64,000 bases of DNA, taken from NCBI RefSeq assembly GCF_037893015.1, contig NC_133661.1, positions 187,322,809 through 187,386,808 of the forward strand, in the 5' to 3' direction. This DNA is from Macrotis lagotis (taxonomy: Eukaryota). Position 1 is the stretch's first letter. The number at the start of each line of letters is the position of its first letter. The translations under genes were made by a program, and so were the position numbers. The notes below the pieces were generated by a model. The model saw only the letters and a list, made by a program, of their open reading frames with translations. It ran no database searches and was not told the DNA's origin. Shown in pieces: positions 1 through 64,000 of the stretch.

Positions 1-399
1 GCTGGCATTTATCAAAAAAAAGATCATTTGCAAACAACTTTATATAATCAATCAATCCTCCTAAGAACACTTTGAGGAGGCATTTCTCAAGCTCTATCAC
101 AACACTCATTTTATAGAGGAGAATGAAATGCAAAGATGTTAAACAAATTGCTCACAATCATTCATATACAGTTGGTCATTGCTGAAGTTAACCCCAAATC
201 CTGGTTGCTCTTCACTATACTCTGTTCTCTCTGACACCAGGATGGACTGGGTCCTGAGCAAGATCTCAGAATTTTCTCATCTCTACTGGAGCTGGTTCTG
301 ACAGAACAAAGCTTCAGTGAAAATTTGCCAGGAATGACTCTGTCCAAGGTATTCTTGGTCACTTACTGAACCCAAAAGCAGGATAACAGAAACAATGAA

Positions 400-790
400 C
401 TTTAGCAAAATTGAAGGTTATAAAATAAATCCACACAAGCCATCAGCATTTCTACATATTACCAACAAAGTCCAAAAGAAGACATAGAAAATGGCATTCC
501 ATTTAAAATAACTAGATGGTAGGAACTATATGAATACAATTACAAAACATTTCGCACAAATAAAATCAGATCGAAACACTTGTGGGAAAAAAACAATTAC
601 TCATGATTACACAGAGCTAATATAATAAAAATGGTACTTCTATACAAATTAAATTACTTATTCAATGCCATACCAATCAAACTACCAAAAAACTACTTTA
701 GAGAACTAGAAAAAATTGTAACAAAATTCATCTGGAGTACTTCTAACCAATATGGTAGAGAGAAGCCAGGCACTGTTTTAAGCTCTCTTG
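400..790 (+). mobile_element. LINE-1 ORF2 (RT region) fragment.
   Basis: Translation ...[37 protein letters not shown] matches the L1 ORF2 motif (FNAIPIKIP...LEQ...KFIWN). Confidence 0.6.
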
Positions 791-3700
791 GCTTTCCCTC
801 AGAACTAACATGAATCAAGTCTCTTAACAAATTTTGAATCCATAGAGCCCATAGAAGAACAGAGGGGAACATATCCCAGCAAAGTCTGGCATGGGGGAGT
901 GACAGCATGCCCAGGGCAGAAAGCAGAGACCAGTGCAGGGGTGGCAGGGTGAGGCCCGTGGCAAACTTGAGAACTATGGTGGAAGCATTTGCAATGTGTG
1001 TGGTGCGTGGACAGAACTCCAGCAAAGTGGCCATCTATCTGGTCACCTTGGCTGGTCTAGACCACCAGACTGTGAGCCCCCTGGTGCTTTCAGTGAAGGA
1101 GGCTTAATGAGAGAGTCAGATTTTCTCCAGAACAAACAGAAACAGCTCCAGGTTTTTGCACCTTGCCCCAAGGTCTGGGTGGGGTCAGGAGATCTCCCCA
1201 ACTGATTGCTGATTAAGTTGATTACCTGGAGAGAATCTTTGGATTTTCTAGTCTGAGGAACCAGTCCAAATTGGGCTAGGACAGTTCAGATCCTGCCCCA
1301 AACACTGCCAATACAGACTATCCAGAGAAAGTTTCTGGTATTCATTACTGGTGGGCCCACTAAGTAACACCCTGGAGTTCCTAACCCCAGGGAGAAAGAT
1401 GTCTAGAAATTGCAACAGAGAAGTATGCAAAGCAGCCCTTCCCAATATCCTAGGAAAAGAGCCCAAAATGAAGAAAGGCTAGTATTCAATTCTGGTCCAT
1501 TAAATGTTATCTTGGAGATAAGGATACCAATTCAGAAAAGGGTGGAGCTTAGGAGGAGAATATGAATTGGTCTCCAGCCCAGAAAGACTTCTTAGAAGAG
1601 ACCTGAAAGGAGCTTAAAAATCAAATGGAAAAATTTGAGAAAAGAAATGCAAGAGAAAATGAACATCTTACAACAAGAAAACAAATCCTTTGAAAATACA
1701 ATTGGGCAAGCCCAAAAAGAAAATAAATCTCAAAAATACAATTGGGCTAATGGAAAAAGATAACTCCTTCAGAAATATAATTGATCTATTGGAAAAGGAG
1801 ATGCAAAAGGTAAAAGAGGAAAATTCTTCTCAAAACAAAGATTGAAATCTGTAGAAACTAATGACTTCATGAGACAGCATAAAATCAAAAAAAAGGAAAA
1901 AAATAGAAGAAAATGTAAAATACCTCACTGGCAAAACAACTGACCTGTAAATTTAAGAATCATAGGACTACTTAAAAACCTTGAAGAAAAAAAAGCCTGG
2001 ACTTCATATTGTAGGATATAGTAAAGAACTACCCCATATTCCAGAACCAGAGGACAAAATAGTCATTGAAAAACTGTATCAATTCTCCTCCTGAAAGGAA
2101 TCCCAAAATGAAAACACTAAGGAATATTGTGGTCAAACTGTTATAACTATGAATGTGAATGGAATGAATTCTCCCATAAAATGAAAATGGATAGCAGAGT
2201 GGATTAAGACTCCCAAATCCCACAATACTTTGCTTACAAGAAACACATTTGAAGCAGAGAGATATATACAGAATAAAGGTAAAAGACTGGAGCAGAATAT
2301 ATTATGCTTCAGCTGAAGTGAAAAAATCAGGGGTAGCAATCCTTATCTCAGACAAAGCAGCTGCAAAAATAGATCTCATTAAAAGAGATAAGAAAGGAAA
2401 CTATTTCCTCCTAATAGGTACTTGGAAGTAATTTCAATACTAAATATGCACCAAGCCATATAGCACCCAGATTCTTAGAGAAGAAGCTAAACTAGTTACA
2501 GGAACTCATAGACAGCAAAACTTTATTGGTGGGAGACCTCAACCTCCTTCTCTCAGAATTAGATAAATCTAACCATAAAATAAACAAGACAGCAGTTAAG
2601 GAGCCAAATAAAATGTTAGAAAACTTAGATATGATAGCCCTCTGGAGAAAATTGAATGGGAATAGAAAGAAATATGTCCTTTTTTCCTGTAGTACCTGAC
2701 ATCTACACAAAAACTGACCCTGTATTAGGACATAAAATACTCACAATCAAATGTAGAAAGGCAGAAATATGTAGAAAGGCAGAAATATTTAATATATCTG
2801 TTTCAGACCATGATGCAATCACATGCAATAAAGGGCCATGGAAAGTTAGACCTAAAATTAATTGGAAACTAAATAACATAATTTTAAAGAATGAGTGGAC
2901 CAAACAACCACTCATAGAAAGAATTAATGATTTCATCCAAGACAACATACCAAAACTTATGGGATACAACCAAAGCAGTTTTTAGGGGATATATTATATC
3001 TTTAAATGCTTACAGGAACAAAATAGAGAAAGAGAAAAACAATGAACTGAGCATGCAAGTAAAAAAGTTAGAGAAAGAATGAAGTTAAAAAATCCCCAAT
3101 TAAATATACTGTAACAGAAAGGGTTACATATTGCACAGACTTTTAATTTGGTCAGCTCAAATCTGTCCCACAATGACAGGTTCTTTCTCTTAAGTCTTTA
3201 AATGAGAATTTAATGATTGGTATGCTTATAACCCAAGATTAATATACTTAGATATACAATTACATATATGCATTTATGAAGGAAAAACATCAGCATAGAT
3301 AAAGGAAAGAAAAAGTAAGAGATAATGAAAAAAAATAGTTACCCAACCAAGGAGACTCCATCAAACCTGGAAATCTGTCTGGGGAAGACCCTAGATGTCA
3401 TGACACAGGCTCTGGGATCGTGATTGGGAAAGTCCCTTCTGCAGACCATCCTCTCCAAAGAGATGGACTTCCAAAGCCCACTTTCCCAAGAAAGACCTTT
3501 ATAGTGCTCACACAAAAATTGCATGATCCAAGAGTTTACAAGACTGAAGTTGGTGATCTGGGGAGTTTCAGTCAAAACACCCTCAGATCCTGAGTGCAAT
3601 CACTTTCTCCAGGTGTCCTGAGGTAAACACCCAGGTATCGAAGTCCTCAGGTGTGGACCCCAAAACATGTTTACTAGGAAAGTTCCCTAGCACTCTCTGC

Positions 3701-6106
3701 CCCAGAACATGCCTTGATCAATCATACCTTGCTTTGATGTGCTTGGTCAAGAAGCTCCTTCTCCTTGGACCTTGATGACTGATAGGGAAGATCTCAACTT
3801 AATCCTTCCCCTTTCAATACCAAATTAGAAATTTTGAAAATTAAAAATGAAAATAAAATCAAAAGCAAGAAAACTATTGAACTTATAAATAAAACAAGGT
3901 GAACCCACCACCAATAAGGAGAAAATTAAAATAATAATTCAGAATTATTTTGCCCAACTGTATGCCAATAAACTTGATAATTTAAGTGAAATGGCAGAAT
4001 ATTTACAAAAATGCAAATTTCCCAGTTTAACAGAAGAGGAAATTAAATAACCTTGTCTCAGAAAAAAGAAATCCACCAGGCCATCAATGAACTCCCTAAG
4101 AAAAAATCTCCAGTGCTGGATGGATTCACCAGTGAATTCTATCAAACATTCAAGGAACAATTGGTTCCAGTTCTACATAAACTATTTGAAAAAATATTTG
4201 AAGTTGGAACTCTGCCTAATTCCATCTATGGCACCAATATAGTGCTGATACCTAATCCAGAAAGAGTTAAAAAAGAGAAAGAAAATTATAGACCAATTTC
4301 CCTAATGAATATGGATGAAAAATTTTAAATATTAGCAAAGCCATTACAGCAAGTTATTAGGATTTATAAGAGGTATGCAAGGTTGGTTCAATATTAGGAA
4401 AACTGTCAGCATAATTGACCATATCAATAGCAAACCTAACAAAAATCATATGATTATCTCAATATATGCTGAAAAAACTTTTGCGAAAAACAGCACCCAT
4501 TCCTACTAAAAACACTAGAGAGTATAGAAATAAAGGGATTATTCCTTAAAATGATAAGCAGTACGTATCTGGGATAAGCCAGAAGTATTTCCATAAGATC
4601 AGAGGTGAAACAAGGCTGCTGGTAATCATCACTATTTTTCAATATTGTTTTAGAAATGTTAGCTTTAGCAATAATAGAAGAAAATTGAAGGAATTACAAT
4701 TGGGAATGAAGAAAGAAACAAACTCTTTGCAGACATTATGATAGTATATCTAGAGAACCCTAGAAAATCATCTAAAAACTACTGGAAACAATTAGCAACT
4801 TTAGTAAAATCACAGGATATAAAATCAACCCATATAAATCCTAAGGATTTTTATATATTACTACCAAGATGTATGAGTAAGAGATAGAAAGAGAAATCCC
4901 ATTTAAAATAACTTCAGACAATATAAAATACTTGTAAGACTACCTGCCAAGGCAGACTCAGAAACTTCATAAAAACCATTATAAAACACTTTTCACACAA
5001 ATAAAATCAGATCTAAATATCTGTGCAAATATCAATTGCTCATGGGTAGGCCTAGCTAATACAATAAAAATGACATTTCTACCTAAATTAAACTATTTAT
5101 TTAGTGCCATACAATCAAGCTTACAAAAAATTACTTTAGTGAACTAGAAAAAATAGTAACTATATTCATATGGAGGAGCAAAAAGTCAAGAATATCAAAG
5201 GAATTAATGAAAAAAATGCAAAAGAAGGTGGCTTAGTCACACCAGATCTAAAATTATATTATAAAAGCATCAGTTATCAAAATTATCTGGTACTAGCTAA
5301 AAACAGAGTGGTAGATCAATGGAATAGATTAGATGCAAAAGAGATAACTGGAAATGACTATAGATTGACCCAAAGAGTTCAGCTTCTGAGATAAGAACTC
5401 ATTTTGTGATAAAAACTTCTGGGAAAATTGGAAGACAGCATGGCAGAAATTAGGATTAGACCAATGTCTCACAATCTACCAAGATAAGGTCAAATTGAGT
5501 GCAGGATTTAGACATAAAAGTCAATATTATAAGCAAATTAGGAAAACAATGAATAGTTACCTGTCAGATCTATAGAAGAGGGAACAGTTTATGACCAAAG
5601 AAGAGATAGAGAACATTATAAAAAATAAACTGGATAATTTTGATTACATTAAAAAGTTTTTGCACAAACAAAATTACTGTAGCCAAGATCAAAAGGAATG
5701 TAGTAAATTGGGAGACAATTTTTACCACTAGTATTTCTGACAAAGGATTCATTTCTAAAATGTATAGAGAACTGAATCAAATTTATAAAAAAAAATAACT
5801 CCCAGTTGACAAATTGTCAAATGATATGCAAAGGCAATTCTTGGACAAAAAAATCAAAGCTATCTGTAGTCATGAAAAATTGCTCTAAATCATTACTGAT
5901 GAAAGAAATGTAAATTAAAGCATCTCTGGGTTACTACTTCACACCTCTCAGGTTGACCAATATGCCCAGAAAGGAAAATGATCAATGTTGGAAGCTGTGT
6001 GGGAAATCGGGGACACCAATGTATTGTTGTTGGAGCTGTGAACTGATTCAACCTTTCTGGAGAACAATTTGGAATTATACCCAAAGGGCAATAAAAAATG
6101 TGCATA

Positions 6107-6250
6107 TGGGGGCTGCTAGGTGGCCACAGTGGATAGAGGCCCTGGAGTCAAGAGTACCTGAGTTCAAATGTGACCTCAGACACTTAATAATGACCTAGCT
6201 GTGTGGCCTTAGGCAAGCCACTTAACCCCATTTGTCTTGCAAAAAACCTA
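6107..6250 (+). mobile_element. Marsupial tRNA-derived SINE (SINE1/MIR-related family) nested in L1 ORF2. TSD aaaaaatgtgcata.
   Basis: ggggctgctaggtggccacagtggatagaggccctggagtcaagagtacctgagttcaaat...ccacttaaccccatttgtcttgcaaaaaa. Direct repeats at 6093-6106 and 6251-6264. Confidence 0.85.
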
Positions 6251-6763
6251 AAAAAATGTGCATACCAGTAGTGGTGAATACCCCCACTGGGTCTATACCC
6301 TGAGGAGATCATGAAAAAGGGTAAAAACCCCCTATGTACAAAAATATTCATAGCAACTCTGTTTGTAGTGGCAAAGAACTGGAAATTGAGGGGATTCCAT
6401 CAGTTGGGGAATGGCTGAACAAATTGTGGTATATGTATGTGAAGGAACACTATTGTTCCATTAGAAATCATTGGGGACAGTATTTCAGAAAAGCCTGGAA
6501 ATACTTAAAAGAATTGATCTGAGTGAGATGAACAGAACCAGAAGAACATCATAGACAGTAACAGCAACATGGGTTAATGATCCAACCGTGATGGACATGC
6601 TCATTCCATCAGGGACAAAAATCAGGGGCAATAATCAGGGACAATTTCAGGGGATTTGTGATGGAGAATATCATCTGTATCCTATGGAAATACTGTGGAG
6701 TTTAAACAAAGACCAAAACTTATTCTCTTCAATTCTTAAAAGTTGTCATATGTAATATATAAT

Positions 6764-6914
6764 TTTTTTTTGGTTTTTGCAAGGCAAATGGGGTTAAGTG
6801 GCTTGCCCAAGGCCACACAGCTAGGTCATTATTAAGTGTCTGAGACCGGATTTGAACCCAGGTAATTCTGACTCCAGGGCCGGTGTCTTATCCACTATGC
6901 CACCTAGCCACCCT
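6764..6914 (-). mobile_element. SINE (same family, antisense) inserted in the L1 3'UTR.
   Basis: Poly-T then ttgcaaggcaaatggggttaagtggcttgcccaaggccacacagctagg...ccacctagccaccc. TSD taatatataa(tt). Confidence 0.85.
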
Positions 6915-7169
6915 TTAATATATAATTTTGCTATCTCTAATGTTTTCTTTCTTCCTTGTGGATCTGATTCTTCTCTCATAACAAGCTCAATTTCAATCTA
7001 TGCTTATTATGGATGCAAATGTAAAACCTTTATCAGATTGCCTTCTGTTTGGGCAGAGGGGGAAGGAAAGGAGGGAGAGAGAAAAATTGTAAAACTCAAA
7101 ACTTAACCAAAAAAAAAATGATTGGTAGAAACTACCATTGAATGTAATTGGAAAACAAAAATTTTATAT

Positions 7170-8512
7170 TTTAAAAAATTCATCTAGAGCAATAAAAAAT
7201 AAAGAATATCAAGGGATTTAATGAAAAAAAAATGCAAAGGTAGGTGGCCTAGCTATCACAAATCTAAAACTATATTATAAAGCCACAATCATCAAAATTG
7301 TCTGGAACTGACTAAGAAATGGAAAAGTAGATTAAGGGGGCAGCCAGATCGCACAATGGATAGAGCAGCGGTCCTAGGGTCAGGAGGACCTGAGTTGAAA
7401 TCTGAACTCAGACACTTAATAATTGCCTTCTTATGTGATTTTGGACAGGTCACTGAACCCCATTGCCTTAAATAAATAAAAAATTAAAAAAAATGGATCA
7501 TTGGAATAGATTAGGAAAAAAAAGAAATGGAGGTAAATGACAATAATGATCTACTATTTGATAAACCCATAGACTCTATCATCTGGGATAAGAACCCACT
7601 ATTTTGACAAAAACTACTGGGAAAACTGGAAACTAGTATGGAAAAAAACTAGACCCACATCTCACACTCTAAACCAAATTAAGGTTAAATTAGGTACAGA
7701 ATTTAGGACATTAAGGATGATAACTTACACCAATTACCAGATTGAGATGATTGTCCTTCCTTCATGAAGACTACAACATCAGGGAGGTGATGCCATGGCA
7801 AATACATGAATTGAATTTGAATGAGGTGGGGGCTCCTCCAGAGTCATCTGGATTCAGTGATCAAATATGGATCAGGATGACTGAAGATGGCCCTGGATGA
7901 GAGGCAATCAGGGTTAAATGTCCTGTCCAAGGTCATATAATTAGTAAGAGTCAACAATTTTCACAGCTATTATTTCTGATAAAGGCCTCATTACTAAATA
8001 AGAATACAAGTCATTCTCTAATTGCTAAATGATCAAAGGATATGAACAGGCATTTTTTGGATGAAGAAATCAAAATATCTATAGTCATATAAATGCTTTA
8101 AATCATATTAATTAGAGAAATGCAAATTTAAATAACTCTAAAGTACTATCTCACACCTTATCTGGTTGACTAAAACGACAAAAAAGGAAAATGATCAATG
8201 TTGGAGAGGATGTGGGAAACCTGGGACCTTAATGCACTATTGGTGGAGTTGTGAACCAATCATACTATTTTGGAGAACAATTTGGAACTATGCCCAGAGC
8301 TAATAAAATTGTGCATACTCTTTGATGCAGCAATACCACTACCAGGTCTGTATTCCAAAGAGAATATAAAAAGGCGGGAAAGACCACATGTACAAAAATA
8401 TTTATAGAAGCTCTTTTTTTTAGTGGTAAAGAATTGGAGATTGAAAGGATGCCCATCAGTTGGAGAATCCTGAACATGCTATGGTATATGAATGTTATGA
8501 AGTACTATTGCT
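7170..8512 (+). mobile_element. LINE-1 3' fragment (ORF2 C-terminal region), 3'-truncated, with nested SINEs.
   Basis: KNAKVGGLAITNLKLYYKATIIK... and ...CWRGCGKPGTLMHYWWSCEPIILFWRTIWNYAQS..., WRIEGCPSVGES: typical L1 ORF2 C-terminal motifs. Confidence 0.7.
7336..7493 (+). mobile_element. SINE (same family, diverged) nested in the L1 fragment.
   Basis: ggggcagccagatcgcacaatggatagagcagcggtcctagggtcaggaggacctgagttgaaatctgaactcagacacttaataatt...aaaaaa. Confidence 0.7.
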
Positions 8513-9045
8513 CTGATTTTCCTGACTTTAGACCCTATTCTTTATCTACTTTATTGCCAACTGCCTCTAATTAAACCATTGATTACTGGTCATACGTTAA
8601 ATGAAGCTCAGTAAGCCAATGATATTGATGAAAAGAGAAGTAGTAGTTCCTTCTAAATTAAACTTCATGTTTTTATCACTGTAGGTTGAATGTGTAAAGG
8701 ATCTTAGAAGTTATATAGTTCAAATCCTACATCCTCAGCCTCTTCCTAAGATTTCATGACTATATGAAAATTCATGTTTGTAACAATTCTGTATGTAAAT
8801 TTGTCTGTAATTAATAAGTTTCTGAGTAAAGGGGAAATTCTATCTTGTATATCTTTTTTATAAAAAAAATCCTGATTTTGTCATCCTTCCACAAGTTTCT
8901 TCTCCATGAATTTATTCAATTTTTTTTCTATAGTAGTTTAAGGTGGGAATTTCAACAAATCATCTTGAGTCCACAAGCCAAGTGGGATCCTATTAGCAGT
9001 ATTAAGCAATGTTTTTGGCTACTTTTAGAAATTCAATATGTGAAT

Positions 9046-9048
9046 AGA

Positions 9049-9099
<51 letters not shown>
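9046..9099. repeat. (GA)n microsatellite.
   Basis: gagagagagagacagagagagagagagagagagagagaaagagagagaga. Confidence 0.95.
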
Positions 9100-9750
9100 T
9101 CAATCTAATCAGTCTAGTTTTTTAATTCTCCTTTGCAAATATGTTTCTGATATATAAATTTAGTCCTTTGCTAGAGTTCTAGTACAATTAATTAAATTAA
9201 AAGTTATTCCTCTTTTTCTCTTTGCTAATCTGAATGCAATTATTTAGCCTTTTTAAGACTAAGTAATTTAAATTATTTTGACTTTTTCTTATATATCCCA
9301 TTATCCTAGCCATTTCATAGCACAAAGTAAATCCTCTTTATATGCTAGGTTTATTATTATTCTCTGGTCCCCCAATTAGTCAGTTTTGTTCTGATCTCAC
9401 CTTTTTCCCTTCTTAAGCCTTCTTGATCATAGTGCTCTCTCTCTGAGATTATGATCAATTTGTCCTGTAAATATCATTTGCCTGCTATCTCTCCCATTAG
9501 ACTGTGAACTTCTTGAGAGCAAAGACTGCTCTTTATTGGGCTTCACATAGTGGCTTGGTAAATAGTAAACACTTAATTAATGCTTGTTGATTGACTGGGG
9601 TATGGAGGTGGGGTTTGTAGACTGAGAAACATATTTTGGATATGAAGTGTGACTCCAGAGTCAAAGATTTCTATTTTTTTTTAAATTTAAAAAAAAAATC
9701 AGTATTCCATTTTATTCTCTACTTAAATTCTGAATCTGATCAGTATGGTC

Positions 9751-9914
9751 TTTTTTGTTTGTTTTTTAGGATTTTTGCAAGGCAATGGGGTTAAGTGGCT
9801 TGCCCAAGGCCACACAGCTAGGTAATTATTATTATTATCTGAGGTCAGATTTGAACTCAGGTACTCCTGACTCCAGGGCCTGTGCTCTATCCACTGTCCC
9901 ACCTTAGCCTCCCC
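9751..9914 (-). mobile_element. SINE (antisense).
   Basis: T-rich tail then ttgcaaggcaatggggttaagtggcttgcccaaggccacacagctaggtaatt...ccactgtcccaccttagcctcccc. Confidence 0.85.
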
Positions 9915-10019
9915 AATTCTGCAGTCTTTTGATGTGAAGGTATTGTGTGCTCTTAATAATAGTGTCCCTTATGACCCAATTTGGGGTTTTCTTGGCAAAG
10001 CACTCCAGTAGATACTACT

Positions 10020-10123
10020 TTGGAGTAAGTGACTTGCCTGGGGTCACACAGTTGGCAAGTGTCTGAGGCCAGATTTGAACTCAGGAAGATGAATCTTCCT
10101 AGCTGTACCACTGAACTGCCCCT
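10020..10123 (-). mobile_element. MIR-like SINE fragment (antisense).
   Basis: gtaagtgacttgcctggggtcacacagttggcaagtgtctgaggccagatttgaactcagg... is a MIR-core-like sequence. Confidence 0.55.
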
Positions 10124-11439
10124 GTATTTTATTCATACACAGGATTCAGTGGAGAGAGAGTGGAGTCAGGAGACCAGGATTTGAATCTTGGATCAAATAC
10201 TTATTGGTCTGTGTGATCTCCAGCAAGCCACTCTTCTCTGTTTAGTGTGCTCTTCTGAAAAGCAAGGAGTTTTCAATAACTTTTTCCCAAAAAGAGATGA
10301 AAAGATATGGACGCACAATATTCAGAAGAATTGCAATAAAAAAGATAGAAAAGATTGTTCCAAATTTTTATAAGAGAAATGCAAATTAAAACTTGATGAG
10401 ATCAGAGATTTAAATGTTTCCAGTCCTAAGCATGATCAGTCAGTACATGATTAATTAATCAGTTAATCAGCAAGGATTTATGAAGTATTTACTGGGTCAT
10501 GGGCACCGCGCTAACTTACTGGAACTTTATTGTTGCTGTTCAGTTATGTCCTGCTCTTTTGACCCCAAGGACCATAACATGTGAGGCCCTCCTATCCTCC
10601 ACTATTTCTTAAAGTGTGTGTCCATGTGTGTCCAAGTTCATGTTCATTGTTTCCATGATACTATTTATGTCATCCTCTATTGTCCCATTTTGCTTTTGTC
10701 TTCAACCTTTCTCAACATCAGGATGTTTTCCAGTGAGTCCTGCCTTCTTATTTGTGGTGAAAGTATTTAAGCTTCAGCTTCAATATTTGACTTTCTAATA
10801 AACAATCTGAATTAATTTTAGTATTACAGGACAAAGCAAAAACAGTTCCTGTCCTCAAAAGAGTTTACATTCTAATGAAGGAAGCAATATATGTAAATGT
10901 AGATTATTATAAGAAAATAAAAAAAACACAAGAAAATGTTTGGAGACCAGAAGAGATAGAAATTGATTTTGATTGGGGATTAGGGGTGTCACTGGAGGTG
11001 ACATTTCAGCTGGTGAATTTGGGAAATGGTAAAAAAGCATAGTTTGACTGGAAAATAAAGTACTTGGAGTAGATCTTTCTGAAAGCTCTGAAATTAGCCC
11101 TTTATATGAGAACAATACCTTGTAAATTTATAGTTTGAAATTCTTTTAATAAAAATTAAATATCAGAATTTCCTGGTCATGATAATACTAGTTAGGCAGA
11201 TTGGTATGAGATTGTCTGGGTTAGTGAAAGAAGTTTTTGACTTTTAAGCAAAAGGGAACATGTCAAGGTTTTTGGCTAAAGAGGGAGATACTAGAATGTT
11301 ATTAGATCTCTAATAAGATTACTCAAGCATCATTATATATATAATAGGGGAACTACAGCTGGGGGATCCTGGAGCCTGGATGCCAAGTCATAAACTTATT
11401 TCTGACTGTAGATTTAGAGCTGAAAAATGACCTTAGTGG

Positions 11440-11565
11440 CCAATAAGCCACAAATCCTCATTTTACAAATGAGGAAACTGAGACACAGAGAAGTTAAATG
11501 ACTTGCCCAGAGTCACAGCTAGATAGATCTGAGATGGGATTCCAAGTCCAGTGCTCTATTTCCAT
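11440..11565 (-). mobile_element. MIR-like SINE fragment (antisense).
   Basis: ctcattttacaaatgaggaaactgagacacagagaagttaaatgacttgcccagagtcacagctag... is the reverse complement of the MIR core. Confidence 0.6.
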
Positions 11566-12934
11566 AGTGTAGGCATAAGTGATTGGAACCTCTATGTTGA
11601 GGAAGTGCAAAGGAGATTACTTTTGGAGTTATCATTTCATTGAGGATTTAATGTGAGTTCCCAAGTTAGGGTCTATTATCTCTACATAAAAGAAGTAGTG
11701 CCTTAAATGTATAAAAATGGATTGCTATATTCTGATGCAGCACAAGTTTGATGTTCAGTCTATTTAAATAATCTTCATGAGCTTGCTTTAGCTTTGCTAA
11801 AAATAACAACCCCTAAAACAACTCAGCCTGATTTTTTTTCTGGAGTATCACAGACTCTAAACAGGGTACTAATCCCTAATCTCTGTTTCTCTCTGTCTCT
11901 AGTCAGTCTGCTTGGCTGTCCTAGTGTATTTCAATAGATTTTTTTTTGTAATCCTGCCTTGTATTTTATGCATTAAAAAAACATCATTTTGAGAAGAGGC
12001 CCATAGGCTTCACTAGACTGTCAAAGGGTCTGTCTATACCTTGCTAAAGGTTAAGAACCTGTTCCAGAAGAAACAGGAAAGCACATCACTTTAACCCCTT
12101 TTAAGGGAAGGGAAGGGTGGGCCTTTGCCCTGGACTTACTAGCCAATCAGGTGCTTCCATTGTTTCTTTAAAGCTGTTTCCGGGCTCTCCCACCTTTTTC
12201 TTTATTCTGCCAATGGCTGGGTGAGTGGTGCTTGGGGAGTTGGGCAGGCGGGTAGCTTTTCAATCCCTTTTAAGCCTGGGTTTTGGGGAGCCATCTGCTC
12301 TTTCTTTCACTTCTTGGTGCCAGCTGGAAGCAAGATCAATTTTTGTGAAGTCCTGAGAAAGCCAGGGGGTGGTATGGGGCTTTAGCCTGGGAGGGCAAAG
12401 TTGAGCTGCTGTTTAGCCCAGGCTTCTGTCTGTGACCTGGAGGCTTCCTAAAACTGAGCTGCACTGAGCTCATTCTGAATAGCTGCAGGCCTGGGAGTGC
12501 TGGCTTTTTAGGCTAATGTGGCCTGTTGCCAGGGGGCATGCAGTTCTGAGGCTGAATCTGAAGTCTGACTTTGTCTGCCTTCCTTTCTTATAAGGTGGGT
12601 GAGGAGAGTAGGGACTGAATCTTCATTTAATGAACACTTTGAAAATTTTACTGGATCATTATTTTAACCTTGGAATTTTGCTGCTAATAATATTTGGGCT
12701 GGATTGGGAGAGACTGAGTAGAAACATTAGAGCCAGGGTTTCACTGGGCCTCTGAGATAGGAGCCCTTGGAAGGGTAGGGTGTCTTTTGAAAACCTTGAG
12801 TTGTGAACTACAATATGCATTGCTAGTTTCTTTACTCCAGTACTTTGATGGCATTAAATGGTGTTGGCCTTCAATTTAACTTATTTAGCCCCTTTTTCTT
12901 TTTTTAATCAGTGAGATTAGTAATAAATGTTGTA

Positions 12935-12936
<2 letters not shown>

Positions 12937-12969
<33 letters not shown>
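12937..12969. repeat. (TG)n microsatellite.
   Basis: About 16 uninterrupted TG units. Confidence 0.95.
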
Positions 12970-12971
<2 letters not shown>

Positions 12972-13873
12972 AATAGAAGAATGATTGAGACACGCAGTCT
13001 AGATTCTTAATGCTTCATTGATTCATTCACCAAATATCTGGTGATGGGTGAGAAGTATGATGGTTTGTGGGGTTCTTCTTAGCTGTTCTAGTTTTCAGAA
13101 GTGGGATAGGATTTTGTTTGCATGTGTAAGCTTTTTCCTTAAGACAAAATTTCTAGTGGTTATTTTTATAGCAGTTTATGCCATGAAAGGTGTAGATGGG
13201 GGGGCATTGTACTGTGTGCTAACAGAATAATTATTAAATATTTTAAAAATGCCATGGATTGCCTAATGACTTTTCTACCAAAGGTAAATTGTATTGACAA
13301 CCCTTTATGATCCTTTTGCTAACACCTATCCTCTTTTAAATATGGTTTAATTAATTTGTAGTGCTTATGGTAAGAGAAGGGGAGAAATGAGACTACTGGG
13401 CTTTGTGTCTTTAAAAAACCACGTGGTCTCTGAATTCTCAGGCAGGTCTGCAGGTGGTAGTGCTGCCTTCTCTATAAAAGTTAAACTAGTGGTGAGTAAA
13501 TTTTTATAGATCTTTAGCATTTATATGATATAACTGAAGCTTAGTATATGCTAAGAAGAGTAGAAATAGACCATTTTTAAGATGCCTTTTAAAATGGTCA
13601 TTTTCTTTTTAACAGTGTGATCTGGTTTCTCTTAGCAAACAGATGCTTGTTCAGGTGGATGGATACTGGAGTAGATCTTAAAGTAATTGTCTTCATTTTT
13701 AAGCTATCCATTTAAGTGAATTTAGGCTGAATATTGCTAATCTAGAATGGGAAATAGATGAAGAAAACATGTTAAGCCCTTCCGTAAAATGTGCTTTGAA
13801 TCAAAATCCCTCTGATGCCCTTGATTTTAATTTTGTCTTCAGTGGAAAAATAGCCTAGTTCCTGGGAAAGTTT

Positions 13874-13944
13874 CCTGCCATGATGAGCTGCATGTTCAGT
13901 CCGTGTTTCACATGATCACTGATTATACACATGTTCTGAGCAGA
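13874..13944 (+). ncRNA. Paralogous C/D-box snoRNA-like copy. It has the same C box, D box, terminal stem and shared 14-nt core cagtccgtgtttca, but its internal boxes are rearranged, so it may be a variant or a pseudogene.
   Basis: 5' stem cCTGC. ATGATGA at 13880-13886. Core guide gtccgtgtttca is followed by catgatca CTGA. D box CTGA at 13936-13939. 3' stem GCAGA. 71 nt long. About 80% identical to the 16781-16853 copy across the boxes. Confidence 0.45.
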
Positions 13945-14544
13945 GTCCACAGGAAGATTTTGACAGTGGGCTGGGGATGGGGAGAGAGCCATTGACCAAG
14001 TTATTAATTTTTTAAAAATTCCTAAAACCCCCTCACATATATTAATCTGACTTCCCCATCACCAGATATAAATTTAAGTATCAAAGCTAATGTGGGGTAT
14101 CTGGAAGAGAGGAGATAACAGCAAACCACACCCCTGATTTTCCCAGCTAGAATTGACTTAATATGGTTCAAGCTCTTGGCCATATTAAGCTGTAAGGATA
14201 ACATCAGTTCAAGTTCATGCAGACCAGTTCTGGATAGCAATCGAAAATTTTCTGCTTTCAACTTTTAGATTGAAGGTGGATTTGGTTTTTAATTAGTAAG
14301 GGGCCTTGTCAGAGGAGGAGGCATGGCCCTGGGCAAAGCTGGGAGGCAGAAGTCCAGCACCAGAAAAAGAAAACTTCCTTGTCTCAGGTCCACACCTAGC
14401 CCAGGTTAAAGGATGGAGCTCAGCATGGGAAGGGCTGTATCTCTGATACAGGTAAGTGCTAAGATATTTGTTTATATTCTCTAACTGATTAACTTGTCTA
14501 AATATCCATCTCTCTTTGGGGATAATAAATTCTTGATAGCCAAG

Positions 14545-15010
14545 CTCTTTTTTCTTCAGAAAGTTTTTATTAATTTTTGAGTTTTACAATTTTTCCCCCA
14601 TTCTTGTTTCCCTCCCCCCACCCCCCCACAGAGGGCATTCTGTTAGTCTTTATATTGTTTCCATGATATACATTGATCTTAGTTGAATGTGATGAGAGAG
14701 AAATCATATCCTTAAGGAAGAAAAATAAAGTATAAGAGATTACAAAATTACATAATAAGATAGCGGGTTTTTTTTACTAAATTGAAGGTAATAGTCTTTG
14801 TTCTTTGTTCAAACTCCACAATTCTTTCTCTGGCTACAGATGGTATTCTCCATTGCAGATAGCCCAAAATTGTCCCTGATTGTTGCACTGAAGGAATGAG
14901 CAAGTCCATTAAGGTTGATCATCACCCCCATGTTGCTGTTAGGGTGTATGATGTTTTTCTGATTACAATGTTTTTCTGGTTCTGTTCATCTTGCTTTCTG
15001 AGTACTTCTG
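14545..15010 (-). mobile_element. LINE-1 3'-end fragment (antisense).
   Basis: Reverse complement of the L1 3' terminus (gttttacaatttttccccc...cctcccccc...ctgttagtctttat...gatgagagagaaatcatatcc...) seen in other copies in this window. Confidence 0.7.
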
Positions 15011-15208
15011 TGACTTAGGAGATCTTTGTTGAATCTCTCTGCCCCTGTTTCCACATTTATAAAATGAGAATAATAATGCACCTACCTCCAAAGTCACTGC
15101 CTTTAGCAAAAGACAGTCCCTTGACCTCAAGGAGTTTACAATTTGATGGATGATGCTTTGCTGACTAAATATCTTCCGAAATCAGAAATGACATTCTTCA
15201 GTCTTGTG

Positions 15209-15266
<58 letters not shown>

Positions 15267-15312
15267 GTATCTATCTATCTATCTATGTATCTATCTATCT
15301 ATCTATCTATGT
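15209..15312. repeat. (ATCT)n tetranucleotide microsatellite with ATGT interruptions.
   Basis: About 26 units of atct with three atgt variants. Confidence 0.95.
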
Positions 15313-16780
15313 ATACTTGCCAGTTGAATATAAGTTCTTTGCTGGTGCTGCATTACTTAAAATTCTTACCTCTTGAGAGGCAGAGCTCAGGTGTTAAGCT
15401 GTAGTGGGGGCCTAAATCCAGTCAAGTGTCCTCACTAGGACCAGCCCCTGAGAATGGGGCTACCAGGATAATGTGGGGCGACTTAGCAAAGGTCAGAAAT
15501 AGAGCAGGTCAGAGATCTTTCTTCACCCCAATGGAATCAGAACCACTCTTTCTGTATTTACAGCTTGACAAATCCATCCATATGTGTATGTGTAAACATT
15601 TTTTTAGGATACCTATTTGAGGAATGTTTTTCATTTTTGATATTTAATAGAATTTAAGTTAGACTACTGAGTCTTCATTTTATCTACAATGGAATGTTAG
15701 TGACAGTGGAGTTAATAAAATACTTGTCTGAGAGATGATGTCAAAACTGAAAGATAATCCTGATATAAATTCCATTGATTTGATTTTTCCCTTCAATTTA
15801 GTACATCATCTAAAAGGAAAGAAAGTCAATGTTTCAGTCTGTTTCACATGATTTTTAGCTCCTGACACCAAGAAACCTTTGCCTATTGCCATCTTATAGC
15901 ATGTTTCAGAGCTTCATGGTTCTATCTCATTTTGTCTACATAAAAAGGGGAAGTTTTCAGTTTATATACAGAAAGAGGCTCTGTCCCTGTCATGATAGGT
16001 ATTTAATAAATAGCAATCCTTGGATTAGTAAAACTGAAAGTATTAAAATGTTTGGTCAGTGAATTGTAACTTACTTGAATATTGTATTTTACTGAATAAA
16101 ACTACTTTCACTGTTGGGTCTTTTGGGTATGTATATATATATATATATATATTTGTGTTTGAAAGTATGCTGTCTTTGCTCAGGCATGTTAAACTAATAA
16201 CTTTGCAATTTTTAGCTAACTTTTATATTTGGCTCCTAAGCAACATAGCCATTAGCATTTAGTGTGATTCATGGCCAATGAATCAGTATTGAACATTTGA
16301 TTCAAGATTAAAAAGCTCATCCAGAAAAGTGACTGAAATGTCTTTGAAACAATTTTTATGATTTAAATGAGGGTGTGGCACAGTGTAGTGCACAGTCTCA
16401 TTTTCATATATGTGGTCTCATTTCCTAGAAGCTTCAAAGAGCTACCACCAGTTTTAATGTGAATGACTGCAAGGCAGAAGCTGCACTTGTATCCGAGGTG
16501 AGTTCAAAGGAAGGTTCTACCTTCCCCTTGGATGATCAAGTCTTCTGACTCAGTGATGGAGGGGAGGGAGCACTCAGTACATCTGACCAAGTTGTGAGCA
16601 GCTTGGGGAAGTACCTTGTTTCACGATCTTCTGTCCTCTGGTTTGGGGCTTTACATTTCCATTGAATGAGTAGGTCATAAATCTGGATGAGTGAGAACCT
16701 TTTTTGTCACTTTTGAAGCTAAAGGGCTTATTTTGAGTTCATTAGAAACCTCTAGAAGTTAATGTCACACACATAAAGTG

Positions 16781-16853
16781 TCTGCCATGATGAAATGCAT
16801 TTCCAGTCCGTGTTTCAACTGATTACCATGATTGCACGCATACTCTGAGCAGA
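16781..16853 (+). ncRNA. C/D-box snoRNA candidate with canonical box order C-D'-C'-D. It carries an antisense element to conserved 28S rRNA and is probably SNORD126-like, intronic in a CCNB1IP1 host transcript.
   Basis: 5' stem TCTGC. C box cATGATGA at 16787-16793. Guide gtccgtgtttcaa immediately 5' of the D' box CTGA. A C'-like motif cATGATtg. D box CTGA at 16845-16848. 3' stem GCAGA, giving a perfect 5-bp terminal stem with the 5' stem. 73 nt long. Same strand as CCNB1IP1 and about 9.4 kb upstream of its ATG exon. Confidence 0.6.
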
Positions 16854-17519
16854 CTAGAGCCAGAGGTGAACATTTTAGAAAAGGAGGTTGGTTTTGTTCC
16901 TAGACTCTTGGGTTTGGTTAGTGGGCTATATGCCAATTCTAATTTTCTTGTTTATAATATCATAGTGTAGATTTGACTGGTACCAACTTCCCTTCTAAAA
17001 GGAGACATTATTCCTTTTAAAAATGAATGACATCTTGACAATTAGGTAGAAATAATGAAAGAATGAATGAAAAAACTTTAAACAGTTGCTTTATAAATCA
17101 GCATTTTGATAAATGCTAGGGAAACATGACTTGACAAACATCAATAATCATGAACCTTTTCATATTCATGTAGTTATAAGAAATACAATCTTAGGAAAAT
17201 ATGTAATAACTGTTTCATTGACACTTTTTGGTCATTACTATCACTTCCATGTAAAAAATGAATACTGCTTTCTTCTAACAAGTATAGTCAAACAAAGCAA
17301 ATCATATGTTTCTCATATCTGAAAATGAAATAAGTTTGCATCTTCTACTCTTGGCCAAGAGGTATAAGCTCATTATGTCAGTTTTCTATAATTACTGCCA
17401 TTTCATCAATATTCTTTCTAAAAGATCAAGACAGCCCCTTGAGGAAGATGGGCTTAAGTTGACCTCATTTGTATTCTTGGGGAGAAAATCAAGGTGGGAT
17501 TATGTGAAAATGGTCTCAC

Positions 17520-17770
17520 TCATTTTTTTTATTTGGATTTTTTTTACAATTTCCCCCCTAATCTTGCTTCCCTCCCCCCCCCCCAGGTCTCACTCATTTT
17601 TAAAAATTACATTTTTTCCATTTACATGTATCCCTTTGCAAGCTTTTGAATTCCATAGTTTTCTACCTTCTGCCCTTCTCTTTCTCCTCTAAATGACAGC
17701 AAGCAATTTGATATGTTGTACATGTGCAATCATGCATGTTTCCATATTAATCATGTTGCAAGAGAAGAAT
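17520..17770 (-). mobile_element. LINE-1 3'-end fragments (antisense). This includes a 60-bp mini-insert flanked by a 16-bp TSD, ggtctcactcattttt.
   Basis: The L1 3' terminus motif ttttttacaatttcccccctaatcttgcttccctcccccccc sits between direct repeats ggtctcactcattttt at 17513-17528 and 17587-17602. Confidence 0.5.
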
Positions 17771-19215
17771 TTAGAGCTAAGGGGCTTAGAGGAAAGTGGA
17801 AATCACAGTACTAACATTTGAATAATAATTTTTTGTAGCTTTTGGCCTTTTCTTTTGTAGCAAAAAAGCTGAAGATGTAAACAAATTCACTTTGACCACC
17901 TGCTTAGTAGTAGAAGTCATTATTTTAAGTCCGAGTGACAGCTGCTTGGTCTCTCCTTATGGTAAGTTTTTTTTAGAATTTAGAATTTAGAATTTAAAGA
18001 AAAATTATTAATTGAATGTTTTGACTTCGTAAATTTAAAATGGATAGAGCAAAGAGGTTGAGTGGCACTGGATCTTAGAAGCTCCCCTCACCTACATCAC
18101 AACCAAATCCTTGATGATATATACTGATGCAGCTTTGGATGGCTTGGGAGAATTTTTCTATCCAGAAAGTGATGGTTACCAAAATGTTGTTGGCAATTAT
18201 TAGTAAAGGACTTTATAGTAATTCAACTTGCTAACCTATACACAGGTATAATTTTAAATTTTTGAAATGGACTGTCACTGAAAAGTTTGGGTTTTACACG
18301 TATGTAGCAAATTTCAAGTGTGAATGGACAACCAATGACCAGTGGGGGTTATGACCTGCTGGAAATAGCAGCACTGGCAATCATCTTTAGTTCAGTTTTA
18401 TCTTTTGAAGTTTGGCCAAGAGTATAAATATGTGATGATGGAATATGGGGAATAACACAAGTAGTAAAGTTATATTTAACCTTTGAGGACATGATTCAGA
18501 GGGGTATTATTACTATTAAGACTGTGGCAGAAGTTGGAATGCTTCAAATGGGGTGTTAATACTGGACTGGAACTGAATCTACATACCATGTCACAAAAGT
18601 TCATACTGACTTGTGAAATTTACCTTCTAGCCATGAAGGCATTTTGTGAGGACATTTTAGTCATTAGAGAACTATTGAAAGATGATTTTTTTTGAAGGCC
18701 CTAAATGGTAACTGAAGTTTATTTTAAATATATAACCTGTGCTTATTATATTCAGAGGAAAGTTTTGTAATTTGAGTGGCATATTTGGAAAGAGTTAACA
18801 CTGTAAAACCAATGGAGTTTTAAGTCATCGTTTTTTCATTTTTTTAAGGAGATAGTTAAAAATCTGAAGCATATACTAAGAGTAATTTAAGAAATTAAAG
18901 GGAAAATTGACCAAAAATATTCATGCTGGATAGCTAATGTTTATTAAAAAAAGTATCTTTACATTTTTTTGCACTTATAATTTGTTTGGAAAGCAGAAAG
19001 TTGTTAGGAGAGGGTCACAATGAGTGTTTAAAGAAAATAGACTCAAGTTGAATTTAGAAGATGAAAATTTTGTTTGACCATTTCTTTAAATTTCTTTAAA
19101 TCCTTGATGGAATAATTTTTGGCAACAATCACCCTTTTCCACCCTCCTCTTTTTTAGTTAAATTTATTTTCCCTTCATTCCATCTTCTCTTCATCATTGG
19201 AAAACAACAAAAAAG

Positions 19216-19217
<2 letters not shown>

Positions 19218-19267
<50 letters not shown>

Positions 19268-19316
19268 ATATATATATGTATATATATACATATATATACA
19301 TATATATACATATATG
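19218..19316. repeat. Compound (TA)n(TG)n(TA)n microsatellite.
   Basis: tatatata...tgtgtgtgtgtgtgtg...tatatatatgtatatatatacatatatata... Confidence 0.95.
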
Positions 19317-20515
19317 GTTAAGCAAAACAAATTTCCATATTGGTCATGTTAAAAAGGTCTATTTTCTACTGTCAGTTACTGAGTCATCACTCCTGTTCAG
19401 AGAGGGTTAGCATGCATTTTATTGGTCCTCTGGAATCATGGTTGGTTTTTGTGTTCATCAGAGTTCAAATTTTTCATTTTCTAGATCTTTGCCCCTGAGA
19501 AAAAGTGCTACTAGTATAGGTCTACCAGAGGTTACTACATGTCCCTTAATAATTTCTGTAATACGTCAATATTTATTACATTAATATATTGTATCATAAT
19601 TTGCTCAGCCCTTCTCCAATTAATAGGTACCCTTAGTTTCCAGTTCTTTGTCCATATAAAAATTATTTTTAAAAAATTTGTTTTTAAAAGTTGAGTTGAA
19701 CATTGTAGGTAACTTTTCATTAATTTCTTTAGGGGGATAATGTATTTACTGAGACAATTTAGTAATTTTTTGGAGGGGTTCCAAATTATTTTTCAAATAA
19801 AGTGGACCAATTTACAACTATCAATATTTTATTAAATAGTGTGACATTCAGAAAGTGAGAATTAGAATCTCAGTTGCTTTGCTTTTCTCTAATAGTGATT
19901 TGGAGCATTTTTAAAAAAATATGGCTCATGAGAGCTTAGAGTGGTTTCCTTGAAAATTGTTGGTTTGTATTCTTTTACTATTTTAATAATTTTGACAATA
20001 TGTCCTTATTTTTAATACCCAGTGAATTCATAAGAAAGTAGTTTTGTTGAGATCCAGATGGCTGTTCCTCTCATTGCTTTGAGGTTCGTCAGTGGGGTTT
20101 TAGGCCATCACAGATCAAATTTGGTCTTTCTTCACTCAGGGCACCATTGGATGGATTGGCCATCTGTTAGTGCTTTCTGAATTTTGCGGGACCAGACATT
20201 TATAGGGCTAATCTGATCTAATCACATGGGTTACTCCTACTTATAATTGAGGCAGTTGATCTTTCAAATAAAAGGTAATTCATATCTCAATCCTAAGGGG
20301 GGGAGGGCAAGGAACTAGATTAAATTGAACTAGCAGTTAAAACTTAATTATGGTGTAGTTTTGCATTATATTCATGTAAACTGACTTATGTACTTTTATA
20401 GATTTAATTATTTGAAAGATTGTTTTTTTGATTTTTTAAAAATTTTTTTTCAGAATGAAGATAGCAGATTTTCACCAACAGCTGTAAATGGATGAATCAT
20501 CTTGCATAAGAACCT

Positions 20516-20676
20516 GATAAAATTTCTTTAGATTTTCTTTTGCAAGGCAATGGGGTTAAGTGATTTGCCCAAGGCCACACAGCTAGGTAATTATTAAGTG
20601 TCTGAGGCTGGATTTGAACTCAGGTACTTCTGACTCCAGGGCCAGTGCTCTATCCACTGAGCAACTTGGCCACCCC
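20516..20676 (-). mobile_element. SINE (antisense). TSD gataaaatttctt.
   Basis: ttgcaaggcaatggggttaagtgatttgcccaaggccacacagctagg...ccactgagcaacttggccacccc. Direct repeats flank the element. Confidence 0.85.
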
Positions 20677-21634
20677 CGATAAAATTTCTTAATATTTGAT
20701 ATTGTCAATTAGCTCTGTAAATTAACCAATTTTAAAATTAATAGTATTTGGATATGCTTTGAACATTTTTCTTTATGGGATACTTTTAAATGAAACAACT
20801 ACGTATAACTTATATTTTATAACTTGGAACTTAATAAGTTCATTATAATTACATGTCTAACTAGGAGAGTCGATGGAACTCAGCTCCCAGAAATAACTAT
20901 TTTGTTTCTACCTAATTTGAGCATGGTATTCCTAGGTGACTAAAATGCTTACTTTGTGATGTGTGTGTACCCTATATAACAAGTTCAGGAGTGCTTTTTC
21001 TCCATGTGAGAGACTTCATTATTACTATGTGAAAGGTTTTGCTTAATGTTCAAAAGGAAGCATTTCCATTCTAATATATACTAAGTAGCTAAGTAGCTTT
21101 CCTGTACGTTTTATGTAAGATTAAGTAGCATATAAAATTTTCAGAAGGCTATTTATTTGTCTTGTTTTGATCCCTATCAAAAAAGAACACATTTGAACAT
21201 TGTCAAAAGTAGGCTTGAAAATTAGGTTATACTTAACAATACATTTAGTATTTGACAGTGTTTTATTTTTAATTGGATCAAATTTCCTTCGTCAGAGCAA
21301 CTTGGAAAATTTTAAAGGAAGAATATTTCAAATTAGTAAAAAGTAATGATAATAAAGAATGAAACATTGAGGCTTGTGAGTTAAAATCTCACTGATCTTT
21401 CCTATCAAAAAATCACCTTTACAACTCTTACACCCCTTTTGAATATTATAGGGATCTTGGTTTGCATCACTTGTCTTTTTCCATGTCCTTCAATGGTCAT
21501 TCTTATTGTATGCTTATTTACAAAGGAAAATAAAAAAGTCCTTCATGATGGTTCCAGTTGATCTCTTCCAATATGTTGTACTGTCATATTTGAGAAAGTA
21601 TGTATATGGATGAGCTCAAATGGATGTAATTCTT

Positions 21635-21786
21635 TTTTTTTTTTTAGTTTTTGCAAGGCAATGGGGTTAAGTGGTTTGCCCAAGGCCACATGGCTAGGTA
21701 ATTATTATGTGTCTGAGGCTGGATTTGAACTCAGGTACTCCTGACTCCAGGGCCGGTGCTCTATCCATTGCGCCACCTAGCTGCGC
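21635..21786 (-). mobile_element. SINE (antisense). 17-bp TSD aaatggatgtaattctt.
   Basis: Poly-T then agtttttgcaaggcaatggggttaagtggtttgcccaaggccacatggctagg...ccattgcgccacctagctgcgcc. TSD copies at 21618-21634 and 21789-21805. Confidence 0.9.
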
Positions 21787-23708
21787 CAAAATGGATGTAA
21801 TTCTTAAACAGAGAGGAAACATGACCCCCCCCCCTTTTACTGCAGGTAAAATTGGCTAGTCTTCTCAATTATGGAAGATGGGAGGAGACTAGAGACAATT
21901 CTATTACAAAGCTAATGCCAGAGTCCAAGATCTGAACCATGGCAGTTCCTAAGAGAAGGGGATGGATGCAAACTTTGTTGTGGAGATGTATTGAGAAACA
22001 CAGAACCTGCTGGGTTATTAGGGTCAGGGGGGAGGTAGGTAAGGATAATGTGAAAAGTTGTTTTTGAACATGGTAACAGTGGTGTCCTCAGCAGAAAATT
22101 CTGGAGGAGGGATGGATTTTTTTGAAACGCCAGATGAGATGAATTGTTTGGGCATATTGAATTTGATATCAATTGGCCATCCAGGTAGAGATCTTCATCA
22201 GGTTATGTTTGGGAAATGTGGACTAGATCTACAAATTTAGAAGAAAATAAAAAAGGTAGAATCAAGAAATCCAAAAGGTAGCTAGAACAGGACCCTGATC
22301 TGAGCCTTGGAAGGAGAAGGCACATGGGATCAAGAACACACATGGGATATAACTCTTAAGACAAAGAACTATTGCCTCTTCAAAGATAGAACAATGGAAG
22401 AAGTAGGGTAATCTGCAGAGGAGTTTTGGTTACCTTTTGTTTAGTGATTTGAATTAATTAGGAGTGGAAGTTACTGCTGAAAGGATGGGGAGTGTCTTAA
22501 GGACACTTAAGGAGAAGGTAGGTTTGGAATGTGTTGAGGGATATATGATAAATCATGGGAAAAGAAAATGGCTTCACTGAAGGGGAGAGATGATACCTCT
22601 AGAAGTTCACCTCCATAGTATGGCAGGGAGATTGAAAATCATGCCATATGCTTGAAGAATCTAATCCCAACTCTGGTCCTGAATCAAGTCTCAACCTGCA
22701 TGGCCCATTAGCTTATCAAAAGTCTGTCTGAAATGGACACTACTACCAAAAATATATATCTCTCCTTTTGTTAAGGGCGCTACCATTCTTCCATTCTTGT
22801 CACATCCTGGTGTATAAATTTATAATTATCCTTAATTCTTCACTATCTCATTCTCAACCAATACAGCCACCATTTTAGTTCAGGTATTTAGATTTGCCTG
22901 GAATATTTGCAAGGTTTCCTGCCTTTCCCCGCTTCATATAGCTGTCAAAATATCTTCCTAAAGTACAATAGCTTGATTAAATTCCCTTTAATAAGAAGGT
23001 ATTCTGGCTTTCCCCTTAAAGTGAGTCCCTTCCATCTATTACCTGATTTAGCCTCTATATATCTTTTTTTTGCATTAAATTGTGTGCATATTTTCTCTCC
23101 CCAAGACTAGGCTTCTTGAGAGCAGATTGTTTTTAGTTGTTATACCACAGTAATTGTTTAGTCCAGTTTTGCTGGGCTCTTTGTGACCTCAGTTGAAGTA
23201 TTTTGGCAAAGATGCTGGAATGGTTTGCTATCTTCTTTTCCAACTCACTTTACCATTGAGGAACTCGGGCAAACAGGATTAAGTATCTTGACCAGGGTCA
23301 CAACAATAAATTTCTGAGGCCTGATTTGAACTCAGGAAGAGGAGAATTCTTGAGTCTAGGTCCAGCTCTGTGCATTGCCACACTTAGCTGCCCCTAGTAT
23401 GCAGCAGTGCTTAATAAAGCTTGTTGATGACTTAGAAAAAAGGACAATTATGGCATAAAATTTGGAGAATTTCTCATCTTGCTACTGGAATTTTACTGGG
23501 TCTAGGTTTTGGCCAAGTCACTTCCTGGTTATCTTAACCATGCCACCTCAATGTCTTATCTATAAAATTAAAGGATTCTACCAGATGATATCCCAAGGTC
23601 CTTTTCCAGATCTAAAAATTCCATGTTGGGATGACTTGCTCTATGAACACGTTAGCAATGAATCATATAAAAAGTGTAAACTTGTCCCTAGCATTAGTCA
23701 TGGATATG

Positions 23709-23960
23709 TAGCAGCTGGGTGGATGGAGCACTGGTTCTGGAGGATCCAAGTTCAAATTTGACCTCAGACACTAGCCACTAGCTGTGTGACCGTGGGCAAG
23801 TTACTTAACCCTAGCTGCCTCCAATCCAGAACCATCTCTAGGTCCTTCCTGACTGATAACTGGTCACTGGATCCAGATGACCGGAGGAGAAAGTGAGGCT
23901 GGTGACTCGCTCAAATCCAGGGGTCATGACATCATCCCTGATGTCATGGTCCTTCAAGAA
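23709..23960 (+). mobile_element. Longer tRNA-derived SINE of a different subfamily (sense).
   Basis: gcagctgggtggatggagcactggttctggaggatccaagttcaaatttgacctcagacactagccactagctgtgtgaccgtgggcaagttacttaacc... followed by an extended body. Confidence 0.5.
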
Positions 23961-24229
23961 CGAAGGACAAACAACAGCAGCAGTTATAAACAACCTTAAT
24001 GAATTTAGTAGAGGAAAGAGACTAGTAAAACCAGAAATTCAAATGCGCCCTTCAGGGCTTATTTATTAAGCTCCTACCTGAGAGGCAAAAAATTAAACAG
24101 GTTGATATGGTAGATTTGTGCTAAAATCTAGGAAGTTGGATGAATATTGGTGCAAAAGGTGAATGACAGAAAATGAGTACATCAGAGGGGGAAACTCATT
24201 CTGAAGACTAGAGCTTTGTCTCTAACAAG

Positions 24230-24700
24230 TAGCTTTGTTTCGCTGAGCCAGTGACAGCAGGGGGCCATGGCGCACGCGCAGTACGAAACCCGTGTTGTGG
24301 GCGAGAGGGCGCATGCGTTGCTCGGCCGGTGGGGGAGGGAGGGGAAGAAGAGGAAGCGACGCTCGTTGCGGCCGAGGGCGTCGTGCCGGCCACGGTGCTT
24401 TCCCGTGTTTCCTCTTCTGGCGGGCTCAAGTAAAGATTTATTTTTTTTTCGTTTCGTTGGTTCGAAGTTGCGATGACGTGTTGAAAAACTGGCCCGCCCT
24501 CAGTCCAGTCCCGCCCCCTCCCCGGGCCGTTCTGGAAAGCGCGCCTCCTTCGGGCAGGGCGCCACGGCGCCGCCTCCCCTCCCCCACAGCAGGCCTCAGG
24601 CGGAGGCCTGGCCGGCATTTACCTCAGGCCCCCGGCTCTTGCCGGCCCGAGCCCGTGGGGCAGGATTGGAAGGAGAGTCGCTACTGAAAAAGCTGAGTAG
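24230..24700. promoter_or_regulatory. CpG island about 1.5 kb upstream of the CCNB1IP1 ATG exon. It is a candidate promoter or non-coding first exon.
   Basis: Dense CpG and high GC content (gcgcacgcgcagtacg...ggccgagggcgtcgtgccggccacgg...cgggcagggcgccacggcgccgcc) in otherwise AT-rich, CpG-depleted sequence. No conserved ORF. Confidence 0.5.
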
Positions 24701-25384
24701 GATTCTAGTTCTAGAGCTGGAAGGACCCAGTGAGGCCTTCCTACCCAACCCCCTCTTTTTACAGCCCAAGAAACAGGTCAGTCTAGGAGTTAGAATTGGA
24801 AGGGACTTTAAAGGCCCAGCCCCGTAGCCTCCTCTGACCCCCCCCGCTCCCGCCGAGGAGAGGAAAGTCCAAGGAGGTGATGACTTGCCCAGGGTCTTCA
24901 GGTGGTCTTCAACTTGAAAGGTGGATTTGATGGGACCCAGATCCTCCGGTTTTTAACAATTTTATGAATCGAATTGAAAGTTGAGCTGCCTACTCAGTCA
25001 GTAGGGCATGCCCCAATAGCTCCCGTGGGACCCTGCTAGATGGTGAGGGCCTTTAAATGGGAAGACATGCAACTTGAAACCAAGCATGATTTTTGGCAAA
25101 ATATATCAGTTTCTATTTTTAAAAAAGTCTCATTTCAGTCAGTTTGGTGTTTTAGTTAAGAGATGTGGATGAGAGTGGGGTGTGTAGGCCTATCTTGGAT
25201 TGTCATAAAAAAAACTAAGAGAATTAGGTTGAAAGACCCCTGAATAAAATGTATCCAGATTTGGGATGAAATACCAGCCGTGTGGTCAGCCAGCAACTCT
25301 ACTGTTAATTATGCTGCTAAATAAATGTGTTTAGTTTCTGTGGGCCTCCTGGATAAAAGTATTGGGTTTTCTTCATGACAGTGT

Positions 25385-25650
25385 GATATAGGAGGAAAGG
25401 AGGGAAATAAACATTTATTAAATGTTAGCTATGTGTCAGGCACTTGCAAAACATCTCTGATCCTCCCAACAACCCTATGAAGTTGGTGCTATTAGTGTCC
25501 TCATTTTAATAGCTAGAGAAACTGAGGCAGAGATAAATGACTTGACTAGGGCCAAATAAGTGTCAGAGGCAGAATTTGAACTCAGTTCTTCTTGATATTA
25601 AGTTCAATACTCTTATTTACTGTGTCACCTAGCCAATCAAAAAAGGAAAA
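25385..25650 (-). mobile_element. MIR-like SINE (antisense). Further MIR fragments at about 25660-25800 and 25840-25960.
   Basis: ...gtcctcattttaatagctagagaaactgaggcagagataaatgacttgactagggccaaataagtgtcagaggcagaatttgaactcag... Confidence 0.55.
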
Positions 25651-26233
25651 AGAGAAATAGTATTGGATTTGGTGTCAGAGTACTTGGGTTGGGATCCCAC
25701 TTCTGCTACTTAATATTTTTACGGCCCTGGGCGGATGGCTTAACCTGTTTGGTCTCAGTTTCCTCATTTAAAAATGGGCTATATTGAAAATTAGGTAGTC
25801 CTTAAGATTCCTTCAAGTTCTAAATCTATGTTCTCCGTGATAAAATCACAGATCAGTAGAAGTGGAAGGGAGCTGAAGTCTTCTAGTCCATATTTTATAG
25901 TTGAAGAAACTGAGGCTAGGACTGTGAAAGAATCATTAAACACATGGATAATTAATTAGTGGCAGAACTCAAGTCTCTTATCTTTCAGTTCAATGTGCTG
26001 AAAGATAAAAGAGTTTATAGAGTATGAAGTTATAAGACTTTTCTGAGGGAAGTACTGTCTGTGGACAGAGGAAACTCAATGTGGACTGCCCCCAAAATAC
26101 CAAGAGGGCATATTAGCCATTCTTTCTTCTATTTTCTTCACTTTAAAGTTTAACTGCATATATTATTTAATTCCTCCTTAGAATTTCCTGCAACATCTTG
26201 GAGCCTGAGAAAAATCATTGTTTCTACTGAAAT

Positions 26234-26530
26234 ATGTCTATATGTGAAGACATGTTGCTCTGTAATTATCGGAAGTGTCGAATGAGGCTCTCTGGCTATG
26301 CCTGGGTAACTGCTTGCTCACACATCTTCTGTGACCAGCATGGCAGTGGTGAGTTTAGTCGGTCTCCAGCTGTCTGTCCTGCCTGCAATAGTACTCTTTC
26401 TGGGAAGCTAGACATTGTTCGAACAGAGCTCAGCCCCACAGAGGAATACAAAGCCATGGTGTTGGCTGGATTGAGACCAGAAATTGTCTTGGACATTAGC
26501 TCCCGAGCACTGGCCTTCTGGACCTATCAG
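26234..26530 (+). CDS. CCNB1IP1: CCNB1IP1 (HEI10, cyclin B1 interacting protein 1 E3 ubiquitin ligase) coding exon 1. It encodes the RING-like N-terminus MSICEDMLLCNYRKCRMRLSGYAWVTACSHIFCDQHGSGEFSRSPAVCPACN... and ends in phase 0.
   Basis: ATG at 26234. The 99 codons are near-identical to human CCNB1IP1 residues 1-99. Donor cag|gtaaat at 26530/26531. A likely acceptor ccttag| at 26180-26181 gives a 52-nt 5'UTR within the same exon. Confidence 0.92.
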
Positions 26531-27027
26531 GTAAATTATAGCAGTTAGTTAGTTACTCTATCTTTTTTAGAGATTGTGTCTTGCACTGAGTGGACTTTCC
26601 TATTTGCTAACATATGTGTGTTTCTTCTTATTTGTTTAAAAAATGAGCTTTTTGAAGATTTTAATATTTTATTTTGAAATGCTATGATATTGATACTAAA
26701 TATGTATTTGCCCATTTCATAACAATATTAAGTAATATCATCATCAAAAATTGGTATAATGTAATTGAAAAGGAATAATATATTTATTCCTAGGGATAAA
26801 TGAAATCTGGTAAATCTATAAATGATAAATATGAGATGTAAGAGCCTAAAATTGCCCTGTGATTTTAAAAATTAGCATGATGATAGGACAAATATTCTTC
26901 AGGGACAAAAGAGGATCAGTAAGAAAAAAAGACCTGATTACATCATTTAGCAATTGGACCTGGGATTCCAGGGTAACTGTTAAATTTTGAAGCAAATTAA
27001 ATTAATCTTGATTTAAGAATTGTGACA

Positions 27028-27190
27028 AGGGGCGGCTAGGTGGCATAGTGGATAATGCACTGGCCCTGGAGTCAGGAGTACCTGGGTTCAAATCCGGTCT
27101 CAGACACTTAATAATTACCTAGCTGTGTGGCCTTGGGCAAGCCACTTAACCCCATTTGCCTTGCAAAAAAAAAAAAACCTTAAAAAAAAA
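27028..27190 (+). mobile_element. SINE, a young-looking copy close to the consensus. TSD gaattgtgaca. Lies in CCNB1IP1 intron 1.
   Basis: aggggcggctaggtggcatagtggataatgcactggccctggagtcaggagtacctgggttcaaatccggtctcagacacttaataattacctagctgtgtggccttgggcaagccacttaaccccatttgccttgcaaaaaaaaaaaaa. TSD at 27017-27027 and 27191-27201. Confidence 0.92.
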
Positions 27191-27499
27191 GAATTGTGAC
27201 AGAAATCATGATAGATCCTGTGACTTAGGTAATACTATAACTCCATTTTTACAAGAAGGAAGCTAAAGCACAGAAAAAGACAACAGCTTGATCGTATATT
27301 AATACTTGTCATGTTAAGCAGTTTTTACTTTATATGTAAAACTTTACTGCCATGTTAAAACAGATCACTCACAGGCAAAATCTTAATTGTAAATATTGTA
27401 GATTGTACATATGTAGATGGATATTGATAGAAAACACCCATTGATAATAGCAACTTTATTGTACTAGGAAACATTAAATAAATGAAACAGTGACAAGAG

Positions 27500-27690
27500 T
27501 TGGGCAACTAGCTGGCATAGAGGTTAGAATACTGGGCCTAGAATCAGGAAGACTCATCTTTGTGAGTTCAAATCTGACCTCAGATACTTATTAGCTGTGT
27601 GACCCTGAGCAAATCGCTTAAACCTTTTTCCTCAGTTCCCTCATCTGTAAAATGAGCTGGAGAAGGAAATGATAAATTATTCTATTATCT
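27500..27690 (+). mobile_element. MIR-type SINE (sense).
   Basis: ...gagttcaaatctgacctcagatacttattagctgtgtgaccctgagcaaatcgcttaaacctttttcctcagttccctcatctgtaaaatgagctgg. Confidence 0.65.
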
Positions 27691-28644
27691 TTTTCAAGAA
27701 AATCCCAAAGGGAGCCGTAAATCTTGGACAAGACTGAACATCAGCAACAGCAAAAGCAGAGAATTCCTTTGCTGAAATGTTTAAAATGTTATCTGTATAA
27801 ACCTGGTTTCTATGAACTTGTCACAGAAAAGGAAAGCTTAATTTCTGTCATGATGGAAGCTTCCTGGACTTTTGATTCCACATTGAATTTTGAAATTTAT
27901 TACACCAGCTCAAAGCAAAAATAAGACTACTACCAAATACAGTAAAGGAATAACAATAGATAAAACAGGAAAAGAAAGAATCCCTCCTAGAGAGAACCTA
28001 GGAAGAAAATTATCAAAAAAAGAATTGACTAAGCAAACAATGAATAAATACAATGTAGTTAAAAAAAGAAATTTCCAAAAAAGAAAAAGCTACAATTTCA
28101 TCTCTAGAAGAGATAATAGAATAAAGGAAATCTCTGAGCAATTAGAATCACAATAAGAGATATAAAGGAAGAACTGACATCTCTATCTAAGATAAGAAAT
28201 AGGGTTGCTAACCAAAGAATTGAGGAAGCTGAATACAATGAATGACAAAATTGAAAAGATAGTGCAAAATCTCCATAAATCAATGAACTTTGTGATTCAA
28301 TTCATTTCAATAAACATAAAATGTATGCTGTGTGCCCGGCACATAGTTGCAAAGGGTTTTGAAAACTCAACAGAGTATTTTGTAGTTACTCCTGGAAGCA
28401 ATAGAAAATCACTGGAGTTTATCAAGCAGGGGGATGATGACATGATCAGTCTTGCCTTTTAGAAAAATCATATTTGTGGCTGAATGGAGAATGGATTAGA
28501 GTGGGGAGAACTTTGAGGCAGACAAACTCATCAGGAGGAGTAGAATGATTTCAGAAAGAATAAAAAAAAGTGCAGAGGTAGAATAACAAACGTTAGAACA
28601 AAATTAAAGAATGCGAGTATGTAAGGCACGATTTCTTTTAAAAA

Positions 28645-28760
28645 AAGGCAGCTAGGTGACTCAGACCACTTGTCCTGGAGTTATGAGTGCCTCTGGCCTG
28701 GGATACTTACTAGCTGTGTGACCTTAGTTAAGTCATTTAACTCTTAATTGCTCCCTTATC
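28645..28760 (+). mobile_element. MIR-like SINE fragment.
   Basis: ggcagctaggtgactcagaccacttgtcctggagttatgagtgcctctggcctgggatacttactagctgtgtgaccttagttaagtcatttaactc. Confidence 0.5.
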
Positions 28761-28857
28761 CTCTCTCATTCTCTCCCCTCCTCCAATCTCCAAACACACA
28801 TATACAAAGAATCCCACAGAAGTGAAGGTGAAGGTGAAAGTTTGGTGAGACAATCTT

Positions 28858-29012
28858 TTTTTTTTTTTAGGTTTTTGCAAAGCAAATGGGGTTAAGTGAC
28901 TTGTCCAAGTCCACACAGCTAGGTAATTATTAAGTGTCTGAGACCGGATTTGAACCCAGGTACTCTTGACTCCAGGGGCCGTGCTTTATCCACTGCGCCA
29001 CCTAGCCTCCCC
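28858..29012 (-). mobile_element. SINE (antisense). 16-bp TSD ttggtgagacaatctt.
   Basis: Poly-T then aggtttttgcaaagcaaatggggttaagtgacttgtccaagtccacacagctagg...ccactgcgccacctagcctcccc. TSD at 28842-28857 and 29013-29028. Confidence 0.9.
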
Positions 29013-29237
29013 TTGGTGAGACAATCTTAAAATTATTGGTCTCCCAGAAAAATAGTTTGAATACCATAAGGAATGAAACTAATTTCATTTATTAAAGGGA
29101 AATCATAGGTAAGGTAAATCATTTTAGTAAGGAAACACCTTTTTATAGTATTGCCATGAACAATGAGATGTTAAGTGACTTGTCCAGGGTCACTGTTTAG
29201 ATACTACAGGTATCCGGGTTCTTTTCTGTTGACATAA

Positions 29238-29384
29238 TTTTTTTTTTTAATTTAAGGCAGTGGGTTTAAGTAACTTGCTCATAGTCACACAGCTAGGCAG
29301 TTATTAAGTTCCTGAGGTCGGATTTGAACTCAGGTTCTCCTGACTCCAGGGCCAGTGCTCTATTCACTGTGGCACCTAGCTGGT
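29238..29384 (-). mobile_element. SINE (antisense, diverged). TSD gttgacat.
   Basis: Poly-T then aatttaaggcagtgggtttaagtaacttgctcatagtcacacagctaggcagttattaagttcctgaggtcggatttgaactcagg... Confidence 0.8.
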
Positions 29385-30076
29385 CAATGTTGACATTCTT
29401 TTGAAATCAAAGTTCACCTCACCCAAGAATGTAGTTGTCAAAATGGAACTTTATATTTAAGAGGTGAGTCTTGTAAGTAAGCAACTAGGAAGAAGCAGTT
29501 TACATATACATACATACACTCACGAGTTTGAATCATGTAATAACTATTCAACAAAGAGGGGGAATGAAGGGAAAGAATGGCATGAAATATGCTGAAAAGC
29601 AAGAGAATTTAGTTTTCAATCCCAGGTTAGCTAGCCTATAAAATTGAGCACATTTTATCATGGGAAAATATGATTGTCAAAGGAGATTAAAAAACTTGAT
29701 GATGAGAAATGCAGAGTTGAGAATGGTCTTTGCCATGGTAGTTTTGGTTATTTTCTTGATTGCCTTTTTTTGATTATGAGGCCCATTTTTTTCTTAATCA
29801 TTTAATATATTTTTGTCAGATATCTTGAGAATCATTACTTCAACATCCTGAACATTCTGTTGCTTTTAACTCAGACCTTCTTTATATATACTTGGGTCCA
29901 GTTCTTTTTCTTTTTTGATCCTAGTTTTCTTTAAGGATTATTTCTGTTTCTTCATAAAGTACTTTGATGATTGAAATGTTAGAGTACAAAATGTGAAGAA
30001 CCAACTGCCATTTATGGAGAAAATAATTTGTTGTGGAAATAGTTAACATATCTTTTCCATTTATTTGTGTTCATAC

Positions 30077-30222
30077 TTTTTTTTTTTGCAAGGCAAATGG
30101 GGTTAAGTGGCTTGCCCAAGACCACACAGCTAGGTATTATTAAGTGTCTGAGGCTGGATTTGAACTCAGGTACTCCTGACTCCAGGGTTGGTGCTCTGTC
30201 CACTGGGCCACCTAGCCACCCC
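30077..30222 (-). mobile_element. SINE (antisense). TSD tgttcat(a/c)c.
   Basis: Poly-T then gcaaggcaaatggggttaagtggcttgcccaagaccacacagctagg...ccactgggccacctagccacccc. Confidence 0.85.
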
Positions 30223-30289
30223 TGTTCATCCTTTTTTAAAAAAACTAATATTTTATTTATTTTTCCAACTTCTTACAATGTAGTTTTTT

Positions 30290-31010
30290 AAAGAAAGATT
30301 TTATTTATTTTGTTTTACAAATTTTCCCCCATTCTTGCTTCCCTCTCCCCACCCCCCAGAGAAGGTATTCTGTTAGTCTTTACTACAGTGTAGTTTTTAC
30401 CAATCTTTTTTTTTTAAGGGATTGAGTTTTACAATTTTTCTCCTTTCTCACTTTCTCCCTTCCTCCCCCCTGCCCCAGATAAAAAGCTATCTGATATAGG
30501 CTTTACATTTGTATCCATGCTAAACACAGATTGAAATTGAATTTGTTGTGAGAGAAATGGGAGAAAGAAAACATTAGAGATAACAAACTTACATGATACA
30601 ACTTTTAAAAATTGAAGATAATAAGCTTTGGTCTTCATTTAAACACCATAGTACCTTCTCTGGATATGGATGGTATTTTCCATCACAAGTCCCTTAAAAT
30701 TGTCTATTATAATGTTGAAATGAACAAATCTATCATGGTTAATCATCATTGTTAGGAGTGTGTATAATGTTCTGAATGTGCTCATTTCACTCAGCATCAA
30801 TTTATGCAAGTCTTTCCAGGCTTTTCTGAAATCCTGTCCCTCATAATTTCTTTTAGAACAATAGTGTTCTATCACATACATTTACTACAATTTGTTCAGT
30901 TATTCCCCAATTGATGGGCTCCCCTCAATTTCCAATTCTTTACCTCTGTATGTGTTCATTCTTCTAATTTGATCTTTTACCATCTTATTCCAAGTGTCCT
31001 ATAAATTATT
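30290..31010 (-). mobile_element. Two adjacent LINE-1 3'-end fragments (antisense), including the ORF2 C-terminus.
   Basis: Two copies of the L1 terminus motif (gttttacaaattttccccc... and gagttttacaatttttctcc...). - strand ORF 30639-30881 translates MYVIEHYCSKRNYEGQDFRKAWKDLHKLMLSEM (L1 ORF2 C-terminus). Confidence 0.7.
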
Positions 31011-31129
31011 TTTTCCATCATTTCTCTTTATTGTTTTTTCCCTGTCCTTGAGATTTTTTTTTCCTGTAAGATCCTTTATTGATATAGCTCTCTGCTTGGC
31101 AAGGAAATCAAGTAATTCATCTCTAAAAT

Positions 31130-31246
31130 GAAGGAGTTGGGGGCGGCAGACACTTAATAATTACTTAGCTGTGTGGCCTTGGGCAAAACACTTAACCCCA
31201 TTTGCCTTGCAGAAACCTAAAAAAAACAAAAACCAAAAAAAAAAAA
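31130..31246 (+). mobile_element. Internally deleted SINE (sense). 15-bp TSD aaatgaaggagttgg.
   Basis: gggggcggc is joined directly to agacacttaataattacttagctgtgtggccttgggcaaaacacttaaccccatttgccttgcag plus an A-rich tail. TSD at 31115-31129 and 31245-31259. Confidence 0.8.
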
Positions 31247-31799
31247 ATGAAGGAGTTGGTCTAGTTGTCTTCTGGAGTCTCTTCAAGTGATCTATGAATC
31301 CATGAGCCAATGAATTACAGTAGGAACTTATCTTAGTCTATTTAGATGTCTGTTTCTTTATATATTTTTCACATATTTCAGTTTCAACAGTTTAAAAAAT
31401 ATAACATGTCAGAATTGCCTCAATTACATGCCATATTATCTTAGTTTTATTCTTCTAATTTGGCATTGATTTTGATGTTTATATTAACATGTCAGTAGTC
31501 TGATTATACATGGGCAAAAATTATTCCCATATGTATGGCTAGGCATTTCCTATTAGAATATAGACACTATCATTATTTATGGTGATTTTGTTTGGTGTTT
31601 TACTATGTCCAGAATTTTATAATTTTCTTCTTGAAGAAAATATCAAGATACAGGCACAAGACACAATGTGCACTCTCTGCCCCCTTGGACTTTGAACCAT
31701 GTTTGAAAACATGTTTTTCTCCATCTTTTCAACCCCCCCCCCCATTTGCATTAAGGTTACTATTTATTAAAGAATGTGTTAATAAATCCTTTTTAGAAT

Positions 31800-33560
31800 T
31801 TATCTCCTTTCTAGATGGAGAACATCACTAAAAACAAACTAGATGATTTTGATTACATTAAATTAAAATGCTTTTGCACAGATAAAACCCTGTAATCAAG
31901 ATCAAAAGAAATGTAGCAAACTGGGAAACAATCTTTACAACTAATGTTTCTGACAAAGGACTCATTTCCAAAATATATAGAGAACTGAATCGTATTTTTT
32001 TAAAAGAAAAGCCATTCCCCAATTGACAAATGGTTAAAGGATATGCAAAGGCAATTTACAGATGAGGAGATAAAAGCAATCCATAGCCATATGAAAAATT
32101 GCTCTAAATCATTAATTATTAGAGAAATGCAAATTAAAGCTTCTCTGAGGTACCACTTCACACCTCTCAGATTGGCCAATATGACCAGAAAGGATAATGA
32201 TCATTGTTGGAAGGGTTGTGGGAAATCTGGGACACTATTACACTGTTGGTAGAGTTGTGAACTCATCCAACCTTTCTGGAGAGAAATTTGAAACTACGCC
32301 CAAAAAGCAACAAAAATGTGCATACTCTTTGATCTAGCAATACCACTACTAGATCCATACCCTGAAGAGATGATGAAAAAGGGTAAAAACATCACTTGTA
32401 CAAAAATATTCATAGCAGCCCTGTTTGTGGTGGCAAAAAATTGGAAATCAAGTAAATGTCCTTCAACAGGGGAATGGCTTAGCAAACTGTGGTATATGTA
32501 TGTCCTGGAACACTATTGTTTTTTTTTTTAATTTATTTTTTATTTTGTACAAATGAATTTTTTATACATTACTAAAATATTCTTGTTTAAGAGTAAGCAT
32601 AATCCCCCCCCAAATAGACCTGCATGAGTGACAAAGTAAACGAGTGAGAAAAAAATTAAAATTAAAACAAAAAAATAATAATAATAGTAGGTGTGGCCAG
32701 GTGGCTCAGTGGACAGAGCACCGGCCCTGGAGCCAGGAGCACCTGAGCCCAAATCCAACCCCAGACACCAAACAATCACCCAGCAGTGTGACCCCAGGCA
32801 AGCCACCCCAACCCCATTGCCCTGCAAAAACCAAAAAAAAAAAAAGACCCAAAATAAAATAAAATAATAATAATAGTAGTGGGGTGACCGGGTGGTGGAC
32901 AGGGCCAGCCCTGGAGCCAGGAGCACCCGAATCTGAATCTGGTCTCAGACATCCAACTATCACCCAGCTGTGTGGCCCCAGGCAAGCCACCCAGCTCCAT
33001 TTACTCTGCAACCCCCCCTCAAAAAAATAATAATAAAAAATGTGCTTCAGTCTGGGAACATTATTGTTCTATTAGAAACCAGGAAGGATGGGAATTCAGG
33101 GAAGCCTGGAGTGATTTGCATGAACTGATGCTGAGTGAGATAAGCAGAACCAGAAAAACATTGTACACCCTAACAGCAACATTGGGGCAATGATCAACCT
33201 TGATGGACTCGCTCATTCCATCAGTGCAACAATCAGGGACAATTTGGGGCTGTTTGCAATGGAGAATACCATCTGTATCCAGATAAAGAACTGTGGAGTT
33301 TGAACAAAGTCCAAGGACTATTTCCTTTAATTTAGGAAAAATCCCCTGATATCTTATTGTCTGATCTTGTTATCTCTTATACTTTATGTTTCTTCCTTAA
33401 GGATATGATTTCTCTCTCATCACACTCAGTTTGGATCAGTATACAACATGGAAACAATGTAAAGATTGACAAATTGTTTTCTGGGGGGGGTGGGGGGGGA
33501 GGGAAGTAAGATTAGGGGAAATTGTAAAACTCAAATAAAATCTTTAATTAAAAAAAGAAT
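31800..33560 (+). mobile_element. LINE-1 3' portion (ORF2 C-terminus and 3' end), interrupted by a 534-bp composite insertion at 32521-33054 with a 14-bp TSD.
   Basis: ...HCWKGCGKSGTLLHCW...PVCGGKKLEIK...WLSKLWYMYVLEHYC then the insert, then SIRNQEGWEFREAWSDLHELMLSEISRTRKTLYTL... The L1 terminus ggaaattgtaaaactcaaataaaatc lies at about 33520-33560. TSD ggaacactattgtt / ggaacattattgtt. Confidence 0.75.
32691..33018 (+). mobile_element. Two tandem, heavily T-to-C (and G-to-A) substituted SINE-like copies at 32691-32845 and 32879-33018, inside a composite insertion in L1.
   Basis: Copy 1 reads gtgtggccaggtggctcagtggacagagcaccggccctggagccaggagcacctgagcccaaatccaaccccagacaccaaacaatcacccagcagtgtgaccccaggcaagccaccccaaccccattgccctgcaaaaacc. 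Against the SINE consensus, most differences are T>C. Both copies are preceded by aataataataatagtag. Confidence 0.6.
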
Positions 33561-34646
33561 TTATCTCCCTTCCTATTCTTTGCAATAGAGTTTGGTGCAT
33601 AAACGCCTGTTATTTTCCTGACAATCTTTTTGCTTATGCTTATCATGGATAATGCAAGACAAAACGATCAAATACCCTGTGAAATATTACTTCTTTCCTT
33701 TGAATACATGATAACATAAACTCTGAGCTCCTTCGTTAGCTTCTCCAATGAAAACCTGATGGAACTATTTTTCTATTTAGCTACAACTTACTTTAGGCTT
33801 CTGATTTTACTTATAGCAAAAAAAATATCATTGTTGATGGGATTAATTTGTATTAAGCCCATTTATTGGTTTCTGCACAATTCATATTTAGGGTGCCAGC
33901 AAGGAAGTTAATCTTTTAGACAGTCTAAAAATTGTGATTTTTTAGCAGCATTGGCCTTCTTTTCTGTCACCATTATTGCAGAAGAAAGGAAAGGAGCCAC
34001 ATAAGACCATAAATTATTTTTTTTTCCTTATTTTATGTGTTGCCATGGCCAAAGAATTCATCATCAGGCAGGTAGGCTACTCACTGGTGATGAATATCTC
34101 CATACTTAAATAATTTTATTCACAAAAAAGCAGGTACAATTGCTGAAATCATAGTCATATGTTTTATAATTTTTAACATAAGTTAAAAATGAATAAATGA
34201 ACTAAATATAAAATGTTGCTATTAAAAAGTGAGAGGAGAATGAAAAGTTATATCTCTCACAACTATGGCTTGGGGATGAATTTGTAATCAGTCACAACAT
34301 AGACAAATAAAAGACTAAATAAATTATTTTCCTATGAAAATAAAAAAGGTTTTTGTACAGATAAATGAAAAATGAATTACCCATGATTAGACCAGGGAAA
34401 AGATCTTTTTTTTTAAAACCATACATCCTTTTTATTGTTAAGTCATAAAGAGGTATCAAAATTAAAAGAGCAAAATTACAGGAGACTTAATATAACTACT
34501 AGGAGAATTGAAGGAAATGGGAAAGGGACTAGGTGCAGGGCAGAATTAACAAACATGGGAAGGATAAAGTTGGGTACAACAGTGAACATGTGCTGGAAGA
34601 TACTAAGGGAGAGGATCTGGTGAAAAGTTTGATCATAGACAAGCGC

Positions 34647-35750
<1,104 letters not shown>

Positions 35751-36124
35751 TCAAACAGCCACAAGTATAGCTGAAGATCAAAAAAATCTCACCGGTGGGG
35801 AGAGGGAGAAAAGGCTGGATTCTGAATCTCTGACTCCCCAATTCGAAAGCGGGAAAGAAATGGACTACTGTTCCAGATGACCTCTCCAACCGCTGCTACT
35901 ACTTCTCCGTCTCTGTCCAGGGAAAAGATCTTTACACAAATATCTCTGATAACAGTCTGACATGTAGAACAGAGAGTTGACACATATAAGATCAAATATC
36001 ATTCCCCAATTATTAAATGATGAATATAAATTAAATGATTAATGAATAGCAATAATTAATGAGTTAATGAATATATTGAATAAATAAGGAAAACAAGCTA
36101 AAATTAATCCTATCAAGATAGTAA

Positions 36125-36276
36125 CTTTTTTTTTTAGTTTTTTGTAAGGCAAATGGTAAGTGGCTTGCCCAAGGCCACACATAGGTAATTATTAAGTGTC
36201 TGGGACCGGATTTGAACCCAGGTAACTCCTGACTCCAGGGCCGGTGCTTTATCCATTTATGCCACCTAGCCGCCCT
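36125..36276 (-). mobile_element. SINE (antisense).
   Basis: Poly-T then agttttttgtaaggcaaatggtaagtggcttgcccaaggccacacataggtaattattaagtgtctgggaccggatttgaacccagg...ccacctagccgccc. Confidence 0.85.
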
Positions 36277-36624
36277 GATAATAACTTTCTAATCAGAGAA
36301 ATGCAAATTAAAACAGTTATGAAGTCCACATAGTAGGATTGGCAAAGATAGCAAAATTTAGTGTTAATGAAGCAACAGAAATAATTGCACTGATTCATTG
36401 ATGTGGAACTGTGAATTGACCTGACCATTTCCAAAAAAATTATGGATTTATGCAAGAAAAGTTAAAAAATTGTCCATGCCCTTTATCTCTGTAATCCTGT
36501 TACATTTATAGATGTTATATAAAAGTATTCCTAATAATTCAATTTTTACTATTAAAAATAGAAACAAATTATATATTTTTTGTAACACAAGGGTTTTAAT
36601 TTTTTTGCCTTTTTTATTAAATTG

Positions 36625-38470
36625 TTTTTTTATTAAAGATATTTGAGTTTTACAATTTTTCCCCCCAATCTTACTTCCCTCCCCCCACCCCCACCCCCCC
36701 ACGGAAAGCAGTCTGCCAGTCTTTACATTGTTTCCATGTTGTACATTGATCCAAATTGAGTGTGATGAGAGAGAAATCATATCCTTAGAGAAGAGACAAG
36801 AAGTCTTAAGAGGTAACAAGATCAGACAATAAGATATCTGGTTTTTTCCCTAAGTTAAAGGGAATAGTCTTTGAACTTTGTTCAAACTCCACAGCTCTTT
36901 ATCTGGGTACAGATGGCACTCTCCTTTGCAGACAGCCCAAAATTGTTCCTGATTGTGGCACTGATGGAATGAGTGAGTCCTTCAAGGTTGAACATCACCC
37001 CATGTTGCTGTTAGGGTGTATAATGTTTTTTTGGTTCTGCTCATCTCATTCAGCATCAGTTCATGCAAATCCCTTCAGGTTTCCCTGAAATCCCATCCCT
37101 CCTGGTTTCTAATAGAACAATAATGTGCCATGACATACATATACCACAGTTTGCTAAGCCATTCCCCAATTGAAGGACATTTACTTGATTTCCAATTCTT
37201 TGCCACCACAAACAGGGCTACTATGAATATTTTTGTACAAGTGATGTTTTTACTTTTTTTCATCATCTCTTCAGGGTATAGACCCAGTAGTGGTATTGCT
37301 GGGTCAAAGGGTATGCACATTTTTGTTGCCCTTTGGGCATAGTTCCAAATAGCTCTCCAGAAAGGTTGGATGAGTTCACAGCTCCACCAACAGTGTAATA
37401 GTGTCCCAGATTTCCCACAACCCTTCCAACAATGATCATTTTCCTTTCTGGTCATATTGGCCAATCTGAGAGGTGTGAAGTGGTACCTCAGAGAAGCTTT
37501 AATTTACATTTCTCTAATAATTAATGATTTAGAGCAATTTTTCATATGGCTATGGATTGCTTTTATCTCCTCATCTGTAAATTGCCTTTGCATATCCTTT
37601 CACCATTTGTCAATTGGGGAATGGCTTTTTTTTTTTTTAATATGACTCAGTTCTCTGTATATTTTAGAAATGAGTCCTTTGTCAGAATCATTAGTTGTAA
37701 AGATTGTTTCCCAATTTACTACATTTCTTTTGATCTTGGTTACAGTAGTTTTATCTGTGCAAAAGCTTTTTAATTTAATGTAATCGAAATCATCTAGTTG
37801 CTTTTTTGGTGATGTTCTCCAACTCTTCCTTAGTCATAAACTGCTCCTCTTTCCATAGATCTGACATGTAAACTAGTGCTTGATCTTCTAATTTGCTTAT
37901 AGTATTGTTTTTTATGTCTAAGTCCTGTAACCATTTAGATCTTACCTTGGTAAACGGTGTGAGGTGTTGGTCTAATCTAAGTTTCTTCCATACTAACTTC
38001 CAATTTTCCCAGCAGTTTTTATCAAAGAGGGAGTTTTTATCCCAATAGCTGGACTCTTTGGGTTTATCAAACAGCAGATTACTATAATCGTCTCCTGCTT
38101 TTGCACCTAGTCTATTCCATTGGTCCACCACTCTATTTCTTAGTACCAAACAGTTTTGATGACTGATGCTCTATAATATAATTTTAGATCAGGTAGGGCT
38201 AAGCCACCTTCTTTTTTTATTTATTTTTTATTTTTTTATTTTTTAGGTTTTTTGCAAGGCAAATGGGGTTAAGTGGCTTGCCTAAGGCCACACGGCTAGG
38301 TAATTATTAAGTGTCTGAGACCGGATTTGAACCCAGGTACTCCTGACTCCAGGGCCAGTGTTTTATCCACTGCACCACCTAGCTGCTCCTAAGCCACCTT
38401 CTTTTGCATTTTTTTTCATTAAGCTCCTGGAAATTCTTGACTTTTTATTTCTCCACATGAATTCAAATTG
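36625..38470 (-). mobile_element. LINE-1 3' portion (antisense): ORF2 middle and C-terminus plus 3' end, with a nested SINE.
   Basis: - strand ORFs 37075-37464 (MANMTRKENDHCWKGCGKSGTLLHCWWSCELIQPFWRAIWNYAQRA...WLSKLWYMYVMAHYCSIRNQEGWDFRE) and 37790-38149 (NRVVDQWNRLGAK...) are L1 ORF2. L1 terminus motif at 36640-36730. Confidence 0.8.
38216..38389 (-). mobile_element. SINE (antisense) nested in L1. 16-bp TSD taagccaccttctttt.
   Basis: T-rich tail then ttgcaaggcaaatggggttaagtggcttgcctaaggccacacggctagg...ccactgcaccacctagctgctcc. TSD at 38200-38215 and 38390-38405. Confidence 0.9.
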
Positions 38471-39141
38471 TATATTTTAAGAACTGAAGACTGACTGAAC
38501 AAACTGAGACATCTAAATTTATTGGACTGATACTGGGTTATAAGAGATGATTAATATAAAGAGTTCATAGAAGTAGAGAAATATTGGTAGAAAGTGATAA
38601 AAAATGAAAAAAGCAGAAGCAAAAGAAGAATACAAACAATTCCTTTAACAACTAAATAAAGAGAACTTTGAATGGCAACATAATCCAGATGGAAAGAAAT
38701 TGGAGATTATTTGGTACTCATTCATTGGTACTATCAGTTGCTATTATTTTAGGTTGTTGTACTTAACTTTCTTCAGGGATTGCCTGAAATGGAATTCAGC
38801 TGGAAGCCACTACTAGTACTGTAGCGGTTTGTATAGTATATTCAATGCCCATTATTAATGAAAAAAATTTGAAAGCAAGATAGGACCACCTGCTTTTTTA
38901 GAAAGCCACAACTTGGGAAAAACATGACACTGGCCAAGGTTAGACTTATGGGAAGAATAATCATGTCTTATATTAGGAGGGTAAAGTTATAATCTTGATA
39001 ACCTTTTCTTTGTACATTCATTTATTTCTCTGTTACCTGTTCAAACTTTCGAACCTACTAACTATGGTATACATACTAAACATACTAAAGTTGGCAAGAT
39101 ATTTATTCTTTACCTTTAATAACTTTTCCCAATCTGAATAG

Positions 39142-39475
39142 GTGCATCAAGAACGTCTTTATCAAGAATATAATTTCAGCAAAGCTGAAGGTCATTTGAA
39201 ACAGATGGAGAAAGTATATACTCAGCAGATCCAGAGTAAGGATGTGGAACTGACTTCTATGAAAGGGGAAGTCACCTCTATGAAGAAAGTTTTGGAGGAG
39301 TACAAGAAAAAATTCAGTGACATCTCAGAGAAACTCATGGAGCGCAATCGCCAATATCAGAAACTTCAGGGTCTTTATGATAGCCTCCGGTTAAGAAACA
39401 TTGCCTTTGCCAACCATGAAGGAGTTCTGGAACCATCCATGATCTCTCAACCTGCTGCTTTTGGCTTCCCAACAG
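39142..39475 (+). CDS. CCNB1IP1: CCNB1IP1 coding exon 2 (VHQERLYQEYNFSKAEGHLKQMEK...coiled coil...NHEGVLEPSMISQPAAFGFPT, then G split across the intron).
   Basis: Acceptor aatag|gtg at 39140-39141. 334 nt, ending in phase 1. Donor aca g|gtaaga at 39475/39476. Collinear with human CCNB1IP1 residues about 100-211. Confidence 0.9.
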
Positions 39476-40914
39476 GTAAGAGCCAGTTGTGAGGCTAAAC
39501 AATGCTTATCTTTTATACCAGCAGTTATACAAGATGGAAAAGCAGACCATTTTACTTTTTTCATGATAAACTGGTCAAGGTAATTGACACTATAATTGTA
39601 TTTGCCTCTGAATTTTACTGATAGAACTAGAAGTAGAACTTAGATCTCTTCTTGTAGTCTACCTATCACAATTTACTGATCTTGAAGTGGTATTGTGTGA
39701 TAAGATCTTTGTTATTTCATACCTACATATATGCTGATATGTAGCATATGTGGTTTAGAATGTATATTTGTGTATATCATAAATATGTATATATATATAA
39801 ATATATGCATATATTTATATATATAGAGAGAGGCAAAGAGAGTCTAGCTTAATTTAAGAGTTCTTTTCTGTAACTGATCAGAGATTTCTTTTGAGTAGTA
39901 TGGTAGTTTGGCTCATGAATGTTAAGAAACTTCATATTTTAATTAAATATAGCCTTTTCAGAGGTAGGCAGTATAATTTGTTGAATAGCTCCAGCTGTCT
40001 GTATGGAAGCAATTATATCACACTTAAATATAGAAAAGTACTATGTATATAGAAAATATCTCCTTGGCTTCACTCTCCTAGATTAACTCTGGCTACATTT
40101 CCCCCCCTAGAGTGATAAGGATTAGACACCTTCTCTAATATTTATCAAGCTCCCATTCTGGGGGTGTTCCCCGCACTATTAGCTACCAGTGACTATTGCC
40201 CCATTTCCTTTTAACCAATTATCATTAATTTGTTTTTATAAAGGACTATTTTCTGCAAAGCTATGGTATGAACAGAAGTACAAACAATTTCCCTCAATAC
40301 CCTGAGGGGCATACTTTCCTCTTGGTCCTACCAAGTTCATATCTAAATGTGACATTACTGCTTGATGAGAGTTTTTCTTAGCTACTAATGGACTGTGTTC
40401 CAAAAAAATCACTCCTTATTCAGTATGGACTTTGCCTTCTAAATCTTGGATAGTTTAATCTTCTGATCTTTTAGGACTCATATGGTCAAATGATCAAGCA
40501 CCGTGGCAAAGAACTAAAACCTATATTCATGATACTAGGTGTCAATCTCAGATGGGTAGGGTCCTAAGCCTTTCACCTTCGTCATCTTTCACTGGAACCC
40601 TGATAGCAGGAAGAAATCAGCTGAAGACAGTTAAATAAAGAGAGGAAGAACTTGTCCAATGCCTCCCCAATTATTGATCTATAGTTGCAGCCAATCAAGG
40701 GGGCTCCTTTGAACTGTATGGTTAGTAGTAGGGACCAGTTTCAAAATGTCTTTTTATTCTACTAAGGCATTTCTACTATACATCATCACATGTCCTCTGG
40801 AAGAAAGGTTTTCAGCTTCTTCCCTGTAGGAAATTGCAGCAATGGTACTCTGAGTGTGTGTATAAATATAAATATATACATATATATATATATATATGTA
40901 TATGTATATATTTT

Positions 40915-41084
40915 TTCTTAGGTTTTTGTTTCTGTTTCTGTTTTTTTTGCAAGGCAGTGGGGTCAAGTGGCTTGCCCAAGGCCACACAGCTAGGTAATTA
41001 TTAAGTGTCTGAGGCTGGATTTGAACTCAGGTATTCCTGACTCCAGGGATGGTGCTCTATCCACTGTACCACCTCACCGCCCCA
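40915..41084 (-). mobile_element. SINE (antisense) in CCNB1IP1 intron 2.
   Basis: T-rich tail then ttgcaaggcagtggggtcaagtggcttgcccaaggccacacagctagg...ccactgtaccacctcaccgcccc. Confidence 0.85.
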
Positions 41085-42307
41085 TCTGAGTATATTTTTA
41101 GGGATTGGGCTTAATGGCCAGGCCCCTGTACATGTACAATTAGTCTAATATTTTATGGTACTTCAGTACATCTGAATTCTTATGGGTGTGGATTTTCTTC
41201 CAGTGGGGCAAATCTCATTTCAATCACACATTCTCATCTTTGTTTGTGCCCTCTTTTAAATCTTCCACATGAGGTTTACTTCCTAAGGCTTTCCCTCTAG
41301 GTGTTCTGATACCCACTTGAGAGCCACTCTAGTATATGGATAGGGATTGACCTTCCATTTTTTTAGGGGGGAAGCTGTTTTTTCTAATTGCCATCTTCTC
41401 TTCTTTCAGATGTTTTGAGAATCTTTGCTTTAATTGTATCAAAATTGTATTACTTCCAGCATGGTCCACATCTGGGCATATTTGGGTCTAGCCTATCTGA
41501 TCTCCATTTTCCCCCATTTCTAATCCCATATAAAAACAATTGTGATGTTAAAAGTATAACAATTCTTGCTTTAGTGGAATATTACCAGAACTTCTTGTAA
41601 AGTAATTTTTACATGCAAATGAGGCAAATTTAGGGTCGAAGTTGGAGCCAGAGGGTTATTAGGATCAGGATTAGGGTTGATGTTAGTGTTGGAATGCATG
41701 TTAGATTTAGGTTTAAGGTTAGATTTTGCACCCACTTCCTTTGCCCTATATAATAAAGTTATTCAAAAATAATACTTTTATGAAAGTCATAAAATATATT
41801 CAAATACAGACAATATTAAATGGGATACCATGATAATAAGCAGAATCATGAAATGAAAGGTAAAATTAATGATAAAGTATATGCAGGACTACCCAGTAAA
41901 GTTACTATAGATGTGCAGTGTTACCCCTTCCTCACCTATTGTACCCAGCCTTTATCATTGTTGGTTGGCTGAAATTTCATTTAGAGTTTTTTTATGTAAA
42001 GCCAAATTTGTGTAATGTGAATTTACATAAAGCAAGAACTGTCTGTACAAATATGGTGGCTATACTAACATTGATAGAGTAAAGACAGATCTTTTCCATT
42101 TTATACATATTGGTTATTTTTCCTAGTTTCATTATGAAATCTCTTAGAATAATAGAATACTCTTAGAATAATATTCTAATATAGTTTAATTAGTTCTCAT
42201 GCTGAGTTTTCTATCATTCTTTCCCACTGGTTTATAAGCTCAGACTGTTTATGATTTTCTATTTTGTTCCTCCATAAAAGTTTATAAATGAATTTATTAT
42301 TTAAGTG

Positions 42308-42346
42308 GAGTTGTCTTTTACTACTTTTTACTACTTTTACTACTTT
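42308..42346. repeat. Short tandem repeat (TACTTTT / TACTTT)n in CCNB1IP1 intron 2.
   Basis: ttactactttttactacttttactactttc. Confidence 0.7.
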
Positions 42347-43865
42347 CTCTCTGTTTAGGAAGGAGATCAAATGTTTGTTAGCTGAGTTGGTTTCTAGTTT
42401 CATTTGGTTGTTCCTCAGAGGCAATTTCTTTACTTTGGTTTAACTTCCATGAGGTGATAGTGATAGTTTGATGTAATATTTTCCATTTTTCACAACTTTT
42501 AAAGGTTGTATAGATGGAAATGTTTCTAGTTGCATGCCATCTTTTCTTCCCATTTTTCTTCTTGATTTTCATTTTGATTTTTGTTATAATAGTCAATCAT
42601 CTAACTGTACATAGGCAGTTTACACAGAAATGATACTCACATTGGCAATCTGTTTTTCCTCTCTTTATAGCTATAGTAAATGTCATTGTGTTTTGGTGGT
42701 GGTTTTAGATACTCACCATATCTAGCATCTTTCAGCTCTACTCTTGAATAAAATATGTCTAAGCAAGAGATTTCTGTGTAGTTTACAAATTGTTAGTTTC
42801 TTGTTTCTGAAACTCAAGCCATATTTTCCATTGTATTTTTCTCTATCCCATGTTTATCTGTGCATCAATTAATGAGTAATTAAAATGATTTAATTTAGAA
42901 GATTTATCAAGTTCTTTGTAAAATTTCTGTAATCTCTTCACTTGATACAACAGTTTTAAGAGTATAAGCTACAAGTTATGATTATCTTTATGGTAGTCTT
43001 CTTATGCTTGTTATAAGTAGTGCAAAAGTAAAATGACTATATGTTACATGAAATTTCTCTTAGTATTTTTATGAATAAATAATAATGTCAGTTCTACTAA
43101 TTTCCTTATTTTCCTCTCCAAAGATGTGCCATCCTTCCATTTAGCTTCAGTTTCCTTTTGTCTTTTCATTTTACTTAAAATGAGAATGTCAATATCACAA
43201 CATCAGTAGAATTTATACTCATTGGTCACTGGACAAATATTTCACGTTTAGAATGATGAAAGTTAATATTTAACTTGAACAGGCTAAAACTTGTAAGATA
43301 AAACTATTGCAAGCCTTTTTATCCTTAAAACCTCCCATGACAACCCTTCTTTCCATGCTCTCTGCTGAGTACCTTGCCTCATACTTCACCAAAAACGAGC
43401 CCATTTGTTGAGAGCTCCCTCTTCTATCTTTTTCTCACATCTCACATTTCATAAAGTAGCTTCACCTGTCTCAAAGAAGTAATTTCATTTTTTAAAGGTA
43501 CATATAACATTCTATCAGATATCTAAAACAAAACAAAAACTTCTGTAAAATATCTTGTGAACATTAGATTTCAACTCAGTCTCCTTAGTCATCTGTAGGG
43601 GTACATTGACAATTGATTCTCAGAATATTACTAAGCACCATAAGAAACTTCCAAGAAAAAAATGAGTTGTTTGATTTAAAAAATACGTGAAATGCCTACT
43701 GAATTCAAGGCACCATGATGAGGAAAAAATGGTGTGTTGTAATTCTGTGACAATCATAAGCACATTCTAGTTGTATCCCAAACCTATGTCTCTATTTTCC
43801 CAGCCTACTTTTAATATGGAATCAGAGAGGCTATCTATGATTGAATAATTTTTATTTTATTTTAT

Positions 43866-44013
43866 CTTTTTTTAGTTTTTTTTTTTGCAAGGCAATAGGA
43901 TTAAATAATTTGCCCAGGATCACACAGCTAGCTAATTATTAAGTGTCTGAGGCCAGATATGAACTCAGGTCCTCCTGACTCTAGGGCTATCTACTATGCC
44001 ACCTAGCTGCCCC
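43866..44013 (-). mobile_element. SINE (antisense, diverged) about 215 bp upstream of CCNB1IP1 exon 3.
   Basis: Poly-T then gcaaggcaataggattaaataatttgcccaggatcacacagctagctaattattaagtgtctgaggccagatatgaactcagg... Confidence 0.8.
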
Positions 44014-44228
44014 TACCATTGAGTAATTAAACAGAAATGTGTATCAGGCTCATTGGAAGTGATTATAGACCTTCTTTTACCACTCTCAGACTTACATTTT
44101 TCTTCACAGAGGATAGAGTTTCAGATTTCGGTCAACAGTAAATACAGAATGCCTGTTATCTATATATTCTTAAAGATCTTCAAGGAAATAGGTATTTAAA
44201 TTCTGTTCTGTTCCTTCTTTCTCTCCAG

Positions 44229-44431
44229 GGAATACTTCCAAGTTTCCTGTGGATATGACGCCAGTTCGAAACTGGGGCAGTGGGGATGGAGACTTCCAGT
44301 TCAGACCATTTTTTGTGGGCTCCCCCACAGCAGCTGAACCTAGCAATAGCTTTTTCAGTTTTGCTTCTCCCAGCCATGAAGCAGCGCCGCAGCCAGGTGG
44401 TAGCAGAGCCTTTAAAGTGAAAAGAATGTAG
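44229..44431 (+). CDS. CCNB1IP1: CCNB1IP1 coding exon 3 (terminal): GNTSKFPVDMTPVRNWGSGDGDFQFRPFFVGSPTAAEPSNSFFSFASPSHEAAPQPGGSRAFKVKRM followed by the stop.
   Basis: Acceptor ctctccag| at 44227-44228. The incoming phase 1 completes a Gly codon. TAG stop at 44429-44431. Matches the human C-terminus ...DGDFQFRPFFAGSPTAPEPSNSFFSF...SRAFKVKRI. ATTAAA poly(A) signal candidates at 44735 and 44874. Confidence 0.9.
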
Positions 44432-46034
44432 CCCATCTTGAAAATAGAGGGCAAAGTGAGAAAGAAGGGAATTTATTATAACTTGTCTGCCTACTGTGCC
44501 TTGTTCTTCAAAGTTGATCTAGCATACTTTTTTTGCTCTTCTCTGGTGGTTTCTAACAGTAAATAGACCTTAGATATGGTGTTGTTGCTCATTCCTGAGG
44601 TTATCAGTTTCCTTGTGCTATTAGTTCTACAGAGTTTGCTGTTTGTGGTGAGAAACTTAGTGAGGAAGGAACTTGGCTTTGGAATCTGTTCTTTTGCCTA
44701 TGTATGTTATTTTGAATAATGAACACACTGTTTTATTAAACTCAGTTCGTGAACTGTTGCTTATTTTTGATCAGTAGTATTCAGACAAATGTGGGGATGT
44801 GTTGGCATTTAGAACATTTAGCTTATTGTAACTGTCTGGCTTATATGATCTCATATTGCTATATTCATAAAGTATTAAATTTTGGAATATTTCTTTGTGT
44901 AGATATGTGAGCATTGTGGCTTCTTTAAGTGTGTATAATATTCACCTGTGTATGCGGGTTCTAGTATTTATGTGTGTACATTTTATTTTTTACTTGCATC
45001 TTTGTTATATTTATGTATATATATTTAATTTGAGAAATATATATGAATCTATGACTAGGTAGCTTTTGGTATATTTCTGTATTTATGCATGTCTCTTGAT
45101 ATATTTGTTTGTCATGGTGTCAACATGTATTTGAAGTGTATTCATTCATGAATACATACCTGAACATCTTGAACATCTCTATACACACACACATATTTAT
45201 AGATATAAAATACATAAATACAAACATACATTGCTTTGCAAACCTCAGGTACTATATAAATGCTAGCTGTAAACAACACATAGCTGATTTTAGAGATGAC
45301 ATTAAAATATTTTTTTTAAGACTAATTTCTTGTATGCTCTTACATTTTTAACTTGCCACAAACAATGAAATAGGTATCTGTTTAACTTTAAAGGACAGAT
45401 GCTCTGACTTTGGAGCTTCAGGAAAATTTATGATATATATTGAAAAGTACTAGTTAAGGAATTAGGATATAGGTGCTCATTTAGCTTTGTGACTTTGAGA
45501 TGCCCTGTCTTAGTTTCCTTATCTGTAAAATAAGTGGATTAAACCAACTAGTTTCTAGTTCTTCTCTAATTTTATGACTTTTTTTGTAGATTGTGAAGTG
45601 AAAAAATAAAATAACTGACATTGATATGGTGTTTTAAGGTTTGCAAAACCCTCCTATCTGACAATAACCCAGGCTTTATTCCATCAATCAGCATCTAAGT
45701 GCCACTATGTGTCAGATGCCAATGTACTTGATGTAAAAAAGCATAATGAAATGTTGATGAATATAAAATAAATAAATCTTGGATGTTTTAATTTTATGCT
45801 GGGGGAAAGGGAGTGCGCATGAGCATCTCATTTTACATATTTGAGCACCAAAACGCTTTTATAAAGAGAACCGTTCAGAGAAGCAAATGGTTGCGGAGAA
45901 TGTGGGTGATAGTTTTTGGCTTCATTAGTGTGGAGGGAAAGCTCAATGTAGAAATTTCCTCCCCTAGTGTAGAGTGGCACCTTTTTCACCCGCAACCTAG
46001 AGCCCATCACTCGGGGTTCTGAGAAATTGCTGCC

Positions 46035-46690
46035 TGCCTCAGGCTCGGCCAGCCGAGGTGGGCTGGGCCCCAGAAGCGCGGCCTCTCTGGTCTCGGGCCG
46101 CTACCACGGCGGCCCTAGCCCCTTGTGAAGCGCACACGGTGCGCACGGATTTGCGGACCTGCGCCCCGACACGGAACTACACGGGAAACACGCCTCCCCC
46201 CCGCGGGGGCCGCGGGCCGCCGGTTGCTGGGCCCGGAGAGGAGGCTGCCAGGCCGCCCCGTGGGCGTCCGTCGGCGCCGCGCCGCGCGCAGGGCAGCCTC
46301 CCCACCTCTAGATGTCACTGTGGCTCCGCGCGAGTTCCTGTTTCTCTGTGGTTGTAGTGCTGGGGGAGGCGAGGGCTGCAGCCGGAGGAACGATGGCTGA
46401 TGAAGAGGAGGAAGCCCCGCAGCCCGTGCAGCTCCTGCAGGTAGGGCCGGGGCCACAGCGCTTGGCCCGCGTTGCTTCCAGGGTTGCCCCGCGCGCCGGA
46501 GGCGGTGCAGTTCCCCGCAGACTAGGGCTGGGGCCGTTGCCGGGGGCAAGCGTGCTGGGCCGGGGTGGGCCGTGCGGCCAAGCCTCCCGGCTTCGGGACG
46601 CCGCGGATCGTGCCCCCCGGATGCCCCGCAGGCCCCGGGGCGCCCCTGCTCTCGGCCCAGGGCACCGGCCCCCAGCTCGCCCGACGGTTT
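46035..46690 (+). promoter_or_regulatory. TTC5: CpG island containing the TTC5 promoter, 5'UTR and start codon.
   Basis: Very GC- and CpG-rich block surrounding the conserved TTC5 ATG at 46393, continuing into intron 1. It is responsible for the long artefactual ORFs on both strands. Confidence 0.75.
46393..46440 (+). CDS. TTC5: TTC5 (tetratricopeptide repeat domain 5, STRAP) coding exon 1: MADEEEEAPQPVQLLQ.
   Basis: ATG in strong Kozak context (gaacgATGg) inside a CpG island. Matches the human TTC5 N-terminus MMADEEEEVKPILQKLQ. Donor cag|gtaggg at 46440/46441. Confidence 0.85.
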
Positions 46691-47130
46691 TTCAAGTAGG
46701 GATTTGGTTTCATTTCTCTCCAACCCGATGGATTTCTTTTCCCCCAAAAGAGCATAATTCTCCCCACCTCCCCATTTCAGCAAGCCCACCCACCACGCAC
46801 GTGTTGGAGGTTGTTTTGCCTCCCCTTCCCCATTCCCCGCCCTCTCCCTCCTTTCCGGACTGGCTTTCCTGCACTTCTCCAGCCCCAGTTTTTTGTTGGT
46901 TTGTTTTTGTTTTTGTTTCTGGAGAATCGTCCAGTCCTAGGCCCTGCTGTGGAGGGGTCCCCAGCCTGCAGAGTGCCCCCCCAGGCACCGTAGCTCAGCT
47001 TCGCCTTAACTTCCTTTACCTGTGGTGAGCTATCATCCGCTGATTCTTTATAGATTAGGGCAGTTAAAGCTTAAGTGCTAGACCTACATTAAAGCCTAGT
47101 TCAACTCTTTTGAAGGCATTTGCCACTGTA

Positions 47131-47263
47131 TTTTTTTTTAGGTTTTTTTTGCAAGGCAGTGGGGTTAAGTGGCTTGCCCAAGGCCACACAGCTAGGTCAT
47201 TACTAAATGTCTGAGGCAGCATTTGAACTCAGGCCCTCCTGACTCCAGTGCGCTAGCCGCCCC
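47131..47263 (-). mobile_element. SINE (antisense, with an internal deletion) in TTC5 intron 1.
   Basis: Poly-T then aggttttttttgcaaggcagtggggttaagtggcttgcccaaggccacacagctaggtcattactaaatgtctgaggcagcatttgaactcagg... Confidence 0.8.
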
Positions 47264-47284
47264 ACTGCCACTATATTTCTAACA

Positions 47285-48178
47285 TTAGTGAATTTTTTAA
47301 ATTAATTTATTTTTATTAAGGATATTAATTTGAGTTTTACAATTTTCCCCCAATCTTACTTCCCTTCTCCCCCAAAGCAATCTGTCAGTCTTTACTTTGT
47401 TTCCATGTTGTACCTTAATCCAAATTGAGTGTGATGAGAGAGAAATCATATCCTTAAGGAAGAGACAAGAAGTCTAAGAGGTAACAAGATCAGACAATAA
47501 GATATCTGGTTTTTTTCCTAAATTAAAGGGAATAGTCCTTGAACTATGTTCAAACTCCACAGCTCTTTATCTGGATACAGATGGCACTCTCCTTTGCAGA
47601 CAGCCCAAAATTGTTCCCAATTGTTGCACTGATGGAATGGGCAAGTCCATCAAGGTTGAACATCACCCCCATGTTGCTGTTAGGGTATATAGTGTTTTTC
47701 TGGTTCTGCTCATCTCACTCAGCATCAGTTCATACAAATCCCTCCAGGCTTCCCTGAAATCCCATCCCTCCTAGTTTGTAATAGAACAGTAGTGTTCCAT
47801 GACATACATATACCACAGTTTGCTAAGCCATTCCCCAATTGAAGGACATTTATTTGATTTCCAGTTCTTTGCCACCACAAACAGGGCTGCTATAAATATT
47901 TTTGTACAAGTGATGTTTTTACTTTTTTTCATCACCTCTTCAGGGTATAGACCCAGTAGTGGTATTGCTGGGTCAAAGGGTATGCTCATTTTTGTTGCCC
48001 TTTGAGCATAGTTCCAAATTTCTCTCCAGAAAGGTTGGATGAGTTCACAGCTCTACCAACAGTGTAATAGTGTCCCAAGATTTCCCACAACCCTTCCAGC
48101 AATGATCATTATCCTTTCTGGTCTTATTGGCCAGTCTGAGAGGTGTGAAGTGGTACCTCAGAGAAGCTTTAATTTAAC
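47285..48178 (-). mobile_element. LINE-1 3'-end insertion (antisense) in TTC5 intron 1, flanked by a TSD.
   Basis: - strand ORF 47771-47989 is the L1 ORF2 C-terminus (KNWKSNKCPSIGEWLSKLWYMYVMEHYCSI). Terminus motif at 47330-47400. Direct repeats aacattagtgaat at about 47281-47293 and 48177-48189. Confidence 0.75.
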
Positions 48179-49073
48179 ATTAGTGAATATTAACTAATTC
48201 AGATCGAAGCAGTACTACCAATTGGAACCATATCTGGTTTAATTCATTCCCAAGGAACTTGGTTCAATTTTATTTATTTATTTATTTTAACTTCAGAGTC
48301 ATTTTAAAATACAGTAGGCAGTATGATTTAGGGCAAAGAATGTTAGATTGGAAATCTGATGATTTGGGTTCAAATCCAGGGTCTGCTAGCCTCTGTCTTC
48401 TCTGCTTGGACCAGATAATCTCCAAGGTTCCTTCCAGCTCTAAATCAAAGATCCATAAGTTGGAGATTGGTGATGATTGGAATTTTAATAATGTCCCTAA
48501 TTTTAGATTTCATTTGAACTGAATAGGGGCTTATATAATAGGAGAAGGCAGAAGAAGGGAAGAAGTTGATATTATCTGTCATAGTTAGAAAAGCTGGGAA
48601 AAGGTGGTTTTTGTTTTTATAGATTTCTTGGGGTAGAAGAGACCTCTTGGAGGCTAGCCACCCTCCTTAGCTGAATCCAGAAGGGTATGTATCACAAAAA
48701 GTACATGTTTCTGAGTGCTTCAGTTTTAGCCCTCAGTCTAGAGTAGTGAAACAGACAGGTTTGTGATTGAGATTCAGATCCTCAAGACAAGAATCTATCA
48801 ACAGATCATGGATAACAAAGAGAGAAAAATGTTGTTTGGACCTTGACACATTTTTTTTATGGAGTCTGGAGCAGAACACTTCCAAAATATGAGCATGGAA
48901 CCCTGGTTGCCCTGTTTATCTGTGGCACCCTGGTATCTTACTCCTATTGTCCTGACCTTTATAAGGGTATCAGAGAGTTGATGTTTCTGAGTTAAAGATT
49001 GCTTTCTTGTGATCAACCAATCTCAGATTACTCTGCTTTATTCTTTTCAAATGAATTCCTATACTTCTTTTAG

Positions 49074-49206
49074 GAACTGGTGGACCAACTCTATTCATTT
49101 CGTGACCACTACTTTGAGACACATCCAGTTGAGTATGCTGGTCAGAAGCATCAGGATGTGCGAGAAGAAATGGAGAAGACCCTACGCAAAATGGAGGAAA
49201 CAGTAG
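49074..49206 (+). CDS. TTC5: TTC5 coding exon 2: [44 protein letters not shown](G).
   Basis: Acceptor ttttag| at 49072-49073. Donor g|gtatgg at 49206/49207, ending in phase 1. Matches human [45 protein letters not shown]. Confidence 0.9.
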
Positions 49207-49715
49207 GTATGGCTCTCTAGATTCACTATAGAACATCAATGTACCTTTGTCAGGGAAGTTGATAGCTTCTTCCTTCTTTTGTATATTCTGTAAAGAGATC
49301 ATTGCTAATTGGTCAAACAAACTACTGTGCATGCAGGAAATTGAAATAGCCCTATACTAAATCTCCCAGACTTTCAGATTCTTTCACCCTAGGGTCACAC
49401 CACTGTGATGTGGAAGGGCTCTTGTTTTAGCCGGAATAGTTCAGTAATCTTGCTTTCACTTTTCCAACTTGAATGTAACTCCCAGAATTCTTTTCCTATA
49501 CCAACAATGTTCACACCACTCTCTTACTTAAAAACCTTCATTGACTTCCTATGATCTATAGAATAAAGTCTAAACTAGGCCTTCTGTGGCCTTTCAAAGC
49601 TCTCTTAATGCAGTAAGTATACAGTACCTTCCTTGTACTAGGCTAGGTTAAATTGTTCCTACTCTCAAGGACTTCACCATTTAATTGGCAAGAAGCAGTA
49701 TCTACTTAGAAAATT

Positions 49716-49731
49716 ATATATATATGTGTAT

Positions 49732-49792
<61 letters not shown>

Positions 49793-49800
49793 GTATATAT
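49716..49800. repeat. Compound (TA)n / (TG) microsatellite in TTC5 intron 2.
   Basis: atatatatatatgtgtatgtatgtgtgtatatatatatatatatatatatatatatatatatatatatatatatatgaagtatatat. Confidence 0.95.
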
Positions 49801-49853
49801 AAAGTAACTTACAAGAGGAAGATACTAGCAGTTGGGAGAATCAGTATAGACTT

Positions 49854-49996
49854 CTTTTTTTGGCAAGGCAAATGGGGTTAAATGACTTGCCCAGGGTCAC
49901 ACAACTAGGTAATGATTAAGTTTCTTGAGGCTGGATTTGAACTCAGGTCCTCCTGACTCCAGGGTCATTGCTCTATCTACTGTGCCCTAGCCACCC
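49854..49996 (-). mobile_element. SINE (antisense) in TTC5 intron 2, flanked by cagtatagac(t/a)tct.
   Basis: Poly-T then ggcaaggcaaatggggttaaatgacttgcccagggtcacacaactaggtaatgattaagtttcttgaggctggatttgaactcagg...ctagccacccc. Confidence 0.85.
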
Positions 49997-50025
49997 CAGT
50001 ATAGACATCTTTTTCTTTAAAAAAT

Positions 50026-50162
50026 TTTTTTTTGCAAGGCAATGAGGTTAAGTGGCTTGCCCAAGGCCACACAGGTAGTTATTAAGTGTCTGAGGTCAGA
50101 TTTGAACTCAGATATTCCTGACTCCAGGACCAGTGCTCTATCCACTGTGCCACCTAGCTGCC
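50026..50162 (-). mobile_element. Second SINE (antisense, different subfamily) about 30 bp away. It shares the same flanking direct repeat.
   Basis: Poly-T then gcaaggcaatgaggttaagtggcttgcccaaggccacacaggtagttattaagtgtctgaggtcagatttgaactcag...ccacctagctgcc, followed by tgagtatagacatct. Confidence 0.85.
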
Positions 50163-50559
50163 TGAGTATAGACATCTGGTAGGAGACTGTAAATTAGTCT
50201 GGCTTCCCACTATCATTCAGTCAAGCTGCTCTTTCCAAAGTTATTAATGATCTCTCTCTCTCTCTTTTTTATTAATTGATATTTTATTTTTCCAACTTTT
50301 CAACTTTCATCCACATGCATATGGATATTTTTAAATTTCATAATTTCCTTCCACCCTCCCTTCCCATTCCCCTCTCCTTAGCAGTGAACAGTCAGGTGAA
50401 TATTGTACATACAAATTTGTGTTTAACATGCTTTCAGAATAGTCATTTTCAGTATGAGGAATAAGGATTAAGGGAAAAGAAAGAAAATCATGAGATAAGA
50501 AAGAAATGCATAAGAGAAATTTTTTAAAAAGTGAAGGTAGTGTTATTCAGATTCTTTAG

Positions 50560-51010
50560 GACTTTTTTGTTTTGTTTTTCTTCCTCTGGATGGGGATAGC
50601 ATTGGTCTCCTAGGGTTGTCTCTCTAAACTGTTGAGAGGAGCTGCATCCTTCAATGTCGATCAACTCATGTTATTGTTAATGTGTACAATGTTCTCCTGG
50701 TTCTGCTCCCTTTGCTCAGCGTCAGTTCCTGTCACTTATTCCATACTTCTCTAGAGTCTGGTCATTATTGGGTTTTTTAAAAAGTTTTTTTAAAAGGAAA
50801 ATGGCTTGCCCAAGGCCACACAGCTAGGTAATTAGTATCTGAGCTGGATTTGAATTCAGGCACTCCTGATTCCAGGGCCAGTGCACTGTGCCATCTAGCT
50901 GCCCCCATTCTTGTTTTCTTATAGAATAATAGTATTGCATAACATTCATATACCATAACTTGTTCAGCCATTCCTCAATTGATGGGCATTTCCTCAATTT
51001 CCAATTCTTT
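50560..51010 (-). mobile_element. Old LINE-1 3' fragment (antisense) with a nested SINE fragment, in TTC5 intron 2.
   Basis: - strand ORF 50824-51015 MAKNWKLRKCPSIEEWLNKLWYMNVMQYYYSIRKQE (L1 ORF2 C-terminus), interrupted by a SINE piece at about 50775-50905. Confidence 0.6.
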
Positions 51011-51579
51011 GCCACTACAAAAAGAGCTGCTATGAATATTTAAGAACATGTGGGACTTTTCCCATTTTTTTATGATTTCCCATAACTTCATAATATCTTT
51101 CTCATATGCTACCTGCTCTCTTTTCACTCTACCACTACCTTGGTCTAGGCCTTCATCATTTCTCCCGTTGCCTCTTCCGATAGTCTGCTGGTTGGTGTCC
51201 TTTCCTCAAGTTTCTCCCCAATTTAGTTCATCCTTCACTCAACTGTCAAATTGGTCTTCCTAAAGTGAAAGACTGACTATGTTGTTTTCCTACTTATTAA
51301 AACTCCAGTGGCTCTCTATTCCTCCAGGATCATATAAAAGAAATAGGCATTTCATCTTCAGTCATAAGAACTCGGTTTATTGTTGCATAGATCAGAATTC
51401 CAAAACCTTTCAAAGTTGTTTTTCTTCATAACATTATTGTCATTATTTAAGTTTTTCTCTGTTTTGCTCACTTCACTCAACATTAGTTAATAGATTTCTT
51501 CCCAGTTTCCTCTTAAATTGATCATTTTGTCATTTCTTCTGACACAATACTATTCTATTCCATCAATTCATAAACCATA

Positions 51580-51840
51580 ATTTATTTATTTATTCATTCT
51601 CCAGTAGGAAGGCACACTCCTAGTTTCCAGATTTTTATGAAAAGAGTTACTATAAATAATTTAGATCGTTTTTCTCTTTCTTTGATCTCTTTGAGGTATA
51701 GACCTATTAGTGGTATAGCTGGATCAAAGGTACGTAGTTTGGCTACTTTTAGGGCATGGTTCCAAATTGCTTTCCAAATTGCTAAGACCAATCCATAGTT
51801 ATGCCAACAGCACTACCCAGATTTATCATTTTCTTCTTTG
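51580..51840 (-). mobile_element. Old LINE-1 ORF2 C-terminal fragment (antisense).
   Basis: - strand ORF 51594-51791 ...RTFDPAIPLIGLYLKEIKEREK...FIVTLFIKIWKLG matches an L1 ORF2 C-terminal motif. Confidence 0.55.
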
Positions 51841-52139
51841 TTATGGATGAGAGATAAAACTTTGGAGTTGCTTTAATTTTAATTTTTTTTTAATGATTAG
51901 TGATTTGAAATTATTTTTCTTATGGTCATTGATATCTTGGATTCTTTTTTTTTCTTTTTAATTTTTCAGTTTCAAGTTTTTCTCTCTCCTTCAATTCCCT
52001 ACTTTATCCTTTGTTAGGATACTCATTAATCACACAAAATCATGCAAAACATTTCTATATTATCTATGTTTCTAAAAAAAGGACAAGGAAAATAAGGAAA
52101 TAAAGAATAAGCTTTAGTCTGCACAGTTCTCTGGTGATG

Positions 52140-52480
52140 AATAGCATTTTTCATCATGAGTCATGGAATTCTGGTAGATCATTGTATTGATCAGAGTTAC
52201 ATAGTCATTCTCAGTGTATTGTTCTCCTAGTTCTCACTTCACTTTATGTCAGTTCATATGTCTTTCCAGATTCCTCTGAAACAATCCTTGTCATTTCTTA
52301 AAGTACGATAGTATTCCACTACAAGCATATACCGTAACTTGTTCAGCTATTTCTCAATTGATGGGCATATATACTCATTTCCAATTTTTGCCACTCCAAA
52401 AAGGATTTTATGATTAAGTCATTTTGGGCTTTGTTTTCCAGAATGATTAGATTAGTTCACAGCTCCAGCCAGCAATGATG
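52140..52480 (-). mobile_element. Old LINE-1 3' fragment (antisense) in TTC5 intron 2.
   Basis: Similarity to L1 ORF2 C-terminus and 3' end motifs seen at 30850-30990 (ctacaagcatataccgtaacttgttcagctatttctcaattgatgggcat...). Confidence 0.45.
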
Positions 52481-52807
52481 ACTTCATTTAAAACCTTTCT
52501 TCAACTGTTTTACTTCTTTTCAACAAACTACTGTAGACCTTAATTATTTCGCTTATGATGCTTTATTCTATTATTTGTCTTTTTATGTCCATGGCATATT
52601 TTTATGTATATTACTCAGGTAAACTATAAACTTCTTGTCTTAGTTTGTAATAATTTATAACCCTAATACTTAGTACAAATTCAATACTTGTGTGGATGAT
52701 AATTTTCCCCAAGTCTTCTCACTGGTATGGAGCTATTCCCTGGGAAAAAGATCCCTTTTGAGATTGTCTCAGATTTCAATTTTTTTTTACCTTTTCCTCC
52801 TTCATAG

Positions 52808-53019
52808 GCTTTTCCCAGGAAAAGCCCTGGGTTCTTATGCTGACAGGAAAGGCTCTGAATGTGACTCCAGACTATAATCCTCAGGCTGAGGAGTTTTTGT
52901 CGAAGGCTGTGAAGCTGGACCCTGAGCTGGTGGAAGCCTGGAACCAGCTGGGTGAGGTGTACTGGAAGAAAGGGGATGTTGCAGCTGCACACACCTGCTT
53001 CTCTGGAGCCCTCTCCCAT
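52808..53019 (+). CDS. TTC5: TTC5 coding exon 3: (G)[70 protein letters not shown]. This region carries TPR motifs.
   Basis: Acceptor ttcatag| at 52806-52807. Donor cat|gtgagc at 53019/53020. Near-identical to human [62 protein letters not shown]. Confidence 0.9.
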
Positions 53020-53091
53020 GTGAGCTTCCTGCTATATTTACAGGAATCACATATGGAAAGGATGAAATTCCTCTGCTATCTGGAAATTCCA

Positions 53092-53117
53092 CCCCCCCCT
53101 ACCCCCCCCCCCCCCAT
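53092..53117. repeat. Poly-C tract (C9 T A C17) in TTC5 intron 3, 73 bp downstream of exon 3.
   Basis: ccaccccccccctaccccccccccccccccatgcc. Confidence 0.9.
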
Positions 53118-53434
53118 GCCAGGTTGAAACTAACCCAGAATTAGAAGACTAGAAACAGGAATTGAGGAACAAGCCTGGAAGAGGGAATAAGGAATAAGGG
53201 ACAAAGGACTAAGAAAGGGAGAAAGTAATGGATTTGGGTGAGGGACAGCCAGGAATCAAAACAAAGTTAGATTTAAAACCTAGTATAGGGGGATGGAACA
53301 AGGAGTGATAAAAATGAGACTAAGATTAGAAATGAGAATGTTGAGAAGATGGGTTCAGGGAATATGATTTATGAGAAAGAAATGGGGTCAGCAGGGTTCC
53401 AAGAGGGTTGACTGTGTATCTCTTTCATTTTTAG

Positions 53435-53585
53435 TACAAGAACAAAGTTTCTCTGCAGAATTTGTCAATGGTGCTTCGTCAACTGCGAACTGAGACTGGT
53501 GAGGAACATTCCCGCCATGTCATGGATAGTGTCCGGCAGGCCAAGTTAGCTGTGCAGATGGATGTACATGATGGGCGGTCATGGT
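53435..53585 (+). CDS. TTC5: TTC5 coding exon 4: [50 protein letters not shown](Y).
   Basis: Acceptor tttttag| at 53433-53434. Donor tggt|gtgagt at 53585/53586, ending in phase 1. Matches human [51 protein letters not shown]. Confidence 0.9.
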
Positions 53586-54120
53586 GTGAGTGCTTTCCTA
53601 AAGGATCTGTATCTTTTGTTTTCAGATGCTGTAATTTTATTTTGATAGATTTGGGGAACTTCTGTTGAGTAATTGTGAGGAGAAAACTATACTACTTCAG
53701 TATGCATAGGGTTTGATTCAGAACTGTTTCCATCATCTATTCTTTGGCTCTGGAATTAAGCAAATTTTTTTTTTTTTTTAGATTCTTGTCCAGGACTTTA
53801 AACTTTTTTGAATCATAAAACTTTTGGTAATCGGGGGAACCCTGTGAAATTCTTGTCAGTATAATGTTTTTAAATGTATAAAACAAAATGCATAAGATTG
53901 TAAAGCAAATCAGTTGTTTTGAAATACAGTTAAATATTTTTAAAAACCAAATTCATAGGCCCTAGGATAAAGGGTTTAGAAAGCTTTGGGCTTTCAAAAA
54001 TGATACAAAGCTACCCTAGGCATGGGACCTATGGGATAAAATGGAAAGGTCTAAAGCTGATTATGGATAAAAACTTGGATTTATGCTATTTATTTACCTG
54101 CTTTTGCATTTCTCATTCAG

Positions 54121-54212
54121 ATATCCTAGGGAATGCATATCTCTCCCTCTTCTTCAACGCTGGCCAAAACCCTAAAATTTCCCAGCAAGCTCTCAGTGCT
54201 TATGCCCAAGCA
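54121..54212 (+). CDS. TTC5: TTC5 coding exon 5: (Y)[30 protein letters not shown].
   Basis: Acceptor tcattcag| at 54119-54120. Donor gca|gtgagt at 54212/54213. Matches human [31 protein letters not shown]. Confidence 0.88.
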
Positions 54213-54219
54213 GTGAGTA

Positions 54220-54394
54220 TTTTTGTTTTTTTGTTTTAATTTTTGTTTAAGGCAAGGGGTTTAAGAGACTTGCCCAAGATCACACAGCCAAACAATTATT
54301 AAATATCTGAGGCCAGATTTGAACCCAGGTCCTCCTGACTCTAGGGTCAGTGCTCTATCCAGTGCTCTATCCACTGCGCCACCTAGCCGCCCCA
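54220..54394 (-). mobile_element. SINE (antisense) inserted immediately 3' of the TTC5 exon 5 splice donor. The 14-bp TSD ccaagcagtgagta duplicates the exon end plus donor.
   Basis: T-rich tail then ttgtttaaggcaaggggtttaagagacttgcccaagatcacacagccaaacaattattaaatatctgaggccagatttgaacccagg...ccactgcgccacctagccgcccc. TSD at 54206-54219 and 54395-54408. Confidence 0.88.
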
Positions 54395-55559
54395 CCAAGC
54401 AGTGAGTAGTAGTAATCACCTGGGACAGAGGGATGTGGGGTAGCAATAGACTTCCTAATACAAATGATTGTGGCCTTTAAATAAATAACATGAGAAATAC
54501 TTTCTGTCACCTTACAGGTTTGGATTTACAAAGTTAGTCATTTAGATTTGTTTTATTATGCACATGCTTGTGCAGGGAACTACTGTCCCCTGAATGGCAT
54601 GAGACAATTGACCAGACTGCCTATGTTTACTGAATCAAAGAATGCAGCATGCACTGATTTCAGTTTTTGTTCTTTATATGGAAATTGAATTCTATTACCT
54701 TGTAATAATTGTTTTTAGTAGTAGTTAATGATAGTTTTTCTTAATAATCACTAGTATTTTATTACACATTTTAAATAGCAATGTGTATTTGTCTTTCTAA
54801 TTAAATTTAAGCTAATGATCTATGTTTTAGTAATTTAATAATCTAGTCCTGAAATTCTTCCAGGTTTAACTGGGAAAAACCTTAAATTCATCCTGAATTT
54901 TCTTTGTATTTAAAGCCTGGTAGGACATGTTCCTAGCTTCAAAATCACACTTTTCCCCTTAAGAAATCCCCAGCAGAGAGATAGCTTCTACTTGCTCACA
55001 ACTTTTTAGAAAACATTAATCTGTCCTCACTTTGTATTTAATTTTCAGAACCTCTTTGCTTTTCTGTCTTTCTGCATATTTTTTTTGCACAGAGACTACT
55101 TTTACTTTTTTTGTGCATTACAAAGCTTTGCTTCTGTTAAGCAAAAGAAAATTACAACCACTTGTTGTTTGCTCTGCAATTGTACTTTTCTAGTATCTTT
55201 GTCCTGATGAATGCTTTACTTTTCAAAGAATAGATAGCTTCACTGGGGCAGTAAGTAGGTTTCCAGCAGGTTTCATCATCTATGCTCTGTCAGAGACCTA
55301 TTTTTTTATTCATAAAAGATCCTTTTCTTTTTCTTCCTTTTAGAACCTAGATTTTAAAAATAGTAACACCTGTATGTATAATGCATACACACACATATAT
55401 ATGCATATACATGTATGTGTATCTGTATACATGCAATACATGTATTCCTGTATCATACCGTTATATAAGCTTATACCCATACCCCACTCTTGTATTATGT
55501 ATATAAAATTTTCTTACTTTGTGCTTGGCCTGTGTGTTTTCCTACAAGGAATACTCATT

Positions 55560-56120
55560 CTTGTATTTCTTTTTTTTATTGTTTTTTGAATTTTACAATT
55601 TTTCCCCCAGTCTCACTTTCCTTCCCCCAACCCCCACAGGCGGCAGTCTGATAATCTTTACTTTGTTTCCGTGCTTTACATTGATCAAAATTGAATGTGT
55701 TGAGAGAAAAATCGTATCTTTGAGGAAAAAATAAAATATAAGCAATCGCAAAATTACACAAGATACCTTTTTTTTTTAAATTAAAGATAATAGTCTTTGG
55801 TCCTTGTCTAAACTCCACAATCCCCTCTTTGGATACAGATGCTATTCTCCCTTCTCAGATACCCCCAAATTGTCCCTGATTATTATTGTACTGATGAAAT
55901 GAGCAAGTCCATCAAAATTAATCATCAGTCCTACGCTGCTGTTATGGTGTATACTATTCTTCTGGTTCTGCTTATCCCACTCAGCATCAGTTCATGTAAA
56001 TCCTTCCAGGCTTCTCTGAATTTCCATCTCTTCTGGTTTTCATCCTTGTATTTCAGTTGGGAAAGAGAAACATCTTTCTAGATATGTCCAGTATTATTTC
56101 AGATAGAGGAAATGAGTTAG
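55560..56120 (-). mobile_element. LINE-1 3'-end fragment (antisense) in TTC5 intron 5.
   Basis: L1 terminus motif gaattttacaatttttcccccagtctcactttccttcccccaaccccc...ctttactttgtttcc...gagagaaaaatcgtatc and upstream L1 3'UTR homology. Confidence 0.65.
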
Positions 56121-56920
56121 GATAAGGTATATTTTTTCCATCTTAACCACAAATATGGGGAAATTTATTAACTTCAGTAATTTGTTGACATTTCTTTTTC
56201 TCTCATTGTTTCTTGTACTGTACTATACACAGAATTGTTTATCTCTTTGATCTTTATTACATTTTCCTTTTAAATTTAAAGCAGTTATGTACTTTCCCCA
56301 TTCTGCTTCTTGCTTTGAGAACTATAATCAAATCAGAACTACCCTTGTTTGTGAAAAGGGTATGTTGCTGGGCTATTTTATTATGTTTGATTTCCTAGGC
56401 CCAAATGCCTCTAATTGGCCAAAACTTGCCTTATATATGCTGTTTCCTTCTATCAGAAGGAAGTAATTACTTTTTGAGAGTAATTACTGTCTCTTGTTTG
56501 CATTTGTGTCCCCACAAGGCTTAGTATAATGGATGGAATATGCATAATAATTACTTTTTGATTCATTCACTCAATGCTTTTACATTTATTCATTTTACTC
56601 TTAAAATATTCTGTCATTTAATTATAATAATATTTTAAAAGCATACATGAAACAGTAACATGGATAAACAAATCACTCTATCACATTCATTATGAACCTT
56701 TTAGTGTCTGGTATTGATCCTCTCTTTTTGGTGGAGTTGATAGCTACTGTATCTATAACAGAAACAGCAGTATAACAGAAAGAGGCTAGGGGTCTCTCTT
56801 GTCATGGAGGGAAATCTTGAGTGCTTTTGTGAGGTGCCCAAGCCATGTTTTGAGTGATCATTCTCATGTCTGAAACAACTTCTTAATGAATTATTACCTT
56901 TTTCCAATATCTCACTTTAG

Positions 56921-56977
56921 GAAAAAGTGGACAGGACTGCTTCCAGCAATCCAGATCTGCACCTGAACAGGGCCACG
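56921..56977 (+). CDS. TTC5: TTC5 coding exon 6: EKVDRTASSNPDLHLNRAT.
   Basis: Acceptor cactttag| at 56919-56920. Donor acg|gtaagg at 56977/56978. Matches human EKVDRKASSNPDLHLNRAT. Confidence 0.88.
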
Positions 56978-57395
56978 GTAAGGCTAAGGGTAGGACAATT
57001 TATAACGCATGCAAATGATAATGTATTAAACTTTAGTTTATTGATATAGCTGATTATAGCAAAGTTTGGTATGTTCATCTTGAGAGAATACAAAAATTTT
57101 TTTGGTGGGGGGATGTCAGCTCAATCTCATGATAACAGAGAGACACACTAGAGGGAAAGGAGAGGGATTGAAGAAGTGGGAGGTACTATGTATAAAGGAG
57201 TTAGTTGGAAAATGGAAGAAGTTTGGGAAGATTTCTGTTCATTTAGATATTACATTAATGACATATAAGTGAGATATCAAAATATATGAATGTAAAAAAT
57301 TTTGCATATTGTCAAGTCCTATAACAAGGTTAGTTAATATATTGTTCAGTGCAAATATTCTGGGGAAAGAATCTTAATCATTTCTTTATATGCAG

Positions 57396-57542
57396 CTATA
57401 TAAATATGAGGAAAGTTATGAGGAGGCCCTGGAAGGCTTCTCTAGAGCTGCAGCACTGGACCCAGCCTGGCCAGAGCCTCAGCAAAGAGAGCAACAGCTC
57501 CTGGAATTCCTAGATAGATTGACCAACCTTCTTGATAGCAAG
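57396..57542 (+). CDS. TTC5: TTC5 coding exon 7: [49 protein letters not shown].
   Basis: Acceptor tatgcag| at 57394-57395. Donor aag|gtatgg at 57542/57543. Matches human [49 protein letters not shown]. Confidence 0.9.
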
Positions 57543-57714
57543 GTATGGTACGGACTCTCATCCTCTTTTTTTTTTATGATAGGGTTATTGGGATTGGAAT
57601 TGGGCTGTGTGAATGGTAACCTAGATAGAAGTGGGACTGAGTTGGGGACGAATGTAGCTTAGTGGAAGGGGCTAGTCTTTTGACATCTCTTTTCTTTTTC
57701 TTCATTATTTGTAG

Positions 57715-57929
57715 GGTAAGGTGAAGGGCAAGAAGTTGCAGAACATGCTAGGAAATCTTCGTCCAGCCCAGTTAGGCCCTTGTGGAGATGGGCGCTATCA
57801 GGCAGCCTCTGGACAGAAGATGGCTCTGGAACTAAAGCCACTGAGTACCTTGCAACCTGGCTTAAACAGTGGTACTGTGGTTTTGGGCAAGGTTTTGTTC
57901 AGCCTTACTACAGAGGAGAAGGTGCCCTT
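57715..57929 (+). CDS. TTC5: TTC5 coding exon 8: [71 protein letters not shown](F).
   Basis: Acceptor tttgtag| at 57713-57714. Donor tt|gtgagt at 57929/57930, ending in phase 2. Matches human [72 protein letters not shown]. Confidence 0.9.
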
Positions 57930-58433
57930 GTGAGTGTTTGTACTAATCCAGTGTTCTGCCTGGGTTTTTCTCTGGCAACTATTTCATTACCTTTCCCAGA
58001 CTTAGTGACTTCTGCTAGAGTTGAAAGTCATCTCATTTCCCTTCTCTGAGTGATCATTGCATGGATAAAGCATGTGTTCCTTTCCTGTTAAATCTGTGAT
58101 GATCTGCTTTCCTGAGCTTTTGCTTTGTCCTGTTTGGTGAGTGGGTCTTAATAACCCCTGGGTCTTAAGTAAGGTATAGTTTAGCAGTTGGCTTTAAGGT
58201 GAAGTTTTAGTGAGGGATGGAAATAGCTTGGGGGGGGGGGAGGTTATCCTTAAAAAGATTAAAAAGAGAAGGGAAGCTGTTTATGAAAGGGTCAATAAAA
58301 TAAACAAGATAATTATGAAAAAAATATGGGAGACATTGTCTAGTGGTGGATAAAGGGCTAGCTTTATAGTATAGTTAGGAAGATCTGGATTCAAGTTCTG
58401 TCATTTTAATTGTGTGACCATGCAATTTTCTAT

Positions 58434-58540
58434 TTATTTTTAATTTAAGGCCAGATTATTAAGTGTCTGAGGTTGGATTTGAACTCAGGTACTCCTGACT
58501 CCAGGGCCAGTGCTGTATCCACTGTGCCACCTAGCTTCCC
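58434..58540 (-). mobile_element. Truncated SINE (antisense) in TTC5 intron 8, next to a MIR-like fragment at about 58320-58420. 18-bp TSD tgacc(a/t)tgcaattttcta.
   Basis: ...ggccagattattaagtgtctgaggttggatttgaactcaggtactcctgactccagggccagtgctgtatccactgtgccacctagcttccc. TSD at 58416-58433 and 58541-58558. Confidence 0.8.
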
Positions 58541-59085
58541 TGACCTTGCAATTTTCTAAGACTACAGATTTCAAATGAGTTGCTTAATCTGCATTGTTAA
58601 AGGAATTTTTTCCATTCTGGGAGTTCTTTATATATTATATTGGTAAAAACAATTGCCCCTCCTTTCCTCTTCCTGTTTCCTTTATTTTCTTCCAAATAAA
58701 TAAAAGGGAATAAAAGAAGGCAGGCTAATGGGGTGCTTTGTCAATTCTAATTTAATGTAGAGAATTGGAAGTTTGAAGGAAGATGTGACTATAACTAAAA
58801 GGACAAATAAGAAACATGGTTTCAGACAATTTGGTTGATGCTTCATCATCATTAATATTTGTGGAATGTCCCCTGAATACATGGGGTGGTTTAAAGTATT
58901 TTGGGAAAGATACATAAAGGTAATTGATGTCTCCTGGCCCTGCCTTCTTAGAACTTATAATAAGAGAATGATAGACACATGGGGTTGGTTTTAAAAGTTT
59001 ATTTATTTCTCTAGTTTTTCTTCTTAAAACCCTTGTTCTCCCTTCTGCCAACACTTTTTCCATTTGTGTTTCTTACTCTTGGCAG

Positions 59086-59230
59086 CACATTTGGCCTGGT
59101 GGATTCTGAGGGACCTTGTTTTGCAGTGACGGTGTATAATATGGTGCAGAGTTGGGGTGTGCTGATTGGTGACTCTGTGGCTATCCCTGAGCCCCATCTC
59201 CGATGCCATCAAATTCAGCATAAAGGAAAG
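59086..59230 (+). CDS. TTC5: TTC5 coding exon 9: (F)[48 protein letters not shown].
   Basis: Acceptor tcttggcag| at 59084-59085. Donor aag|gtgggt at 59230/59231. Matches human [48 protein letters not shown]. Confidence 0.9.
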
Positions 59231-59786
59231 GTGGGTGATGGGACCTTCTTTCTTGATTTCTTTGTTTGAACCAAATCTATAAACTGCTCAATTCTTTATC
59301 AGGACCTTGTCCCACTCCAAACAGGACCTCGTCCCACTCCAAACCTGCGGTGGGACAATAAGTTCTTTGACAGAAATTCCTCAACTTGTGAATCTAAAGC
59401 AAAGTATATTTTGTTATAATAAGAAAAAATTGCTATTAAAATTTTTTCTACTTGGTTTCCTTAAAAAAAAAAAACCTAATCCTTTCAGTGTTCATTTTCC
59501 ACTTATCCCAAACATTTCTCTCTTATCTTGAGAGCATTGGAGAAATGCAGAATTCTCTCAGAATCCCTTTTGACTTTTTCATTAGTGTCCCAAACTCTTG
59601 TTCTCTCTGGTAAGACCAACAGCCTGGGACACTTCATAGTTATTTTATTATGCTCAATTCCAATTGTAACCCTGCTTGAGGTAATGTAGGATGGAATTGA
59701 GGTGCATGAATATTGAGTAGGAGGGGTTGATGTGACCCATTCTGGAATGACCCCTATTGATCTTTTCTGTTTCTTATTTCTTTCAG

Positions 59787-59906
59787 AACTACTCCTTTTC
59801 CTGTATTCGTGTGGAGACACCCCTTTTGTTGGTAGTGAATGGGAAGCCACAAGGCTCTAGCAGTCAGGCTGCTTCCACTGTGGCATATCGACCACAGAGC
59901 GAATGA
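59787..59906 (+). CDS. TTC5: TTC5 coding exon 10 (terminal): [39 protein letters not shown] followed by the stop.
   Basis: Acceptor ctttcag| at 59785-59786. TGA stop at 59904-59906. Matches the human C-terminus [39 protein letters not shown]. Total predicted protein is 439 aa. AATAAA poly(A) signal candidate at 60399. Confidence 0.9.
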
Positions 59907-60221
59907 CTCTTGATTCACATCCTAGAGAAGAAGTAGCAACATGGAGAGAAGTTCCAGGGAATGAAGAGGCTGGATTACTCTTACCCAGTGACTCAGAGGG
60001 GTGGGCATGTGTTTGGGTTGGATTTTTCCTTCTTTTGCTTTATTATATAACCTAGCTTTCCTTCTTCCAGTCCTTCTGCTGCCCTGTCTCAGCCTCTTTC
60101 AGTGCCTGCTTGCTTGCATGGGGTACCATCTGTGGCTTTCATGTTTTGGGCTGAGATCATTTTGTGAGTGCTGGAGCTGGGCTATGGGGGCTGGGACCCC
60201 AAGGTTTCTATTTTCCCTTAG

Positions 60222-60223
<2 letters not shown>

Positions 60224-60275
<52 letters not shown>
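60224..60275. repeat. (TG)26 microsatellite about 320 bp downstream of the TTC5 stop, probably in the 3'UTR.
   Basis: Uninterrupted gtgtgt... over 52 bp. Confidence 0.95.
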
Positions 60276-60277
<2 letters not shown>

Positions 60278-61215
60278 TCAATATTTATTGCTAGGGGAAG
60301 GGATTAAAATTTTTATAGTTTGTTTTTTGACAATGCTTTTTTATTTTTTTAAGTCAAGGCCTTGCCCTTTCTCTGACTCTGGGGGCATCATTTGGAAAAA
60401 TAAAACCAAACAAAGCCACCTGTAATTTATTTAGTTTTATTCTCCCTTTTCTTGGTCCCACACTAGTTGACACAATGTCATTTTAAACTAAGCAATATCA
60501 GATTAAAGTAGGGGGGATAAGTGGAGAGTGTTAAAGTTTGCCTTGCTGAACTCATTTGGCTTCAAAATACCTCCAGATTTCAGTATTCCCAACATGCTTT
60601 CCTAAATAGGACTTCTCAGTTATTTTTCAGTATAGTCTTCAACCACTTTCCAGCTATTCAGTCTCTGAGAACCTTTGTGTTTCCAGTCACTACCATACTC
60701 AGAATTCCCCTAATGATACGGAATGAAATGTGGGACAAACACCTAACACCAGAAATAATGAGAAAATTGCTTTTGATTTCTTTAGGTCCATTATCAGGTT
60801 TTCTTTAGACCAAGCTGATTGAGAGGTTTGCTTTTGCCCCAGGAGGAAAAGTAGTTTTACTTAGTGTTCTCACACCTCCTCTAGGCTTCCTTTTTCTTTG
60901 CTGATCTAAGGAGTTTTCCAGATTTGGAAATTCTACATAGGGGAAGTAAGTGGGTAAGGTCTTTGGGACCCCTTAATAGGGGGGAGAGAGAGGGGGGGGG
61001 TTAGAAGGAGGATGGGGAAGAGACTATTGAATCCTGTGAAGATATCAATAAATAATAGGTCTATGCTGGCTAACAAGCTAGTAGTGTGTCTGTTGACCTA
61101 CCTTTAATAGATGGTGGACAGTGCTGTGGGAGAAATTGACATTTTGAGATTTGCAGAAATCTGGTTCTAAATACCTTGATTCTATCTTGCTTCCTTCAAC
61201 TCTTAGATTCTCAAC

Positions 61216-61260
61216 TGTGTGTGTTTGTGTGTGTGTGTGTGTGTGTGTATACACATATAC

Positions 61261-61339
<79 letters not shown>
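61216..61339. repeat. Compound (TG)n...(TG)n(TA)n microsatellite.
   Basis: tgtgtgtgtttgtgtgtgtgtgtgtgtgtgtgtatacacatatacacatgtgtgtgtgtgtg...tgtatatatatatatatata... Confidence 0.95.
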
Positions 61340-61342
<3 letters not shown>

Positions 61343-62270
61343 TCTCCTCTTGTTCTGAGAAACATCTTTTTTAGATCACCTATTAACAATAGCCAACCTT
61401 TTAGAAAGTTCTGGTTCTTAAATCTAGCCTAAATCCTGGATGTTGCAATTTGTCTATTTCTATACTTTTATATGGAAGCAATGAGGTATAAAATATGTTT
61501 ATACATATTTATGGAGCAAAATTATTTTATAAAATTTTCAATTTCTTTACCAAATCTTTAAGTGGAGAGGATTAATAATTGAGGTTTTTTTTTTTAAATA
61601 AAGGTTAGATTTCTAGGTAGGGTGATTGGTGGTGCTGTAGCTACAGGACCCATTATCAGGTTGTCTTTACAATTAAATATGATGGGAGAAATGAGAGAGA
61701 ATTGAGCACTTTTGCCATCTGGGTTAGGCTTGTGGAGCAATTTGAACTTCTAGATTGTCCAGAGGGATGTTACAAGGCCCCAGATGACATCAATTCCCCT
61801 GTGAGATAATCACCAAGTGTTTATTAAACACTTACTATGTTTCAAGCACTTTACTTGGTGCTGGATATACAAAGACAAAAATGAAATAAATGACTTGTGT
61901 CCTTAAAAAGCTTACATTCATTCCATATTACATTCATGTAGATAATTTATATATAAAATAAATACAAGATAAGTTTACATAAGCAATGGCACTTGCTATT
62001 ATGAAAGGATCAGTGAAGTTTTCTTGGAGAAAGTGGTGCTTGAGCTGAATCTTGAAGGAAAGTAGGAATTTTAAGAGGATGAATAGAAGAGGGAGTGATC
62101 CTATACAATGGGGGATAATCAGCACAAAAGCACAGGGACAGACCATGGAGTATTCAGTATGAGGACATCAAGAAGGCCTGTCTGGGAGGACTCCGGGATT
62201 CAGGAAGGAAAGTCATAGAGAGGAGATGAGGTTGAGGTCAGTTTGGGACTGGCTTTAAAAGTCCAACAGA

Positions 62271-62414
62271 TGGGGCAGCTAGGTGGTACAGTGGATAGAG
62301 TACCAGCCCTGGAGTCAGGAGTACCTGAGTTCAAATCCAGCCTCAGACACTTAATTACCTAGCTGTGTGGCCTTGGGCAAGCGACTTCACCCCATTGCCT
62401 TGCCAAAAAAAAAA
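62271..62414 (+). mobile_element. SINE (sense). 14-bp TSD aaaagtccaacaga.
   Basis: ggggcagctaggtggtacagtggatagagtaccagccctggagtcaggagtacctgagttcaaatccagcctcagacacttaattacctagctgtgtggccttgggcaagcgacttcaccccattgccttgccaaaaaaaaaaa. TSD at 62257-62270 and 62413-62426. Confidence 0.9.
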
Positions 62415-63517
62415 AAGTCCAACAGAGAAGCTTACATTTGATTCTAATGGCAATAGTAAAGCACTGCAGTTTGTTGATTATTAAGTGATTGGGTCACTCC
62501 CTTGCCTCTGTTTATCACCAGTTGTGTCCTAGAAGCTTCAGTCTTGAATCACTCACATCATTCACTGCCTACTCTTCCCACATGCTTGCTGTTAAGGGAA
62601 GGTGGAGAAAATCACACAACTGTACTGATTGGATCCCCTACAAATTTCTGTTACATAATCATCTAGGCATTTACTTCTAGGCAATCTTTTTTACCTCCCT
62701 AAATTAACTCTCTTCTAGTCTTCATAATGACTTGCAAAATTTTTCATCCTTTCTCAAACTTCCAATGGCTCTTTCTTACAATTTAATCTACCACAGTCAA
62801 GATTTTACTGAAGAAATTGAGACTGTTCCTCAAGAGCTCTCTCTACTCACCTCATTTACTCAGATAACCTACTTCTATCTCCTCCACCCCATCTCATGAA
62901 AAGATGGCCCTTCCTGTTGAGGCAAACTCTTTTCATGTACAAATAATCACATTTAATCCCATTTTCTGTAGTATATTATTCTCTATCCTTCTCACTTTAA
63001 AAAAATTTGTTTTTCCAACTACATGCAAACGGGTAGGTTTTACCAGTCATTTTTTTAAATGAGGTTTTGAATTTTACATTTTTCACTGTGTTCTCTTTGA
63101 TATTTTCTTTTCTTTAGATTTTCAAGTTATTATTCTCTCCTGGCTCTCCCCCCTATCTGATAGCTTCTCAGTTTTCTGTTCTGGGCCTTCTTTGTATATA
63201 CTATTTAATTTTGTTAAACCTTTACATGTTCCATTATCTCTATGTTGATGATTCTTAAATCTACTTATCCAACCCTAACTTCCCTGCTGACCTCTAGTCT
63301 TGTATCTCCAATTGCCTTTTAGACATCTCAAAACTGGATGTTCTGTAAACATTTTAAACTCAACATTTTCGAAACAATTTATCTTTGTCCTCAAACCCTC
63401 CCCCTTCCAAACTTACCTGTTACTCTTAAGGGCACCACCATTCTGGTTTTTCAGTCTTGCAATCTAGGTATTGTCCTTAATTCTGCTCTATCTACCACCC
63501 TGAACTTTTCATTTCAC

Positions 63518-63657
63518 TTTTTTTTGCAAGGCAGTGGGGTTAAATGACTTGCCCAAGGCCACATAGCTAGGCAATTATTAATTGTGAGTCTGAATTTGAA
63601 CTCATGTCCTCCTGACTCCAGGGCTGATGGTCTATCCAGGGCACCACCCAGCCGTCC
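63518..63657 (-). mobile_element. SINE (antisense). TSD ttcatttca.
   Basis: Poly-T then gcaaggcagtggggttaaatgacttgcccaaggccacatagctaggcaattattaattgtgagtctgaatttgaactcatg... Confidence 0.8.
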
Positions 63658-64000
63658 CTTCATTTCATCTTTGTAACATTTCGTATATATCCCCTTTGCA
63701 CCTATTAATGCCACTATCCTGGTGCAGGTCATATCATGTTGGTCTAGTATCATAATCTGCTGATTGGTCTACCTGCCACAGATCTCTCCCTCCTTTAGTC
63801 TCAACTGCCAAAGTGTTTTTTCTAAAGGGTAGGTCCTTTTGTGCTACTGTTCTACTTAATAAATTCCAGTGGCTTCCTATCATCTCCAAGATTAAATATA
63901 AAATCCTCTAGTGTTCAAAGCCCTTCATCATCTAGCTCCCTTCCCTATGTCCTCAACTTTCAGTCTTTATACTTTAAAGTACTCATCAATCTGATTTAGT

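Follow-up and report, generated by a model that had tools for sequence, protein, structure and literature searches.

Two SNORD126-family C/D-box snoRNA genes in the CCNB1IP1 5′ region of the greater bilby, with the same predicted 28S rRNA target

The 5′ region of the CCNB1IP1 locus in the greater bilby (Macrotis lagotis) carries two genes of the SNORD126 family, for which the predicted target is the middle A of the GAAAC motif in 28S rRNA. We put the probability of this reading at about 85%. Both genes were found in a 64-kb stretch of DNA, hereafter the window. On the + strand, the Rfam SNORD126 covariance model (RF01168) matches window positions 16779–16855 with 91.2 bits (E=5.6e-19) and positions 13872–13946 with 74.6 bits (E=2.2e-14), in each case over model positions 1–77 of 77. 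The criterion for family membership was a full-length match reaching the gathering score (55 bits), and both elements, termed here the proximal and the distal copy, exceed it. In both, a C box (RUGAUGA) and a D box (CUGA) lie close to the 5′ and the 3′ end, respectively, and a terminal stem encloses the two, the features that define the box C/D class. All four boxes (C, D′, C′ and D), the guide and the stem can be read directly from the letters. The two + strand elements with common motifs, and their identity as C/D-box snoRNAs of the SNORD126 family, had been proposed in an initial annotation of this DNA, and both proposals are borne out. Aligned to each other, 13867–13944 and 16775–16853 are 80% identical over about 80 nt (E=1e-13); the similarity is limited to that stretch, and comparison of the flanks gave no alignment outside the snoRNA itself. 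Single-sequence folding z-scores of −0.4 to −1.5 are insignificant, the typical expectation for C/D snoRNAs.

The initial annotation had also raised the possibility that the shared block is part of a dispersed repeat. We consider it very improbable that the block is such a repeat or a retroposed snoRNA copy (snoRT). Retrocopies of snoRNAs are common in mammals, and in platypus above all. However, a family model of our own, which gives the distal copy 86.4 bits, finds just two significant matches in the 64-kb window, also when filters are turned off over positions 1–27000, and the exact 13-mer AGTCCGTGTTTCA occurs at two sites in the window, which are the two SNORD126 copies. Neither copy is flanked by a poly(A) tail, direct repeats or target-site duplications. 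The location is syntenic across amniotes. In a family-model scan of 408 kb from 11 species, all significant matches (E<0.1) fall in the 5′ region of CCNB1IP1, on the upstream side of SNORA79. The other block shared by the flanks, 14564–14624 and 17526–17584, was considered as a duplicated flank and rejected, as it is an unrelated, C-rich dispersed repeat with at least five further copies in the window. This C-rich block lies at the start of a bilby-specific insertion. Positions of all features are collected in Table 1.

Table 1. Features of the bilby CCNB1IP1 locus, in window coordinates.
Feature	Position	Strand	Basis or remark
Distal SNORD126 paralogue	13872–13946	+	Rfam RF01168 (74.6 bits), own family model (86.4 bits), alignments
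Distal terminal stem, 4 bp	13875–13878 with 13940–13943	+	sequence read
Distal C box AUGAUGA	13880–13886	+	sequence read
Distal guide GUCCGUGUUUCA	13899–13910	+	sequence read
Distal D′ variant AUGA	13912–13915	+	family alignment
Distal C′ UGAUUA	13920–13925	+	family alignment
Distal D box CUGA	13936–13939	+	sequence read
Candidate acceptor (ttaatctgacttccccatcaccag|)	14043–14065	+	sequence inference; about 121 nt 3′ of distal copy
Dead SNORD126-like relic	15806–15876	+	about 950 nt 5′ of proximal copy
Proximal SNORD126	16779–16855	+	Rfam RF01168 (91.2 bits), marsupial conservation
Proximal terminal stem, 6 bp, perfect	16780–16785 with 16849–16854	+	sequence read
Proximal C box AUGAUGA	16787–16793	+	sequence read
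Proximal guide GUCCGUGUUUCAA	16806–16818	+	adjoins D′
Proximal D′ CUGA	16819–16822	+	sequence read
Proximal C′ UGAUUG	16829–16834	+	sequence read
Proximal D box CUGA	16845–16848	+	sequence read
TTCTAAT as candidate branch point, pyrimidine tract, AG acceptor (16969–16970)	16937–16970	+	marsupial conservation, sequence inference
SNORA79-family H/ACA snoRNA	20056–20201	+	Rfam RF00600, 120.2 bits (gathering score 55)
CpG island, the sole one in window 1–27000	24201–24750	.	between the snoRNAs and the start-codon exon
CCNB1IP1 coding exon 1, ATG at 26234	26234–26530	+	tblastn, GT-AG junctions
CCNB1IP1 coding exon 2	39142–39475	+	tblastn, GT-AG junctions
CCNB1IP1 coding exon 3, including stop codon	44229–44431	+	tblastn, GT-AG junctions

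The proximal copy has the canonical order C, guide, D′, C′, guide, D, with its guide abutting the D′ box, as described previously. A perfect terminal stem had been claimed for both copies. This holds for the proximal copy; in the distal copy, the CCUGC/GCAGA stem consists of four Watson-Crick pairs followed by a C·A mismatch that Rfam marks as non-canonical. The distal D′ box has to be placed differently from before. An 8-nt segment, catgatca, had been thought to separate guide from D′, with loss of function or a shifted pairing as possible consequences. That reading picked the wrong CUGA: the one at 13919–13922 belongs to the C′ region (CUGAUUA) and is found in 12 of 12 family members. The family alignment instead places D′ at the homologous AUGA, which differs from CUGA at the first base. 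Since AUGA occupies the homologous D′ position, the distal copy is predicted to target the same nucleotide as the proximal copy, with no shift in pairing.

The 12-nt guide GTCCGTGTTTCA is unchanged in all 12 intact copies of the family alignments. It is complementary to LSU rRNA GTCTTGAAACACGGACC, the rRNA sense sequence being taken from the LR3R primer, and equals the complement of the LSU rRNA stretch GUCUUGAAACACGGACC, the LR3R primer sequence; the earlier identification of the guide as the reverse complement of the LR3 site is thus correct. In the 28S context ...UGAAACACGGAC..., the middle A of GAAAC lies at the fifth position from D′, opposite U16814 in the proximal and U13907 in the distal copy; for the latter, the assignment rests on taking AUGA as D′, backed by the family alignment. 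This predicted target, the one named in the initial annotation, fits the published SNORD126 site, human 28S Am1310 in the old numbering and Am1323 in the new. The SNORD18 site, Am1326 in the newer numbering of a review table, lies 3 nt further downstream.

By analogy with the family, each snoRNA would be excised from an intron of a host transcript beginning upstream of 13.8 kb, trimmed as far as the terminal stem and assembled into a particle with SNU13, NOP56, NOP58 and fibrillarin. Pairing of the guide 5′ of D′ would then be with 28S 5′-UUGAAACACGGAC-3′, over 13 bp in the proximal copy and 12 bp in the distal copy, the latter being shorter because its D′-adjacent C faces a U. Fibrillarin would methylate the 2′-OH of the nucleotide paired to U16814 or U13907.

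Cancer-cell studies of human SNORD126 have suggested roles other than rRNA methylation, at mRNAs, in splicing or in binding of proteins; that such a role is the main one of these RNAs seems improbable to us. Human SNORD126 is reported to bind hnRNPK and to activate FGFR2/PI3K-AKT, and its knockdown is reported to alter mRNA levels and splicing. Furthermore, ACACAUGC, a segment upstream of the D box without a known target, is conserved across amniotes. However, the sole segment invariant in 12 of 12 copies over about 300 My comprises the rRNA guide and the boxes, and the region around D′ implicated by snoGloBe is not alike in the two copies of the bilby. SNORD126 is also reported to guide methylation of the rRNA site, in papers that describe Hebras et al. 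2019; the modification is reported in human and rat and is absent in mouse.

We regard it as unlikely that only the proximal copy works and that the distal one, with its degenerate D′ and weaker stem, is a pseudogene or accumulates as an RNA that directs no methylation. In its favor are the AUGA at D′, the C·A mismatch at the outer stem pair and the lower Rfam score (74.6 versus 91.2 bits). Upstream copies have also died repeatedly at this locus, as seen in marsupial relics, a Colobus relic and a degenerate turtle copy, and no promoter is evident in window 1–13871. Against loss of function, D′ boxes are often degenerate in vertebrate C/D snoRNAs and the distal D′ still contains the UGA that forms sheared pairs. 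The C, D and C′ boxes are intact, as are all 12 guide nucleotides including a hypermutable CpG; all of these are ruined in the relic about 2 kb away. The distal copy is also 85% identical to the distal copy of platypus despite unalignable flanks; together with the conservation of the proximal copy among marsupials, this speaks for selection on both.

Coding exons of CCNB1IP1 lie downstream of both copies on the same strand, and their assembled product of 277 aa matches Macrotis lagotis XP_074091091 at every residue, confirming the host and the marsupial origin proposed before. The RefSeq entries XP_074091091–94 have one and the same protein sequence, which implies alternative 5′ UTRs. The window is thus best explained as the locus of CCNB1IP1 in the greater bilby or in an animal very closely related to it. 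All three snoRNAs, the two SNORD126 copies and a SNORA79-family gene, are on the + strand upstream of the coding exons, and each SNORD126 copy would lie within an intron of the host transcript. In marsupials, a conserved acceptor-like signal is found 95–117 nt 3′ of the proximal copy (about 117 nt in bilby), where the block TTCTAAC...TGTAG|ATTTGAC is kept in 5 of 5 marsupials aligned; for the host intron, a 3′ splice site is predicted at 16937–16970. A transcript start 5′ of 13.8 kb is a reasonable supposition for the host. Within window 1–13871, we found no promoter, CpG island or strong donor (AG|GTRAG), and no block conserved in platypus, eutherians or reptiles. Open reading frames in this interval resemble LINE fragments. 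An equivalent of the bilby CpG island lies 1.3–3.7 kb 5′ of the ATG in six of six other marsupial species examined. The negative result for window 1–13871 is counted against the explanation given here, as is the position of the sole CpG island of window 1–27000 downstream of all three snoRNAs. Weak matches to mir-297, mir-466 and similar families at 19240–19316 were dismissed, as they fall in a (TA)n/(TG)n microsatellite and far under the gathering scores.

The arrangement SNORD126-SNORA79-CCNB1IP1 is amniote-wide, and tandem SNORD126 copies have repeatedly been made and lost within it. Placement of SNORD126 5′ of CCNB1IP1 on the same strand is seen in ten other amniote species. The order SNORD126, SNORA79, CCNB1IP1 ATG is found, wherever the fetched DNA reaches, in four other marsupials, platypus, two eutherians, turtle and Anolis. 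SNORA79 was detected in every fetched locus (L001 and L003–L007 by blastn, L001 and L006 also by Rfam, L008–L012 by Rfam) and so accompanies SNORD126 as its syntenic partner throughout the amniote loci covered. The proximal bilby copy is the orthologue of the single eutherian SNORD126. It is 93–96% identical to its orthologues in four other marsupials, compared with 67–78% for the surrounding intron. The other marsupial loci cover 10 kb 5′ of the start codon, and none extends upstream past the point that corresponds to bilby 15.45 kb, short of the distal position; those of Gracilinanus and koala stop short of the proximal copy too. Platypus has two tandem copies with 70.6 and 101.5 bits, both over the gathering score. 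The C box is imperfect (GGGAUGA) in the distal one, and a candidate exon lies between the two (...ccctag|AGAC...GAGG|gtaagg). In turtle there is a second, upstream copy that is degenerate; Anolis and ground squirrel have a single copy each.

Comparing these copies suggests that the distal and proximal lineages probably split before monotremes and therians diverged. The duplication probably did not arise within marsupials, as platypus has both kinds of copy. Turtle and Anolis polarise the characters. On this basis, AAC would have become AAA behind the C box in the proximal lineage, and the C adjoining D′ would have become G or A. In the distal lineage, the states ancestral for amniotes would have been retained, with the D′-C′ spacer shortened by 3 nt and the 3′ stem changed to GCAGAG; it would have stayed intact in bilby and nearly so in platypus, and have decayed or disappeared in the two eutherians examined. 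The extra upstream copy thus seems to represent an ancient paralogue of mammals, lost in placentals. Parsimony requires 65–66 steps for topologies with an ancient split and 69–70 for independent duplications, a signal of about four to five characters in a 77-nt gene, with one conflicting column.

It is unlikely that the bilby and platypus duplications were instead independent and lineage-specific, with the likeness of the distal copies due to retained ancestral states and convergence. Tandem extras do arise repeatedly at the locus, turtle having its own degenerate upstream copy, and most features that mark a copy as distal are ancestral states. The base next to D′ is labile, being G or A within marsupials, and the parsimony gap is just 3–5 steps. 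However, two derived substitutions are present in all mammalian proximal or single copies and missing from both distal copies, such that independent origin would require four reversals to the sauropsid state. Both distal copies also share the 3-nt spacer deletion and the 3′ stem change. Finally, the flanks of the bilby copies retain no residual similarity, indicating that the duplication is old.

Relics at the locus point to a more complex history than a single duplication. Dead relics were found in five australidelphian marsupials, bilby among them, and in Colobus, whose relic retains the ancestral GAUGAAC and AC|CU states, a point in favor of an old duplication. The bilby relic is too degenerate to score in the family model; its orthologues in Sarcophilus, Antechinus, Trichosurus and Dromiciops score 17.8–28.6 bits. 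In the marsupial relic the boxes are gone and the guide CpG has become TpG, giving a picture of neutral decay within this part of the intron. A reading of the relic as sister to the distal copy, with its boxes deleted and its flanks in common, was rejected, as full-length alignment identifies a complete copy spoiled by substitutions. The marsupial relic keeps the ancestral-length spacer and its character states are mixed, so that its affinity to the distal or the proximal lineage is uncertain and at least three copies must once have existed.

Taken further, the ancient-split reading describes a second, unnamed paralogue lineage that pre-dates the monotreme-therian split, has stayed functional in platypus and in one or more marsupials over a span exceeding about 180 My, has decayed in eutherians, and possibly brings a different control of methylation. 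We hold this extended proposal tentatively, at a little under even odds. Methylation of Am1310/Am1323 is known to be variable or tissue-specific in rodents, and two copies could therefore give non-eutherian mammals a different control. If so, methylation of this site might be more constitutive in those mammals, the copies being located in separate introns of host transcripts with alternative 5′ parts. With mouse lacking SNORD126, rat restricting it by tissue and the site fractionally used, copy number here could serve as a small natural experiment on the stoichiometry of rRNA methylation. In the literature searched on SNORD126, no paper ties it to platypus, opossum or marsupials, or names SNORD126A/B. 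Nothing here alters present knowledge of how C/D snoRNAs work. The value is mainly one of annotation: the CCNB1IP1 locus of the bilby is shown with two SNORD126 genes, one dead copy and a SNORA79-family gene, and the distal D′ box is read correctly.

Among known systems, the closest is human SNORD126, in an intron of CCNB1IP1 (HEI10). The host gene, the order relative to the SNORA79-family snoRNA, the 12-nt guide and the predicted target are alike. Unlike human, bilby has two intact copies and a relic instead of one gene. The segment upstream of the proximal D box is GCACGCAUAC rather than ACACAUGC, and the distal copy differs by its D′ box AUGA, by a D′-C′ spacer 3 nt shorter and by ancestral, sauropsid-like AAC and CAC states. 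SNORD18 (U18, RF00093) has an overlapping guide, GUCCGUGUUUC, to the same 28S stretch and a similar box layout. The bilby copies score 36.7 and 35.0 bits with its model, below the gathering score of 41; sub-threshold SNORD18 matches overall range from 35 to 39.5 bits. In contrast to SNORD18, the covariance-model alignment places exactly 3 nt more between guide and D′ here, moving the target from Am1326 to Am1323. SNORD18 may or may not share its descent with these copies, because similarity beyond boxes and guide is negligible. As in tandem paralogues that occupy successive introns of a single host gene, such as SNORD18A/B/C and the GAS5 snoRNAs, the copies are on the same strand about 0.4–3 kb apart, each here roughly 90–120 nt 5′ of an acceptor-like site and, in platypus, with a candidate exon between them. 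Unlike those arrays, the exon structure is predicted from sequence alone and one member of the bilby array is dead.

Rfam covariance models run against the whole window gave three snoRNA matches that pass the curated thresholds (Table). Two of these are the elements of the initial annotation; both were found as described, and both match SNORD126 (RF01168) above its gathering score. We term them the proximal and distal copies by their distance from the CCNB1IP1 coding exons. They are 80% identical, with the likeness limited to ~80 nt. A family covariance model, trained on 12 intact copies and run with filters off, detected no other significant SNORD126 copy in window positions 1-27000. The initial observation is therefore confirmed, and its interpretation is supported in essentials. 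SNORD126 as a family, its host CCNB1IP1 and the rRNA site that it guides have been described before; what is new is a marsupial second gene of distal type, a revised assignment of its D' box, and a comparative picture in which an old paralogue lineage decayed repeatedly. The literature searched contains no description of a second SNORD126 paralogue.

Table. Features of the bilby CCNB1IP1 locus (window positions) and relic positions in other marsupial CCNB1IP1 loci.
Feature	Position	Strand	Detail
SNORD126, distal copy	13872-13946	+	Rfam 74.6 bits, E=2.2e-14, gathering score 55
Distal C box	13880-13886	+	AUGAUGA
Distal guide	13899-13910, then C13911	+	GUCCGUGUUUCA
Distal D' box	13912-13915	+	AUGA
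Distal C' box	13920-13925	+	UGAUUA
Distal D box	13936-13939	+	CUGA
Distal terminal stem			4 bp, then C.A mismatch
SNORD126-like relic	~15806-15876	+	alignment
SNORD126, proximal copy	16779-16855	+	Rfam 91.2 bits, E=5.6e-19, gathering score 55
Proximal C box	16787-16793	+	AUGAUGA
Proximal guide	16806-16818	+	GUCCGUGUUUCAA
Proximal D' box	16819-16822	+	CUGA
Proximal C' box	16829-16834	+	UGAUUG
Proximal D box	16845-16848	+	CUGA
Proximal terminal stem			6 bp
SNORA79-family H/ACA snoRNA	20056-20201	+	Rfam 120.2 bits
CCNB1IP1 coding exon 1	26234-26530	+	protein probe, GT-AG junctions
CCNB1IP1 coding exon 2	39142-39475	+	protein probe, GT-AG junctions
CCNB1IP1 coding exon 3	44229-44431	+	protein probe, GT-AG junctions
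Marsupial relics	L001 1861-1943; L006 1133-1212; L005 75-142; L003 101-176		family model

The initial annotation had also placed an 8-nt insert between the distal guide and D'. This insert is only apparent, because CUGA at 13919-13922 was taken as D'; these bases open the C' region (C-UGAUUA), an element present in every family member, both in the Rfam alignment and in our own 12-sequence alignment. In the same alignments the distal homologue of D' is the AUGA directly 3' of the guide. With this homologous reading, the nucleotide fifth from D' is the same U of the guide in both copies (U16814 and U13907). At the site, LSU rRNA reads GUCUUGAAACACGGACC in the sense orientation, a sequence known in the literature as the LR3R primer. 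The proximal guide forms 13 bp with UUGAAACACGGAC, and the distal guide forms 12 bp plus a C.U mismatch adjoining D'. The fifth pair from D' is the middle A of 28S GAAAC, as originally proposed, and its position fits the published SNORD126 site A1310/Am1323. SNORD126 was an orphan in a 2006 listing, and some cancer papers still describe it as such. According to a review, it guides A1310; Am1310 is missing in mouse and tissue-specific in rat, the latter owing to differential SNORD126 expression.

A second feature lies between the boxes. In turtle, platypus and eutherian copies, GCAUGU after the C box complements a conserved ACAUGC before the D box, and this pairing is seen in their centroid folds. 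The corresponding segments of the distal copy are 13890-13895 and 13929-13934 (columns ~20-25 and ~62-67 of our alignment). Both segments are altered in marsupial proximal copies, where AUGCAU can pair with AUGCAU in another register. Such internal pairing might be the reason for conservation of the 'second guide' region, for which no target is known.

CCNB1IP1 loci were obtained from protein look-ups, taking 10 kb upstream of each start codon. In Sarcophilus, Antechinus, Dromiciops and Trichosurus, the proximal copy has orthologues of 93-96% identity and SNORA79 has orthologues of 93-95% identity; the introns around them align at only 67-78% identity. With Rfam models, ground squirrel, colobus monkey, turtle and Anolis have a single SNORD126 followed by SNORA79. 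Platypus has a tandem pair (5063-5137, 70.6 bits; 5471-5547, 101.5 bits), flanked by the RNase P RNA gene on one side and SNORA79 on the other. The family model added a degenerate turtle copy (L011 1761-1838, 59.6 bits) ~1.1 kb upstream of the intact one, with C box ACGAUGA, D box CUCA, three guide mismatches and an intact stem, and a dead relic in Colobus (L010 3250-3321, 22.7 bits) ~1 kb upstream of the gene. With filters off, it detected no additional copy in the ground squirrel, Anolis and platypus loci. Gain and decay of tandem copies seem recurrent at the CCNB1IP1 locus.

Turtle and Anolis served as outgroups to polarize the character states: AAC-UGCAUG following the C box and CAC preceding D' are ancestral. 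Every proximal or single copy from mammals (platypus, five marsupials and two eutherians) has AAA and CAG/CAA instead, both derived. The distal copies of bilby and platypus retain both ancestral states; in addition, the two have in common the loss of 3 nt from the D'-C' spacer and a C>G substitution in the 3' stem. By Fitch parsimony on 12 sequences, a distal clade sister to the proximal clade requires 65 steps, and distal copies as successive outgroups of the proximal clade 66. A platypus duplication plus a therian-stem duplication requires 69 steps, and separate duplications in platypus and marsupials 70; one flanking column conflicts in this analysis and the base adjoining D' is labile. GAUGAAC and AC/CU are also found in the Colobus relic. 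From the common distal states, the step counts and the relic states, we estimate a probability of about 70% that the distal lineage split off before crown mammals. If so, it would have stayed alive in bilby and platypus and decayed in eutherians.

Four marsupials also have dead relics (17.8-28.6 bits, family model), located ~0.9-1.4 kb 5' of the proximal copy. The bilby orthologue, between the two copies, is too decayed to score and clearly alignable, so that a full-length relic occupies the orthologous site in five australidelphian marsupials. Its character states are mixed, CAC yet a spacer of ancestral length, and therefore at least three SNORD126 copies once existed. In the same intron region, this relic serves as an internal control for the distal copy. 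The relic's C box has become GGGAAGA, its D box is gone and the CpG of its guide is now TpG; the distal copy keeps its C, C' and D boxes and 12/12 guide bases, CpG included, and is 85% identical to its platypus counterpart, with unalignable flanks. Set against the decay of the relic, this preservation argues for long-term purifying selection, and makes it unlikely that the distal copy is non-functional, although a recent inactivation would be compatible with the same pattern. The distal AUGA D' box may still support methylation.

The CCNB1IP1 exons were located with the human HEI10/CCNB1IP1 protein as the probe. Joined, they encode a 277-aa protein identical to E3 ubiquitin-protein ligase CCNB1IP1 of the greater bilby, Macrotis lagotis, which bears out the placement of both copies upstream of its coding exons; the DNA is marsupial, in agreement with the initial annotation. 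From the exon positions, all three snoRNAs are on the CCNB1IP1 strand, with the start-codon exon 6-12 kb downstream of them. Vertebrate C/D snoRNAs are nearly always intronic, so a transcript must cross 13.9-20.2 kb. Consistent with intronic snoRNAs, a branch-point-like TTCTAAC, a pyrimidine-rich run and TGTAG/ATTTGAC, kept in five marsupials, lie 95-117 nt 3' of the proximal copy, an acceptor-like site lies ~121 nt 3' of the distal copy, and platypus has a textbook exon candidate, ccctag/AGAC...GAGG/gtaagg, between its SNORD126 copies (L008 ~5230-5323).

The sole CpG island in window 1-27000 (24201-24750) is downstream of all three snoRNAs and 1.5-2 kb upstream of the start-codon exon. Equivalent islands lie at ~6.3-8.8 kb in the other marsupial loci (L001, L003-L007), 1.3-3.7 kb upstream of the ATG, and platypus and turtle have CpG-rich patches at a similar relative position. 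The island may act as a CCNB1IP1 promoter, either internal or alternative, in which case its transcripts would skip the snoRNA-bearing introns. The far-upstream start proposed initially is a logical inference, and the start may lie outside the window. Positions 1-13871 are CpG-poor with LINE-like ORFs (e.g. 4053-4328), and neither an AG/GTRAG donor nor any block conserved in other species was detected there. The platypus locus has PARP2 on the minus strand and an RNase P RNA gene (3463-3810, 192.9 bits) within L008 1-3810, both at most 1.3 kb from the distal SNORD126. Bilby 1-13871 contains neither PARP2 exons nor an RNase P RNA gene, and therefore the intergenic or first-intron region is much enlarged relative to platypus.

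Several other features were noted. Bilby has a specific ~257-nt insertion at 17528-17784, which four other marsupials lack. Six more window sites (14564-14624, 30299-30355, 33489-33529 (-), 36625-36691, 47335-47373 and 55570-55636) repeat the C-rich 5' end of this insertion, identifying a dispersed repeat family, which explains the sole non-snoRNA likeness between the flanks of the two copies. The block 14564-14624/17526-17584, shared by the two flanks at a similar offset, was accordingly rejected as a duplication trace, as this C-rich repeat has at least five more window copies. Microsatellites are present at 15209-15310, (ATCT)n, and 19206-19323, (TA)n/(TG)n; sub-threshold matches to mir-297, mir-466 and mir-1277 arise from the latter and are spurious. 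Two weak tRNA-like Rfam matches, at 48317-48388 (+, 35.1 bits; also called by ARAGORN, as tRNA-Ser(GGA)) and at 27034-27106 (+, 29.3 bits; no ARAGORN call), are probably fragments of tRNA-derived SINEs and not genes. A second CpG island lies ~1.3 kb past the CCNB1IP1 stop codon (45751-47000 and downstream). The next same-strand gene in the other marsupial, platypus and eutherian loci encodes TPR and TTC5_OB domains (TTC5), and by analogy TTC5 is expected next to CCNB1IP1 in bilby.

Two comparisons with known snoRNAs can be made. Every amniote locus fetched has a SNORA79-family gene 3' of SNORD126 and 5' of the CCNB1IP1 start codon. The snoSeeker paper places human SNORA79, with U6 pseudouridylation targets, in GTF2A1; the gene in the bilby window is presumably its paralogue. 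SNORD18 matches both bilby SNORD126 copies below threshold (36.7 and 35 bits; gathering score 41). It has little likeness to them outside the boxes and guide, and shared descent is neither shown nor excluded. A table in newer numbering assigns Am1323 to SNORD126 and Am1326 to SNORD18. Aligned to SNORD18, the proximal copy has an insertion of exactly 3 nt between the common guide and D', which mirrors the 3-nt offset between the two target sites.
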